Source: a virus | Reading direction: 5' to 3' (one strand) | Length of the DNA: 39,647 nucleotides | IMG/VR virus record: IMGVR_UViG_3300011980_000001 | Coordinates: 1-39,647 of that record | In this document: positions 1 to 39,647 of the stretch, piece by piece | How the letters are laid out: every line of letters starts with the position of its first letter | How positions within the stretch are numbered: position 1 is the stretch's first letter | The notes under the pieces: generated by a model | The model's database searches: none | What the model saw: only the letters and a program-made list of their open reading frames with translations | Told to the model about the DNA's origin: nothing | Program-made: the position numbers and the translations under genes

Positions 1-78
1 TATATGACAGCTTCAGTGTTTTCATCTCGTATTTCCCTTGTCCAGTCTTTAATTTCTTGACAACTGATTAGTGGCTCG
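1..78. repeat. Terminal direct repeat, copy 1 (identical to 39570..39647)
   Basis: Read directly: bases 1..78 equal 39570..39647. The repeat cuts through the start codon and RBS region of the minus-strand nuclease gene, so it looks like the overlap of a circular or circularly permuted assembly rather than a physical DTR. Confidence 0.9.
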
Positions 79-264
79 CCCCCCGTCATTGATTGATGCT
101 TCAATTACTCTGCATATAACCTCATCTAGCACCTCGGTAAGTATCATCTCAGCTGGGGTAAGGTGATTATTAGTCGCAAATACACCTATTTTTCCCCTAT
201 TGATAGAGGTCATACCGCTTCTATCTATGTTTGGTGTATACTTCCCGGGTTTGAACTGACTCAT
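49..264 (-). CDS. Hypothetical protein (71 aa)
   Basis: Tightly packed minus-strand ORF. On the closed circle its stop lies 23 nt upstream of the nuclease gene start. No motif recognised. Confidence 0.5.
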   Translation of the reverse strand: MSQFKPGKYTPNIDRSGMTSINRGKIGVFATNNHLTPAEMILTEVLDEVICRVIEASINDGGRATNQLSRN

Positions 265-701
265 TTTAGGGTAATCCTTATACTTGTGTTGCGATGTGGG
301 TTTAGCTCAATGCCCTTTGGCAATTTACCATCATTCAGCTCAATAGCAGCCTTAACCTTAGCAGTATCGATACTCTCGGTAATTTTCAGGTATTTTTTAT
401 CTGGGCGCTGGTCTGGATTAATAATGTAAACTGCGCCAGTAAATGACCGTGTAATCTTGTAACCAGTTCCTGCAATCGCCTGCCAGTTGTCACCGTACAG
501 AGCCTTAGCTTTAGCGTCGATATCTTGCTTTGCTTTGGTCTCCAGCCGTGCCACAACTTCCAATGCCTCTTCAAGTTCTTTCTTAGCTTTGACAACTTCA
601 GTAAGGCTAGCGAACACCTTGTCATTATCGCTAAGCTGCTCAGCATCAGCAATAGTTTTCTCCAACTTTTCGTCGTCAATTTTAATATTTAATTCAATCA
701 C
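261..701 (-). CDS. Hypothetical coiled-coil protein in the recombination module (146 aa; possibly Gp157-like)
   Basis: Charged helical N-half (KAKKELEEALEVVARLETKAKQD). 4-nt overlap with the next ORF. Lies directly downstream of the annealase gene. Confidence 0.55.
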   Translation of the reverse strand: MIELNIKIDDEKLEKTIADAEQLSDNDKVFASLTEVVKAKKELEEALEVVARLETKAKQDIDAKAKALYGDNWQAIAGTGYKITRSFTGAVYIINPDQRPDKKYLKITESIDTAKVKAAIELNDGKLPKGIELNPHRNTSIRITLK

Positions 702-705
702 TTTA

Positions 706-1410
706 TTACTCCTTTACTTCAGTGACTTTAATATTTTTCATCGCCTTGAGTTTTTTGGCAGTAGCTTTAGCACTGTCACGTGCCTCGTCGCTACCGACAA
801 TTTGGATTTCCATAAACTCATCAGCTTCATATACATCTGCACCGATTCCCAACAGGCTTGCGCATTTTTTGAGCGCATCGGTGGCTGCCGCCTTAAAATC
901 ATTACCTAAATCAAGCGGTATTGGTGATTTGGTGTATTCATCTATCTTACGTACACGCTTTGGCTTTCGTTTGCCATTCTTATCAGTTTCATAAATAACA
1001 GTGCCAGTTTCAGTAGTGGCGGCTTTCATTTCCCACTTCACATCAGCACGTCCAAATTGTGTTTTACGAAGTTCAACCCACTCACCGTCAGATTTTACAC
1101 GCCCTATAAGCGTACCTTTGACAACAACTGCGCCTGTCAATTTTGCGACCTCAAATGCTTCAGCAAGCGTAGTCTCAACTTCAAAGCTCCAGTTAAAACC
1201 AAACACGCTATCAAGTACTTTGCGTACATAGCTACCCTTGATGTATGTCCAACTGCCACCACCTTTAGCTGGTCTCTGGTACTTAAATCGTGATGGTGTG
1301 CTGTTCCAGATTTTCTGAATCTGGTTTTGATTCAACAGGCTCGTGGTACGTGTGACCTGTGATATGTCTAATTGTAGCTTCTCAATCTGTTGTTCAATTT
1401 TCTGTGCCAT
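706..1410 (-). CDS. Single-strand annealing protein, Rad52/Sak-like
   Basis: 234 aa with AGGAGG just upstream of the ATG. The N-terminal core RFKYQRPAKGGGSWTYIKGSYVRKVLDSVFGFNWSFEV resembles the Rad52-family annealase core. Neighbours are exonuclease and SSB-like genes. Confidence 0.7.
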   Translation of the reverse strand: MAQKIEQQIEKLQLDISQVTRTTSLLNQNQIQKIWNSTPSRFKYQRPAKGGGSWTYIKGSYVRKVLDSVFGFNWSFEVETTLAEAFEVAKLTGAVVVKGTLIGRVKSDGEWVELRKTQFGRADVKWEMKAATTETGTVIYETDKNGKRKPKRVRKIDEYTKSPIPLDLGNDFKAAATDALKKCASLLGIGADVYEADEFMEIQIVGSDEARDSAKATAKKLKAMKNIKVTEVKE

Positions 1411-1418
1411 ATATCCTC

Positions 1419-1610
1419 CTAATCCTCTCCGCCAATTATTTGTACAGTAGGTCGTTTTTTCATCTCTTTCACTACCTTCAAGGTGTCCTCTAAATCAACG
1501 GCAATACCAGACTGGAGGTTTATTAGTACATCGAGATTTCTCAATACAATTTTCATATTTTCATTCATCTCTGACAACAGTTTAATCGTCTCTTCCATCT
1601 CTAGTTCCAC
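1419..1610 (-). CDS. Hypothetical protein (63 aa)
   Basis: Co-oriented ORF overlapping the upstream ORF end by 10 nt. No motif recognised. Confidence 0.5.
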   Translation of the reverse strand: MELEMEETIKLLSEMNENMKIVLRNLDVLINLQSGIAVDLEDTLKVVKEMKKRPTVQIIGGED

Positions 1611-1861
1611 CTCTCGCCGTCAATTGATTTAATCCAGTCTGTGCCGATTTCATACACCAACTCTATAGTATTGCCCTCTTGTAGCATCGGCAATCGTTTA
1701 GCGTGTCCTGCAAATAAGCTATTTTTGATAACCTTGCCGTACTCATCGATAAAGGTTACTGGCACAAATTCGTTACGGAAAAATCCGTCATATATTGGAT
1801 TACCGACATAAGCGACAATGACCTTTGTCTTACGCCAAACTGATACTTTTGTATTATTCAT
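1601..1861 (-). CDS. Hypothetical protein (86 aa), first gene behind promoter-leader cassette copy 1
   Basis: ATG preceded by AAGAAAGGGTA. Lies immediately downstream of the TTGACA-17-TATTAT promoter. Confidence 0.6.
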   Translation of the reverse strand: MNNTKVSVWRKTKVIVAYVGNPIYDGFFRNEFVPVTFIDEYGKVIKNSLFAGHAKRLPMLQEGNTIELVYEIGTDWIKSIDGERWN

Positions 1862-1920
1862 AAGATACCCTTTCTTTTACACTTATCTTATGTATTTATA
1901 ATAGCACACCGCTCAAGCAT
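1857..1920 (-). repeat. 64-bp promoter-leader cassette, copy 1 (identical to 36979..37042)
   Basis: Perfect 64/64 identity read directly. Covers the -10 box, the whole 5' leader, the SD and the ATG. Confidence 0.9.
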
Positions 1921-1926
1921 TGTCAA
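1898..1926 (-). promoter_or_regulatory. Sigma70-type promoter (TTGACA - 17 nt - TATTAT, TGc extended -10)
   Basis: The reverse complement reads gtgTTGACAatgcttgagcggtgtgcTATTATaaa. Confidence 0.7.
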
Positions 1927-1944
1927 CACTTTTTCGAAAGATTT

Positions 1945-2241
1945 TTATACTTTCTTGCTGAGCAGTTCGTCACGCTTGCGTTTGAACGCCTGAAACGCCT
2001 CGCTATCTGGTGCAGCTCGCCTATCTTTTGACTGTCCATCTGGTAATGCTGGCGTTGAATACTCTGGCTTGCCCCAGCGCTTTGACAGTCGTGCCACTAT
2101 TCCTTTACTAAAATATTCAATCTTGCCATTGGTTAGCGTGACTGGCACAAGTTCTAATCGTTTAGCTAACTGCGCTATACGCTTCTCGTCTTGCTGAGCA
2201 ATTTGATATGTCCTACCATCGTGCGTTGTAATCTCGTACAT
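1945..2241 (-). CDS. Hypothetical protein (98 aa)
   Basis: ORF starts 1 nt after the stop of the replication gene. Basic C-terminus. No motif recognised. Confidence 0.6.
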   Translation of the reverse strand: MYEITTHDGRTYQIAQQDEKRIAQLAKRLELVPVTLTNGKIEYFSKGIVARLSKRWGKPEYSTPALPDGQSKDRRAAPDSEAFQAFKRKRDELLSKKV

Positions 2242-2242
2242 C

Positions 2243-2977
2243 TTAGAATACCTCTGACGCTGTTACATCTTCTTTAATTCTGTTCATAATTTGGTTTGAT
2301 TTAGCATAAACATCAAGCGCATTATTCACTTGCGGCTTGTATTGTGGCTGCCAGTTTTTGTAATGGTCACGCATGAATGTGAGATAGGCTATACTGATTT
2401 CTTCTGGATATGTTTTGCGCATCTCAGCAATCTTTTTCCAAATAACAGTATGGTTGGTTACTGGCAACGACAGTGCCTTAATGACTTGGCAATAAAGTTT
2501 AGAGATTTCATCATCAACACGACCTGAACGCTTGCGTTCATAGACTGTGTTATCTTTTGTGTTATCTTTTGTGTTATCTTTTGTGTTATCTTTATGAACG
2601 ACCGGATTATCCTGTTGTACAACGACCGGATTATCCTGTTGTACAACGACCGGATTATCCTGTTGATGGGATTTTACGGTTGATGAATAAACGGCTAGTG
2701 TGCGCACTATTCGTCCGTACATTCTACGCTCAACAACATAGCCAGCATTTCGCAGCCGTTTACAAGCTGCCTGAAGACCATCTCGTTTTGTGCCACAAAG
2801 TTTCTGTAACTCATCGGCACGCTTCCAGCAACCCTTTTCACCAAAGCTGGCTATCTCGGCATACAGGATTTTATCGGTTGCTTGCAATGTTTCATCAAGC
2901 AATACCTCTTTTGGTATCCAGACACCAGTAAACTGACGTTCTGGCTCAACGACTTGCTGATTCTCAAAATCATACAT
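2243..2977 (-). CDS. Replication initiator / replisome-organiser-like protein with N-terminal winged-HTH
   Basis: 244 aa. The N-terminal segment ILYAEIASFGEKGCWKRADELQKLCGTKRDGLQAACKRLRNAGYVVERR looks like a wHTH. The central part is encoded by tandem DNA repeats (QQDNPVV x3, KDNT x4). AGGGGA lies 6 nt before the ATG. Confidence 0.6.
   Translation of the reverse strand: MYDFENQQVVEPERQFTGVWIPKEVLLDETLQATDKILYAEIASFGEKGCWKRADELQKLCGTKRDGLQAACKRLRNAGYVVERRMYGRIVRTLAVYSSTVKSHQQDNPVVVQQDNPVVVQQDNPVVHKDNTKDNTKDNTKDNTVYERKRSGRVDDEISKLYCQVIKALSLPVTNHTVIWKKIAEMRKTYPEEISIAYLTFMRDHYKNWQPQYKPQVNNALDVYAKSNQIMNRIKEDVTASEVF
2547..2665. repeat. Tandem iterons inside the replication gene: about 4 x 12 bp (gtgttatctttt, 2547..2594), then about 3 x 24 bp (aacgaccggattatcctgttgtac, 2597..2665)
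   Basis: Repeats read directly. They are in frame with the CDS. Confidence 0.9.
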
Positions 2978-3014
2978 GATGTATCCCCTATTCTACAAAA
3001 CAGACCGCCAACCG

Positions 3015-3078
3015 CAATTGAATTTTGCGATAAGACGGTTAGCGACCTGTTTCGTAATTCAATTGTTATCTTATCGCA
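3015..3078. promoter_or_regulatory. Two interleaved perfect 10-bp inverted repeats in the divergent control region
   Basis: caattgaatt (3015..3024) pairs with aattcaattg (3056..3065). tgcgataaga (3026..3035) pairs with tcttatcgca (3069..3078). The order is A B A' B'. Confidence 0.75.
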
Positions 3079-3083
3079 TTACC

Positions 3084-3112
3084 ATTATACTACACTGCTC
3101 AAGTATAATCAA
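3084..3112 (-). promoter_or_regulatory. Sigma70-type promoter for the replication/early arm (TTGATT - 17 nt - TATAAT)
   Basis: The reverse complement reads cTTGATTatacttgagcagtgtagTATAATgg. The spacer is related to that of the other three conserved promoters. Confidence 0.6.
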
Positions 3113-3191
3113 GATGATTGAACAAAACTACTTTCTTGCGCAATTAAGGTGCTATGATAATCTTGTAAACAAACTAATCAAGGAGGGTTAT

Positions 3192-3689
3192 ATGGCTCTA
3201 TCTTCAAACAAACTCACTGCGTGTGACGTACACGAGGTAACCAACGTCAAACAAGCTGTGCTTGGTACTATAGCGCACACCGCTGATGGTCGTAAGTATC
3301 GCTATGCTAAAAATGGCGGCACTCAATTAGCGGCAGGCGCAACTGTCATGGCTGCGACACAGGCGGCATATACATCGACTGCTTCCAAGAAATTGGCTAT
3401 TGGCGACGCACTTGTACCAACAACTGGCACTGTCACCGCTGCTAATGCACCAAAATATGAGGACGGCACGTTGACAATCAACAACGCCAAATACCTCGCA
3501 AGCGGTGTTACACAAAATGGTGTCATCAGCCTGCAAGACGCTATTGACGTACCTGCTGCAAGTGGTGCAACAACCTCGTTAGCTATTAATCCATATTGTG
3601 GCGTTGTAGCTGGTAGCGCATCGCCTATTGGTACGGCTGAAGTAGTTGTTCCTGCGAACGCTTACTTCTGGGCTTTTGTATCCGCCTAA
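3192..3689 (+). CDS. Hypothetical Ala/Thr/Gly-rich protein (165 aa), possibly a virion or decoration protein
   Basis: AGGAGGG lies 4 nt before the ATG at 3192. The longer track ORF from 2976 overlaps promoter DNA and has no RBS. The gene is followed by its own strong terminator. Confidence 0.65.
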   Translation: MALSSNKLTACDVHEVTNVKQAVLGTIAHTADGRKYRYAKNGGTQLAAGATVMAATQAAYTSTASKKLAIGDALVPTTGTVTAANAPKYEDGTLTINNAKYLASGVTQNGVISLQDAIDVPAASGATTSLAINPYCGVVAGSASPIGTAEVVVPANAYFWAFVSA

Positions 3690-3744
3690 TCTGTGATACA
3701 ATAGCAACAAGCTGGTTACGGAATACCCTTTCTTTTCCAGCGGC

Positions 3745-3776
3745 AAATAGACTGTTTCGGCAGTCTATTTTGTTTT
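3745..3776 (+). terminator. Intrinsic terminator
   Basis: 10-bp perfect stem aaatagactg / cagtctattt with loop tttcgg, followed by tgtttt. Confidence 0.75.
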
Positions 3777-3825
3777 GTGTAATAATTTTGTATAATAAAC
3801 TCATGAACGTAAAAGAAAGGGCACT

Positions 3826-4104
3826 ATGTCTGTAGAAACAACACTTAAGCCACTTCCTGGCTATGCACTAGTAAAGCTAGGCAATCAATATAAATCAGGA
3901 TTATCAACTGAAAAAGAAAAGTACGGCACGAATACAAGTGGTACGTTAGTGGCTGCTGCTTTTGGAATTGAGCACAACATATCAGAAAGAATAATAGGCA
4001 AAGTGGTATACTTCGCTGGTTTTCAGGATGGTGAACCTATCACTGATAACGGCAACGAGTACGTGTTTGTACCTATTACTGAATTAAGGGGGGTAAAAGG
4101 ATAA
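3826..4104 (+). CDS. groES: Co-chaperonin, GroES (Cpn10)-like
   Basis: 92 aa and colinear with GroES: LKPLPGYALVK N-terminal strand, a loop-like STEKEKYGTNTSG, then GTLVAA, GKVVYF and YVFVPITELRGV. AAGAAAGGG SD. Its TAA overlaps the ATG of the next gene. Confidence 0.7.
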   Translation: MSVETTLKPLPGYALVKLGNQYKSGLSTEKEKYGTNTSGTLVAAAFGIEHNISERIIGKVVYFAGFQDGEPITDNGNEYVFVPITELRGVKG

Positions 4105-5591
4105 TGCCAAAATTGTCTACAGTACGCAATATCATCGCTGGTCGTGAACTTGACGACAAAATCAAAGAGGGTGTTGAGAAAATCTACAACGTCGCTCTTG
4201 CATCATACGGCGTGAACTCTGGTAATGTGATGATTGAACACCGCTATGGCGAACCACTGGTGTCACACGACGGTATCACTAATGTCGGTAAGTTAGTAGT
4301 CGAAGATTCAGTCGAAAATATGGTGGTGTCACTAGTGCGCCAAGCAAGTGAAAAAACTAATCGTGATGCCGGTGATGCCACAACGCTTACCGTCATTCTC
4401 TCAAAAGTTGCATACGAGTTTTGGTTGAGCAAGCACCAATTCTTTACGCCACGCCAAATCCAAAAACAGATTGATGATGTAGTAGCAAAAGTTCTTAATT
4501 ACATCAAAGAAAACAAGCACGATACTACAGACGAATTGCTGCGTGGCGTATCACGTATTTCTGCTGGTGATGAGGCTATTGGTGATATGGTATTTCACTC
4601 TGTTAAAGAATCTGGTGAATATGGCGGCATTACAGTAGTTGAAACTGCTGAACCAACTATATCTACAGAAACGGTCAAAGGTTTTACATTCAAAAAGGGC
4701 TTAAAGTCAGTAGCATTAGCAAATGACCTACAGGCTCTGAAAAGCCGTTATACTGAACCAACTGTCATTGTGATGTCAAAGCTAATCACCAAAAATGAGG
4801 ATATTCTGCCCATTCTTGACCAGACAATCATCTCTGGTGCGACTGGCATTGTACTAGTGGCTGATGTGTCTGGACAGGCTCTTGAATCAATTATTGCTAA
4901 CCGTATGAACGGCAAACTTGACATTGCGGTGGTTGAGCCGCCAGCAGTAGACCGTGATATTTTCTTGCAAGACGTGGCACAATACGCAAGCACTGTGGTG
5001 TTCTCTGAGCCAGTCGCTGACTTTGATGTGAACAAGCATTGCGGCTCTGTTGAAGAGGCGTATATTACGCTATCTGAAACAACACTAAACGGCTGCAAAA
5101 CGCCAGACAAACTAGCTGACTATATATCAAATATCAGCTCTGAGGCACGTCTTGAGGTACTCAACGGCAAGACTGTACGTATCTCTGTAGGTGCGCCAAC
5201 ACAAGCTGAGCGCCAAGAACTAAAACTGCGCATTGAGGACGCTGTGTGTGCCGCCAAAACTGCATTAACGTACGGTGTTGTACCTGGCGGCGGTGTATTC
5301 TTGCGAGATATGTTCCGTACGCTGTTTAAGCCAAATGAACAATACAGCGAATTGTCATATTTTACCAAACCATTCAGCCTGCTCACTGGCGACAATGCCA
5401 ATATGATTACCGAATACAAGGACGGTTCTGGTGTTGATATTTACACTGACAGAGGTGTTGATAACATGGTTGCTGCTGGAATTGTTGATAGTGCTAAAGC
5501 TATTGAAGAGGCGGTTGTAAACTCACACTCAATTGCCGCTCAGCTAGTATCAATTAAAACAGCATTAACATTCAAAGAGGATATGAACTAA
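4104..5591 (+). CDS. groEL: Chaperonin, GroEL (Cpn60)-like, shortened and without a GGM tail
   Basis: 495 aa and colinear with GroEL. Matches include SHDGITNVGKLVVEDSVENM ([20 protein letters not shown]), NRDAGDATTLTVIL (NDAAGDGTTTATVL), RISVGAPTQAERQELKLRIEDAV...YGVVPGGGV ([22 protein letters not shown]...EGVVAGGGV) and AAGIVDSAKA (MGILDPTKV). Confidence 0.85.
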   Translation: MPKLSTVRNIIAGRELDDKIKEGVEKIYNVALASYGVNSGNVMIEHRYGEPLVSHDGITNVGKLVVEDSVENMVVSLVRQASEKTNRDAGDATTLTVILSKVAYEFWLSKHQFFTPRQIQKQIDDVVAKVLNYIKENKHDTTDELLRGVSRISAGDEAIGDMVFHSVKESGEYGGITVVETAEPTISTETVKGFTFKKGLKSVALANDLQALKSRYTEPTVIVMSKLITKNEDILPILDQTIISGATGIVLVADVSGQALESIIANRMNGKLDIAVVEPPAVDRDIFLQDVAQYASTVVFSEPVADFDVNKHCGSVEEAYITLSETTLNGCKTPDKLADYISNISSEARLEVLNGKTVRISVGAPTQAERQELKLRIEDAVCAAKTALTYGVVPGGGVFLRDMFRTLFKPNEQYSELSYFTKPFSLLTGDNANMITEYKDGSGVDIYTDRGVDNMVAAGIVDSAKAIEEAVVNSHSIAAQLVSIKTALTFKEDMN

Positions 5592-5593
5592 AT

Positions 5594-5887
5594 ATGTTCA
5601 GTTTGCTCACAATATTACTGCTGGTAGGGCTAAATGTTCAGTTATGGCTCATTGGTCATCTTTTGTCTGAAAACGCCACACACGACGCCACAATGCGTCA
5701 AAAACTAGATGCCATCGAAAAAGATGTGAAAAAACGAGGATTTGTCACACCACCATTTGATGCCGCAAACCCTGACCGCTCTACACGTGGCTCTAGCTCA
5801 CACATCATTCAACGTAAGCCACCAGACCAGATACGTAACGAGAACTTTGAAAAAATAAAGCAGGGACAGACGTATGGGAGTTATTAG
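5594..5887 (+). CDS. Hypothetical membrane-anchored protein (97 aa)
   Basis: N-terminal hydrophobic segment MFSLLTILLLVGLNVQLWLIGHLL. Starts 2 nt after the groEL-like stop. Confidence 0.55.
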   Translation: MFSLLTILLLVGLNVQLWLIGHLLSENATHDATMRQKLDAIEKDVKKRGFVTPPFDAANPDRSTRGSSSHIIQRKPPDQIRNENFEKIKQGQTYGSY

Positions 5888-6110
5888 GGACGGAAAATAT
5901 TACCCAGATGAGCAACCGCCAAAACAACAGGTAAAACCTGTGGTTGCTCAGGTAGCAGCACGTGGTAATATAGACCGTGATTATGAAAACCATGCTCATG
6001 ACCTGATACAGCCATATTTGCCAGACGGCACGCCAAACCCTGACTTCATTGAGTGGTATCCTGAGGACGCTAAAAATTATGGATTTATTCCAGAAACAAA
6101 GGAGGATTAA
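5874..6110 (+). CDS. Hypothetical protein (78 aa)
   Basis: Co-oriented ORF with a 14-nt overlap with the upstream ORF. The RBS is weak, so the start is uncertain. Confidence 0.45.
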   Translation: MGVIRDGKYYPDEQPPKQQVKPVVAQVAARGNIDRDYENHAHDLIQPYLPDGTPNPDFIEWYPEDAKNYGFIPETKED

Positions 6111-6112
6111 CA

Positions 6113-6451
6113 ATGCCTGTAAAAAAATCACCATTCCCAGACCACGCTGAGCTGCGTGTAAAAAGCTACCGCTCAGAGATAATCGTTGATATTGTGACGA
6201 TGAGCGCTGGACTAGATATGGCGATAGCCGCTATCAAGGATGGTAATATTACTAAGAAAACACGTGAGGGACTTCGTGATTTAATTAGTCAAACCTACAT
6301 CTTGTATTCACGCAAGATTGCTCTTGGTATACTCAAGGAAGATGGCTGCGTTGATGATACAGCTAAAATAAGCAATGTATCGATTGCTTTTGACCTGCCA
6401 GATGAATATCACGATGATTTAGTTATATACTATAAACAAGACAAACAATAA
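6113..6451 (+). CDS. Hypothetical protein (112 aa)
   Basis: AAGGAGGA lies 6 nt before the ATG. Last gene of the plus-strand island, followed by a terminator. Confidence 0.6.
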   Translation: MPVKKSPFPDHAELRVKSYRSEIIVDIVTMSAGLDMAIAAIKDGNITKKTREGLRDLISQTYILYSRKIALGILKEDGCVDDTAKISNVSIAFDLPDEYHDDLVIYYKQDKQ

Positions 6452-6467
6452 TTCTTACCAAAATAAA

Positions 6468-6496
6468 ACACCGCCCCTCGCACAGGCGGTGTTTTT
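6468..6496. terminator. Bidirectional intrinsic terminator between convergent units
   Basis: Stem acaccgcc / ggcggtgt with a 9-nt loop. The plus side has a T-run (ttttt); the complementary side has tttatttt. Confidence 0.8.
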
Positions 6497-6554
6497 GTGT
6501 ACTAGATATTCCACTCGTACTGCAGGCACTTATCACCATTCGCATGATGTTTTC

Positions 6555-6893
6555 TTAAATGCCACTTCTTGACCCTACCCATACTCGTAAATACTTTCCT
6601 GACATGTACACACTCCATGGTTTGAAATTTGTACCGCCATTAGATATTTTGTATGCCCAAGCAATGTTAGTAGCTAAGTTTTGCAACTCAGCACACGATG
6701 GGCGACCAGCAATGGTTCGTATCTGCATAGCACCGCAAGATGGGGCGTGCAGCCCGCCAATTGGGTAGTTATCCCCTACAGCGTTAGTGTTACAGCCGCT
6801 CTCTGCTTTGGATATGCGTACGACAGTTTCAACGTCCCAACTATACTTGCTGGCTTCAGCACGTACAGCCTCACAACCCGTTGGCGATGCCAC
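6555..6893 (-). CDS. Lysozyme-like / lytic transglycosylase-like protein (catalytic-Glu motif AESG ... GAMQI)
   Basis: 112 aa from a GTG. Motif ISKAESGCNTNAVGDN...CGAMQI. The reading frame stays open with no start codon for a further 57 codons upstream, to 7064. Confidence 0.55.
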   Translation of the reverse strand: MASPTGCEAVRAEASKYSWDVETVVRISKAESGCNTNAVGDNYPIGGLHAPSCGAMQIRTIAGRPSCAELQNLATNIAWAYKISNGGTNFKPWSVYMSGKYLRVWVGSRSGI

Positions 6894-7030
6894 AGGTACT
6901 TTTGTGGTTGACGTTGCAACTTCCTTGCTTACTTCGTTTTGTAAAGGTGCTTGTTTCTCTTGCGCCTCGCTTTTAATCTTTGCTTGTCTAGTTAGCTCAG
7001 CGGTAGCTTTTTCTCTCTTGGCAATTTCCG

Positions 7031-7216
7031 CTACTTCAAATTGCCTACGTGTTTTGACGATAACTCAACTGCACGTGCCTCAACCTGCGCATTGTACTTG
7101 TTTGCAAATACAGTGCCAGCGATAAAGCTTATGACTAGGCTCACCAGTACGATGACGCCAATAATCAGCGTGCTTACTTTAATAGTTTTTGGTTGTTTTT
7201 TAGAGTTTTCACTCAT
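7031..7216 (-). CDS. Small single-TM protein (61 aa; the track ORF extends to 7255), holin-like or membrane anchor
   Basis: The ATG at 7216 is preceded by AAGAAAGGGTAG. TM segment VSTLIIGVIVLVSLVISFIAGTV. First gene behind the promoter at 7285..7313. Confidence 0.55.
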   Translation of the reverse strand: MSENSKKQPKTIKVSTLIIGVIVLVSLVISFIAGTVFANKYNAQVEARAVELSSKHVGNLK

Positions 7217-7284
7217 TTTTTCTACCCTTTCTTTTTGGTTGATTTCCGTAATCATTTAGATTGCTCCTTTCTGATTACATAACC

Positions 7285-7313
7285 AGTATAGCACACCGCT
7301 CAAGCATTGTCAA
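7285..7313 (-). promoter_or_regulatory. Sigma70-type promoter (TTGACA - 17 nt - TATACT) sharing the conserved spacer
   Basis: 7288..7313 is identical to 1901..1926. The -35 box lies inside the last codons of the HTH gene. Confidence 0.65.
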
Positions 7314-7518
7314 TATGTTTAGGCTTATTTCGTGCTGCGTTATATTTACGACCTGGGCAAACGCTCTCATACAGTCCAAAACGTATCAACCAATTTCTGG
7401 CAGTGTTATGGCAAACTCCTAGTTCATCAGCGACCAGACGCAATGGCTGACGCACACCATCTCTCCAGTAGGCGGCTATCAGTTTGTTTCTGCTCATACT
7501 AATCTTACGGAATGCCAT
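7300..7518 (-). CDS. Small helix-turn-helix DNA-binding protein (72 aa)
   Basis: The segment RLVADELGVCHNTARNWLIRFGL looks like an HTH. The ATG lies 6 nt after a TGTTATAAT box. Confidence 0.6.
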   Translation of the reverse strand: MAFRKISMSRNKLIAAYWRDGVRQPLRLVADELGVCHNTARNWLIRFGLYESVCPGRKYNAARNKPKHIDNA

Positions 7519-7524
7519 GATATT

Positions 7525-7533
7525 ATTATAACA
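7525..7533 (-). promoter_or_regulatory. Extended -10 promoter (TGtTATAAT) placed to give a leaderless HTH mRNA
   Basis: The reverse complement reads ttTGTTATAATaatatcATG. No -35 box or SD is visible. Confidence 0.4.
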
Positions 7534-7534
7534 A

Positions 7535-7557
7535 AATCACCCCTCGTAGGGGTGATT
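7535..7557 (-). terminator. Intrinsic terminator after the capsid gene
   Basis: Stem aatcacccc / ggggtgatt with a 5-nt loop, followed on the minus strand by ttttgtt. Confidence 0.75.
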
Positions 7558-7578
7558 ATTGTTTGCCTTGTGTCTTAA

Positions 7579-8661
7579 CTAAGCACCAATTTTAGTGATA
7601 CCAGTAATAACACCCTGACGACGTGGTTGGCGACAAATCAAGTTACCAAGAACAATCAATGCACCAATATCACCAAGTTGATTGACTGGGCTCATGAAGT
7701 CGCGGAGCTGCAAGAATGACGGTTGCTTGATGTCATCATACACACCCTCGGTCACCTGGTTTGCCATATCAACACTCTTCAAGTCTGGTGACAACAGGCG
7801 ACGGAACTCAAGATAGTTTTCGTTCAACCAGAACCAACGACCAGCAGTTGCTTTGTCGTCTGCCACAACAGGCTTACCACGGAAGTTTAAGGCGTTAAAG
7901 CCAGCAGCACCCTTTAGCTCTGTTGCTGGAACTGACGTGCCCGCAGGCGTTTTGCCACTCACACGATTGTAGCCGTTGATAGCGGTTGGGTTGTAGCTGA
8001 CGCTAATTTTATCACCCAGAATAGCCTCAAACATCGACCAGATTGCCTTGGTGGTTAATGCGATAGTTGGTGATTCTTGCTCTGAGCCTGCAGCACTCAC
8101 GTTGTCAAACGTTGATGACAAAAGACCAAAGTTGAAGTTACCACCACTTGCGGCAGTCACGTCACCGTTGACGCTTGGCAATTCAGCACGGCTGATACCA
8201 CCATATGAGCTGGTAGCAGTACCGTTGTCGGTAATCAAGCCAAGACCCTCGATGTCCTTGCCAATACCATAGCCGTACAGCAAGTCACCAATAGCGTTTG
8301 CCAATGAGTTTTTACCCTCATCCAGCTTAGTTGCGACCAGCGACAGCACCTGTTTGTCACCAGCGCCGTTGACAGCCTTTTCAATGCCAGGAATAACAAC
8401 GCTTTGCTCATATGCTTTGACGTACCATTGCATTGTCCGTGTGTTATTGGTTGCTGCTGTGTTGAACTCATCCAAACCGTCGAACGAACCACCAGTCGTA
8501 GAATTGGCAATCGTGATAGGCTGGTCCTCTGTCACACCTTTCCAATTCTTTGGGTTGGAGGTCATACGAGCGGTAAAGATATTAGAGTTGTTCACAAAGT
8601 CTACAATCGACGGCATAATGTCGTTGTAGGTGATACTTGTAACTCGTTCTGAAAATACCAT
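7579..8661 (-). CDS. Major capsid protein (HK97-fold type)
   Basis: 360 aa with an AAGGGAG SD and a dedicated terminator. Patterns QWYVKAYEQSVVIPGIEKAVNGAG...LSLVATKLDEGKNSLANAIGDLLYGYG and FRGKPVVADDKATAGRWFWLNENYLEF resemble Phage_capsid-family proteins. Confidence 0.65.
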   Translation of the reverse strand: MVFSERVTSITYNDIMPSIVDFVNNSNIFTARMTSNPKNWKGVTEDQPITIANSTTGGSFDGLDEFNTAATNNTRTMQWYVKAYEQSVVIPGIEKAVNGAGDKQVLSLVATKLDEGKNSLANAIGDLLYGYGIGKDIEGLGLITDNGTATSSYGGISRAELPSVNGDVTAASGGNFNFGLLSSTFDNVSAAGSEQESPTIALTTKAIWSMFEAILGDKISVSYNPTAINGYNRVSGKTPAGTSVPATELKGAAGFNALNFRGKPVVADDKATAGRWFWLNENYLEFRRLLSPDLKSVDMANQVTEGVYDDIKQPSFLQLRDFMSPVNQLGDIGALIVLGNLICRQPRRQGVITGITKIGA

Positions 8662-8753
8662 ATTCTACTCCCTTTATTAGTTTACATTTTTACTATATCA
8701 GATATATTTGCGCAATCCCTCGGCGATTTTCGTTTATTTTACCAATATATAGC

Positions 8754-10514
8754 CTACTCCGCCGCAACTGAATTAAGCATTGACCGTAATGTCTGTAACT
8801 TCCTTTGCGCTTTTGCTTGACTGTCAGTGTTTGTCGGGATAAGCGCCTTAGCCCGTGCCATATCTGATTCAGATAGTGCACCAGATTCACCAAGCGCCTT
8901 TAGTAATGATATACCAACAGATTGTGACTGGTCATTGTACGCTGCAATCTTTGGATTATATGCACCGCCTGTGGCACTATTCAGCAGGTTAGTCAGTGTA
9001 CCACCAGCAACGCCCTGTGCCTCATAATTGCCCAGCATAGAATTAAGTTGTGACATAGCAGTTTCCATATCACCGCCTTTTTTGTTCTTTTTACCAGCAT
9101 TTGTAGCAGCTCGTTTGTCTGCTCGTGTCTCTTTGTTGTCCAGCATGTCAATCATTGTGCCAAGTGCTTTTGCGGCTTTTGCGTTATTATCCATCAGTGC
9201 TGCAACATATGCATTTTCTAACTGGTCACGACTATAGCCGCCAACAGTAAGCTCTTGTTGCGATTGTGTCATCTCTTTCATTGTTTTATTGTTGTTTGGC
9301 GTTTCAGCACTACTTGTCATTGCGTTACCAACGGATTGTACGGGCGGCAGACCATTGTTATTATTGTTGCCGCCACTGCCTAACAGAGATAACGCCCCGA
9401 TACCGCCACCAATCAGTGCGCCCTTTTTGAGCGTATTTTGTGCCTTACCGCTGTCAAAAGCATCAGCTAACTTCAACATTTTTTCACCAGTTTTTTGTGA
9501 CAGTCTCTCGAGAGGTTTGCCAAGAGTGGCGTCAACTACATCGCCAACAACAGGTAAACTTTTTAACTTCGCTGATAAAGCACCACCACCACCAGCATTA
9601 TCAGTCAAGCGGTTGATTTCCTTAATATCTACAAAGTCTTTTAGCTTTGAGCGCATCGCTTGGATAGTTCGTTCATTTGATGGCACATCTGCTATTTCTT
9701 TAGCAAGACGCTTAAAGGCTTCAGCGCCGATATTATCACCACTGCGTACCGCCGATTGCTGTGCGTGCAATAGATTGTCCTTAATAATTTCCCAACCACC
9801 AGCAATATTGCGTGGGTCAACACTATTATCAATACGTGTGTCAATCTCACGTCCCAACTCCTCAAGCGCATTTGCCATATTCTTATTTGGTGTTGCCCCG
9901 CCACGGTAGTCTGCTGCCTTATTCCTAAAAGCTTTTGCAATACCGATAGGGTCAAGGTTGTTAGTGCCAGTAATTCCTAGCTTATCTTGAATAATGCTTT
10001 CTAATTTTGCGTCACTTGCGGTACGTTGAATAGTCTCTCGCAAGTCGTTCAAATCAACATAGTTCTGTGGGTCGCCGACACGTGAAAAGTTTGTACGCAT
10101 ATCATCAATTACGCTACTCACAAGACCCTTGTTTTTACCATCCTTGCTGCCCATCAACTGCTCTGCCAAATCCTCAAGCTTTTTAACATCGCTTGTGCCA
10201 GTTCTCTCATACAGCTTGGTAATAGTTTCTGTAGGGTCACCACCCCTCCCCTTTAACTTGCGTACATCAGCACGAGTAAGATTCATAGGCGCATTCATCC
10301 CTCGTTCACCGCCCTCACGTAGAACATTAGCAATACCTGATGTTTTTTGTGCTGCTGGTAAAATATTATCTAGCACACCGCCGCCATTACTTGCAATACT
10401 AGTAGATATACTATTCGCTACATCATCGCCATAATTAGTAGCAAGGCGTGCCAGTACATCATCACCGTGATTAGCTGCCGCACGTGAAAATAGTTTAGAT
10501 AATCCGCCAAACAT
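8754..10514 (-). CDS. Large virion-associated protein (586 aa), internal/ejection or scaffold-like, function unknown
   Basis: Long co-oriented ORF with G/N-rich low-complexity tracts (GGGIGALSLLGSGGNNNNNG). The N-terminal leader is shared with the ORF at 26565..27731. Confidence 0.6.
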   Translation of the reverse strand: MFGGLSKLFSRAAANHGDDVLARLATNYGDDVANSISTSIASNGGGVLDNILPAAQKTSGIANVLREGGERGMNAPMNLTRADVRKLKGRGGDPTETITKLYERTGTSDVKKLEDLAEQLMGSKDGKNKGLVSSVIDDMRTNFSRVGDPQNYVDLNDLRETIQRTASDAKLESIIQDKLGITGTNNLDPIGIAKAFRNKAADYRGGATPNKNMANALEELGREIDTRIDNSVDPRNIAGGWEIIKDNLLHAQQSAVRSGDNIGAEAFKRLAKEIADVPSNERTIQAMRSKLKDFVDIKEINRLTDNAGGGGALSAKLKSLPVVGDVVDATLGKPLERLSQKTGEKMLKLADAFDSGKAQNTLKKGALIGGGIGALSLLGSGGNNNNNGLPPVQSVGNAMTSSAETPNNNKTMKEMTQSQQELTVGGYSRDQLENAYVAALMDNNAKAAKALGTMIDMLDNKETRADKRAATNAGKKNKKGGDMETAMSQLNSMLGNYEAQGVAGGTLTNLLNSATGGAYNPKIAAYNDQSQSVGISLLKALGESGALSESDMARAKALIPTNTDSQAKAQRKLQTLRSMLNSVAAE

Positions 10515-11437
10515 TAGTAATACCCTCCTTGCTGCATCGCATAATAATCTTCAATTGTCTGTGGTTGTTGCTGTCCACCGCCTAGCAGTCGGCTGCCGCC
10601 ATATAATGCACCGCCGCCTAGTGCTAATTTACCAAAAGTACTTTTTGGCACGAGCGACCGCAAAGCCTCTTGATACAATGCTTTGTCTGGTATCTTGCCC
10701 ATAATACTAGCCATATCGTCAGTACCAACACCAGCCCCAGTCAAGCTGTTCTGCACTAATTTACTGCCACGATTGCGCAACGCTTTGCCGCCATATTTCA
10801 TAGCAGCTGGCATTGCCAATCCAAATGCCGCACCAGTTCCAGCACTGCTCAGTGCGTCACTTAAATTAGTGTCAGCGCCATTTTGGCGTAATGTCTCCAG
10901 ACCGCCGAATGCTGCGCCTGTCGCTGTACTACCTGGAATAGTATAAAGTGCCTTGTTTACTTTGCCCAGCCCACTAGCAACCTTACCCATATTAAGTGCT
11001 TTTGCTGCACCGCCAACAGCAGGTAGTGCGCTAAGCAGTGTCTGACCTGCTGCCCCAATATCGCTCATTACATCCCTGTCCTTATAATTGCCAGTAGCCA
11101 AATCAAGTGCTGCCGTACCTGTTTGCGCAATTGGGTTAAGGATTGAACCAAGCAATCCATCGCCAAAATAGTTATGGCGTTGCTTTTTCATCGTCTCATC
11201 AAACTGCTTTTGCGTGTCGTTGTAGGTGTCGCTATTACGCTGAGCAACTGATTTGATGCTGTCCATAGCATCACCCCATTGATTGTCATCAATAGAGCCC
11301 TTAAACTTGTCACGCATACCACCCATCTTTTGTGACACAAAATCAGCCACAAACTTATCTGTGTACGCTTTGTCTAACGCTTGACGCTGCTCTTTCTCAT
11401 ATGCATCACGCCCTTTACCAAACAACCAATCAAACAT
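10514..11437 (-). CDS. Gly/Ala-rich hydrophobic virion protein (307 aa), internal-protein-like
   Basis: The ATG at 11437 overlaps the upstream TAA (TAATG). Contains G/A-rich hydrophobic stretches and a GGGQQQ tail. Confidence 0.6.
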   Translation of the reverse strand: MFDWLFGKGRDAYEKEQRQALDKAYTDKFVADFVSQKMGGMRDKFKGSIDDNQWGDAMDSIKSVAQRNSDTYNDTQKQFDETMKKQRHNYFGDGLLGSILNPIAQTGTAALDLATGNYKDRDVMSDIGAAGQTLLSALPAVGGAAKALNMGKVASGLGKVNKALYTIPGSTATGAAFGGLETLRQNGADTNLSDALSSAGTGAAFGLAMPAAMKYGGKALRNRGSKLVQNSLTGAGVGTDDMASIMGKIPDKALYQEALRSLVPKSTFGKLALGGGALYGGSRLLGGGQQQPQTIEDYYAMQQGGYY

Positions 11438-12369
11438 TACCAAGCCCAGCCTTTCCCAAATAGTGCTAATGGTCCATATTTCGCAATACTCTTACCGTAA
11501 CCACTAATAAAGTTGTCATTACCTCTGTTAAATTCTGGTAACGCATTACGTCGGCGGTTGTACGCTTCCTGCTCTAAATTGTTCTGTGCAACTATGCGCC
11601 CAATCCGTTCTTGTTTTGCAAGCTCTTTTTGAAATGCTCTGTCTGCATTTTTGCTCTGTTCCTGCCTATCCATGAGATACTTTTGTAAACCAAACTGTGC
11701 ATTGCGGTCAGCAGCAGCACGAGCATTTGCCTGCTGCTCTTTCCATCGCTCAAGTTCCATAGCCTGTTGTCTGAGATTCCAGTCGTCACGTGCACCATAT
11801 TGTGCTGCCAATGCGTCACGGTCTTTCTGATATTCACCATATGCTGCGTTACGCTGACCAAGCAAAGTTGACCATGCATTTTGTAAGGTGTTGATTGCAT
11901 CTTGCTGCCCCTGATATTGCCCAGTTGCGGCGTACTGTGCCTCCTGCAAGGCACGGCTCATCAAGGTGTTGTAATCCTGCGAGGCATTAGCATAATTCTT
12001 GCTGTAATGGTCTGCTGTATCCTGCATAGCTCCCATCTGGTGTTGCAATGCACGCTGTCGCTGAGCTTCAGTTAGTCCAGTGCCGCCAAATTGCTGCCTG
12101 ATTGACGCTGGTAAATTATTGATGGTTGCCCCAATTTTGTCCACTGCATCACGAGCCTCATTGAAAGTACCACGTGCTTTGTTAATTTCGTCAGTATTCA
12201 TATACTGATTGCGAGCACTATTATAGATGTCGCCAAAATTCTGGCGAGTATTAAACTGCTGGTCAAATTTAGTCTTTGCTGCATCAGCTTGCTGTTGGTA
12301 CTGATTGTACGTATTATAGCTTCTATCTCTTGTACCAGCTGCCTCATTAATACGTTGTCCAAAATCCAT
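11437..12369 (-). CDS. Q-rich coiled-coil protein (310 aa), paralogue of 12427..13248
   Basis: AAGGAG SD. Starts MDFGQRI. Shares RQQFGGTGLTEAQRQ with the paralogue's RQVFGGTALTQAQRD. Confidence 0.65.
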   Translation of the reverse strand: MDFGQRINEAAGTRDRSYNTYNQYQQQADAAKTKFDQQFNTRQNFGDIYNSARNQYMNTDEINKARGTFNEARDAVDKIGATINNLPASIRQQFGGTGLTEAQRQRALQHQMGAMQDTADHYSKNYANASQDYNTLMSRALQEAQYAATGQYQGQQDAINTLQNAWSTLLGQRNAAYGEYQKDRDALAAQYGARDDWNLRQQAMELERWKEQQANARAAADRNAQFGLQKYLMDRQEQSKNADRAFQKELAKQERIGRIVAQNNLEQEAYNRRRNALPEFNRGNDNFISGYGKSIAKYGPLALFGKGWAW

Positions 12370-12426
12370 AATATACTCCTTACCATTATTGTATCACCTA
12401 CAGATAATAATAAGTTGCACGTTTTA

Positions 12427-13248
12427 CTAATTACGCCACCCTTTTTCAACAGCAGACCATGATATTTTATTAGACTGGAAGTTACGTATGAGTTGGCTAT
12501 TGTACAACTTGTCATCACGCATACGTTGCTCCATTGCCGCCTCGCTATCCGCTGCCTGTCTTGCCAGAGCAACACGGCTATTGATTTGCTGCATCTTAAA
12601 GTTATGCATCCACTGCTCAAACTCACGCTTACGCTGCAATATTCGCTGTTGCATTTGGTAGTCACGATATGCTTGGTCTGCCCTAAACAGCTCATTCTCC
12701 GCTTGTCTGACGGCATCACTCACCTGTTTTTCGTTAGCGATATTCTGCTGCCATACATTCATCTTTGTGCGTACTTTATCCCAATACGAATCATAATTTT
12801 TGTTGGCAACATTCATAGATGTATTAAACGCATCATCAACCAGTTTGTTGTAATTAGCGAACTTCGCCTGGTAATTAGCGTCATACTGCTTAAATTGTGC
12901 ACTGAGTAGCTTATTTTGCCGCTCCCTGTATGCATCACGCTGTGCTTGAGTTAACGCCGTACCACCAAACACCTGTCGTGTCGATTCACTTAATGTGTCA
13001 ATCTGCGAACGTACTAAATCAACATTTTCACGTGCTTTAGTGTAATCATTTTTGGCATTCTGAATATCTGTGGTATTAGTGAGCTGGTTCTTCTGCTGCT
13101 CATATAGCGTACTAAACTGTGGCGCTGTTGAAAACGCTTGGTCATACTCTGCCTGAGCCCTGTGTGTATCTTCCTGTGCACGTGCGTAACTAGCCCTCGT
13201 TTGGTCACGGTGGCGTGTTGCGTCGGCGATACGTTGCTGAAAATCCAT
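12427..13248 (-). CDS. Q-rich coiled-coil protein (273 aa), paralogue of 11437..12369
   Basis: Starts MDFQQRI and has the same internal FGGT.LT.AQR motif. Confidence 0.65.
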   Translation of the reverse strand: MDFQQRIADATRHRDQTRASYARAQEDTHRAQAEYDQAFSTAPQFSTLYEQQKNQLTNTTDIQNAKNDYTKARENVDLVRSQIDTLSESTRQVFGGTALTQAQRDAYRERQNKLLSAQFKQYDANYQAKFANYNKLVDDAFNTSMNVANKNYDSYWDKVRTKMNVWQQNIANEKQVSDAVRQAENELFRADQAYRDYQMQQRILQRKREFEQWMHNFKMQQINSRVALARQAADSEAAMEQRMRDDKLYNSQLIRNFQSNKISWSAVEKGWRN

Positions 13249-13258
13249 ACTATTACTA

Positions 13259-14626
13259 TTATAGCCTGTACGGTGTATTTAGTACTGTCAAACGTATTCG
13301 TATACCCTGAATCCATACCCAGTCTTTCCATCTTGCCCTGTATCCACCGCTTCCTGCACGCTGTATCCAGTTATAGGGTATTGACGTAAATAATTTAATT
13401 TTACCATCAGGCATTACTCGGTACTTTACTGCTGGTGCTGAAAAATATGATGCGGTTACTGAACCAGCGTTAAATTGCTCTAGCGTGTTATATCTAGATG
13501 ACCCACCTTGTCCTTGCAGAACGCTAACCATATTTGGCATATTTCCGTTAATTATGCTCAAATTATTTAGACCATCAAAGTATTTTGGTAAACTTTTCGA
13601 TACAGGCACCAGATATGTATTGGCATACCCGCCACCGCCGCCAGATGTATATTGGTGCGCCCTGCCCTGATAATTTGCCTGTTCTACTTTATCTGTCTGC
13701 ACCGAAACCACTTTAAGAGTATCGCCAGGAAAGCCAGTATCAATAGTCAATGCCTCACGCTCCATCACGCCAAAACCTTGGTAAAATTGCCAGTTTTCAA
13801 CATAGCCAGGATAGGGCGGCTGTGGCTCTGCATGATACCCGCCTAGTAATATCTCAAATGTCTTGAACTGTGATGTTGGACTGGTAATATCTGCTCCAAA
13901 AAGTCGATATTTGCTATTCATAAACTCTAGCTGAGGCTGATTGTCATCTAATATCTTTACACCGTAATCATCGTGTTGTATAGATATAGATTGTGTTAAG
14001 TTGCGGTCATCATCCATAAAGCCAATTGTGCCACTGCCACCGCTCTGCACTTTGTAAGTTTTACTGACCATATCAAAATAACAGTTGCTTGGTGCAGGTG
14101 TGTCTGAATATTCTATGCTACCTTTTTTGACTGGCATACCGTGGAACACCTCTACACCATTTGCGTCAAATATTATGAATTCAGCATAATTTAATCGGGT
14201 TGGTCGTGTGTCTGCAGAGCCGTTGATGTTAATTGACGCGATATAGATAGGGTGACCGCTACTAGTCAATACTGAATTCGATGTTGTTGTACTACCAGCC
14301 ACCTTAGTAGTTTTGCCAAAATCAATATCATACACAATATCTGCGTCATATGACACCTGGCTCAAATCAACCTTTAACGCTATATCACTTCCCTCATTGA
14401 CATAATCTGCACGAAATCGTGTACTTTGGGGGTCTGTAAACGGTGCTATAAAAAATACATTGAACAATGTGCCGTTTTCACCACGACTGCCAAATAGCGG
14501 TAAAACCTCATTTGTGGTAAATTGCCCTTTCGTGCCTTTAATTTGAGTTACTACTCTGTAACCCTCCTGCGGCACTATCCCTGTATTAATGTATTGTCCT
14601 GCGAACCTTAGCCATTTCATAAACAC
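13259..14626 (-). CDS. Virion structural protein (455 aa), fibre/receptor-binding-like N-terminus
   Basis: WLRFAGQYINTGI resembles the Y-I-D/N-T-G motif seen at the N-termini of many phage fibre proteins. The start is either the GTG at 14626 or the ATG at 14620. Confidence 0.55.
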   Translation of the reverse strand: MFMKWLRFAGQYINTGIVPQEGYRVVTQIKGTKGQFTTNEVLPLFGSRGENGTLFNVFFIAPFTDPQSTRFRADYVNEGSDIALKVDLSQVSYDADIVYDIDFGKTTKVAGSTTTSNSVLTSSGHPIYIASININGSADTRPTRLNYAEFIIFDANGVEVFHGMPVKKGSIEYSDTPAPSNCYFDMVSKTYKVQSGGSGTIGFMDDDRNLTQSISIQHDDYGVKILDDNQPQLEFMNSKYRLFGADITSPTSQFKTFEILLGGYHAEPQPPYPGYVENWQFYQGFGVMEREALTIDTGFPGDTLKVVSVQTDKVEQANYQGRAHQYTSGGGGGYANTYLVPVSKSLPKYFDGLNNLSIINGNMPNMVSVLQGQGGSSRYNTLEQFNAGSVTASYFSAPAVKYRVMPDGKIKLFTSIPYNWIQRAGSGGYRARWKDWVWIQGIRIRLTVLNTPYRL

Positions 14627-14627
14627 C

Positions 14628-15530
14628 TCACATATTTATAGTGTAACTTGTTTTGTCTTTATCTGGCGCAATCATCGGCTGTCTCACTAACACAAGTGAG
14701 CATTTATTTGCAAATATTTGACCATCTAGCAAATAATACCCCGTGCCAGAACCTGATATTGTAAAGCGAAAACCAGCTGGTGCTTGTATAGATACGCCGC
14801 CCTGTCTCCAAGTCCCGTCGTTATTCTGTACAAAACAAAAAGGTGATAATTTATCAATACTAATGCCATTTGGTATGTACAGCTTTACATCTTTTTTATC
14901 ACTGGTCGCAATTTTCACCGCAACCACCATCATTGATTGAATATTTGCGTTTATTCCTAAATCCATTGGGCTGGCAGCGTTTGGATTGCCAGTTAATATA
15001 TGCTTGAACCCATAATCATATTGATTGCCCCAATCAATTGGTAACCCATCATCAAGATAAGGATACTCAACATCGTGGTCAATGTTCACCGCTATCACAA
15101 GTAGCTTTGGTTTCTTGCTACCAATACTGATATAGGAATTATATTCACCTGCACTCTGAAAGATACGTCTATAGTAAATGTATTTTGTGTCCCAACTCAA
15201 ATACTCTCCTATTGTATTGTTGTTATCTAGGTTTATAACCATTGGTACATAATCAAGGGTATGCGTCACTCGTACGTTATGCTTCCAGAACTGTGATGTA
15301 GTGCCGTTAAATTCATTCCAGTGTTCATACGCACCAGTTTCCTGTATTTCCCAATCTGCGCCCTCTTGCAAGAAGTCCACTATAGCAAGTAGTGGAAAAG
15401 ATGAGTTGTACAATAAATTATTATCAGAGGCGTATCGTGCATCATAGCCACGACGTGCAATCTTAATGCCATAATCACGCTTGGTAATCATTGTACTAGG
15501 CAAGCGTTTTGCGTCTGCTGGCGGCTGCAT
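14628..15530 (-). CDS. Virion/tail structural protein (300 aa)
   Basis: 1-nt overlap with the upstream ORF. Late-module context. The motif YGIKIARRGYDARYASDNNLLYNSSFP recalls phage tail proteins, but this is a weak call. Confidence 0.55.
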   Translation of the reverse strand: MQPPADAKRLPSTMITKRDYGIKIARRGYDARYASDNNLLYNSSFPLLAIVDFLQEGADWEIQETGAYEHWNEFNGTTSQFWKHNVRVTHTLDYVPMVINLDNNNTIGEYLSWDTKYIYYRRIFQSAGEYNSYISIGSKKPKLLVIAVNIDHDVEYPYLDDGLPIDWGNQYDYGFKHILTGNPNAASPMDLGINANIQSMMVVAVKIATSDKKDVKLYIPNGISIDKLSPFCFVQNNDGTWRQGGVSIQAPAGFRFTISGSGTGYYLLDGQIFANKCSLVLVRQPMIAPDKDKTSYTINM

Positions 15531-15790
15531 TAGAATGCCCCCTGAGAGTATCCCATCATTACCACAACACGTCCATTGCGGTCAACAACCTTGATTAAAC
15601 CTTGAAGTTGCTGGTCACCTCGTTGCTGTCCTGTTCTTTGTTGTCTTGGTGCAATTTGGTTTTGCTCGGCAAGGTTAGTGATATTAGTATCATCAACCGT
15701 CATGAACGTGTCACTCATTTTGCTAGTTTTTAGCTCTTCATAAGGTGTTTCAATATCTCCAGTGTTTGAATTGTATACAGTCTCTGCCAT
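15530..15790 (-). CDS. Small virion-module protein (86 aa)
   Basis: Translationally coupled on both sides (shared nucleotide at 15790 and at 15530). Confidence 0.55.
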   Translation of the reverse strand: MAETVYNSNTGDIETPYEELKTSKMSDTFMTVDDTNITNLAEQNQIAPRQQRTGQQRGDQQLQGLIKVVDRNGRVVVMMGYSQGAF

Positions 15791-17796
15791 TATAGTTTCC
15801 TCTCCTCACCCAAACTTCGCACATTAGCCTGCACGGATATTATGCGTGGTGAAATGGTATTAGTGTCACTAGTTTCACCATCAAAACCAAACTCAAGCTC
15901 ACGAAAGCGCTTATTTATCTCTAGTTTTACCTCTATATCGCCTTGTTTAGCACTATATGTACCATAGACCCACTCTCCGCCGTCAATACGATACTTTGGG
16001 GTGATTTTTACACCAGCTGGTAACTTGCTGAACGTCGCACCTATACGCATCGCCATTTTTTCTGTCCATGGTGCACCGCCATCGTATTTTAAGCTCTCGT
16101 ACTTAAACTTTCTGGCTGGTTTACTGTCGTTATCCACAATTGCCATATTATAAGTAGTGATATTTGTGTGAGTATCAGTGACACTGTATGAATAATACAG
16201 CGTATCGCCATAATTCCAAATACCACCAATCTCTAACTTTTGGTCATCACTGTTATAATTACCAGTTGTTTCTGGTATATCGTATGAATAGTAGAAACTA
16301 TTTGGATAATTTTTATCAACAGACCCCCACGAATAAATGCCATGTCGCATTATTTTCAGAGTAGTTATGCTTGGGTATGCCATCAGCAAAATGCCACGCC
16401 GCACTGCCATACACTTCGGGTATACGTCAGTCGCATCACGCGTATTTGTGTACTCACTCTGTGAATCATTGAGAGTTCTAGTCTTAATAAGCTGTTTACC
16501 TCCTGTGTAGGCGTAAATAGCTCCATCAATGACTGCATATGTGATATTTTGGTATGTATAGAGACTTTTTGGCTCGCCCATAGGCGTATCAATCTTAAAG
16601 TTAAGTGCATCTGCATAACCGTCCCAAAAACCAAGCATACCCTCTTGAAATGACCTGCCTGGCACTGAGCTCACCTTTTCGCACCCAGCTACAACATATT
16701 CGTCATTACTGGTGAGGCTGGTAATCTCCATACCCGTTTCGACAATGGCACGGTGTCGGTCAAACTCGCTTTCATCAACCTCATCAAGCCCAGACGGCAA
16801 CCAGTCAACCAGATACTGCCCGTTACCAATAATTAGCTTAGACCCTAACCAGTTAATAATAGGGTGTGCCTTACGTCGTGTGTTCTCTAGTAGCGCTGCA
16901 TAGTACTTAAAGTGTAGTCCGTATAACTGACCGGTCTCATATGATTCAACAGTAAAACCATTATCACTTGCGTACAGGTGAATATGATATTCTGTGCCAA
17001 AGTTCTTCACTTCTCCAAGCCTTGTCTGGTCAAAATCAAAGTATGTCAATCCAGTAGTAGTAACTTGTGACGCATCAATAGTCTTTGTCGCCATGACACG
17101 GTGCTGTGGGTCATGGACTGTCAATGTAACCGTCCCACTGCCCTTTGCCAAGAACTTCACGCCAATACGCACCATTGGTGACTGGTCTGGCAAGAATATA
17201 CATGTATGCACGTCAGTCTCCTGAATAGATGTCTGCAACTGATATGAGCCATTTGTGCCGTTCTTAAATGACCACCTGTCAACCGTGCCGCCAATCCACT
17301 TGTCTAGGCGGTTTTTTACAAGGATTTTGGCTACAGTTGGATATTTGCTAGCTGCTGCAGTCACTGTTTTTACTTCTGAAGGCTCATTGCGGGTAGCGTT
17401 AGTGTATGCGTATATCCTATCAATACCCGTGATATACAGTATGTCTGTAAGCCTCCAGTATGCCAAGTCGCCAAATGTACCATTTTCCCAATTTGGTAGC
17501 GTTGCCGCCAGTGTAATGTCATTGTCGTTATCAATCTTGTATAGTTTGCCGTCTTTAGCAATCCCCCACCGTACGCCGTCTGGTGTCTGCGTCATTGCTA
17601 CAATCAGGCTGGCGAGGTCGCTATCACTTAACTTACGTGCGCCGGGCAATACTGTCATTTGGCTTGGGTTTTTGCGTGCATCAAGGCACTCTGCGTCGCC
17701 AAAACTGTTTTTGATGCCAATCTTTCGGTCAGTACCTTTGCCGCCATAAAACGCTGTCTGGCTAACAATCGTATCTCCTGCGTTTCCTGATGCCAT
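15790..17796 (-). CDS. Large tail/virion structural protein (668 aa)
   Basis: Longest late ORF after the portal. Beta-rich composition. No enzymatic motif recognised. Confidence 0.6.
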   Translation of the reverse strand: MASGNAGDTIVSQTAFYGGKGTDRKIGIKNSFGDAECLDARKNPSQMTVLPGARKLSDSDLASLIVAMTQTPDGVRWGIAKDGKLYKIDNDNDITLAATLPNWENGTFGDLAYWRLTDILYITGIDRIYAYTNATRNEPSEVKTVTAAASKYPTVAKILVKNRLDKWIGGTVDRWSFKNGTNGSYQLQTSIQETDVHTCIFLPDQSPMVRIGVKFLAKGSGTVTLTVHDPQHRVMATKTIDASQVTTTGLTYFDFDQTRLGEVKNFGTEYHIHLYASDNGFTVESYETGQLYGLHFKYYAALLENTRRKAHPIINWLGSKLIIGNGQYLVDWLPSGLDEVDESEFDRHRAIVETGMEITSLTSNDEYVVAGCEKVSSVPGRSFQEGMLGFWDGYADALNFKIDTPMGEPKSLYTYQNITYAVIDGAIYAYTGGKQLIKTRTLNDSQSEYTNTRDATDVYPKCMAVRRGILLMAYPSITTLKIMRHGIYSWGSVDKNYPNSFYYSYDIPETTGNYNSDDQKLEIGGIWNYGDTLYYSYSVTDTHTNITTYNMAIVDNDSKPARKFKYESLKYDGGAPWTEKMAMRIGATFSKLPAGVKITPKYRIDGGEWVYGTYSAKQGDIEVKLEINKRFRELEFGFDGETSDTNTISPRIISVQANVRSLGEERKL

Positions 17797-17797
17797 A

Positions 17798-18694
17798 CTA
17801 CCCCCTCAAAATACCTGGGAACACACGGCTGCTGCCGTTTATATGTGTGCCTCTACCATTAATAACGCCGCTAGATGTCTTTTTGCCATAAACCCTGCGA
17901 TATTCAGCAAATGCCTTGTCAAATAGTTGTCCGTACATACCTGCACTCTCTAGGTCTTTGCGTAGCAGGAAAAACTGCTGTGCGGCGTAATGAACTGGTG
18001 CTAGGTGATATTCCTCTGGGAATGCTGGACATTGACCGATTAGGATAGGAACATTATTTTCAGTCAAGCCCTGGTAGTTATTGTCAATCTGGATATTGTT
18101 TTTGTCAATGAACTTCACAATCTTGTACCAATTTCCGTCAGAACCATTAGTTACAGTTAACCAACAGTCATTTACCATGTTTGGCTTGAACCGACCTTGC
18201 GGGTCTACGACAGTAACGCCATTTTCAGTCACATTGGCGTTTAGCTTTACGTCCTCAATCGCCATGTCCACCATACGGGGCTCGTAACTTACCACAAGTC
18301 CATCAGCGACAGTTTGGCGTGGTGTTGGGTACAGTCCAATCTCATCAGCACCTTTAACGAAAAAGTGTGTTGGGTGTCCAGCAGCGGAAAATTGCGACAC
18401 ATTCAGACTGTCCCACTCCTCCTCGCTAAACACTTCGGTGAGTGGCACCATTCTGTTACCATTCTTTACACGAACGGTGCGGACACGCAACATATCGCTT
18501 GGAAACTGATAATATTGCTGGTTGGCGTTTAGATTAGTTTTCTTCTCACGCCGTGTCCAATAGCGACGTGCGGCATTTTGAAATAACTTAACACCAGTGT
18601 GAATATCCGTGATAATACTGTCCATGTCTGGAGCATCGTCATAAATGCCACAAAAGTTAGCCGCCTTTTTTTTCATCTGTGTAAATGTCAACAT
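17798..18694 (-). CDS. Virion structural protein (298 aa), possible head-tail adaptor
   Basis: The pattern QQYYQFPSDMLRVRTVRV...GHPTHFFVKGADEIGLYPTP recalls adaptor/connector proteins. This is a weak call. Confidence 0.5.
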   Translation of the reverse strand: MLTFTQMKKKAANFCGIYDDAPDMDSIITDIHTGVKLFQNAARRYWTRREKKTNLNANQQYYQFPSDMLRVRTVRVKNGNRMVPLTEVFSEEEWDSLNVSQFSAAGHPTHFFVKGADEIGLYPTPRQTVADGLVVSYEPRMVDMAIEDVKLNANVTENGVTVVDPQGRFKPNMVNDCWLTVTNGSDGNWYKIVKFIDKNNIQIDNNYQGLTENNVPILIGQCPAFPEEYHLAPVHYAAQQFFLLRKDLESAGMYGQLFDKAFAEYRRVYGKKTSSGVINGRGTHINGSSRVFPGILRG

Positions 18695-18726
18695 CCGCCA
18701 GTCCTTTCTTGGTTTTATTATATCAT

Positions 18727-20157
18727 TTAATCATAATACTGTCGTTGCCAATCAGTTTCTTTGCGTGTGTCACTATTACGCCAATTTTGCTCAATTCTTG
18801 GTGTATTTTGCCAGTTTTTTGGCTGTTTTTCGTCACTATTACGCCAATTTTGCGGTAATTTGTCTGGTGTCGGGTTACTAATCCTGACTGAGCCAATTTG
18901 TGTGATATTTTCCGTTCGTGTAATACGAATATTACCACTTTGAACGATATTTGGCTGAGTTATGACAAAAACACGCCCATTTTGGCTAATATTTTGCTGG
19001 TATTCGACTAAAGATGAGCCACTTTGGTCTATTTTACGATTATGCGTGATTACAGAATTGCCATTTTGATGTAACAAGCTAATGCTACCAATTACAGCAC
19101 TGCCCAATATACTAAGAATTCTATCATTTTGAATATTGGCATTACCAGATTGGTTTATTGTGTTTGCCACGTGAAACGACTCAACTACAGCACTACCAGC
19201 CTGATTTACCTGCTGAATACGCCCAATCCTAGCATTCCCTGTCTGTGTGATATTACCAATGCGTTGCACACACACATTACCATTTTGCGCTAGGGTTAGT
19301 GTTTGTTGAACACGGCTATTTCCTATCTGTTGCTTGCTTTGGATGTGCGCAATACGTGTATTACCAATCACATCAAGGTTACATGTGCTTTGGATATTGG
19401 CATTACCATGTTGTATGAGCTCATTGACGGTAAAGGCTGGTCTAAACTCCGAACCAAACGCCATACTGCCATAGCCGCTACTAAACACACCAACTGGCGT
19501 CGATGGCTGCAACATCGTAATATACTCAGCAACACTTGCTGGTGGTGTATCTCCATTTGTGCCAACTGAGAATAAATTATATTCGACAGTGTGATTTGGA
19601 CCATATGTTCCATAACCTATATAGTGCGCACCGACTGTTCTGTTAGCATACGTTACTGTAAACGTCCAATCATTTGGCTCTAATACTCCATCACGCCATA
19701 TCTTAATAGCGTGCTGATTACCACCCACTACTTTCCATCGTATCCAATACTTCTGACCATTTTGCCAGTCATAGTTAGCAAAAGCTACTGTTCTCTGAGT
19801 GCTATCATCGTACAACTGTAAGGCTTTGACGCCACGAGCTGGCAAGAACGCAAGAGATAGCCCCTTGTTATCTGCTGTGTAATCCCAGTTTATAATACCG
19901 TATGAGCCTGGCACTTGTTGAACAGCATCAACAGAAAAACACACCAACATATTAACGTCATCAATGTTGTTCGTAAACCTAGTGTCAGCAACAAAAAGCT
20001 GATTTGCTTGTGTACTTGAAAATCTTAATACGTGTTGACCATTTTTTGATATAATATCTTGTGTTTTACCAGAACCAGCTGGAACAACTCTTAAATTGCC
20101 TGTGTTTTGCAGGCTCCCGACTGCTTTGTCTCTATAATCATCTATATATATAGCCAT
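18727..20157 (-). CDS. Tail fibre / receptor-binding protein (476 aa) with an internal repeat region
   Basis: Beta-rich N-terminal half of about 250 aa. This is followed by about 13 repeats of a 14-aa Q-x-G-N-x-x-I unit and a Trp-rich C-terminus (QNWRNSD x2, KNWQ). Confidence 0.65.
   Translation of the reverse strand: MAIYIDDYRDKAVGSLQNTGNLRVVPAGSGKTQDIISKNGQHVLRFSSTQANQLFVADTRFTNNIDDVNMLVCFSVDAVQQVPGSYGIINWDYTADNKGLSLAFLPARGVKALQLYDDSTQRTVAFANYDWQNGQKYWIRWKVVGGNQHAIKIWRDGVLEPNDWTFTVTYANRTVGAHYIGYGTYGPNHTVEYNLFSVGTNGDTPPASVAEYITMLQPSTPVGVFSSGYGSMAFGSEFRPAFTVNELIQHGNANIQSTCNLDVIGNTRIAHIQSKQQIGNSRVQQTLTLAQNGNVCVQRIGNITQTGNARIGRIQQVNQAGSAVVESFHVANTINQSGNANIQNDRILSILGSAVIGSISLLHQNGNSVITHNRKIDQSGSSLVEYQQNISQNGRVFVITQPNIVQSGNIRITRTENITQIGSVRISNPTPDKLPQNWRNSDEKQPKNWQNTPRIEQNWRNSDTRKETDWQRQYYD
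18769..18853. repeat. 22-bp perfect direct repeat (18769..18790 and 18832..18853) in the fibre gene 3' end
   Basis: gtcactattacgccaattttgc is read twice, 63 bp apart, which is in frame. Confidence 0.9.
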
Positions 20158-20235
20158 TGTATTGTTCCTAGTGTATTGTATTACTTGAACCTACTATAAT
20201 TTTAACACTAATCTGACAATATTGATTTTACGACT

Positions 20236-20676
20236 ATGCCCATGTTTGCTGCTACTACCTCAAAATGGGATGTGCTTGCGGGTGGGAGTGTATCAATAGT
20301 TAATTATAATGTGGTAGAGTATGACACTGTAAAGATGTTTAATAAGAGCACTCATCAAGCAACTGTTCCTAAAGACGGCGTTTATACAATCTCTGCTAAA
20401 GCAGCTGTAACGTCAGCTGGCTATAATCCATCTGCTACCGCTACCGTTGTAGTGTATAAGAACGGCGCGATGCTAGAGGAAATGACACGAATAGCTGGTA
20501 GTGGTAACGTCTTGACCTTAATGCGTTTATCTCATACATTTGACGTGCTTCTTAAGAAGGGTGATGTTATTGATGTACGAGCACACTGCTCTGAAGGTCG
20601 TGATTATGGAGGAGCATCCACACATAGCCGCTTTTCAATGAGATTTGTTGGAAATAACAATACCTCTAATGGCTAA
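20236..20676 (+). CDS. Stand-alone C1q/TNF-like jelly-roll domain protein (146 aa)
   Basis: gC1q-like pattern: FAAT..., VPKDGVYTISAKA, VVVYKNGAML, LLKKGDVIDVR, SRFSMRFVG. Opposite strand to all its neighbours. No clear SD. Confidence 0.6.
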   Translation: MPMFAATTSKWDVLAGGSVSIVNYNVVEYDTVKMFNKSTHQATVPKDGVYTISAKAAVTSAGYNPSATATVVVYKNGAMLEEMTRIAGSGNVLTLMRLSHTFDVLLKKGDVIDVRAHCSEGRDYGGASTHSRFSMRFVGNNNTSNG

Positions 20677-21341
20677 ACTTCACCAATTGCAACCCACGAC
20701 ACACCATGCCACGCCGCACCCATACCGCCAGCCGATGATGCCACAACATTAAATCCTGTATTGCTGATAGTGTTAGCCTCCACGACAGTGCCAGCACCCA
20801 CCGCATTAGTAAATTCTTGCAATCCACTAGCTTGCGAGCCTACTTTATAACCGGCAAATGTACAGGTGATAGAGTGTATCTTTTTGAATTGTTTAGGAAA
20901 ACTAACAGGCGTTATAAACTGCTTGTTGTTTACAGTACTGTTACCAATAAATTGTGTCCAGCCGCATTGTACCACAACAGTGTCAGGCGTGACATTTGTG
21001 TTGTGGGCTTTAATGCCGACTGTAGTCGTAAAATCAATATTGTCCGCACCAATCTTATCATCAGCATACACAGAATTACTTACTACTGAGTTTTCGGGAA
21101 AAGCTTTTCTCACTGTCCCCTTTTGAGCACGAACAATATTCAAGTTATCTCCAGAAACTGCTGTCACTTGCACTATTTCGCTATTACCCATTGTTGGCAA
21201 TTGACCAAAGGGCGTAATCGTCAGATAAAACGGCACTGGCGGCATACTAGCAGCATATCCAGGCTGAAGCCGTAACGTATTAGTAGTAGCATCAAGTGCT
21301 GATGCAGTTAGTCCATTTGCCAGATTTGCTCTATTGCTCAT
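20673..21341 (-). CDS. Tail fibre / receptor-binding protein (222 aa)
   Basis: The N-terminal motif PFYLTITPFG...NSEIVQVTAVSGDNLNIVRAQKGT is common in phage fibre proteins. The C-terminus (VSFPKQF...GFNVVA...VSWVAIG) is H-type-lectin-like. Confidence 0.6.
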   Translation of the reverse strand: MSNRANLANGLTASALDATTNTLRLQPGYAASMPPVPFYLTITPFGQLPTMGNSEIVQVTAVSGDNLNIVRAQKGTVRKAFPENSVVSNSVYADDKIGADNIDFTTTVGIKAHNTNVTPDTVVVQCGWTQFIGNSTVNNKQFITPVSFPKQFKKIHSITCTFAGYKVGSQASGLQEFTNAVGAGTVVEANTISNTGFNVVASSAGGMGAAWHGVSWVAIGEV

Positions 21342-21747
21342 ATATCGTTATCACCTTTTCTACTATTTTACCACTTCTGCTGTCTTTACCTGCGTACCCA
21401 AAATTATAAGCAACTACACGTGGCTCTGGGTTTTTGCTAGTACTCTCCATGGTTCTAAAATAGATAAGTTTAATGTCTGTCAACTCTTCACCTGGTCGCT
21501 CGAGCCATATGAGGTTTGAATCAATAACAAATGAGCGGCTTTGCATATTTAGGAAACATGTGTGTAGTCCATCTACTGATTTGAGCTCAAACCCGATAAG
21601 TTCGCTCTCCTGTTGTTTGTCCAGAATATCACGAAAAGCAGAGGGGTTATACTCTGCGTTATCATCGTGTTTGCTGTACCTGTCGTTTGATGGCTGCTGT
21701 ATTTTAGTGCCATCTGCAAATATTGCTGTCCATAAGTAGTAAAACAT
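21331..21747 (-). CDS. Hypothetical protein (138 aa), paralogue of 22310..22750
   Basis: Shared N-terminal motif WTAIFADGTKIQQP, against WTALFRNGHVIEQP in the paralogue. Confidence 0.6.
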   Translation of the reverse strand: MFYYLWTAIFADGTKIQQPSNDRYSKHDDNAEYNPSAFRDILDKQQESELIGFELKSVDGLHTCFLNMQSRSFVIDSNLIWLERPGEELTDIKLIYFRTMESTSKNPEPRVVAYNFGYAGKDSRSGKIVEKVITIYEQ

Positions 21748-21775
21748 TGTATTGTTCTCCTATGCTAAATGATAA

Positions 21776-22294
21776 CTAATTTTCGTTCCACTGGAATGTC
21801 AACGTCTGATTGCCAACATCGCCTGCTGCCGCTGCCGCTGTGGTCTGTATCTGTGTTACACAATATTGGCTGTAGCCAGCTGTAGTTAACGTTGGGGCTG
21901 CTGTACCCTCTGGACCAGTAGTTGAAAAGTTCACCGCTTGACCACTATTGATTGCTGTAGTGCTTGTAATGTTAGTTGAACCAGATAATGCTGCACGTGA
22001 CGGTGTAGCATAAGTACTGGTGATTTTGTCTACTAACGTTATGCCTGTACCAAGCGCCCCTGCGGTGTGTGCAAACCTACCAGCACTGATTTGGTTAAAC
22101 GTACCAGTAAACCGCACAAACTGATATTTATGAAAACTATTTTGTCCAGCAATGATTGGTGCGTTTGCCCGTGGCGTATTAATGTCGTCAACAGACTTCC
22201 AATCAACTTGATTGGCATTATTCCTAGTAGCTCCTTTGGCTGGGCTGCCTGTAGCTGCGCCGTTATCTTCTTGCCATACTGCTGTTGCTGCCAT
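21776..22294 (-). CDS. Ala/Thr-rich small structural-like protein (172 aa)
   Basis: Co-oriented ORF with beta-rich A/T/G-rich composition. Late-module context. Confidence 0.55.
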   Translation of the reverse strand: MAATAVWQEDNGAATGSPAKGATRNNANQVDWKSVDDINTPRANAPIIAGQNSFHKYQFVRFTGTFNQISAGRFAHTAGALGTGITLVDKITSTYATPSRAALSGSTNITSTTAINSGQAVNFSTTGPEGTAAPTLTTAGYSQYCVTQIQTTAAAAAGDVGNQTLTFQWNEN

Positions 22295-22309
22295 AATTTA
22301 ATCCTTTCC

Positions 22310-22750
22310 CTATGCTCTTATCATACCATGTTGTAGTTCATTTTCGCTTGCTAATTCATATGTGCCGTCGTCTTTTATCAACAGCCACTTACCATCATAT
22401 GCATCACATGTATTTACTCCGCAAAAGCCTAATACAGCCATCATATCTTCTGGTATGAACACCAGGTGCGCCGACCGTATCTTGAACTCTGTCATAATCA
22501 TTTTGCCATCGCTGGTGTTGATGTATGCATCGCCATCACTGTCAAATGATACAATAAACTCCTGCTCACCATTCTCCATTTTGAACCATACCAGGTAATG
22601 TTTGCGTGGATTTTCTGGTGTGCCGTACATATAGTCAGCCAATTGTTTAAGCGCCGCTAGGGTTTCCTCACGGTTTCCTAGCGGCTGCTCAATAACGTGT
22701 CCATTTCTGAACAACGCTGTCCATCTGAATTGTTTATTTTCGCCACCCAC
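22310..22750 (-). CDS. Hypothetical protein (146 aa), paralogue of 21331..21747
   Basis: Carries the WTALFRNGHVIEQP motif. Confidence 0.6.
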   Translation of the reverse strand: MGGENKQFRWTALFRNGHVIEQPLGNREETLAALKQLADYMYGTPENPRKHYLVWFKMENGEQEFIVSFDSDGDAYINTSDGKMIMTEFKIRSAHLVFIPEDMMAVLGFCGVNTCDAYDGKWLLIKDDGTYELASENELQHGMIRA

Positions 22751-22756
22751 TGGCTA

Positions 22757-22948
22757 TTATTCCTCGGTTTTGAACGCTTTGATGATAGTAACCAATATCA
22801 CGTTAATAATTGGCGTGTATACACCAAGCATGCCTGGATTTTTCTCAATATACACCACAATAGCAGATAATGCAGCTGATACACCTGCGTACAGTGCCAC
22901 TTTGCCAATACTTTTAAGGTTTTCTTTAGTTAAACTTGGTTTTGTCAT
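22757..22948 (-). CDS. Holin-like protein with two TM segments (63 aa)
   Basis: TM segments VALYAGVSAALSAIVVYI and VYTPIINVILVTIIKAF with a charged C-terminus. Directly downstream of the amidase gene. Confidence 0.6.
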   Translation of the reverse strand: MTKPSLTKENLKSIGKVALYAGVSAALSAIVVYIEKNPGMLGVYTPIINVILVTIIKAFKTEE

Positions 22949-22962
22949 ACCTATTCTCCCTA

Positions 22963-24237
22963 TTATTTCTTAAAGTTCTTAAATAATCCTGATAGAAAGT
23001 CTACAATAGCTTTTACTAACTTCTCTAGTACACCAACACGCTTCTCTAAGTCGTCATTTGGGTTTGGAATTGGCTTGTCGCTCAGATAGATAGTCTGGAT
23101 TGCTAATTTGCCGCCCTCAAGTACCATCAAATCGTTGTCAACAAGGTGTGTACTGTGTGTTACCCGTACTTTAGCATTAATTGGCAGTACTTCCTGCGTC
23201 ACGCCGTCTTCTAGTCGCAATACAGGCGCTTTCGAACGTGTCCACATATCCACATCAGCGATATCCTTGAGGTTCTTCAGCCATTCTGGCTTCTCACGCT
23301 CTGGCTCTACGGCTGGGACGCCCAATTTATCTGCTGGTATGCCATACGGCAACCCCTTAGTCTTAGCCCAGCTAGAAATGTAGTATTTCTTGCCACCGAC
23401 AGTGGTCTCCTGCACAATATCAATCTGAGTTCCTCTAGGAATAACGTGAGGACCTACGCTCGCTGGCGGATTGGCGAGTAAGTTGAGAACTTTGGCGCCA
23501 TCAGCAGCAATGACTGATAGCTTCTCTCCTGTATAATCACGCCTGTTTTTAATCCACTCTGGCGTGCGTGCTGCCTCTGCTTCACGTCGTTTACGCTCTT
23601 GCAACGCCCCGTATTCTGCACTACCCAGGATATCTGCCTTAATCTGGTCTATTGTCCAGCCTCTCGCCGCTTGATTTTTGTAATGGTTCATGCCTGCCGT
23701 ATCTGGCTCACGCTCTAAAATGCTCAAGAACAGTGTACGGATTTGCTGCTCACTTACTGTAGGCACGCCCTGATGAAAACGGTCAGCAATGGCACGAATA
23801 CGGTTTTTATCAATTGGCGAACATGATGTCGGCGTCCATTCTTTGTGTACATAAATAGGTAGCCGTTTACCGTAAGCCTTTTCCATATCATAATGGAACT
23901 CACCCATCGTCTCATAATCACCATCTGTCAGGCGTGGGTTACACTCATAACCAACTGTAGTTGCGTTACCACGTGCGTTACCTGCGTGCCAAGCGGCATT
24001 CGCTGCATCAACAATCCAAGCAACACGTCCAGTTTCGCCTACAACATGGGCTGATGAGTTGCCGTCAGCACGGCATAGCCAGTTTACGATAACCATGAAC
24101 TGCGGCTGTTGTGCTGGGTCTCCCCACCAGTGGTATGTGATACCATCAATTGTGCGTGGCATTCCATAATAATATGGTACTTGCGCCTGTGGTGTGTAGT
24201 TTGGTGAATTGTATTGAGTTATCTCTTGATATGCCAT
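22963..24237 (-). CDS. N-acetylmuramoyl-L-alanine amidase (Amidase_2/PGRP, T7-lysozyme type) with a DUF4214-like linker and a C-terminal binding region
   Basis: SSAHVVGETG, AAWHAGN, TVGYECNP and VHKEWTPTSCSP give a His/His/Cys zinc site pattern. The middle segment LFLSILEREPDTAGMNHYKNQAARGWTIDQIKADILGSAEY is DUF4214-like. AGGAGG lies 5 nt before the ATG at 24237. Confidence 0.8.
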   Translation of the reverse strand: MAYQEITQYNSPNYTPQAQVPYYYGMPRTIDGITYHWWGDPAQQPQFMVIVNWLCRADGNSSAHVVGETGRVAWIVDAANAAWHAGNARGNATTVGYECNPRLTDGDYETMGEFHYDMEKAYGKRLPIYVHKEWTPTSCSPIDKNRIRAIADRFHQGVPTVSEQQIRTLFLSILEREPDTAGMNHYKNQAARGWTIDQIKADILGSAEYGALQERKRREAEAARTPEWIKNRRDYTGEKLSVIAADGAKVLNLLANPPASVGPHVIPRGTQIDIVQETTVGGKKYYISSWAKTKGLPYGIPADKLGVPAVEPEREKPEWLKNLKDIADVDMWTRSKAPVLRLEDGVTQEVLPINAKVRVTHSTHLVDNDLMVLEGGKLAIQTIYLSDKPIPNPNDDLEKRVGVLEKLVKAIVDFLSGLFKNFKK

Positions 24238-24374
24238 TACCACCTCCTAGTGATATAATCTTTAACTTTATTATATAACGCTCTGACACCAAAAGCCAAC
24301 ATTGTGCCCACAAAAGCACCAACAAGTGCTGCACTTGAGTACCACAATACCCATAACTTCAATAATTCGTTCAC
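24237..24374 (-). CDS. Small single-TM protein (45 aa), holin/antiholin-like
   Basis: Not in the ORF track because it is under 60 aa. GTG start with AAGGAGGGA upstream. Sequence MNELLKLWVLWYSSAALVGAFVGTMLAFGVRALYNKVKDYITRRW. Its TAA overlaps the amidase ATG. Confidence 0.5.
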   Translation of the reverse strand: MNELLKLWVLWYSSAALVGAFVGTMLAFGVRALYNKVKDYITRRW

Positions 24375-24719
24375 CTATCCCTCCTTTTGTATAACCTGAT
24401 TATTTTGCTTAAGCTCTTTTATCATCATAGTTGAGTTTATCATTTGGTAGGTCAATACAAGGATTGCACCAACCAATGCTGTAGCTACCACCTTACCGAA
24501 TGTACTGCTGACAAAGCCCCATAGAGTTACTAATCCCTGAATATCCTTTTGTAGAACATACCGCTCATCTGCCACTTCTTGTGTCATCGAATCGTCTACC
24601 TTTTCTAGTATCCGTTCAATCATTAGCTGCTGTCGTTCTTGCAATTGTTTAATGTGTTCAACATCAGCCATTAGCTTACCAGCTTCAATGTCGGTTAATC
24701 CTACTTGTCGTTCAGCCAT
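24375..24719 (-). CDS. Coiled-coil protein with a C-terminal TM segment (114 aa)
   Basis: The ATG at 24719 is preceded by GGGAGAAAGGGAAAAAT. TM segment VVATALVGAILVLTYQMI. The longer track ORF would begin inside the terminator hairpin. Confidence 0.55.
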   Translation of the reverse strand: MAERQVGLTDIEAGKLMADVEHIKQLQERQQLMIERILEKVDDSMTQEVADERYVLQKDIQGLVTLWGFVSSTFGKVVATALVGAILVLTYQMINSTMMIKELKQNNQVIQKEG

Positions 24720-24736
24720 ATTTTTCCCTTTCTCCC

Positions 24737-24779
24737 ACAAAAATGACGTACTATATCTGTTTATAATATAGCACGTCAT
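24737..24779 (-). terminator. Intrinsic terminator splitting the late arm
   Basis: 14-bp stem (24743..24756 / 24766..24779) with a 9-nt loop, followed by UUUUGUG on the minus strand. The single non-Watson-Crick position is a G-U pair only in the minus-sense RNA. Confidence 0.6.
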
Positions 24780-24804
24780 CCGTGATTATATTTAGGCGAT
24801 TAGA

Positions 24805-25416
24805 CTATTCGTCAAATCCCAAATCATCGTTGGTAACTGCTTTTTCAGCAGCTGCCTCACCCTGCCTGCCATCATAGTTGCCACCCTGGTCTGTGCGTGG
24901 TGCTTCATCAACCGTCTCAACAGTCTCTGGCGTATCGCTTGTCGCCCTCTCGCTAGTTGGTGTCGCTGGTCGTGCTTCATTTACTGCATTCGGGTCAAAT
25001 ACACCCAAGAATGACTTGTCTAAGAATACATCACGTTCGGCATCGTCACTAATCATATTACGTTCAGCACTGCTTCGTCGCTGGGCGTACTCTTTCCACA
25101 TACGGTCAAGGGCAATGTAGGCTTGCCACCCAGGTACCACCTTGGTCTCGCCAGATTGCAATACCACTGCCTGTGGTTTGCCAGGAGTAACACGTCGTGT
25201 CGCCTTGTCTGGTCGCTCAACCAATTCATCATCTGGGTTAACGAATACATAACCGCTTGGCTTGTCATCAATATTCTTGATACGCACCAAATCGTTACGC
25301 CTAAACATATTGTGCAATTTTTCGCCCATTGACACACCAGCGGCTGGTGAAATCTCAGCCCCTCTTAGTAGTTGCTCTGCTGTTAGTAAATCGTTTTGCT
25401 GTGTTTTATTGTCCAT
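24805..25416 (-). CDS. Hypothetical head-module protein (203 aa)
   Basis: Co-oriented ORF between the scaffold-like gene and the terminator. No motif recognised. Confidence 0.55.
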   Translation of the reverse strand: MDNKTQQNDLLTAEQLLRGAEISPAAGVSMGEKLHNMFRRNDLVRIKNIDDKPSGYVFVNPDDELVERPDKATRRVTPGKPQAVVLQSGETKVVPGWQAYIALDRMWKEYAQRRSSAERNMISDDAERDVFLDKSFLGVFDPNAVNEARPATPTSERATSDTPETVETVDEAPRTDQGGNYDGRQGEAAAEKAVTNDDLGFDE

Positions 25417-25429
25417 TGACTACCTCCAT

Positions 25430-26494
25430 TTAGTCCAAATCTTGTTCATACATGTCAACAATATCACGCGCACTCGTGCCAAGTGGAAACCTGCGACGCT
25501 GTGTTGTCTTGCTACTCTTGTTTTCACCACCTGGGCTACCGCTAATTTTGGCTGCTGCCTTTTTCCGCTCTGTATCGCCCTTGGCTACTGTCTGCTTTTT
25601 CTGGTATAGTTCTGGGTGCATACCCTTGTAAATCTGTCCAGCACGGTACACACTAATCTTTTCGTTACCATCAGCATTGATTTCATCACGCAACTTCAAA
25701 ATCTCGTTGGCGACTTTGACACCCTCATCATTGTCGAACTCTGGCGTACCTGGCTTGGTCGTAAACTTCGGCACAATACCATCTTTTTGTAGCCGCTCGA
25801 CATCCGCAACAACACGCTGGCTCTCCTGCTGCCGCTGGGTCTGCTGCTGGCGTTGCTGTGAGTACTGGTGTAGCTCATCGGCTATCTTTTCAGCGCGGCT
25901 ACTCTGTGCAGTGACTTCTGATATAAACTGTGATTCCGCCTTTTTATTAGCAAACTCAAAATCATCAGGTAATTGCTCTGGTGTCTTGACGCGCACCGTT
26001 TCACCATCTTTGCCCACTGCGGTAATGTAAGGCAGGCTGTTATAGATGTACTTATTAGCAGGCGGCATATCATTCCAGGTATCCTCTGGCACTTCGCTCG
26101 GTCGCTTTTCCCACTGCTGCGGCTGACGTGGCTCGTCTGACTTCTTGTCATCCTCATCCTTTTTAGCAACTTTCAAACCACGTTTTTCAAGCTCGGCTAG
26201 TAGTTCATCATCTGATAACCCTTGTGCTTCTGGCTCTTTCTCTTCTGCCTCGTCTTGGCTATCATTGTTTTCTTCATTGTCTGTCTCTTTTTCGCCCTCT
26301 CCATCGCTTTCCGACGCTTGCTCTCCGTCATCGGTCTGATTTTGCGTTTCACCCTTGTTTTCCTCACTTTCTTGAGTGTCTGTATTGGTATTATCTTCTT
26401 GAGCAGTGTTATCTGCTTCGTTTTCAGCTTGATTGTCCCCCGACAGTAGGCTATCAAGCTTAGATTCGGCAAGCTCTTGAATGTCTTGATTCAT
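25430..26494 (-). CDS. Highly acidic protein (354 aa), scaffold-like
   Basis: The N-terminal 120 aa or so is D/E/N/T-rich low complexity. Lies downstream of portal-associated genes. Function is inferred from position and composition only. Confidence 0.5.
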   Translation of the reverse strand: MNQDIQELAESKLDSLLSGDNQAENEADNTAQEDNTNTDTQESEENKGETQNQTDDGEQASESDGEGEKETDNEENNDSQDEAEEKEPEAQGLSDDELLAELEKRGLKVAKKDEDDKKSDEPRQPQQWEKRPSEVPEDTWNDMPPANKYIYNSLPYITAVGKDGETVRVKTPEQLPDDFEFANKKAESQFISEVTAQSSRAEKIADELHQYSQQRQQQTQRQQESQRVVADVERLQKDGIVPKFTTKPGTPEFDNDEGVKVANEILKLRDEINADGNEKISVYRAGQIYKGMHPELYQKKQTVAKGDTERKKAAAKISGSPGGENKSSKTTQRRRFPLGTSARDIVDMYEQDLD

Positions 26495-26564
26495 CCATAT
26501 CCCCCATAGTTAATAATTATGGTTATATTGTACAAAATATGAGACAAAAACACAATTATTGCTG

Positions 26565-27731
26565 TTAAGCCATGTAGCCAGTATCATCACTGCCAAATAA
26601 TGAGCCAAGAATACTCGCTGTCGGTATAATTCCAGCAGCAGATAGCATATATCGATTCAGCAATTTTTTAGTCGCTTTGCTGTCGCCTTTAGTGTCATAT
26701 AGTCGCTGAGCAATATCATCCAAAAATGTATTATCTTTCGGCATACCCGCCCTCGGCAACGACCTAAAACTAGCAATATCCTGCGGTCTGATGTTAGCAT
26801 TAAGTTCTGCATAATGGTGTGTGTCTAAATCGCCCAATGCGTTACCATAAATAGCTCTTTGCAAGTCCTCACGACTGTTAATTGGCGTATGATAGCCCTC
26901 AGGAATAATCTCACGCAAGGCTTCCTCCTGCAAGTCTGGCAAACTTCTGCCTTGACCTCGATATTTTCTACTCAATTCATTAAATGCAGCTATCTGCGGC
27001 ACATCACCAATATCGTCAAGGTTCTTGGACACTCCACTCAGCCTGCCCTGGTTGAGCATTTCTGGGTCAAGCAGCATTTGTTCACGTTGACCTCCACCAT
27101 AACCAAAATTAAGCTCGTTCAAATCTCTAAGTCTCTGTACACCTACGGGTGAGTATTCTCCGCCTGGTACTGGTCTAGCATTTGCAGTTCTTGCTAACAC
27201 TGGCATATCTGCAGCAGCACGGTAAACATCGTCTATTGTGCCGTTATCAACAGCGTTTAAGACATCATTCATTATCTGTTCACGCGATGGCAAAGTATTA
27301 ACACTTTTGACCATATTGTCATAGTCACCAATCTGTTTAATATAATCATTGGCAGCGTCGGTGAAGTCTTTTGCTTTAACAGCAAAGTGCTCTTCTCCAT
27401 TAGGAAACATGTCGTCAAGTCTCAACTTGGATTCATCGACATACGCTGGTACAATCTTTCGACCATATCCCTCTGTGTTTGGACTGTTTGCCATTGAAGA
27501 CACAAAAGCCTCGCCAGTGTTCTCTCTGGACTTAAACCCCTTTAGCAAATCATCCACATTGGCATTTGTTTTATGAAAAACAAGACGTTTGCCTGGGTTA
27601 TTCGATACGAGGTAGTCGTCAAGACTTTGCACGGCTCTAGCCGCATCATCAACATATTTAGACGATAGACGGCTGGCAACATCATCAGCGTTGCTTGATA
27701 GTAATTTTTTCAATAGTCCGCTGGTGTTCAT
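26565..27731 (-). CDS. Portal-adjacent virion protein (388 aa), minor head/internal protein candidate
   Basis: Starts 1 nt after the portal stop. The N-terminal leader GLLKKLLSSNADDVASRLSSKYVDDAA resembles the N-terminus of 8754..10514. Hydrophobic C-terminus. Confidence 0.55.
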   Translation of the reverse strand: MNTSGLLKKLLSSNADDVASRLSSKYVDDAARAVQSLDDYLVSNNPGKRLVFHKTNANVDDLLKGFKSRENTGEAFVSSMANSPNTEGYGRKIVPAYVDESKLRLDDMFPNGEEHFAVKAKDFTDAANDYIKQIGDYDNMVKSVNTLPSREQIMNDVLNAVDNGTIDDVYRAAADMPVLARTANARPVPGGEYSPVGVQRLRDLNELNFGYGGGQREQMLLDPEMLNQGRLSGVSKNLDDIGDVPQIAAFNELSRKYRGQGRSLPDLQEEALREIIPEGYHTPINSREDLQRAIYGNALGDLDTHHYAELNANIRPQDIASFRSLPRAGMPKDNTFLDDIAQRLYDTKGDSKATKKLLNRYMLSAAGIIPTASILGSLFGSDDTGYMA

Positions 27732-27732
27732 A

Positions 27733-29874
27733 TTATCCCCCCATCAATCTGCTCAATACGCCAACATCAGGAATCTCAGCTCCGCCCTCTGGCATTTGTG
27801 ATATCGGTGCTTCACTCTGTGGCGGCATAGCTCCAGCGTCGGGCATAGATGGGATTGGCGCACCATTTGGTGGCATACCTTGCGGCGGCATCATTGGTGG
27901 TTGCGGCATTGGTGGCGGCACCTCAGGCGGTTCAGGTGTAATTGGTAAACTTGGGTCGATTAACATGCCCTGCTCATTCGCTGCTTCAAGTTTAGCACGC
28001 TGCGATAATCCAATGACCTCTTGTTCGATATGTTGCAACATCGCTTGCTGATACTCTGGCTTGGCGTACAGGAATTTATCTGTCATAAGCTGCTTGCGGT
28101 GCGCGTGGATATGGTCTGGTGTAATATCATCACGTGGCTGTGCCTCTTGACCATTCATAATCAATGAGAAGTCGATGTAGGCGTCACGGTCGGCAACCTC
28201 GCTCTTAACATCAGACACGAGAGTGTCTGGTGCCATCTTGAACTTCACCAGTGCCTCATATCGTTTGTCTGCGTCTTTAAGTCCCAAATCCTTGAACAGG
28301 TTATACGGGTCAATCAAGCCCATCTTCGCTAGTGCCATACCAATATTCTCACGTCGCTCTTTGTCAATACGCATAATGCTGCCCTGAGATACAGTAATAT
28401 TAGCCACGTCTGGCATACTCTCTCTGGATAGCTGCACAAACATAAAGTTTCCGTCGTTGTCTCTTGTCGAGAAATCGTGCTTGTCAGTGTACCAGACTTT
28501 CATCATCTGCACTAACAGTCTAAAGTAACGATTCAGGCTAAACTCAATCTCTTTGACAATCTCATCTTGCCGTCCGCTTGCTTGCGATTGCATCATTTTT
28601 GCCTCACCAAGCGTACCGACCTCACGCTGTGAATCATCCCCACGGAATTGTGACGGCGTTCCTAAGATATTGTGAATACTGTTTTTGACATCATTCTTGT
28701 CCTGTAGCACGTAATTTGGCAACAAATGAGGCGTAATCTCACCAAATGCACTCTGCACTGGCATATCGTCTTCAGTATCCAAAATAATAATCTGGTTAGG
28801 GTCTCGGGTGATGTTCTCTGCTTGTTCATCAGGAATTGAACCGCTCTTGAAAATCATCAAGCTGTTGGCGGTATCAGCGTTCTCTACAATCTGCCGGCCA
28901 CGCTTATTGAGGATATCCTGTAATGGTATAGCCTGTTCAATAGGTGTGGTCTGGTCAATTAGGTGGCTACCGTCATTGAGATAGTTGAAGAAGATGTACG
29001 GTTTTGTCGGCGTGTCAATAAAGTTTTCAATCTGTACGCCATCATCGTCATACAGATAGTTCGGGTTCTTAATTTTGTCTAAAATAACGTCACGGAAGTA
29101 CCACGCCACACACTCTACAGGCTCATCGCTGCTCTCGTCAGTAAACCAAATCTCATTGTAGGCTATCGTTTGTCCCATTAGCTTTGGCGTCTTGCGTACA
29201 CGCCCCAGTGCTGCCACAATCGCTTTTTCTCGGTGTGGGAAACGGTGAATAAGCCCAGCTACGGTGCTAGTGCATACTTCAGCGACGAACTTTGGCTCAT
29301 CACCTAGCTCACAGTCTTTGTCTAAAATAACGTTGTCTGGGTTAAGCGCTACAGGCACAATATCGTCAACGTCTGGGTCATAGTATAGCTTAATAATACC
29401 AACACGCTTGGTATAAACATTTTTGGCTGCGACTTTCACCTTGCGTGCCAGACTATGGCGCTCGCTATGGATATTAATGGCAGTTTCCAAGTCCTCTGCC
29501 ATGACCATGCTCTGCACCTCTTTGTCCTGCGGCGTCACCTCGCATGATGGGTCACGACCAGTCACATACGCCATCACCGCCTGAGTACCAACGAAAATCT
29601 GATTGTCAACAAACGGCACTTGGTAATTGTACAGCTTGCTAGCATCGATTTGGTAGCCAAGATAATACCGCTCATTCCTCGCCCTGACATTTTCCAAGTT
29701 ATAACCTTTGGTGCTGTTCCAATATGATTGGCTGTCTGTAATCCAACGCTTAAAGTTTGCAATAAGCTCCCTGTCATCTGTCTTAATAGACAAAACAGGT
29801 CTGTCATCAATAATGCCTGTGTCTTTTGTAATGTCGTCTACTGATGAATCATTGAATACTTTTGTCGTGTCCAT
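27733..29874 (-). CDS. Portal protein with a Pro/Met-rich C-terminal tail
   Basis: 713 aa, directly downstream of the large terminase. Size and position are typical of portals. The C-terminal 70 aa or so is P/M/G-rich. Confidence 0.7.
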   Translation of the reverse strand: MDTTKVFNDSSVDDITKDTGIIDDRPVLSIKTDDRELIANFKRWITDSQSYWNSTKGYNLENVRARNERYYLGYQIDASKLYNYQVPFVDNQIFVGTQAVMAYVTGRDPSCEVTPQDKEVQSMVMAEDLETAINIHSERHSLARKVKVAAKNVYTKRVGIIKLYYDPDVDDIVPVALNPDNVILDKDCELGDEPKFVAEVCTSTVAGLIHRFPHREKAIVAALGRVRKTPKLMGQTIAYNEIWFTDESSDEPVECVAWYFRDVILDKIKNPNYLYDDDGVQIENFIDTPTKPYIFFNYLNDGSHLIDQTTPIEQAIPLQDILNKRGRQIVENADTANSLMIFKSGSIPDEQAENITRDPNQIIILDTEDDMPVQSAFGEITPHLLPNYVLQDKNDVKNSIHNILGTPSQFRGDDSQREVGTLGEAKMMQSQASGRQDEIVKEIEFSLNRYFRLLVQMMKVWYTDKHDFSTRDNDGNFMFVQLSRESMPDVANITVSQGSIMRIDKERRENIGMALAKMGLIDPYNLFKDLGLKDADKRYEALVKFKMAPDTLVSDVKSEVADRDAYIDFSLIMNGQEAQPRDDITPDHIHAHRKQLMTDKFLYAKPEYQQAMLQHIEQEVIGLSQRAKLEAANEQGMLIDPSLPITPEPPEVPPPMPQPPMMPPQGMPPNGAPIPSMPDAGAMPPQSEAPISQMPEGGAEIPDVGVLSRLMGG

Positions 29875-29937
29875 TGCTTATTGCCTCTCTACCTCTAGTG
29901 TATCACGCTAATATGTTTTTACCTCTGTCTAAATAAC

Positions 29938-31554
29938 CTAATTTGTCCGCCAATCGCCACGCTTGCGCTGTTGTGTAGCATTCTTAATGAGCGTTTGGAC
30001 ATCATACCCAAGGTCTTTATACGTCACACCAGTGCCAGCTAAGTAGCTCTGCTGTGTCTTTTTCAGCTTGAACGATGGGTTGAATAATTTACCTCGCACT
30101 TTATTTGCGGTCATGATGGTGTAAAACAGTGCGTCAAGGGCGTGGTCTTCATTGTTAGCATCTAACTCTTCACCGCCGCTGTCCTTGGCGTATACGATGG
30201 TCGGCAACGTATCGATGAGGTATGAGCAGTTTCGGTGTATCTGAATGCCTGGTTTACCGTCTGGTGAATCAGCGAACATATCGTGCAAGCGGTACACGCT
30301 AGCTTTTTTCAGGTCACGATTGAGCTTGTCGGCTTTGACTATTTTTGGCTGTTTGTCGGGTGATAACTTCTTGATTTCATTCTTGATGACATCAGCAATA
30401 GGCTCTGTACCACCTAGGTGGCTGAATGCATCGTGGGGTAGTGCAATAATGTCCACTGGCTCTCTATCCTGTTGTTCTGCAATCTCCTTTGCCCACCATT
30501 CAGGGCTTTTGTGATTGTCGTGCCGTTCACGATAGATAAACGCACGCTCGTGTGTTTCAGTGATTTGGTCAAATGTAGCATACAGTAACACACACTCGTC
30601 ATTGTAGCCCCAGTCCATGCCCATAATCTTCCATGAGCCATCAAACTGTTTGCGGTCAATGCCCCAATCACTAAATCTATCAAACACGTGCTTATTGCGC
30701 CTGAACTCCTCAAACACTGCGCCAAACTGAATGTCCCAGTTTCCCCAACGCCACGCCTCATACAGTTCTGGGTCGCTATTCTTCAAGCTTTCTAGCTGTT
30801 GAACATAAACAGGGTCGCTCGCAAGCAGAATAGGGTTGCTGTCGATTGTGGCTGGTATGTACGCACGCCAGATGCCAGTTTCCCGCTCAATGACTGTCTG
30901 CCAATATGTCACCTGTGGCTTTCCATAAATATCTGTCCAGTAATATTTATGCTTCAATACCTCGCATTTCTGTACATCTGGTGTGACAAATCGCCGCTTA
31001 ACCCATGCCATGCCAACACCACCAGGGTTAGCTGTGTTGAACACCTGAGGGAATAAATCGTTATACTTGCTACGTGCTGAGCTAATCAACTTCTCATACA
31101 TCGACTCTTTCGGTATCTGTGTCAGCTCCTCAATATTGATACGTGAATACTCGTGTCCCTGGTACTTCGTGTAGGCATCATCATCCTTGAGATGTCCACC
31201 AAGCACACGCCCTGTGTGTTTACCACTAATAATCATCGGGTGTCGCCTTAGTTTAGCACCAAAGATACGATAGGCTTGACTGGCACGGTCTTCAAAGTCT
31301 GATAGGTCTTCAGCGTTGCGGCGAATAACAAGCTGCTTCGTACGAGGGTCTTTGAACCTGTCGCCAATGATAGCGATACTCACGTCAGTTTTTCCACCAC
31401 CACGTGCACCGCCGTACAGTATCTCACGGTAGCGTCTGTCTCGTGATAACGCTACAGCTAGCTGCTGCGGTCCTGGTAGCGGCGTCCAGTAGCCTATGTC
31501 ACGGTACTTTTGTAGCTCACTCGTTATTAGTTCTGGCTTTAGAAATTTGCTCAT
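29938..31554 (-). CDS. terL: Terminase large subunit
   Basis: Walker A motif LYGGARGGGKT. 538 aa from the ATG at 31554 (AGAGGG 8 nt upstream). The track ORF extends to 31593. Confidence 0.85.
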   Translation of the reverse strand: MSKFLKPELITSELQKYRDIGYWTPLPGPQQLAVALSRDRRYREILYGGARGGGKTDVSIAIIGDRFKDPRTKQLVIRRNAEDLSDFEDRASQAYRIFGAKLRRHPMIISGKHTGRVLGGHLKDDDAYTKYQGHEYSRINIEELTQIPKESMYEKLISSARSKYNDLFPQVFNTANPGGVGMAWVKRRFVTPDVQKCEVLKHKYYWTDIYGKPQVTYWQTVIERETGIWRAYIPATIDSNPILLASDPVYVQQLESLKNSDPELYEAWRWGNWDIQFGAVFEEFRRNKHVFDRFSDWGIDRKQFDGSWKIMGMDWGYNDECVLLYATFDQITETHERAFIYRERHDNHKSPEWWAKEIAEQQDREPVDIIALPHDAFSHLGGTEPIADVIKNEIKKLSPDKQPKIVKADKLNRDLKKASVYRLHDMFADSPDGKPGIQIHRNCSYLIDTLPTIVYAKDSGGEELDANNEDHALDALFYTIMTANKVRGKLFNPSFKLKKTQQSYLAGTGVTYKDLGYDVQTLIKNATQQRKRGDWRTN

Positions 31555-32002
31555 CAATATAGCCCTCTGGTAACGTTGGAATGACAAAACCACGGATTAG
31601 TGGTGCGGCTTTTTCATCAGCCTCAATACTGATGTCCTGCTTGGCTCGTCCCTCCGTGCGGTCTGTAATTTCTTTGGTTTCTTTAAGGCTCTCATCGTCA
31701 TCACGGATAGCACGCTCAATACGCCGCTTGGCAATAGCCTCTGCGTTGGTAGTTGGCTCAAACTTTTTGAACTCCTCGGGCGTCATCGCCAGCATACGAT
31801 TGTACTGATAACTGACGCTGTTTTCTTTTTTCCATTTGCCGTTACTGCGGTTCTGTGGATTATCGCCAAACCCACCTTTTCCTGTAGGATTAGGCACTAC
31901 TCCAGGCAACCACGCACCTGTTGATTTTCGTGGCACATCCTGTTCTTGCCTTGTAGAACTATCCACCTCTGTTGTCCCATCTGCATTAATCTTCTGCATC
32001 AT
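31517..32002 (-). CDS. terS: Terminase small subunit-like protein
   Basis: 161 aa from ATGATG at 32002 (AAGGAGGG upstream). Motif PGVVPNPTGKGGFGDNPQNRSNG. Lies immediately upstream of terL and overlaps it. Confidence 0.55.
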   Translation of the reverse strand: MMQKINADGTTEVDSSTRQEQDVPRKSTGAWLPGVVPNPTGKGGFGDNPQNRSNGKWKKENSVSYQYNRMLAMTPEEFKKFEPTTNAEAIAKRRIERAIRDDDESLKETKEITDRTEGRAKQDISIEADEKAAPLIRGFVIPTLPEGYIDEQISKARTNNE

Positions 32003-32126
32003 CACCCTCCTTATGTTTGTATTCACCGCACTTTGCACATACTACATCACCAATATCCTCATGCTCAATACTTTTGGTCATACACCAACAATATGTGCAT
32101 AAGGTGAGTTCATGTATAGTTTTCAT
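31986..32126 (-). CDS. Mini zinc-ribbon protein (46 aa)
   Basis: Not in the track. ATGA overlap with the upstream stop. CxxCxC ... CxxC pattern (LCTYCWC ... VCAKCG). Confidence 0.4.
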   Translation of the reverse strand: MKTIHELTLCTYCWCMTKSIEHEDIGDVVCAKCGEYKHKEGDDAED

Positions 32127-32473
32127 TTCTGCCTCACAATTAGATTGATACGTGCTAACGCCGTGTCTTGTATATCATCAATAGCAATATCCATATCATA
32201 ACTTCTATTGTCAAGTTTTGATATACAGTGGCTTTGCTTTACTGGTAGATGATAAAGCTTGGCGAATTTTCGTGCACGGTCAGCTCCGCCAGCGCTCCAT
32301 ACCCATAGCTCAACGTTTTTGAACCCACTCAATATGTTGAATAGAGCGACTATGTTATAGTTTGCATCTTGACAATTATCTGTACAGTTACAACGCAATG
32401 TCCCGTCAACATCAAATGCTATGTTGATTTTACGCATTTTAGCTCGTGGTAAATCAGGACTGGCTCTTTTCAT
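32123..32473 (-). CDS. Minimal HAD-superfamily phosphatase-like protein
   Basis: Motif I FDVDGTL, motif II VWSAGG, motif IV IAIDDIQD. The start is taken at 32473 (GAAAGAGGG upstream); 32437 is an alternative. The long track form overlaps the HNH gene. Confidence 0.6.
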   Translation of the reverse strand: MKRASPDLPRAKMRKINIAFDVDGTLRCNCTDNCQDANYNIVALFNILSGFKNVELWVWSAGGADRARKFAKLYHLPVKQSHCISKLDNRSYDMDIAIDDIQDTALARINLIVRQK

Positions 32474-32735
32474 ACTCTGCTGCCCTCTTTCGTGATTCTT
32501 CATTTTCAAGTTTCGTTTTCGTACGGTGGCAAGGCAAACATAATACCTGCCAGTTTTTAGTATCAAATGGTGAGCCGTTGAACTGCTCAAGCGGTATAAT
32601 ATGGTCAACTGACATTTGCTGGCTGGCAAGTATTTTGCCACAATAAGCGCATGGTTTTCCTTTCTTGAATTTCTTTTTGAATTTGGTAAATTTCAACGAT
32701 TGGTTTTTTGGCATCATTTTATAAAATGAACTCAT
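32454..32735 (-). CDS. HNH endonuclease
   Basis: CAYCG...SVDHIIPLEQ...NWQVLCLPCHRTKT. The ATG at 32735 is preceded by GGAAAGGGTAAAA. Confidence 0.8.
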   Translation of the reverse strand: MSSFYKMMPKNQSLKFTKFKKKFKKGKPCAYCGKILASQQMSVDHIIPLEQFNGSPFDTKNWQVLCLPCHRTKTKLENEESRKRAAEYEKSQS

Positions 32736-32768
32736 TTTTACCCTTTCCACTTAACATAACCTGTTTAT

Positions 32769-32777
32769 ATTATACCA
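32769..32777 (-). promoter_or_regulatory. Extended -10 promoter (TGgTATAAT) for the late/packaging arm
   Basis: The reverse complement reads aaatTGGTATAATataaac. The -35 box is poor (TTTATT). Confidence 0.45.
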
Positions 32778-32794
32778 ATTTATCTCTATAAAAT

Positions 32795-32824
32795 AAAGTA
32801 GCCACCCTTTCAGGCAGCTACTTT
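32795..32824. terminator. Hairpin with flanking T/A runs (candidate bidirectional terminator ending the early arm)
   Basis: 8-bp stem aaagtagc / gctacttt with a 14-nt loop. tttt follows on the plus side and tttatttt on the minus side. Confidence 0.4.
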
Positions 32825-33059
32825 TGGTAGTGTCTTGATAAGCCAATCATAAAGCTTCACAATCTTGCTACCACTTCTGGTCTACGTCTTGCTCATCAGC
32901 CAGTGTGTCCACCAACGCCCCCAGTTTCGCTACAGCGTAATTGCTGGCAAGATTAGCTATCAATCCACCACTCTTATGATATCACACTAATCTAGCTAAT
33001 GCAACACAAATCACGGAATTTTATATATGACTTTTGGGTGATACATAGCATTGGCATAA

Positions 33060-33266
33060 TCACGTGCTTGACGTCTTTTTTTTAGAATCATCTATATTTT
33101 CGTATTTCTTATTTAGTTCTTTTAGATATACTTCACACTGGTGTCCAAATCTATATACTTCGTCTCTGATTATAAGCTTACCGCATTTGTCGCATACTAT
33201 TGAAATGTCTATGTACGACTTTGAGGGATTTCTATTGATTAATCTTTCCATACCTCTCCTTTCCAT
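33060..33266 (-). CDS. Small Cys/His protein (68 aa)
   Basis: CDKCGK...FGHQC motif. Its paralogue-like partner is 34013..34300. Confidence 0.55.
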   Translation of the reverse strand: MERRGMERLINRNPSKSYIDISIVCDKCGKLIIRDEVYRFGHQCEVYLKELNKKYENIDDSKKKTSST

Positions 33267-33543
33267 AAATTACATAACCACCTGGCAAATTCATATACTG
33301 AATATCGTCAAATCGTATTAGTACAATCTCACACCATGATTGTGGTGGACAAGTCGGCTCCATACTCTTAGCAGCTTCTCTCGCATCTTCTATGTTAGTA
33401 AAAGCAACAACCCGACCAGCATCATCTCTGTAAAGTTCGACCTCATGTTCTTTATTACTGAATTTTCTTACAAGGTATAACCCCTTCATTGGCTTAATTA
33501 TTTTATCTTTAAACTTTTCAGTATTTTCAATTCCGTATACCAT
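33232..33543 (-). CDS. Hypothetical protein (103 aa)
   Basis: Co-oriented, overlapping ORF in the AT-rich early block. Confidence 0.55.
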   Translation of the reverse strand: MVYGIENTEKFKDKIIKPMKGLYLVRKFSNKEHEVELYRDDAGRVVAFTNIEDAREAAKSMEPTCPPQSWCEIVLIRFDDIQYMNLPGGYVIYGKERYGKINQ

Positions 33544-33802
33544 TTTCTATATTCTCTCTTTCCTTGTCTCTAATGTATTCGTACATATTAGCTAAATTAA
33601 AGTCTGGAAATTGCCCCATGTATTCTAAAGCATGTTCCAAGGCTTCGATTTCGGCTTTCTTGACAATGTTCATAAGTTCATCATCATACTTTTGATAGAC
33701 CCTGTTGATGTCTTCCTCCTTAACACCTTCTTGAATTATCAGTCTCAAAAATTCATTTTGAAATCGCTCTAGGGTTACGTGTATTTCTAAATATGGGTTC
33801 AT
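33527..33802 (-). CDS. Hypothetical protein (91 aa)
   Basis: Co-oriented ORF in the AT-rich early block. Confidence 0.55.
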   Translation of the reverse strand: MNPYLEIHVTLERFQNEFLRLIIQEGVKEEDINRVYQKYDDELMNIVKKAEIEALEHALEYMGQFPDFNLANMYEYIRDKERENIENGIRN

Positions 33803-33805
33803 TTG

Positions 33806-34012
33806 TTAATCCTCTGTTGTTAGTAGCCTAATCAAATCAGGCTTAGAATTAGCATGTACGAGTTTAAGATACGCACTTTTAACCTCTCGTCTATGTTGTC
33901 TTACTACATCTAATAATGCTAACTTAGCGTATTCTATATTTCCATCATCCTCAAAATCTTCTAGGATTTCTTGAATTCTGGATAGAGCTTGTTGTTCCTG
34001 CTGATTATTCAT
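33806..34012 (-). CDS. Hypothetical protein (68 aa)
   Basis: Co-oriented ORF abutting its neighbours. Confidence 0.5.
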   Translation of the reverse strand: MNNQQEQQALSRIQEILEDFEDDGNIEYAKLALLDVVRQHRREVKSAYLKLVHANSKPDLIRLLTTED

Positions 34013-34300
34013 TTAAATATCCTTTATTGATAGTTTATTAGCTTTTGGATTGTACACTATACTCGCAGAATCTAAATCGTTAGCAAGATTATACATTTCA
34101 AAAAAACGAGCATCACGATTTTGAAGAGAGTTTATAGAGTACAATCTTTTATGCGCAGCTCTACGAATCTCATCTACACGCCCACTACAGCGATGACTGT
34201 AGCCATAGTAATAGTTGTATTTTATCCACTTATGACACTTGTCGCACTGGATAGATGATTGTATATCTGGGTTCTCAGCCAAGGCGTCTCTTATTCTCAT
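34013..34300 (-). CDS. Small Cys/His protein (95 aa)
   Basis: CDKCHK...YSHRC motif, as in 33060..33266. Confidence 0.55.
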   Translation of the reverse strand: MRIRDALAENPDIQSSIQCDKCHKWIKYNYYYGYSHRCSGRVDEIRRAAHKRLYSINSLQNRDARFFEMYNLANDLDSASIVYNPKANKLSIKDI

Positions 34301-34438
34301 CTATTTTTCTAATTTGGGTATATCAATCTTAACCTTAGATTCTTTACGCAGTTTACTATTGCATATAAGACAGCGTTGTTTACGCCCAAACATGGGATAA
34401 TACTCCACCCACTCATCACATTTCTCACAATACAACAT
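34301..34438 (-). CDS. Mini zinc-ribbon protein (45 aa)
   Basis: Not in the track. MLYCEKCDEW...RCLICNS gives two CxxC pairs. Its stop abuts the next ATG. Confidence 0.45.
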   Translation of the reverse strand: MLYCEKCDEWVEYYPMFGRKQRCLICNSKLRKESKVKIDIPKLEK

Positions 34439-34496
34439 TACAGGCTTCCTTTCCTACATCCCATTACTATAAGCTTTACTACTCATATTTGCTTCC

Positions 34497-34802
34497 CTAT
34501 ATATACCTTCCATCGTTATAAGTTTTGCCACTCTTTATATATGTTGCTATTTTTATAACGACCTCTTCCATGCTTTTACCTTCGGCTTGGACAAAGTGCT
34601 TGTAGTCTTCATCTTCATCATCTGGCTCTTCGAACCTCGCCCAATATCCAAAGCCTTCAAAAGTTTTTGTACTGTATGATAAAGAAAACTCACCGCCAGT
34701 ATGCTTTTTCAGGTATTCTTCGATATAACCAAGCCCCACAGCACTCTGTTCACAATCAATAGCCTTTAGTTCTGATGATATATTCTTGCTATGTTCTTTC
34801 AA
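34497..34802 (-). CDS. Hypothetical acidic protein (101 aa from a TTG); may be the C-terminal part of a longer product
   Basis: The only start is a TTG without an SD. The frame is open for 27 more codons upstream, up to an in-frame TGA. Confidence 0.45.
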   Translation of the reverse strand: MKEHSKNISSELKAIDCEQSAVGLGYIEEYLKKHTGGEFSLSYSTKTFEGFGYWARFEEPDDEDEDYKHFVQAEGKSMEEVVIKIATYIKSGKTYNDGRYI

Positions 34803-34883
34803 GATGTGATATGTTTTATTGAATAGACTAATAGCACTAGACTCTTTCTTGCCATAACAAGAGTCTAATAGTTCTTCCAGTTT

Positions 34884-35039
34884 TCAGTACACATGGTCAA
34901 GGACAAACTCATATCCGCCCAGTCTTTCAAGCACCTCTTTGTCCGCATAAGTCTCGCCATGAAAACTTATTTTGCCAAGAGTATCATTTAACAACCTTTT
35001 TATATAATCTTCGTCGCTCATGTTATTTTGACTTTCCAC
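34884..35039 (-). CDS. Hypothetical protein (51 aa from the GTG at 35039), ends at a TGA in frame with 34497..34802
   Basis: GGAAGGAG lies 7 nt before the GTG. The track ORF extends to 35075. Confidence 0.45.
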   Translation of the reverse strand: MESQNNMSDEDYIKRLLNDTLGKISFHGETYADKEVLERLGGYEFVLDHVY

Positions 35040-35040
35040 A

Positions 35041-35232
35041 CTAAATCTCCTTCCCGTTTTTAAAACATTTACCATTACCTATTTCTCCACCAAGAGACCT
35101 ACAACGAGCCGATAATTCAATCTGGCTATTGAGTTCGCTGCCGCTGATGCTCATGCTTAAGCCAATCAGTAAACCAAATACTACTAGGACGGTTAGCTCC
35201 GATTTAGTTGATTGCTCACTCTTTTCCATCAT
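35041..35232 (-). CDS. Small membrane-anchored protein (63 aa)
   Basis: ATGATG at 35232 with AGAGGTGGGA upstream. TM segment LTVLVVFGLLIGLSMSI. Confidence 0.5.
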   Translation of the reverse strand: MMEKSEQSTKSELTVLVVFGLLIGLSMSISGSELNSQIELSARCRSLGGEIGNGKCFKNGKEI

Positions 35233-35461
35233 TCCCACCTCTGTTATTTTCGTTGACTGTTGGTTGATTATCCTGACCAGCAATCTGAATATCATCCATA
35301 TCAACAAACTCCGCATTAACAACTGCTGCAATCTGTTGGTAATTATCTTTGCTTGAGCCGGTATAACCTAAATCTATTTTTACGAAATTGATTTGACCAG
35401 CAGACTCGCCTGTAACTAATATGGCTTGATGTTTGCTTGATATGTAGATTAGTTTTTTCAT
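35216..35461 (-). CDS. Hypothetical protein (81 aa)
   Basis: AAGAAAGGAAA SD. First gene after the non-coding element. Confidence 0.55.
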   Translation of the reverse strand: MKKLIYISSKHQAILVTGESAGQINFVKIDLGYTGSSKDNYQQIAAVVNAEFVDMDDIQIAGQDNQPTVNENNRGGNDGKE

Positions 35462-35500
35462 AATTATTTCCTTTCTTATTTACACGAAATCGTGTAGTTT

Positions 35501-35769
35501 AATTCAACCGCAGAACTGGTGGCTATATAAGGTGATGATTTGACGAGAGGCTTCAATCCTTCACGCGTTAGCAATAATGCTACTATAGCGTCGTTTCAGT
35601 ACTCGTATAGTCACATCACAGTTACGCAACTGACTTTTCCCTATTTTACATTATGCGGCTTTTTGCTTTCATCCCAGGGGTCGTATTTTCGTACGAGGCT
35701 TAGTCTAAGCTGTCAGTTAATCTTTACCTTTTTCGCCACTTATATAGCCACCAGTTATGCGGTTGAATT
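35501..35769. other. 269-bp non-coding element bounded by 31-bp near-perfect inverted repeats (candidate structured RNA or MITE-like insertion)
   Basis: aattcaaccgcagaactggtggctatataag (35501..35531) matches the reverse complement of cttatatagccaccagttatgcggttgaatt (35739..35769) at 30/31 positions. It lies in a 360-bp gap with no credible ORF. Confidence 0.7.
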
Positions 35770-35821
35770 GTTAATGTTCGCCCAGTTTTTCGACGTGTGG
35801 TAGGTCAATGGTTAACGGTGT

Positions 35822-36001
35822 TTATGCATTACTCTCATCTTCGTCAACTTCTACGTCGAAAAAATGTAAAGTCGTACAGTTTGGACATTGTAGATTAACG
35901 TTATACTGGTCTTCTCCTGAGTCGTAGCTTAGCTCGAGCGTTTGGTCTTCAATAAGACAGCCGCAGTTGCCACAAATCGTATGTAGTTTTGCCATTACCA
36001 T
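35822..36001 (-). CDS. Mini zinc-ribbon protein (59 aa)
   Basis: Not in the track. TAATG overlap with the upstream stop. ICGNCGC ... QCPNC. Confidence 0.5.
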   Translation of the reverse strand: MVMAKLHTICGNCGCLIEDQTLELSYDSGEDQYNVNLQCPNCTTLHFFDVEVDEDESNA

Positions 36002-36582
36002 TATTCAACTCCAAAATAAATCAACCAGTCTTCTCGGTTTTCTTCGATGGATTTTTCAGCTTCTATCCAGGTTCTATAATATGCAACATCTCCGTAGTCA
36101 ATAAAATCAATAGACACAGAGTTTAACTTTTCTTCCTCATAGTCGTAGCCGACAACCCAGCCGACTTTACCGTTCTTAAAGTCTGGCTTGAATGTTGAGG
36201 TTTGGCGTAGTCTAACTTTAGCCAGTTTACGTTTTCTAGCCTTTTCACAGTCTTGCGAGGTGCGATAGGCGTTACCGAACCTGAGAAGGTTACGGTGGTA
36301 TGAACTATTTACATTAAAATATGTAAAAGCTATATCGTGATTCTTATCAAGATACCAAATCTTTTCATCTTTCTTGGGCTTCCAGTGAATACTGTCTGTC
36401 GGTTCTTGGATTTCCTCGAACCATTCTGTGAGAATATTCGGGAACTTTTCAAGCGTCGATTGGGCGTAAGCCATAATACCAAAACCGCCATCATCATAGA
36501 CTAAAGCACCATATTCAGATATATAGAATAAATCTCCAGCTTTGAAGGTCGGTAAATCTTTAAGTAGTTTATAGCGTTTCAT
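36001..36582 (-). CDS. Hypothetical protein (193 aa)
   Basis: Largest ORF of the AT-rich early block. No motif recognised. Confidence 0.6.
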   Translation of the reverse strand: MKRYKLLKDLPTFKAGDLFYISEYGALVYDDGGFGIMAYAQSTLEKFPNILTEWFEEIQEPTDSIHWKPKKDEKIWYLDKNHDIAFTYFNVNSSYHRNLLRFGNAYRTSQDCEKARKRKLAKVRLRQTSTFKPDFKNGKVGWVVGYDYEEEKLNSVSIDFIDYGDVAYYRTWIEAEKSIEENREDWLIYFGVE

Positions 36583-36584
36583 AA

Positions 36585-36731
36585 TTACAACCTAATCCAT
36601 TTCTGCCATAAAGCTACTTTATTCTTCCAGATGTGATTGATAGATTTGTAGCGATTCCAATGATGATACATCATATCAATCATTCCATCGTTTGTAAGAT
36701 TGTTTAATTTATCTATCGTTGTCATTTTCAT
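36585..36731 (-). CDS. Hypothetical small protein (48 aa)
   Basis: Not in the track. AGGAAGGG lies 6 nt before the ATG. Fills the gap between annotated ORFs. Confidence 0.35.
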   Translation of the reverse strand: MKMTTIDKLNNLTNDGMIDMMYHHWNRYKSINHIWKNKVALWQKWIRL

Positions 36732-36791
36732 GTAAAACCCTTCCTAAGTTATAGCCAATAAGAAATCCTAGTAATCCCCAAATGCCACACA

Positions 36792-36983
36792 TTATATTCC
36801 CATCTCCCTATAAATTGCCTTTGCACTCTTGAAGTCGTAGCCAAGTTGATTTAACAACTTGCGGCTATCTGCTTTCCTGGTATACCACTCAGCAGAAGCA
36901 TATTGTTCATGTGTAGCCTTACCTTTACTTAGCAGATTTCCTACAAACAAGGCTGCTGCGAAACTATATTCTGATTTTTTCAT
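36792..36983 (-). CDS. Hypothetical protein (63 aa), first gene behind promoter-leader cassette copy 2
   Basis: The ATG lies inside the 64-bp repeat. Confidence 0.6.
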   Translation of the reverse strand: MKKSEYSFAAALFVGNLLSKGKATHEQYASAEWYTRKADSRKLLNQLGYDFKSAKAIYREMGI

Positions 36984-37042
36984 AAGATACCCTTTCTTTT
37001 ACACTTATCTTATGTATTTATAATAGCACACCGCTCAAGCAT
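36979..37042 (-). repeat. 64-bp promoter-leader cassette, copy 2 (identical to 1857..1920)
   Basis: Perfect identity read directly. Confidence 0.9.
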
Positions 37043-37048
37043 ATGCAA
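37020..37048 (-). promoter_or_regulatory. Sigma70-type promoter (TTGCAT - 17 nt - TATTAT, TGc extended -10)
   Basis: Same -10 box and spacer as 1898..1926. The -35 box has diverged. Confidence 0.6.
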
Positions 37049-37078
37049 TAGTTTTGTGCTATTATTTTTCTTATTTTT

Positions 37079-37477
37079 TCAGAATGGGCAATCCACCTCT
37101 GTTACGTCTGTGGAAAACTTTTTGCAAATAAGGTTTTCGGGTGCTTTTTCAATCACCGCAATAGCCTCATCGACGCCATTACATAAGTACGATTCAAACT
37201 TGTGTGCGGCTAATATCTGTAACCAGCGACGTTGGTCTTTGGTCGCTCCACTGCCACCATCCTTTCGTTTCAATTCAATGGCAATATTGCGGTCGCCATG
37301 AAAAATAAAAAAGTCAGGCACACCCTTTTTCACGCCCATACGTTTATTCATTGCACCCCGTGCGGCGTTACCGCCAGTTTCATTTGGCACATGAAAATGC
37401 TCAATACCACGTACCTCAAGCCAGCGGTGCAATTTCACTGCCTCTTTATATTCTCGGTGAACGGGGCGTTTATTCAC
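37079..37477 (-). CDS. VRR-NUC domain nuclease (PD-(D/E)XK)
   Basis: HVPNETGG...GVKKGVPDFFIF...IAIELKRKDGG..TKDQRRWL pattern. GTG at 37477 with GAGGAG 7 nt upstream. The track start is 37492. Confidence 0.7.
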   Translation of the reverse strand: MNKRPVHREYKEAVKLHRWLEVRGIEHFHVPNETGGNAARGAMNKRMGVKKGVPDFFIFHGDRNIAIELKRKDGGSGATKDQRRWLQILAAHKFESYLCNGVDEAIAVIEKAPENLICKKFSTDVTEVDCPF

Positions 37478-37691
37478 GCCCCTGCTCCTCACGTTGCCGC
37501 TTCATATTATCTAGCTGTGTGTCTTGTTTGAATTGCTCAACTGCATCTTGTGCTGATTTTAACTGCTCAAGCATCAAATCAAGGTCTATACCCTTAACAT
37601 GTGCCGTGTTCCATTTATTTGTAAGAATCAGAAAACTTCGTGCTGTTAGTATTGCCCAAGCAGCGTGTAACTTATCCAAAAATCCATCCAT
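37470..37691 (-). CDS. Hypothetical protein (73 aa)
   Basis: Co-oriented ORF, coupled to the VRR-NUC gene. Confidence 0.55.
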   Translation of the reverse strand: MDGFLDKLHAAWAILTARSFLILTNKWNTAHVKGIDLDLMLEQLKSAQDAVEQFKQDTQLDNMKRQREEQGRE

Positions 37692-37702
37692 ACTTCACCT
37701 CC

Positions 37703-37993
37703 TTAAAATGGGATATCACTTAAATCAATGGGCTCATCAATAGCATCAGTCTCTGATACGCCCATAACCTCTTTTGCTTCATCGATAGCAGTGTTGCCCT
37801 GCTTTTTTTCAATTGGGAAAACATTACAAAATCCGTCCCAATCACCTACGGGTATAACATTCAACTTAATGACAGTGCGGCGTTTGCCATTTTTCTCACC
37901 AGTCATCAACACACCAATATTTGTCCAGCGTGTTTTTTGCTCTCCGTCTTTTTCGTAACTTTCGCCTACTACTAGGTTATGCGTTGGTTTCAT
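37703..37993 (-). CDS. ssb: SSB-like protein (96 aa) with an acidic C-terminal DLSDIPF tip
   Basis: The C-terminal D-I-P-F motif is characteristic of bacterial and phage SSB tails. The body is short and OB-like. Confidence 0.55.
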   Translation of the reverse strand: MKPTHNLVVGESYEKDGEQKTRWTNIGVLMTGEKNGKRRTVIKLNVIPVGDWDGFCNVFPIEKKQGNTAIDEAKEVMGVSETDAIDEPIDLSDIPF

Positions 37994-38230
37994 TTATACT
38001 CTCTCCAAAATCTTTAGTTTGTCCATTGGTACTGCATAGCATGCTAGCTTACCGTTAGTGTCTGTTGGTGACTGTCTTATATCCTCACCACTCAAATAAT
38101 AGTGATTTGGTAAACTCTTAGCTTTCGTAAACACGATATCATTATGTAGACCTACCTTGTGCTTAGCTATTAGGACTACTCTATCTTTCTATCGTGGCTG
38201 CCAAATCTCAATTTTATTAGCTGGCGTCAT
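37994..38230 (-). pseudogene. 79-codon reading frame (78 sense positions plus the terminal TAA) interrupted by a single in-frame TAG at codon 14
   Basis: ATG at 38230, TAG at 38189..38191, then 64 more open codons ending at a TAA that abuts the ssb-like ATG. Confidence 0.4.
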
Positions 38231-38243
38231 TTGTGATAATTGT

Positions 38244-38540
38244 TTAACTTCTGGCACTACCATTAGTATGCTCCGCATCTGTAATAGTTATAGGTAATGA
38301 TTGCTGTGGGTCGTCATAATCAACCTGTGCCATAAACTCAGCAATGTCATCATCACTGCTGAACCGCAACTCTTTTGGCTGAACTTTGCGTGTAATGGTT
38401 ACCGTAACAACAGTATCATATCCGTATTGCTCACCAGTATCGATATCTATAAGCGGTTTATTCACTACTTTAAGCTTCACGCTTTTGTTAGGCTCATAAA
38501 CTGTTGTGTTAGTCAATTGTTTCTTCATCTTATTTACCAT
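38244..38540 (-). CDS. Hypothetical protein (98 aa)
   Basis: Co-oriented ORF. No motif recognised. Confidence 0.55.
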   Translation of the reverse strand: MVNKMKKQLTNTTVYEPNKSVKLKVVNKPLIDIDTGEQYGYDTVVTVTITRKVQPKELRFSSDDDIAEFMAQVDYDDPQQSLPITITDAEHTNGSARS

Positions 38541-38748
38541 ATCCTTTCGTTTTCTTTATATCATGCCATCGCTTTTTAGCTGCTGCACGTGCCACTTCTG
38601 GGTCTCGATAGCCGCCGCCTGGTATGTGCTTACGCTTTTTTGACAGCTTGCTAAAGTACTGTGGGTCACGTGCAAGCAATTTCGCTGTAGCTTTATGCAC
38701 GTGAATTGGCTGTGCTAGATTTGAATTATTTTTGACGTTTACTTTCAT
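38530..38748 (-). CDS. Small basic protein (72 aa)
   Basis: ATG at 38748 with AGGAG 7 nt upstream. K/R-rich. Confidence 0.5.
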   Translation of the reverse strand: MKVNVKNNSNLAQPIHVHKATAKLLARDPQYFSKLSKKRKHIPGGGYRDPEVARAAAKKRWHDIKKTKGYGK

Positions 38749-39028
38749 TCGCCATCTCCTCATACTTATTTGCTATCTTTACCAGTGCATAACCAAGTTC
38801 TCTTAACTCGCCAATGCTCCAGATTGAAAATGCGTCATTGAATAATTGAATATACTTGCCGCATATCTTGTGCTTATCATCAACCATTGAGTCAATTTCA
38901 CTACCCGACATAAGCACTACTGTGCCATTTGTGCGTAGCGTAAACTTCTCGCCGTACTGATTTTCAAAATGCACCTGTGGCAAACTTTTAATCACGTCAC
39001 ACATAGCGTCAACTTCTGTTCTTTTCAT
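38726..39028 (-). CDS. Hypothetical protein (100 aa)
   Basis: 4-nt overlap with the nuclease gene. Confidence 0.55.
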   Translation of the reverse strand: MKRTEVDAMCDVIKSLPQVHFENQYGEKFTLRTNGTVVLMSGSEIDSMVDDKHKICGKYIQLFNDAFSIWSIGELRELGYALVKIANKYEEMANESKRQK

Positions 39029-39594
39029 TTCTTATCTCCTTTCCAATCTTTGAACATTTTATTTGCAAGCAGATACTGCAATATCTCACCGCCAAACGTA
39101 ACTATATCCTCAAGAGCATTATCACGGTTCTCTTGAGTGAGGTATTTAATACCTACCGTCAGACCACCAGTATACGGGTTATAACAGAGGTAGCGACCAG
39201 TCTTGATGTGCGGCTTAAAAATACTGTAATAATCAAGCTGCATTTTATCTACATAGGCGCTTGCCTCTGTGCGACCACACTTATTGTCAGTAATCATATC
39301 GTCTTCTAGTATATCCATCACGCCAGATAACACAATTTGGTAATCGTCACTGAACGGTATAACTGCACGATATTTCTTTTGAACCTGAGGATTGTTCAGA
39401 GCGCCACCGCCAAGCTCTGGCGGCAGCTCTCCTGTTTTTTCAATGTACTCATTCCATTTCTCATCATACAGCTTACCCAGCTCCATAGCGTCAGTGGCTG
39501 GCAGGTCTTTGCCAAGGTACATACCGATGGCTTCTTCGTGCCGTCCCTCTTTCCAAGCACTGATGATACTATATGACAGCTTCAGTGTTTTCAT
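39025..39594 (-). CDS. PD-(D/E)XK exonuclease (Cas4/RecB-like fold), partner of the annealase
   Basis: GVMDILEDD...ITDNKCG...QLDYY gives a D...D-x-K...Q-x-x-x-Y pattern. AAGGGAAA SD. Contiguous with the annealase module on the closed circle. Confidence 0.6.
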   Translation of the reverse strand: MKTLKLSYSIISAWKEGRHEEAIGMYLGKDLPATDAMELGKLYDEKWNEYIEKTGELPPELGGGALNNPQVQKKYRAVIPFSDDYQIVLSGVMDILEDDMITDNKCGRTEASAYVDKMQLDYYSIFKPHIKTGRYLCYNPYTGGLTVGIKYLTQENRDNALEDIVTFGGEILQYLLANKMFKDWKGDKK

Positions 39595-39647
39595 CTCGTA
39601 TTTCCCTTGTCCAGTCTTTAATTTCTTGACAACTGATTAGTGGCTCG
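39570..39647. repeat. Terminal direct repeat, copy 2 (identical to 1..78)
   Basis: Read directly. Confidence 0.9.

Follow-up and report, generated by a model that had tools for sequence, protein, structure and literature searches.

A tightly coupled Cpn10-like and Cpn60 gene pair in a ~39.6-kb phage genome and its relatives

The 39,647-nucleotide stretch of viral DNA analysed here (IMG/VR record IMGVR_UViG_3300011980_000001, hereafter the window) carries a group I chaperonin operon in which a divergent GroES-type gene and a shortened GroEL-type gene overlap at their stop and start codons. The chaperonin pair is real and probably functional. We favor, with good but not complete confidence, the explanation that the two genes encode a cognate Cpn10 and Cpn60, that the operon is a hallmark of a phage lineage, and that the pair would serve a late protein as its client. 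The analysis shows the identity of the genes, the fold and catalytic residues of their products, the coupling of the genes, and the conservation of these features across the clade, and from there the explanation extends by inference to ring assembly, Cpn10-Cpn60 binding, the client, and independence from the host chaperonin. The operon is a solid finding, but it marks a ~40-kb phage lineage already present in databases and is not a new kind of system.

Genome and operon organization

The window is a complete circular phage genome of ~39.57 kb. Its ends carry an exact terminal direct repeat of 78 bp, which gives a genome unit of 39,569 bp, and it has terminase, portal, major capsid protein (MCP), and endolysin genes. 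These features bear out an earlier note, made from the sequence alone, that described the DNA as a phage genome under 40 kb containing a coupled GroES-GroEL pair; the tightly coupled genes do reside in a complete ~39.6-kb genome. The capsid protein resembles that of Mx8, with tblastn matches to the MCPs of Mx8, Mx9, and BUCT555, and its gene is convergent to the chaperonin operon. No tape-measure-sized ORF is present in the window, and Pfam searches with its large structural ORFs yielded no information on tail type and thus no confirmation of the podovirus-like character given in the earlier note.

The 92- and 495-residue ORFs lie exactly where the earlier note placed them and share the TAATG overlap it described (Table 1). 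The junction reads AAAGGATAATGCC, with the TAA stop at 4102-4104 and the ATG at 4104-4106 overlapping by 1 nt, and the Shine-Dalgarno-like tract ahead of the Cpn60 start comprises AAGGGGGG at 4086-4093 and AAAGGA at 4096-4101. Because the stop codon overlaps the start codon, both proteins are probably made together from one mRNA, and the two genes are predicted to be translationally coupled.

The operon is apparently a self-contained plus-strand transcription unit that extends from a promoter-like element at ~3789 through five genes to the hairpin at 6465-6495. The promoter-like element has a weak -35 and was unreported by the automatic scan. To judge from its sequence, the hairpin is a bidirectional terminator at the point where the plus-strand operon ends and the genes converging on it from the minus strand begin to face it. 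The product of the first ORF in the plus-strand island, which precedes the chaperonin genes, is conserved in the TM7 phage described below (CQ476_25, 47% identity by tblastn) and has a weak PHROG match to 'virion structural protein' (E = 0.007).

Table 1 Features of the chaperonin operon and its surroundings in the window.
Feature	Position	Strand	Basis
Ala/Thr-rich protein, ~166 aa, first gene of the plus-strand island	3192..3689	+	ORF list
Terminator-like hairpin followed by a T-run, separating the 3192..3689 ORF from the chaperonin genes	3745..3770	+	Consensus scan and sequence; putative function
Promoter-like extended -10, TGTATAAT, ~30 nt ahead of the ATG of the Cpn10-like gene	3789..3796	+	Read from sequence; putative
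Shine-Dalgarno-like AGAAAGGG, 4 nt before ATG 3826	3814..3821	+	Sequence
Divergent Cpn10/GroES-type co-chaperonin (predicted), 92 aa, ATG start	3826..4104	+	Fold and family evidence
Putative mobile loop, residues 21-34, QYKSGLSTEKEKYG	3886..3927	+	Model confidence, conservation, GroES alignment
TAATG stop/start overlap, preceded by a purine-rich Shine-Dalgarno-like tract	4102..4106	+	Sequence
Short group I chaperonin (Cpn60/GroEL-type), 495 aa, ATG start	4104..5591	+	Pfam, PHROG, fold
Small ORF, 97 aa, hydrophobic N-terminal segment, co-oriented in the chaperonin operon	5594..5887	+	Conserved in TM7 phage
Small ORF, 78 aa, within the chaperonin operon	5874..6110	+	Conserved in TM7 phage
Small ORF, 112 aa, final gene of the plus-strand island	6113..6451	+	Conserved in TM7 phage
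Strong GC-rich hairpin between an A-run and a T-run	6465..6495		Scan (12 pairs, 6 GC); sequence
Major capsid protein (MCP), 360 aa	7579..8661	-	PHROG 9953 'major head protein', E = 8.7e-69

The 495-residue protein is a group I Cpn60

Pfam, PHROGs, and fold all identify the 495-residue protein as a group I Cpn60. It scores 92.4 bits (E = 3.5e-26) against Pfam Cpn60_TCP1 (PF00118), for which the cutoff is 34.3, and matches PHROG 5725 'chaperonin groEL' with E = 1.5e-101. Among PDB sequences it finds bacterial GroELs down to E = 1e-45, compared with 5e-18 for the phage EL chaperonin (6tmt), 1e-10 for that of OBP (6hdd), and 9e-9 for the thermosome. The AlphaFold2 (AF2) model (pLDDT 87.4, pTM 0.75) includes all three domains, and its top 50 Foldseek matches are all GroEL or mtHsp60 (E about 1e-37, TM up to 0.86). 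Model and matches describe an equatorial-intermediate-apical architecture without the internal helical lid that marks group II. Assignment to group II, or to a thermosome-like protein, was considered and rejected. Both the PF00118 search and the monomer prediction had been proposed in the earlier note, and each supports its assignment: the profile hit lies well above cutoff, and the predicted monomer has a GroEL fold with its equatorial domain in place.

Residues were mapped onto authentic Salmonella GroL, to which the phage protein is 27% identical (24.7% in the family-wide alignment). The nucleotide-pocket motif AGDATT corresponds to AGDGTT of GroL, retaining D87 and replacing G88 with alanine. 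IEDAV (GroL VEDAL) retains D398, VVPGGGV (GroL VVAGGGV) retains GGG414-416, and AGIVDSAKA (GroL MGILDPTKV) retains D495; D52 is also kept. All of these residues are invariant or nearly so across 50 family members. In apical helices H and I, L234, L237, and L259 are kept, V263 is replaced by Ile and V264 by Ala, while elsewhere in the apical domain Y199, Y203, and F204 become Leu, Ala, and Leu, respectively. Of L234, L237, L259, V263(I), and the catalytic residues, most are invariant across the 50 members. By sequence, the apical groove, the binding site of GroEL for substrate and co-chaperonin, would thus still be hydrophobic, though remodeled.

At 495 residues, the phage Cpn60 is 53 shorter than GroL (548 aa). 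Three internal deletions fall within the K/L helical hairpin and two equatorial segments, and the chain ends in ...ALTFKEDMN with no GGM repeats. The clade has these lineage-specific deletions in common and likewise lacks the GGM tail. The canonical inter-ring contact residues K105, A109, E434, R452, E461, S463, and V464 are all substituted or deleted in the alignment, a comparison that falls in its gappy, high-entropy part. Set against Salmonella GroL, the four motifs, the shortening of ~50 residues, and the missing GGM tail listed in the earlier note are all confirmed.

The 92-residue protein is a predicted, very divergent Cpn10

Fold matches, Cpn10 hits within its family, and the scores of its orthologs together argue that the 92-residue protein is a very divergent Cpn10/GroES. 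As a single sequence it has no Pfam match at E <= 1, Cpn10 (PF00166) included, and no PHROG match. PF00166 nevertheless matches at E <= 1 in 27 of the 35 members of its family (best 3.1e-6), and the position-orthologs in two distant relatives exceed the gathering cutoff of 21.1 bits, with scores of 24.5 in L005 and 22.1 in L008; the small gene of phage MW202566 scores 17.9 bits on the same profile. The family profile run against PDB sequences finds M. tuberculosis Cpn10 only at E = 0.58, ranked below an unrelated protein. Comparisons of the family by hhalign with Salmonella GroES and with the MW202566 small protein give probabilities <3% and are underpowered, given a family Neff of 2.2 and targets of one sequence each.

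The AF2 model is of moderate confidence (pLDDT 70.6). Its top 24 PDB fold matches are nonetheless all Cpn10/GroES, with probabilities of 0.98-1.0, TM up to 0.69, and Foldseek E-values of 7e-3 or weaker; T4 gp31 appears at rank 34 (TM 0.65). In BFVD the top matches are viral GroES proteins, the best being '10 kDa chaperonin [Podoviridae sp.]' (E = 6.9e-7). Its alignment with Salmonella GroES is colinear over the full length, at ~24% identity. The GroES layout attributed to this ORF in the earlier note is therefore upheld by fold and family evidence but not by single-sequence Pfam or PHROG searches, and the PF00166 search it proposed misses the 92-residue protein itself while recovering most of the family and placing the two distant orthologs above cutoff. 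Its proposed monomer prediction yields a GroES β-barrel with a low-confidence loop at the mobile-loop position.

This putative mobile loop combines predicted disorder with extreme conservation. In the whole model, pLDDT falls below 50 for residues 21-27 and 29-34 only, yet the loop is the family's lowest-entropy segment (0.11 bits vs 1.0 overall), with ten family-invariant columns within residues 22-33. It aligns to S21-K34 of GroES, placing G24-I25-V26-L27 opposite G25-L26-S27-T28. The loop sequence SGLSTEKEKY, invariant in the family, is polar and retains a hydrophobic residue at the first tripeptide position only (L-S-T vs I-V-L). Docking of the loop in the apical groove is thus not guaranteed, because I25-V26-L27 of GroES is L-S-T here. 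A polar residue at the second or third tripeptide position occurs in 23% of viral GroES proteins (Marine et al. 2017, PMC5649160). The phage protein has a short, hypervariable roof hairpin.

The pair is conserved across a lineage of ~40-kb phages

The tight junction is kept in every relative examined (L001, L002, L005, L007, L008, and L011), with overlaps of 14, 1, 8, 1, and 11 nt and one 2-nt gap, and the position of the small gene immediately 5' of cpn60 is conserved. The two proteins diverge together, Cpn60 identity to the window falling from 59% to 31% while that of Cpn10 falls from 47% to 22-29%. No Cpn60 without the small gene was seen in the immediate clade. Metagenomes contribute 36 Cpn10-like and >100 short-Cpn60 clusters on contigs topping out at ~38-42 kb. 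The chaperonin operon therefore marks a large metagenomic clade of ~38-42-kb contigs, and the search of related contigs suggested in the earlier note recovers the same pair, tightly coupled, within them. Outside the clade, the nearest proteins are 33-35% identical and lie on phage-sized contigs of 24-48 kb; terminase genes are present on both of the contigs with outside-clade Cpn60 relatives that were inspected. Among 185,579 GTDB species genomes scanned with Cpn60 as single query, no close relative turned up.

A direct relative is the TM7 (Saccharibacteria) phage DolZOral124_53_65 (MG269973.1), which carries the same operon at the same genomic position (CQ476_26/CQ476_27) and is colinear with the window throughout (38.8 kb vs 39.6 kb). 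Megablast of positions 3000-7000 against GenBank phages returned no match, and the kinship shows at the protein level only: by tblastn, Cpn60 is 57% identical, the small upstream protein 43%, MCP 72%, and the large terminase subunit (TerL) 71%. Here too the small gene overlaps the Cpn60 start, by 14 nt compared with 1 nt in the window, and the Cpn60 has 480 residues rather than 495. The GenBank record names Cpn60 but lists the Cpn10-like gene as 'hypothetical protein' and the MCP as 'homeodomain-like protein'; our analysis corrects CQ476_26 to a Cpn10-like co-chaperonin and CQ476_33 to the major capsid protein. We found no paper on Saccharibacteria-phage chaperonins that discusses this operon.

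The one host-assigned member of the lineage plausibly infects Saccharibacteria (TM7), an assignment that comes from a single GenBank record. A GTDB scan with the MCP alignment recovered phage contigs alone, from MAGs of Prevotella, Eubacteriales, and Thermoguttaceae; because these phyla are mutually inconsistent, the matches were rejected as host evidence. Saccharibacteria hosts are ultra-small and genome-reduced.

A Cpn60 occurs in 208 of the 50,697 deposited phage records, and nearly all of these genomes are at least 60 kb long. Only three complete genomes <45 kb are found among the ~95 records listed. One is the TM7 phage, with its Cpn60 already annotated, and another is MW202566.1 (39.0 kb), in which an adjacent small gene and groEL are already annotated. 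Viral GroES>GroEL operons were reported to be common in viromes (Marine et al. 2017, PMC5649160), and Bracher et al. 2020 (PMC7185714) state that both homologs are present in certain phages. The earlier note's description of such an operon as unusual thus stands for deposited genomes but is overstated in view of the TM7 phage, MW202566.1, the metagenomic clade, and the operons reported in 2017. The literature bears out its statement that the phage GroELs characterized so far belong to jumbo phages (EL, OBP, AR9), and there appears to be no biochemical characterization of any phage-encoded Cpn60/Cpn10 pair.

Proposed mechanism, client, and alternatives

By analogy with GroEL/GroES, Cpn60 would assemble into heptameric rings, with apical helices H and I as the binding site for non-native protein and the conserved D52, D87, and D398 pocket as the site of ATP binding and hydrolysis. 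A heptamer of the cognate Cpn10 would cap the ring through the invariant, flexible SGLSTEKEKY loop. The pair would be inherited vertically in the ~38-42-kb phage lineage and may work independently of the host chaperonin. The likeliest client would be the highly conserved MCP, whose gene lies next to the operon; a different late protein, for instance the amidase endolysin (22963..24243), may fill this role instead. Of the three distant relatives examined, L005 and L008 also have the MCP gene adjoining the operon, as does the TM7 phage, and MCP identity is 67-72% to relatives whose Cpn60 reaches only 39-59%.

The alternative that survives best, although we consider it unlikely, is that the genes are neighbors and not partners. 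Cpn60 would act alone like EL gp146, OBP gp246, and AR9 gp228, and the 92-residue protein would reprogram host GroEL, as T4 gp31 and RB49 CocO do, or have some other role. The phage chaperonins characterized so far work unaided by a co-chaperonin (PMC9598537), that of EL fails to bind GroES (PMC7185714), and the polar loop tripeptide and the presence of gp31 among the fold matches point the same way. Against this, the Cpn60 sequence is far nearer to bacterial GroELs than to EL or OBP, its helix H/I hydrophobics are mostly kept, relatives retain the stop/start overlap, and co-divergence of the two genes extends down to 31-40% Cpn60 identity, with no member of the immediate clade seen to carry Cpn60 but not the small gene.

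Recent capture of a host groESL, as an auxiliary gene or moron that boosts general proteostasis with no phage-specific adaptation or client, is very improbable and was rejected. Such an origin is conceivable insofar as group I chaperonins are cellular genes and some viral GroELs, ~70% identical to Bacteroidetes GroEL, were probably transferred from hosts (Marine et al., PMC5649160). The window Cpn60, however, is no closer than 27% to Salmonella GroL and has no close cellular relative among the GTDB species genomes. Its nearest relatives outside the clade occur on phage-sized contigs, and the pair persists in synteny throughout a deep phage clade, whose members share the lineage-specific deletions and the GGM tail loss. 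That only Cpn60 is real and the 92-residue ORF is a small β-rich protein of chance resemblance is scarcely credible and was likewise rejected, since the absent Pfam and PHROG matches and the poor PDB-profile and hhalign scores are outweighed by fold matches that are uniformly Cpn10 in PDB and BFVD, Cpn10 hits in most homologs, orthologs above the curated threshold, an end-to-end GroES alignment with a disordered loop at the right place, and the conserved position immediately 5' of cpn60.

A cognate, phage-encoded pair may also be read more ambitiously, as a minimal orthogonal chaperonin in which a possibly single-ring Cpn60 and a polar-loop Cpn10 are dedicated to MCP in Saccharibacteria. Cross-reaction with host GroEL/GroES would be absent because the polar SGLSTEKEKY replaces the hydrophobic IVL. 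We regard this version as doubtful; if true, the pair would be a compact model system and the first phage-encoded Cpn60/Cpn10 machine that is complete and has a defined client.

Full two-component chaperonins are therefore not confined to jumbo phages, as a whole ~40-kb lineage has one. The chaperonin pair takes up ~4.5% of the genome, an expenditure that implies strong selection, probably imposed by a capsid or other late protein beyond the capacity of the host folding machinery, the host plausibly being a genome-reduced Saccharibacterium. Because the phage Cpn60s studied so far all work without a lid, a compact pair with a cognate but unusually polar lid loop would offer a useful comparative system for how Cpn10-Cpn60 recognition evolves.

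Comparison with known systems

The window shares the groES>groEL order of bacterial groESL operons (E. coli/Salmonella), and the modeled pair has the same components as bacterial GroES-GroEL, a three-domain Cpn60 and a β-barrel Cpn10 with a flexible loop. Identity is low, ~25-27% for Cpn60 and ~24% for Cpn10, and the genes overlap, whereas those of Salmonella are separated by a 43-nt spacer. Housekeeping bacterial GroELs typically, though not always, end in the GGM tail that the phage Cpn60 lacks.

Closer in organization are the virioplankton operons of Marine et al. 2017 (PMC5649160), in which phage-borne Cpn10 and Cpn60 genes are adjacent and in canonical order, and which show polar loop-tripeptide substitutions and altered roof hairpins as in the window. 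MW202566.1 also encodes a homolog of the window MCP. This virioplankton/MW202566.1 group is nevertheless a distant, different clade, aquatic, with Cpn60s that have the canonical length (541 aa in MW202566.1) and are ~28-31% identical to that of the window. Many virioplankton contigs are reported to carry a small heat-shock-protein gene next to the operon, which was not seen in the window.

The jumbo-phage proteins EL gp146, OBP gp246, and AR9 gp228 are Cpn60-family ATPases without a GGM tail, a description that the window Cpn60 would fit by sequence, although it is not closely related to EL or OBP. The OBP and AR9 chaperonins are single rings, an arrangement that may hold for the window Cpn60 because its inter-ring residues are lost. 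All three act without a co-chaperonin (PMC9598537). They have no adjacent Cpn10 gene and come from genomes >200 kb, unlike the window, where a Cpn10-fold gene overlaps the Cpn60 start.

T4 gp31 and RB49 CocO are phage GroES-fold proteins that, like the 92-residue protein, have very low sequence similarity to GroES. At 111 aa, gp31 has a longer mobile loop than the 92-residue protein, and it lacks the roof hairpin. Marine et al. 2017 (PMC5649160) note that certain clusters of viral GroES have deletions in the roof hairpin, and gp31 serves the folding of the major capsid protein (PMC5649160). Both gp31 and CocO partner the host GroEL in phages without a Cpn60 of their own, whereas the window phage encodes one.

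A chaperonin gene pair in a phage genome under 40 kb

The genes for a GroES-type protein (Cpn10, 92 aa) and a GroEL-type protein (Cpn60, 495 aa) lie on the plus strand where the earlier note had placed them. They meet at the junction AAAGGATAATGCC, where the TAA stop codon (4102-4104) and the ATG start codon (4104-4106) have one base in common, giving the TAATG overlap. The pair sits in a plus-strand island (about 3192-6451), the rest of the genome being otherwise minus-strand. For this operon, promoter and terminator activity as well as translational coupling are predicted from sequence elements. The 3192-3689 gene is placed differently in distant clades, where the chaperonins are preceded by a minus-strand gene of 147-149 aa.

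An exact 78-bp direct repeat occupies both window ends (1-78 and 39570-39647), which shows the window to be a complete genome, circularly assembled, of unit length 39,569 bp. It carries terminase, portal, major capsid protein (MCP) and endolysin genes, in keeping with the proposed phage genome of less than 40 kb. Searches of the window for tRNA and Rfam families found none. Two adjacent genes at 11437-12369 (-) and 12427-13248 (-) both match phrog_37153 (E = 2e-73 and 9e-57) and appear to be a tandem duplication inside the structural module. Around 32000-36000, GC content is 0.355-0.38, versus about 0.44 elsewhere, and the ORFs are all short; this AT-rich stretch may hold early genes or be hypervariable. 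Between the chaperonin operon and the MCP gene, 6555-6893 (-) encodes a 112-aa protein whose SLT_3 domain (PF18896, E = 1e-10) is lysozyme-like; it comes in addition to the amidase endolysin.

Landmarks of the genome and of the chaperonin operon
Feature	Position	Strand	Remarks
Exonuclease/Erf-like protein	706..1410		
Replication initiator	2243..2977		
Ala/Thr/Gly-rich protein	3192..3689	+	~166 aa, conserved; weak PHROG 'virion structural protein' match (E = 0.007)
Terminator-like hairpin	3745-3770		between 3192..3689 ORF and Cpn10 gene
Extended -10-like element	3789-3796		TGTATAAT, read from sequence
SD-like element	ahead of Cpn10 gene		AGAAAGGG, read from sequence
Cpn10 gene	3826..4104	+	92 aa
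Cpn60 gene	4104..5591	+	495 aa
Three small conserved ORFs	5594..5887, 5874..6110, 6113..6451	+	after Cpn60
Strong predicted bidirectional terminator	6465-6495		island end
Major capsid protein	7579..8661	-	PHROG 9953 (E = 8.7e-69) and tblastn
Amidase endolysin	22963..24243		
Portal	27733..29874		
Large terminase	29938..31593		

The 495-aa protein is a trimmed group I Cpn60

Cpn60 scores 92.4 bits against Pfam Cpn60_TCP1 (gathering score 34.3) and matches PHROG 5725 'chaperonin groEL' at E = 1.5e-101. In the PDB, its sequence matches GroEL/Hsp60 of bacteria and mitochondria (down to 1e-45) and, much more weakly, the Pseudomonas phage chaperonins EL gp146 (6tmt, 5e-18) and OBP gp246 (6hdd, 1e-10) and a thermosome (9e-9). 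An AlphaFold2 model built with 50 family members as input (pLDDT 87.4, pTM 0.75) superposes on GroEL/mtHsp60 chains in all three domains (Foldseek E ~1e-37, TM up to 0.86). By sequence and by modeled structure, the protein belongs to group I of the Cpn60 family.

Residues were mapped by alignment with authentic Salmonella GroL, and invariance was judged across 50 members of the Cpn60 family, in which most of the retained residues do not vary. The motif correspondences claimed previously (AGDATT for AGDGTT, IEDAV for VEDAL, VVPGGGV for VVAGGGV, and AGIVDSAKA for MGILDPTKV) all hold in this alignment. Cpn60 retains D52, D87, D398, G414-G416, and D495, as well as the helix H/I hydrophobics L234, L237, L259, and V263 (as I); Y199 is replaced by L, Y203 by A, F204 by L, and V264 by A. 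As the earlier note had stated, the protein is shorter than GroEL (495 vs 548 aa, 53 residues in total) and has no Gly-Met tail; besides this GGM tail, the K/L helical hairpin lacks ~13 residues, and two equatorial segments, ~429-435 and ~460-475, are absent. The residues classically placed at the GroEL inter-ring interface (SR1 literature), K105, A109, E434, R452, E461, S463, and V464, are all substituted or deleted, in a gappy, high-entropy (2.43 bits) part of the alignment. A single-ring or altered double-ring assembly may be suggested as a lead, not as a result.

The 92-aa protein: a strongly diverged Cpn10

Of the two Pfam profiles proposed as a check, PF00118 recognizes its target, but PF00166 (Cpn10) is unmatched by the window's own 92-aa protein, which alone gave no match in Pfam or PHROGs. 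A database search recovered 36 homolog clusters, mostly from 38-41 kb contigs, and 27 of 35 family members match PF00166 at E <= 1 (best 3.1e-6). The position-orthologous small ORFs of two phage contigs from distant sub-clades, L005 and L008, whose Cpn60 is just 37-40% identical to the window's, exceed the curated Cpn10 cutoff (24.5 and 22.1 bits vs 21.1). Comparison of the family profile with PDB sequences (E = 0.58) and hhalign of the family against single sequences fell short of significance.

The AlphaFold2 model of Cpn10 (pLDDT 70.6, pTM 0.63) drops below pLDDT 50 at residues 21-27 and 29-34 only. Among its PDB fold neighbors, the first 24 all belong to Cpn10/GroES (probability 0.98-1.0, TM up to 0.69); T4 gp31 appears further down the list. 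Both predicted monomers have the folds expected of them. A viral structure library gives '10 kDa chaperonin [Podoviridae sp. ct9A73]' as the best match (34% identity, E = 6.9e-7), ahead of dozens of other entries for viral GroES. The sequence also aligns colinearly with Salmonella GroES over its whole length. Together, these lines of evidence identify the 92-aa protein as a Cpn10, though one that has diverged strongly.

Residues S24-G25-L26-S27-T28-E-K-E-K-Y33 form the putative mobile loop. They do not vary among 34 sequences whose identity is otherwise 51-96%, and the loop is the minimum-entropy segment of the family (0.11 bits vs 1.0 overall). Its counterpart in GroES is G24-I25-V26-L27, of whose hydrophobic positions the first alone is kept. 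Variability in sequence and length is greatest in the 'roof' (residues 44-57, 2.8 bits).

The pair recurs and co-diverges across relatives

The pair recurs in related contigs, which the earlier note had proposed to search, and its tight junction is kept. Cpn10 and Cpn60 co-diverge across these relatives.

Chaperonin junctions in other phages and identities to the window proteins
Phage or contig	Cpn10/Cpn60 junction	Cpn60 identity	Cpn10 identity
L001 (TM7 phage DolZOral124_53_65)	14-nt overlap	59%	47%
L007 (phage contig)	8-nt overlap	48%	30%
L005 (phage contig)	1-nt overlap	40%	22%
L008 (phage contig)	1-nt overlap	39%	25%
L011 (phage contig)	11-nt overlap		
MW202566.1 (uncultured phage, 39.0 kb)	2-nt gap	31%	29%

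The short Cpn60 family comprises 809 matches at E <= 1e-20. The best 120 of these are 476-515 aa long, six fragments excepted, and the largest of their contigs reach 38-42 kb. The close clade forms ~13 clusters (50% clustering); outside it lies a tier at 33-35% identity, mostly of 510-545 aa; the ten of its proteins that were looked up come from contigs of up to 24-48 kb. Both out-group contigs examined carry terminases and are phages, and one has a Pfam-recognized Cpn10 upstream of Cpn60. At 5401-6001 of the out-group phage contig L012 (~41 kb), a Pfam-recognized 92-aa Cpn10 is separated from Cpn60 by a 109-aa ORF; the inserted ORF abuts the Cpn60 start and could be a second lid-like protein.

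In our view it is probable that both genes are correctly identified and that their products work together. The two would then provide a cognate, co-translated folding machine for phage late proteins. It is unlikely that Cpn60 works alone while Cpn10 acts on host GroEL; the biochemically studied phage chaperonins of EL, OBP, and the Bacillus phage AR9, all from jumbo phages as the earlier note had it, do not need a co-chaperonin, and in the present lineage the two genes stay joined and diverge together. Recent capture of a host groESL without a phage-specific role is very improbable; GTDB genomes scanned with Cpn60 yielded no relative. That the small ORF encodes no co-chaperonin, its own failure to match Pfam set beside its fold neighbors, is scarcely credible.

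Lineage and recorded host

The window is colinear at the protein level with the TM7 phage DolZOral124_53_65 (MG269973.1, 38,840 bp, circular), with identities of 71% for the large terminase, 68% for the portal, and 72% for the MCP, and tblastn identities of 57% for Cpn60 and 43% for the Cpn10-like protein; there is no DNA-level match between the two. The MG269973.1 record gives a Saccharibacteria (TM7) MAG as host, and Shaiber et al. cite DolZOral124_53_65 as the phage linked to a TM7 genome by Dudek et al. 2017. An MCP scan matched phage contigs only, binned into three unrelated phyla. One, JAFTFC010000001.1 (a 71,160-bp contig of a 'Prevotella sp.' MAG), holds two identical MCP loci 40,113 bp apart and is a concatemeric assembly of a related ~40 kb phage genome in a bacterial MAG bin. 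Phage relatives also occur in Eubacteriales and Thermoguttaceae MAG bins, which makes the taxonomy of a bin an unsafe guide to the host.

The major capsid protein is a candidate client

Just past the chaperonin operon, on the opposite strand, lies the MCP gene, whose product has tblastn matches to the MCPs of Mx8, Mx9, and BUCT555. With low confidence and by analogy, we propose the MCP as the leading candidate client, because of the T4 gp31/gp23 precedent, the adjacency, and the co-inheritance of a homologous MCP even in MW202566.1. The MCP is the lineage's most conserved protein (67-72% identity across relatives) versus the lower Cpn60 and Cpn10 identities; evolution is thus much faster in the chaperonins than in the protein most likely to be their client.

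The late operon has the MCP gene at its distal end, ~19 kb away from the genes for portal and terminase, and the TM7 phage reference labels its counterpart, CQ476_33, 'homeodomain-like protein'. Directly 3' of the gene is a perfect palindromic hairpin (7535-7557, AATCACCCCT..AGGGGTGATT), scored as a terminator on both strands. In the distant, rumen-type relative L008 (9120-9512), a 739-aa protein with ART-PolyVal and Zeta-toxin domain matches is encoded beside the MCP gene.

Comparison with known systems

Cpn60 occurs in 208 of 50,697 deposited phage records, and among the records listed almost all genomes are at least 60 kb. Among the larger carriers are Flavobacterium podophages of 60 kb, Cellulophaga podophages of 72 kb, and Vibrio phages of 145-350 kb; of the records listed, MG269973, MW202566, and MW202497 are the complete genomes smaller than 45 kb. 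We found no report of a characterized phage Cpn60 and Cpn10 pair in a limited search of the literature, where absence is not proof. Some phages encode both homologs (Bracher et al. 2020), and Marine et al. 2017 (PMC5649160) found a co-chaperonin on 133 of 337 Cpn60-bearing virome contigs, 63 of the 133 in the order GroES>GroEL. The same study reports a polar residue in the loop tripeptide of 23% of viral GroES and roof-hairpin deletions in some viral GroES clusters. The pair is thus unusual, as the earlier note had held, in being rare among cultured or deposited phages, but its novelty was overstated: an annotated relative of this very operon exists, and the class of such operons has been described. 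The points of remaining interest are the invariant polar lid loop and the trimmed Cpn60 with its inter-ring residues lost, and phages of genome-reduced Saccharibacteria could have in this pair a minimal and orthogonal chaperonin system.

What the first reader, a model, noticed from the sequence alone, without database searches (positions are those of the whole stretch)
35501..35769. 269-bp non-coding element closed by a 31-bp near-perfect inverted repeat: structured RNA or MITE-like insertion
Seen: within a 360-bp gap (35462..35821) that has no credible ORF, 35501..35531 and 35739..35769 are reverse complements at 30/31 positions. With one bulged G the helix extends to about 33 bp. The 207-bp interior has several local hairpins: tagca-ataa-tgcta near 35568..35581, tcgta-ttttcg-tacga near 35681..35696 and gctta-gtc-taagc near 35698..35710. 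It also has an imperfect direct repeat, acgagaggctt / acgaggctt. A separate perfect 6-bp hairpin, tacacg-aaat-cgtgta (35481..35496), sits just upstream of the next gene's SD. No target-site duplication is obvious and no second copy is present in this genome. Inference: the candidates are a phage non-coding RNA with a long closing stem (an RNase III substrate or processing site), a miniature inverted-repeat transposable element picked up from the host, or a recombination or packaging signal. I do not recognise it as any named RNA family.
Basis: seen in the sequence. Interest (0 to 1): 0.65.

Follow-up and report, generated by a model that had tools for sequence, protein, structure and literature searches.

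The report
Stem-framed RNA cassette array, minimal allele
The 31-bp inverted repeat is real and closes the smallest known version of a previously undescribed, widespread array of hairpin-framed small RNA genes (true tRNAs, tRNA look-alikes and unknown folds) in phages of oral Saccharibacteria; it is not a MITE.

Summary
In detail: 35501-35531 and 35739-35769 are complementary at 30 of 31 positions, occur once in the window and match no Rfam family.

Comparison with about 100 related loci changes the interpretation. The loci come from oral Saccharibacteria (Nanosynbacter) phages and prophages. The repeat is two stacked RNA helices on the minus (gene-sense) strand. A 17-bp outer helix closes a whole array of 1-6 RNA cassettes in relatives. 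An 11-bp helix closes the terminal cassette. The window keeps only that terminal cassette, so the two helices stack into one.

Each cassette reads 5'-GG…(U/C)C-3', has a closing helix of at least 11 bp, and is joined to the next by an AACU linker. G·U pairs outnumber A·C by 146 to 10, the helices covary, and all tRNA calls lie on the sense strand.

Cargo includes tRNA-Met, tRNA-Tyr, odd tRNA-likes and unknown folds. The window's cargo is a derived tRNA-like RNA.

I infer excision of the outer helix by RNase III. I also infer RNase P-type cutting at U↓GG linkers in multi-cassette relatives. Neither step is tested.

The MITE and packaging-signal readings are not supported. A 193-aa gene of unknown function lies next to nearly every array.

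The parts
35780..35825 (-). Conserved upstream module (…AUAAAC…UUAACCAUUGACCUACCACACGUCGAAAAACUGGGC). It is optional in relatives, overlaps the stop codon of ORF 35822-36001, and its role is unexplained.
   Evidence: Present upstream of many arrays whatever the upstream gene is. No sigma-70-type promoter or terminator is predicted on the minus strand here. Coordinates.
35768..35779 (-). Leader GAACAUUAACAA, found directly 5' of the outer helix in essentially every array. In the window its last two A also pair with 35501-35502.
   Evidence: Constant in the 42 flanks aligned. Used as the anchor that retrieved 109 metagenome stretches. Coordinates.
35751..35767 (-). 5' strand of the array-closing outer helix, UUCAACCGCAUAACUGG (17 nt).
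   Evidence: Pairs with 35503-35519. In 95 unique arrays position 11 is U-A in 46, G-C in 42 and mismatched in 7 (the window is U·C). Position 9 is C-G in 47 and U·G in 47.
35750..35750 (-). Junction U, which pairs with A 35520. It joins the outer helix to the cassette helix into one continuous helix.
   Evidence: Single-cassette arrays L036 and L067 have UU…AA at this place and the window has U…A. Multi-cassette arrays have CAACU|GG here instead.
35739..35749 (-). 5' strand of the terminal-cassette closing helix, GGCUAUAUAAG (11 nt).
   Evidence: Conserved frame 'F5' of the 3'-most cassette in most arrays. Pairs with 35521-35531.
35722..35738 (-). Degenerate remnant of a class-II-tRNA-like D arm (UGGCGAAAAAGGUAAAG; relatives have UGGCGGAAUAGGUAGACGC).
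   Evidence: Alignment of type-A cassettes. The Rfam tRNA model aligns the L004 version at 21.7 bits, below the gathering score of 29. There is no tRNA hit in the window itself.
35620..35721 (-). Variable domain V1. It holds helix AACUGAC/GUCAGUU enclosing hairpins 35698-35710 (GCUUA-GAC-UAAGC) and 35681-35696 (UCGUA-CGAAAA-UACGA), plus a less certain third element.
   Evidence: Shared only with L035 and L207 (97%) and L163 (85%). L035 has a GAAA tetraloop and L163 a UUCG tetraloop on the same stem. C-G changes to U·G in hairpin 1.
35532..35619 (-). Conserved arm GUGAUGUGAC…GUCAAAUCAUCAC with inserted variable hairpin V2 (35544-35609). In minimal relatives the arm is a 6-bp stem with a 7-nt T-loop-like loop, UGCAAAU.
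   Evidence: 59 distinct versions listed. All changes in the 6-bp stem are to wobble pairs (GUGGUG, CAUCAU, CAUCGC). The V2 allele of the window is shared with about 14 loci.
35521..35531 (-). 3' strand of the terminal-cassette closing helix, CUUAUAUAGCC.
35501..35520 (-). Junction A (35520), the 3' strand of the outer helix CCAGUUCUGCGGUUGAA (35503-35519), and two window-specific extra pairs (35501-35502).
   Evidence: The 5' strand is of the 'U-A' haplotype and the 3' strand of the 'G-C' haplotype, so this is a recombinant array.
35459..35496 (-). Not part of the element. This is the 5' UTR hairpin (35481-35496), Shine-Dalgarno sequence and ATG of the next gene (35216-35461). No terminator separates it from the array.
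   Evidence: The same hairpin and gene follow the arrays of L056 and L067.
36001..36582 (-). Linked gene: a 193-aa protein of unknown function and unknown fold family.
   Evidence: A homologue lies within 2 kb upstream on the same strand in 69 of 74 array loci found independently of it. All other neighbours vary. No hit in Pfam, PHROGs, NCBIfam, PADLOC or PDB. AF2 pLDDT is 88, and only uncharacterised phage proteins match in BFVD.

Best explanation
The element is a gene for a structured, stable RNA on the minus strand. It is co-transcribed with the early genes of a Nanosynbacter (Saccharibacteria) podophage. It is the one-cassette allele of a modular 'framed RNA array'.

Shown:
- In relatives, a 17-bp outer helix (leader GAACAUUAACAA + UUCAACCGCAUAACUGG … CCAGUUAUGCGGUUGAA) encloses 1-6 cassettes.
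- Each cassette is 5'-GG-[helix of at least 11 bp]-cargo-[helix]-(U/C)C-3'.
- Cassettes are joined by AACU linkers.
- Cargo is tRNA-Met, tRNA-Tyr, aberrant tRNA-likes and unknown folds.
- In the window only the terminal 'type-A' cassette is left. Outer helix (17 bp) + junction pair (1) + cassette helix (11 bp) + 2 extra pairs make the 31-bp repeat.

Inferred:
- The long perfect-but-one duplex is cut by a double-strand-specific RNase (RNase III). This would release an RNA of about 230-260 nt and separate the upstream and downstream mRNA, as in rRNA operons and T7 early mRNA.
- In multi-cassette relatives the units are separated at AACU↓GG by RNase P-type cleavage. The linker has U at -1, the first pair is G(+1)-C, and an unpaired A follows the helix.
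- The released RNAs act as tRNAs or tRNA mimics. The role of the window's cargo is unknown.
For: - Family and anatomy: 14 IMG/VR contigs share the arm. Reading and parsing them shows the array architecture. There are 95 unique complete arrays after the neighbour-gene and metagenome scans.
- Outer helix: covariation U-A 46 versus G-C 42 at position 11, and U·G in 47 of 95 arrays at position 9.
- Cassette helices: 76 frames are 85% paired against 65.4±1.0% in shuffles. The covariation score is 0.542 against 0.208 (0 of 500 shuffles reach it), and slid controls give 0.055-0.167. Eight of 13 pairs change on both sides.
- Strand: G·U 146 versus A·C 10 in the first 11 bp of 78 cassettes. All 14 ARAGORN calls in arrays are on the sense strand, as are tRNA-Met in L001 and L012. 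The type-A cassette is forward relative to the leader in 72 arrays and reversed in 1. A GNRA/UUCG tetraloop swap and wobble-only changes occur in the window's own cargo type.
- Co-transcription: same strand as the flanking genes, no promoter or terminator predicted on that strand, and the next gene's SD follows within about 30 nt.
- RNase P-like linker: U at -1 in about 96% of junctions when anchored on the frame sequence rather than the linker. G1-C occurs in 71 of 76 frames and G2·U in 66 of 76. tRNA-Tyr at the array's 3' end uses the CCA of CCAGUU as its own ACCA end and has U(-1)/G(+1).
- Known biochemistry: bacterial RNase P prefers U(-1), cuts polycistronic precursors, and cuts hairpin substrates such as pre-4.5S RNA and phage C4 RNA (PMC10731613, PMC4919922).
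- Host: portal is 68% identical to TM7 phage DolZOral124_53_65. The array occurs in a Saccharibacteria MAG and in a prophage of Ca. Nanosynbacter sp. TM7-076.
Against: - There is no expression or cleavage data of any kind.
- In the window the leader is fully paired with the trailer. [quoted passage not shown]
- The spacing between GCC and CCAGUU varies (1, 2 or 4 nt) among relatives, so the 'discriminator + CCA' look of GCC-A-CCA is not a conserved feature.
- The frames are conserved in sequence as well as in pairing, and AAC of the linker is more conserved than RNase P would need. Some other factor, or recombination, may constrain them.
- The sense-versus-antisense folding-energy test was not decisive. 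Flanking coding DNA shows a similar bias (-9.0 against -13.8 kcal/mol).
- The window's copy has a degenerate D-arm segment and a mismatched hybrid outer helix, and it is a singleton allele. It may be a decaying remnant.
- One relative (L036) carries the cassette inverted.
- Sequences are related, so covariation counts overstate the number of independent events.
Confidence: 0.6

Rival explanations
1. Cis-acting mRNA element only. The long helix and structured interior act in the polycistronic early transcript as an RNase III processing or stability site or an insulator, like T7 R sites or REP elements. They set the relative levels of upstream and downstream genes, and no trans-acting RNA product is made.
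For: The element is embedded between co-oriented genes without its own promoter or terminator. The cargo is hypervariable while the helices are conserved. Hairpin loops are found in both orientations, which suggests the loop sequence is not critical.
Against: Relatives carry real tRNA genes and tRNA-likes as cargo, which are trans-acting by nature. Cargo alleles keep RNA-specific features: tetraloop swaps and wobble-only substitutions. The type-A orientation is kept in 72 of 73 arrays.
Confidence: 0.17
2. Decayed relic. The window's single cassette is what a deletion or recombination left of a larger functional array, and it no longer has a function. The 31-bp repeat is simply the juxtaposition of two former helices.
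For: The outer helix is a hybrid of two haplotypes with a U·C mismatch, seen in only 4 of 95 arrays. The D-arm segment carries two extra substitutions relative to L035 and L207. The allele is a singleton among 95 arrays, and arrays with 3-4 AACUGG linkers are the norm.
Against: The junction carries an extra U…A pair. The other single-cassette arrays carry UU…AA. These make the helix continuous, which a plain deletion between linkers would not give. The interior hairpins and the conserved arm are intact. Three other independent single-cassette arrays exist.
Confidence: 0.13
3. DNA-level mobile or invertible element. Either it is a MITE-like insertion with terminal inverted repeats, or it is a segment flipped by recombination between the repeats (an on/off switch). 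Cassettes would be added by site-specific insertion that duplicates AACTGG.
For: The terminal inverted repeats are perfect but for one base. L036 has the cassette inverted between the repeats. Short hairpin modules occur in both orientations. Junction sequences (AACTGG, GAACATTAACA) are repeated at module boundaries as target duplications would be.
Against: There is one copy per genome and no target-site duplication around the element. The 5' flank is constant. No dispersed host copies were found. No transposase, integrase or invertase is linked; the only linked gene has no such domain. G·U-rich helices and strict co-orientation argue for selection on the RNA. The repeated junctions have different lengths (6 and 11 nt), so a single enzyme is unlikely.
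Confidence: 0.08
4. Replication origin or packaging (pac/cos) signal that uses hairpin or cruciform DNA.
For: Only the presence of a long inverted repeat in a non-coding gap.
Against: The element lies in the early-gene region about 4 kb from the terminase genes. It contains tRNA genes in relatives. Its cassette number varies from 1 to 6. The strand-specific wobble pairs are meaningless for duplex DNA.
Confidence: 0.02

Closest known systems
Phage tRNA gene clusters with accompanying stable RNAs (T4 tRNA region with the rnaC/rnaD species, T5 tRNA arrays; 'tRNA array units', PMC5966550)
   Same: Both are a co-transcribed run of small stable RNA genes in a phage. They mix true tRNAs with RNAs of unknown function, vary in content between relatives, and need endonucleolytic dicing. 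The comparison with T4 and T5 rests on my own knowledge.
   Different: Here each unit sits inside a conserved helical frame of at least 11 bp that starts with GG. Units are joined by an invariant AACU linker, and the whole array is closed by a long-range 17-bp helix. Most cargo is not a canonical tRNA. The window itself has no tRNA at all.
RNase III processing stems: leader-trailer helices around 16S/23S rRNA and T7 early-mRNA R sites
   Same: Both are long-range or long local duplexes that bracket a stable RNA inside a longer transcript. A 31-bp near-perfect duplex is long enough for RNase III. This rests on established knowledge and was not tested here.
   Different: There is no sequence similarity. 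The bracketed content is a variable cassette array. Cleavage is unproven, and the outer helix is only 17 bp in multi-cassette relatives.
Non-tRNA hairpin substrates of bacterial RNase P (pre-4.5S RNA, phage P1/P7 C4 RNA, his operon hairpin) and tRNA-like 3'-end modules (MALAT1 mascRNA)
   Same: Both have a helix of about 11-14 bp with G(+1)-C at its base, U at -1 and an unpaired purine 3' of the helix. Each unit could be released by tRNA-processing enzymes (PMC10731613, PMC4919922).
   Different: Most units lack an RCCA tail and a T loop. The linker is AACU. [quoted passage not shown] No cleavage data exist.
Bacterial Y RNAs / YrlA (tRNA-mimicking RNAs closed by a long 5'-3' stem; PMC4201824)
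   Same: Both have a long terminal stem plus an internal tRNA-like module. Both are found in bacteria and phages.
   Different: There is no Rfam Y-RNA hit. No Rsr/Ro60 gene is nearby. The array organisation and the frames are absent from Y RNAs.
Integron cassette arrays, and BIME/REP mosaics
   Same: Both are ordered arrays of exchangeable modules bounded by short conserved junctions and inverted repeats, with presence/absence variation between relatives.
   Different: There is no integrase and no attC-type site. The cassettes are RNA genes, not ORFs. All units are co-oriented, the pairing is selected at RNA level, and there is one array per genome.

Membership tests
Any Rfam 15 family | Covariance-model score at or above the family's gathering score | tested here: not met
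   No hit in the whole window at gathering threshold. In 35400-35900 only chance-level hits with E above 4. In relatives only the tRNA cassettes score.
tRNA (RF00005) | Cloverleaf with acceptor, D, anticodon and T arms detected by ARAGORN or Infernal | tested here: not met
   The window has no ARAGORN gene and no tRNA hit even at E up to 10. The shorter type-A cassette of L004 reaches 21.7 bits against a gathering score of 29, with a 4-bp/6-nt anticodon arm and a mismatched acceptor. It is tRNA-derived at best.
tRNA-like 3' end (discriminator + CCA) | Exactly one unpaired base between the acceptor helix and CCA | tested here: not met
   The window has GCC-A-CCA, but relatives have GCC-AA-CCA, GCC-AU-CCA and GCC-AACA-CCA. 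The CCA belongs to the outer helix. Only the tRNA-Tyr cassettes use it as a true ACCA end.
MITE | Terminal inverted repeats | tested here: met
   Arms complementary at 30 of 31 positions.
MITE | Target-site duplication and variable flanks on both sides | tested here: not met
   No direct repeat flanks the arms. The 5' flank GAACAUUAACAA is the same in all loci, and only the 3' flank varies.
MITE | Multiple dispersed copies in the genome or host | tested here: not met
   One copy in the window and usually one array per phage contig. The genome-collection scan found it once, in phage context. That scan used an exact 18-mer, so diverged copies could be missed.
RNase III substrate | Roughly two turns (about 20 bp or more) of near-perfect dsRNA | tested here: met
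   A 31-bp helix with one U·C mismatch on the transcribed strand.
RNase III substrate | Staggered cleavage in the helix by the host enzyme | not testable with these tools
   Needs an in-vitro cleavage assay or end-mapping.
RNase P model (hairpin) substrate | U(-1), G(+1)-C base pair, helix of about 12 bp, single-stranded 3' tail | tested here: inconclusive
   Family-wide the feature is met: U(-1) in about 96% of junctions, G1-C in 71 of 76 frames, helix of at least 11 bp, and an unpaired A after the helix. In the window, U 35750 precedes GG, but the leader is fully paired with the trailer. That is an anti-determinant.
Framed RNA array of Saccharibacteria phages (family defined here) | Leader GAACAUUAACAA + outer helix UUCAACCG.A.AACUGG / CCAGUU.U.CGGUUGAA on the gene-sense strand | tested here: met
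   Window 35751-35779 and 35503-35519.
Framed RNA array of Saccharibacteria phages (family defined here) | Terminal type-A cassette: GGCUAUAUAAG…GAUGUGAC…CAAAUCAUC…CUUAUAUAGCC | tested here: met
   All segments are present in the window in the forward orientation.
Framed RNA array of Saccharibacteria phages (family defined here) | 193-aa gene within 2 kb upstream, same strand | tested here: met
   Window ORF 36001-36582, and 69 of 74 independent loci.
Integron | Tyrosine-recombinase integrase next to the array, and attC sites | tested here: not met
   No integrase domain in the neighbouring ORFs of the window or of L207. The junction CCAGTTG fits GTTRRRY only in some frames (reading).
Y RNA / YrlA | Rfam Y-RNA model hit and a linked Rsr (Ro60) gene | tested here: not met
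   No hit. No Rsr-like domain among the neighbours.

The most novel reading that the evidence does not exclude
The arrays may be a dedicated phage system for carrying and exchanging small RNAs.
- A universal helical 'frame' (GG…UC, at least 11 bp, conserved G2·U) plus an AACU linker would make any cargo a substrate of the host's tRNA-processing enzymes.
- The frame would also serve as a homology arm for swapping cargo between phages.
- The cargo (aberrant tRNAs with 6-nt anticodon loops, tRNA-Tyr, tRNA-derived type-A RNAs) would be a fast-evolving set of tRNA decoys or replacements. These would act against tRNA-targeting defences of Saccharibacteria.
- The system would work together with the linked 193-aa protein and, in some phages, a mini class-Ib aminoacyl-tRNA-synthetase-like protein.
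Probability: 0.2. Interest if true: 0.88.

Novelty: new variant of a known kind. Interest (0 to 1): 0.7.

Why it matters
Phage tRNA clusters are known. A generic framing grammar has not been described in Rfam 15 or in the literature I could search. The grammar consists of a helix, a linker and an array-closing helix, and it packages arbitrary structured RNAs.

The system occurs in more than 100 oral metagenome contigs and in prophages of Nanosynbacter genomes. The linked protein has about 2,600 homologues.

If the frames are processing signals, this is a natural counterpart of engineered tRNA-spaced RNA arrays. It also opens RNA processing in CPR bacteria to study.

If the cargo are tRNA decoys, the system adds a new layer to phage-host conflict in an uncultured-majority phylum.

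The case is experimentally tractable, because strain TM7-076 carries an array-bearing prophage with the same cargo domain as this window.

Tried and rejected
- INPHARED phage searches with the gap and with 5 kb around it found no DNA match.
- Rfam searches of the window, the loci and the L004 cassette recognised only tRNA cassettes.
- The genome-collection scan with an 18-mer gave six hits. Five were chance matches and one (L021) was real.
- I tried sense-versus-antisense folding energy as a strand test. I rejected it as evidence after a control on flanking coding DNA showed nearly the same bias.
- I rejected the 'discriminator + CCA' reading of GCC-A-CCA because the spacing varies.
- K-turn / C-D box idea: UGAUGA on the plus strand gave weak snoRNA hits at chance level. 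The motif is just one strand of a Watson-Crick helix.
- Hammerhead or other ribozymes: no Rfam hit.
- A generic search of the window for further framed hairpins gave only noise.
- The 193-aa protein has no hit in Pfam, PHROGs, NCBIfam, PADLOC or PDB by sequence or by fold. BFVD gives only uncharacterised phage proteins.
- I looked for a promoter in the conserved upstream module. There is no sigma-70-type match on the sense strand (and my own reading).
- Four literature searches found no description of this array. A fifth supplied the RNase P reviews cited here.
Full report
**1. The observation**

The region was read directly. The repeat finder reports arms 35501-35531 and 35739-35769, 31 nt long, 97% complementary and 207 nt apart.

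The 27-nt core of the arm occurs only at these two sites in the window, even with up to three mismatches. None is expected in shuffles. My own calculation gives about 2e-10 such repeats by chance.

Both strands fold far better than shuffled controls. The minus strand gives -96.0 kcal/mol (z = -7.5) and the plus strand -93.3 kcal/mol (z = -6.7).

The gap has no credible ORF. The flanking genes (35822-36001 and 35216-35461) are on the minus strand.

No Rfam family matches at gathering threshold in the window or at E up to 10 in the gap. There are no tRNA genes in the window.

**2. Genome and host**

The window is a phage of about 39.6 kb with almost all genes on the minus strand. It encodes a large terminase, a P22/SU10-type portal, an amidase and a Cpn60-like chaperonin.

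It has no DNA match in INPHARED. Its portal is 68% identical to that of TM7 phage DolZOral124_53_65.

The element's relatives come mostly from human oral metagenomes. One lies in a Saccharibacteria MAG. Homologues of the neighbouring gene lie on Saccharibacteria-sized contigs of 0.75-0.84 Mb and in Ca. Nanosynbacter sp. TM7-076, where a prophage sits next to recG. The host is therefore Saccharibacteria (Nanosynbacter), and the phage group is temperate.

**3. What the repeat is**

A scan of IMG/VR with the arm sequence gave 14 contigs, each with only one exact copy. Reading them on the strand that corresponds to the window's minus strand showed why.

- The outer 17 nt of the arm (UUCAACCGCAUAACUGG) and its complement (CCAGUUAUGCGGUUGAA) bracket a whole array that is 218-864 nt long.
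- The inner 11 nt (GGCUAUAUAAG / CUUAUAUAGCC) bracket only the 3'-most cassette.
- Between them lie further cassettes. Each is closed by its own helix and preceded by (C)AACUGG.

More loci came from the neighbouring 193-aa gene and from one metagenome scan with the conserved 5' leader. Together they give 95 unique complete arrays with 1 to 5 AACUGG linkers, and most have 3-4.

The window has one cassette. Its 31-bp repeat is made of 2 window-specific pairs, 17 outer pairs, 1 junction pair (U 35750 with A 35520) and 11 cassette pairs.

The other single-cassette arrays, L036 and L067, have UU…AA at the junction. This again gives a continuous helix.

**4. RNA or DNA, and which strand**

*Outer helix, 95 arrays.*
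- Position 11 is U-A in 46, G-C in 42 and mismatched in 7.
- Position 9 is C-G in 47 and U·G in 47.
- Position 1 is U-A in 68 and U·G in 20.
- Most other positions were fixed by the search patterns and carry no information.
- The window combines a 'U-A' 5' strand with a 'G-C' 3' strand. That explains its single U·C mismatch (35757 opposite 35513).

*Cassette helices.*
- In 78 unique internal cassettes the first 11 positions are Watson-Crick in 684 cells, G·U in 146, A·C in 10 and otherwise mismatched in 18.
- A formal count on 76 frames gives 85% paired against 65.4±1.0% in shuffles.
- The covariation score is 0.542 against 0.208 (0 of 500 shuffles reach it).
- Slid controls give 0.055-0.167.
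- Eight of 13 pairs change on both sides.
- The frames are paralogous and related, so these counts overstate independent events. The slid controls keep relatedness and still fail.

*tRNA orientation.* All tRNA and tRNA-like calls inside arrays are on this strand.

*Cassette orientation.* The type-A cassette is forward relative to the leader in 72 arrays and reversed in one.

*The window's own cargo type.* One hairpin has a GAAA loop in L035 and a UUCG loop in L163. The other changes are to wobble pairs.

*A test that failed.* Folding energies favour the sense strand in 38 of 42 arrays, but flanking coding DNA shows nearly the same bias. I do not count this test.

I conclude that the helices are RNA helices on the minus strand.

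**5. Grammar of the array**

- Each cassette reads 5'-G1 G2 N N R S A Y N A N … -3'. G1 pairs with C (71 of 76) and G2 with U (66 of 76). The helix is at least 10 bp in 71 of 79 cassettes.
- After the closing C comes AACU. When junctions are located by the frame sequence rather than by the linker, U is at -1 in about 96% and AACU is present in most.
- Frame types occur in a mostly conserved order. Presence, absence and cargo vary.
- The leader GAACAUUAACAA directly precedes the outer helix in all loci. The sequence downstream is variable and usually runs straight into the next gene's ribosome-binding site.
- No sigma-70-type promoter or terminator is predicted on the sense strand in the window.

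**6. Cargo**

- ARAGORN and Rfam find tRNA-Met(CAU) in the first frame (L001, L012; 35 bits).
- tRNA-Tyr(GUA) sits at the 3' end of some arrays. Its ACCA end is the CCA of CCAGUU.
- Nine arrays carry tRNA-likes with 6-nt anticodon loops.
- Other cargo ranges from 30 to about 340 nt and matches nothing in Rfam.
- The window's type-A cassette occurs in 69 of 95 arrays.

The type-A cassette has four parts.
- An 11-bp closing helix.
- A 5' segment, UGGCGGAAUAGGUAGACGC. From memory it is nearly identical to the D-arm region of bacterial tRNA-Leu. The Rfam tRNA model aligns it at 21.7 bits in L004, below threshold.
- A variable domain, V1.
- A conserved arm, GUGAUG-UG…CAAAU-CAUCAC. In its minimal form this is a 6-bp stem with a 7-nt T-loop-like loop, and a second variable hairpin (V2) is inserted into it.

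In the window the D-arm segment is degenerate. V1 is shared only with L035/L207 and L163. V2 is shared with about 14 loci. The window's cassette is a mosaic of alleles.

**7. Mechanism**

Shown: the element is a member of this family, the helices are selected at RNA level on the gene-sense strand, and it lies within an operon.

Inferred: a double-strand-specific RNase cuts the 31-bp duplex and releases an RNA of about 230-260 nt.

In multi-cassette relatives the junction AACU↓GG has the hallmarks of a bacterial RNase P site.
- U is at -1.
- G(+1) pairs with C.
- The helix is of acceptor-plus-T length.
- An unpaired A follows the helix.

These hallmarks are described in PMC10731613, and non-tRNA hairpin substrates are listed in PMC4919922.

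In the window the leader is fully paired with the trailer. That disfavours RNase P, so only the RNase III step would apply.

I do not know what the released type-A RNA does. The tRNA context suggests a tRNA mimic. That context consists of the tRNA cargo, a mini class-Ib aaRS-like gene in related prophages, and a tmRNA-TLD-like mini RNA in the dolphin TM7 phage.

**8. Rivals**

- MITE: rejected. There is one copy, no target duplication, a constant 5' flank and no dispersed host copies.
- Packaging signal or origin: no support.
- Purely cis-acting mRNA element, or decayed relic: both remain possible for this particular copy.
- DNA-level events do occur. One cassette is inverted (L036), and loops and short hairpins are flipped between phages. 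The 72:1 orientation bias shows that they are rare.

**9. Linked gene**

A homologue of ORF 36001-36582 (193 aa) lies within 2 kb upstream on the same strand in 69 of 74 array loci that were found without reference to it. Every other neighbour varies. Conversely, about 12 of 75 loci found through the protein show no array within 3 kb.

The protein has about 2,600 homologues and no family or structural match. The AF2 model is confident (pLDDT 88). Only uncharacterised phage proteins resemble it.

The linkage may be functional, or the gene may simply be a conserved anchor.

**10. Novelty**

The family is absent from Rfam 15, and I found no description of it in five literature searches.

It is best filed as a new variant of phage stable-RNA and tRNA gene clusters. 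What sets it apart is the framing grammar and the array-closing helix.

Noticed in passing
L097 (MG269973.1, TM7 phage DolZOral124_53_65) 7955-8020, minus strand: A 66-nt mini RNA resembles only the tRNA-like domain of tmRNA: GGGCUAG…CUAGUCC-ACCA with a G3·U70 pair and a T arm. The Rfam tmRNA model gives 34.9 bits, below the gathering score of 47. It lies at the 3' end of a roughly 290-nt gene-free stretch that has a TATAAT box upstream and an intrinsic terminator downstream. ARAGORN does not call it.
   Followed up: partly
L207 10028-10723 (Ca. Nanosynbacter sp. TM7-076 prophage); also L005, L103, L108: A 231-aa protein matches PF00579 (class Ib Trp/Tyr tRNA synthetase) and keeps HLGH and KMSKS motifs. 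It is much shorter than a full enzyme. It is encoded in array-bearing relatives but not in the window.
   Followed up: partly
L036 4158-4472: A single type-A cassette is inverted between the outer inverted repeats relative to the leader and the 193-aa gene. It is the only reversed case among 73.
   Followed up: yes
V2 hairpin of type-A cassettes (e.g. L005 vs L025); upstream hairpin module (L029 vs L069): Hairpin loops, and whole imperfect hairpins, occur as exact reverse complements in different phages (CUCGAAUGUGAG versus CUCACAUUCGAG). This is the signature of DNA-level flip-flop across short inverted repeats.
   Followed up: partly
window 35780-35825 (minus strand): A conserved module of about 45-60 nt (…TAAAC…TTAACCAWTGACCTACCAYAYGTCRAWAAACTGGGY) lies upstream of many arrays whatever the upstream gene is. 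It is not a sigma-70-type promoter or a terminator. Its function is unexplained.
   Followed up: partly
window 36001-36582 (minus strand): A 193-aa protein is tightly linked to the arrays (69 of 74 loci). It has about 2,600 homologues and no family, PDB sequence or fold match. The AF2 model is confident and resembles only uncharacterised phage proteins.
   Followed up: yes
L207 7081-7330; L001/L004/L012 between the array and the upstream module: Further stem-closed modules of 150-180 nt are inserted upstream of the array, and the leader GAACAUUAACA is repeated around them (in L207 it follows the module as well). Examples are UUCAAGCACAG…CUGUGCUUGAA and CAUACAUACACAC…GUGUGUAUGUAU. The region is modular at a second level.
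   Followed up: no
window 4104-5591 (plus strand): The phage encodes a 495-aa Cpn60/GroEL-family chaperonin (Pfam E = 3.5e-26). The dolphin TM7 phage has one too.
   Followed up: no
whole window: The hexamer AACTGG occurs 29 times on the minus strand and 5 times on the plus strand. This probably reflects coding bias, but it was not examined.
   Followed up: no
L009 (IMGVR_UViG_3300022574_000043) around 4220 and 12510: This contig carries two arrays about 8 kb apart. tRNA-Met and tRNA-Asn genes lie next to the second one.
   Followed up: no
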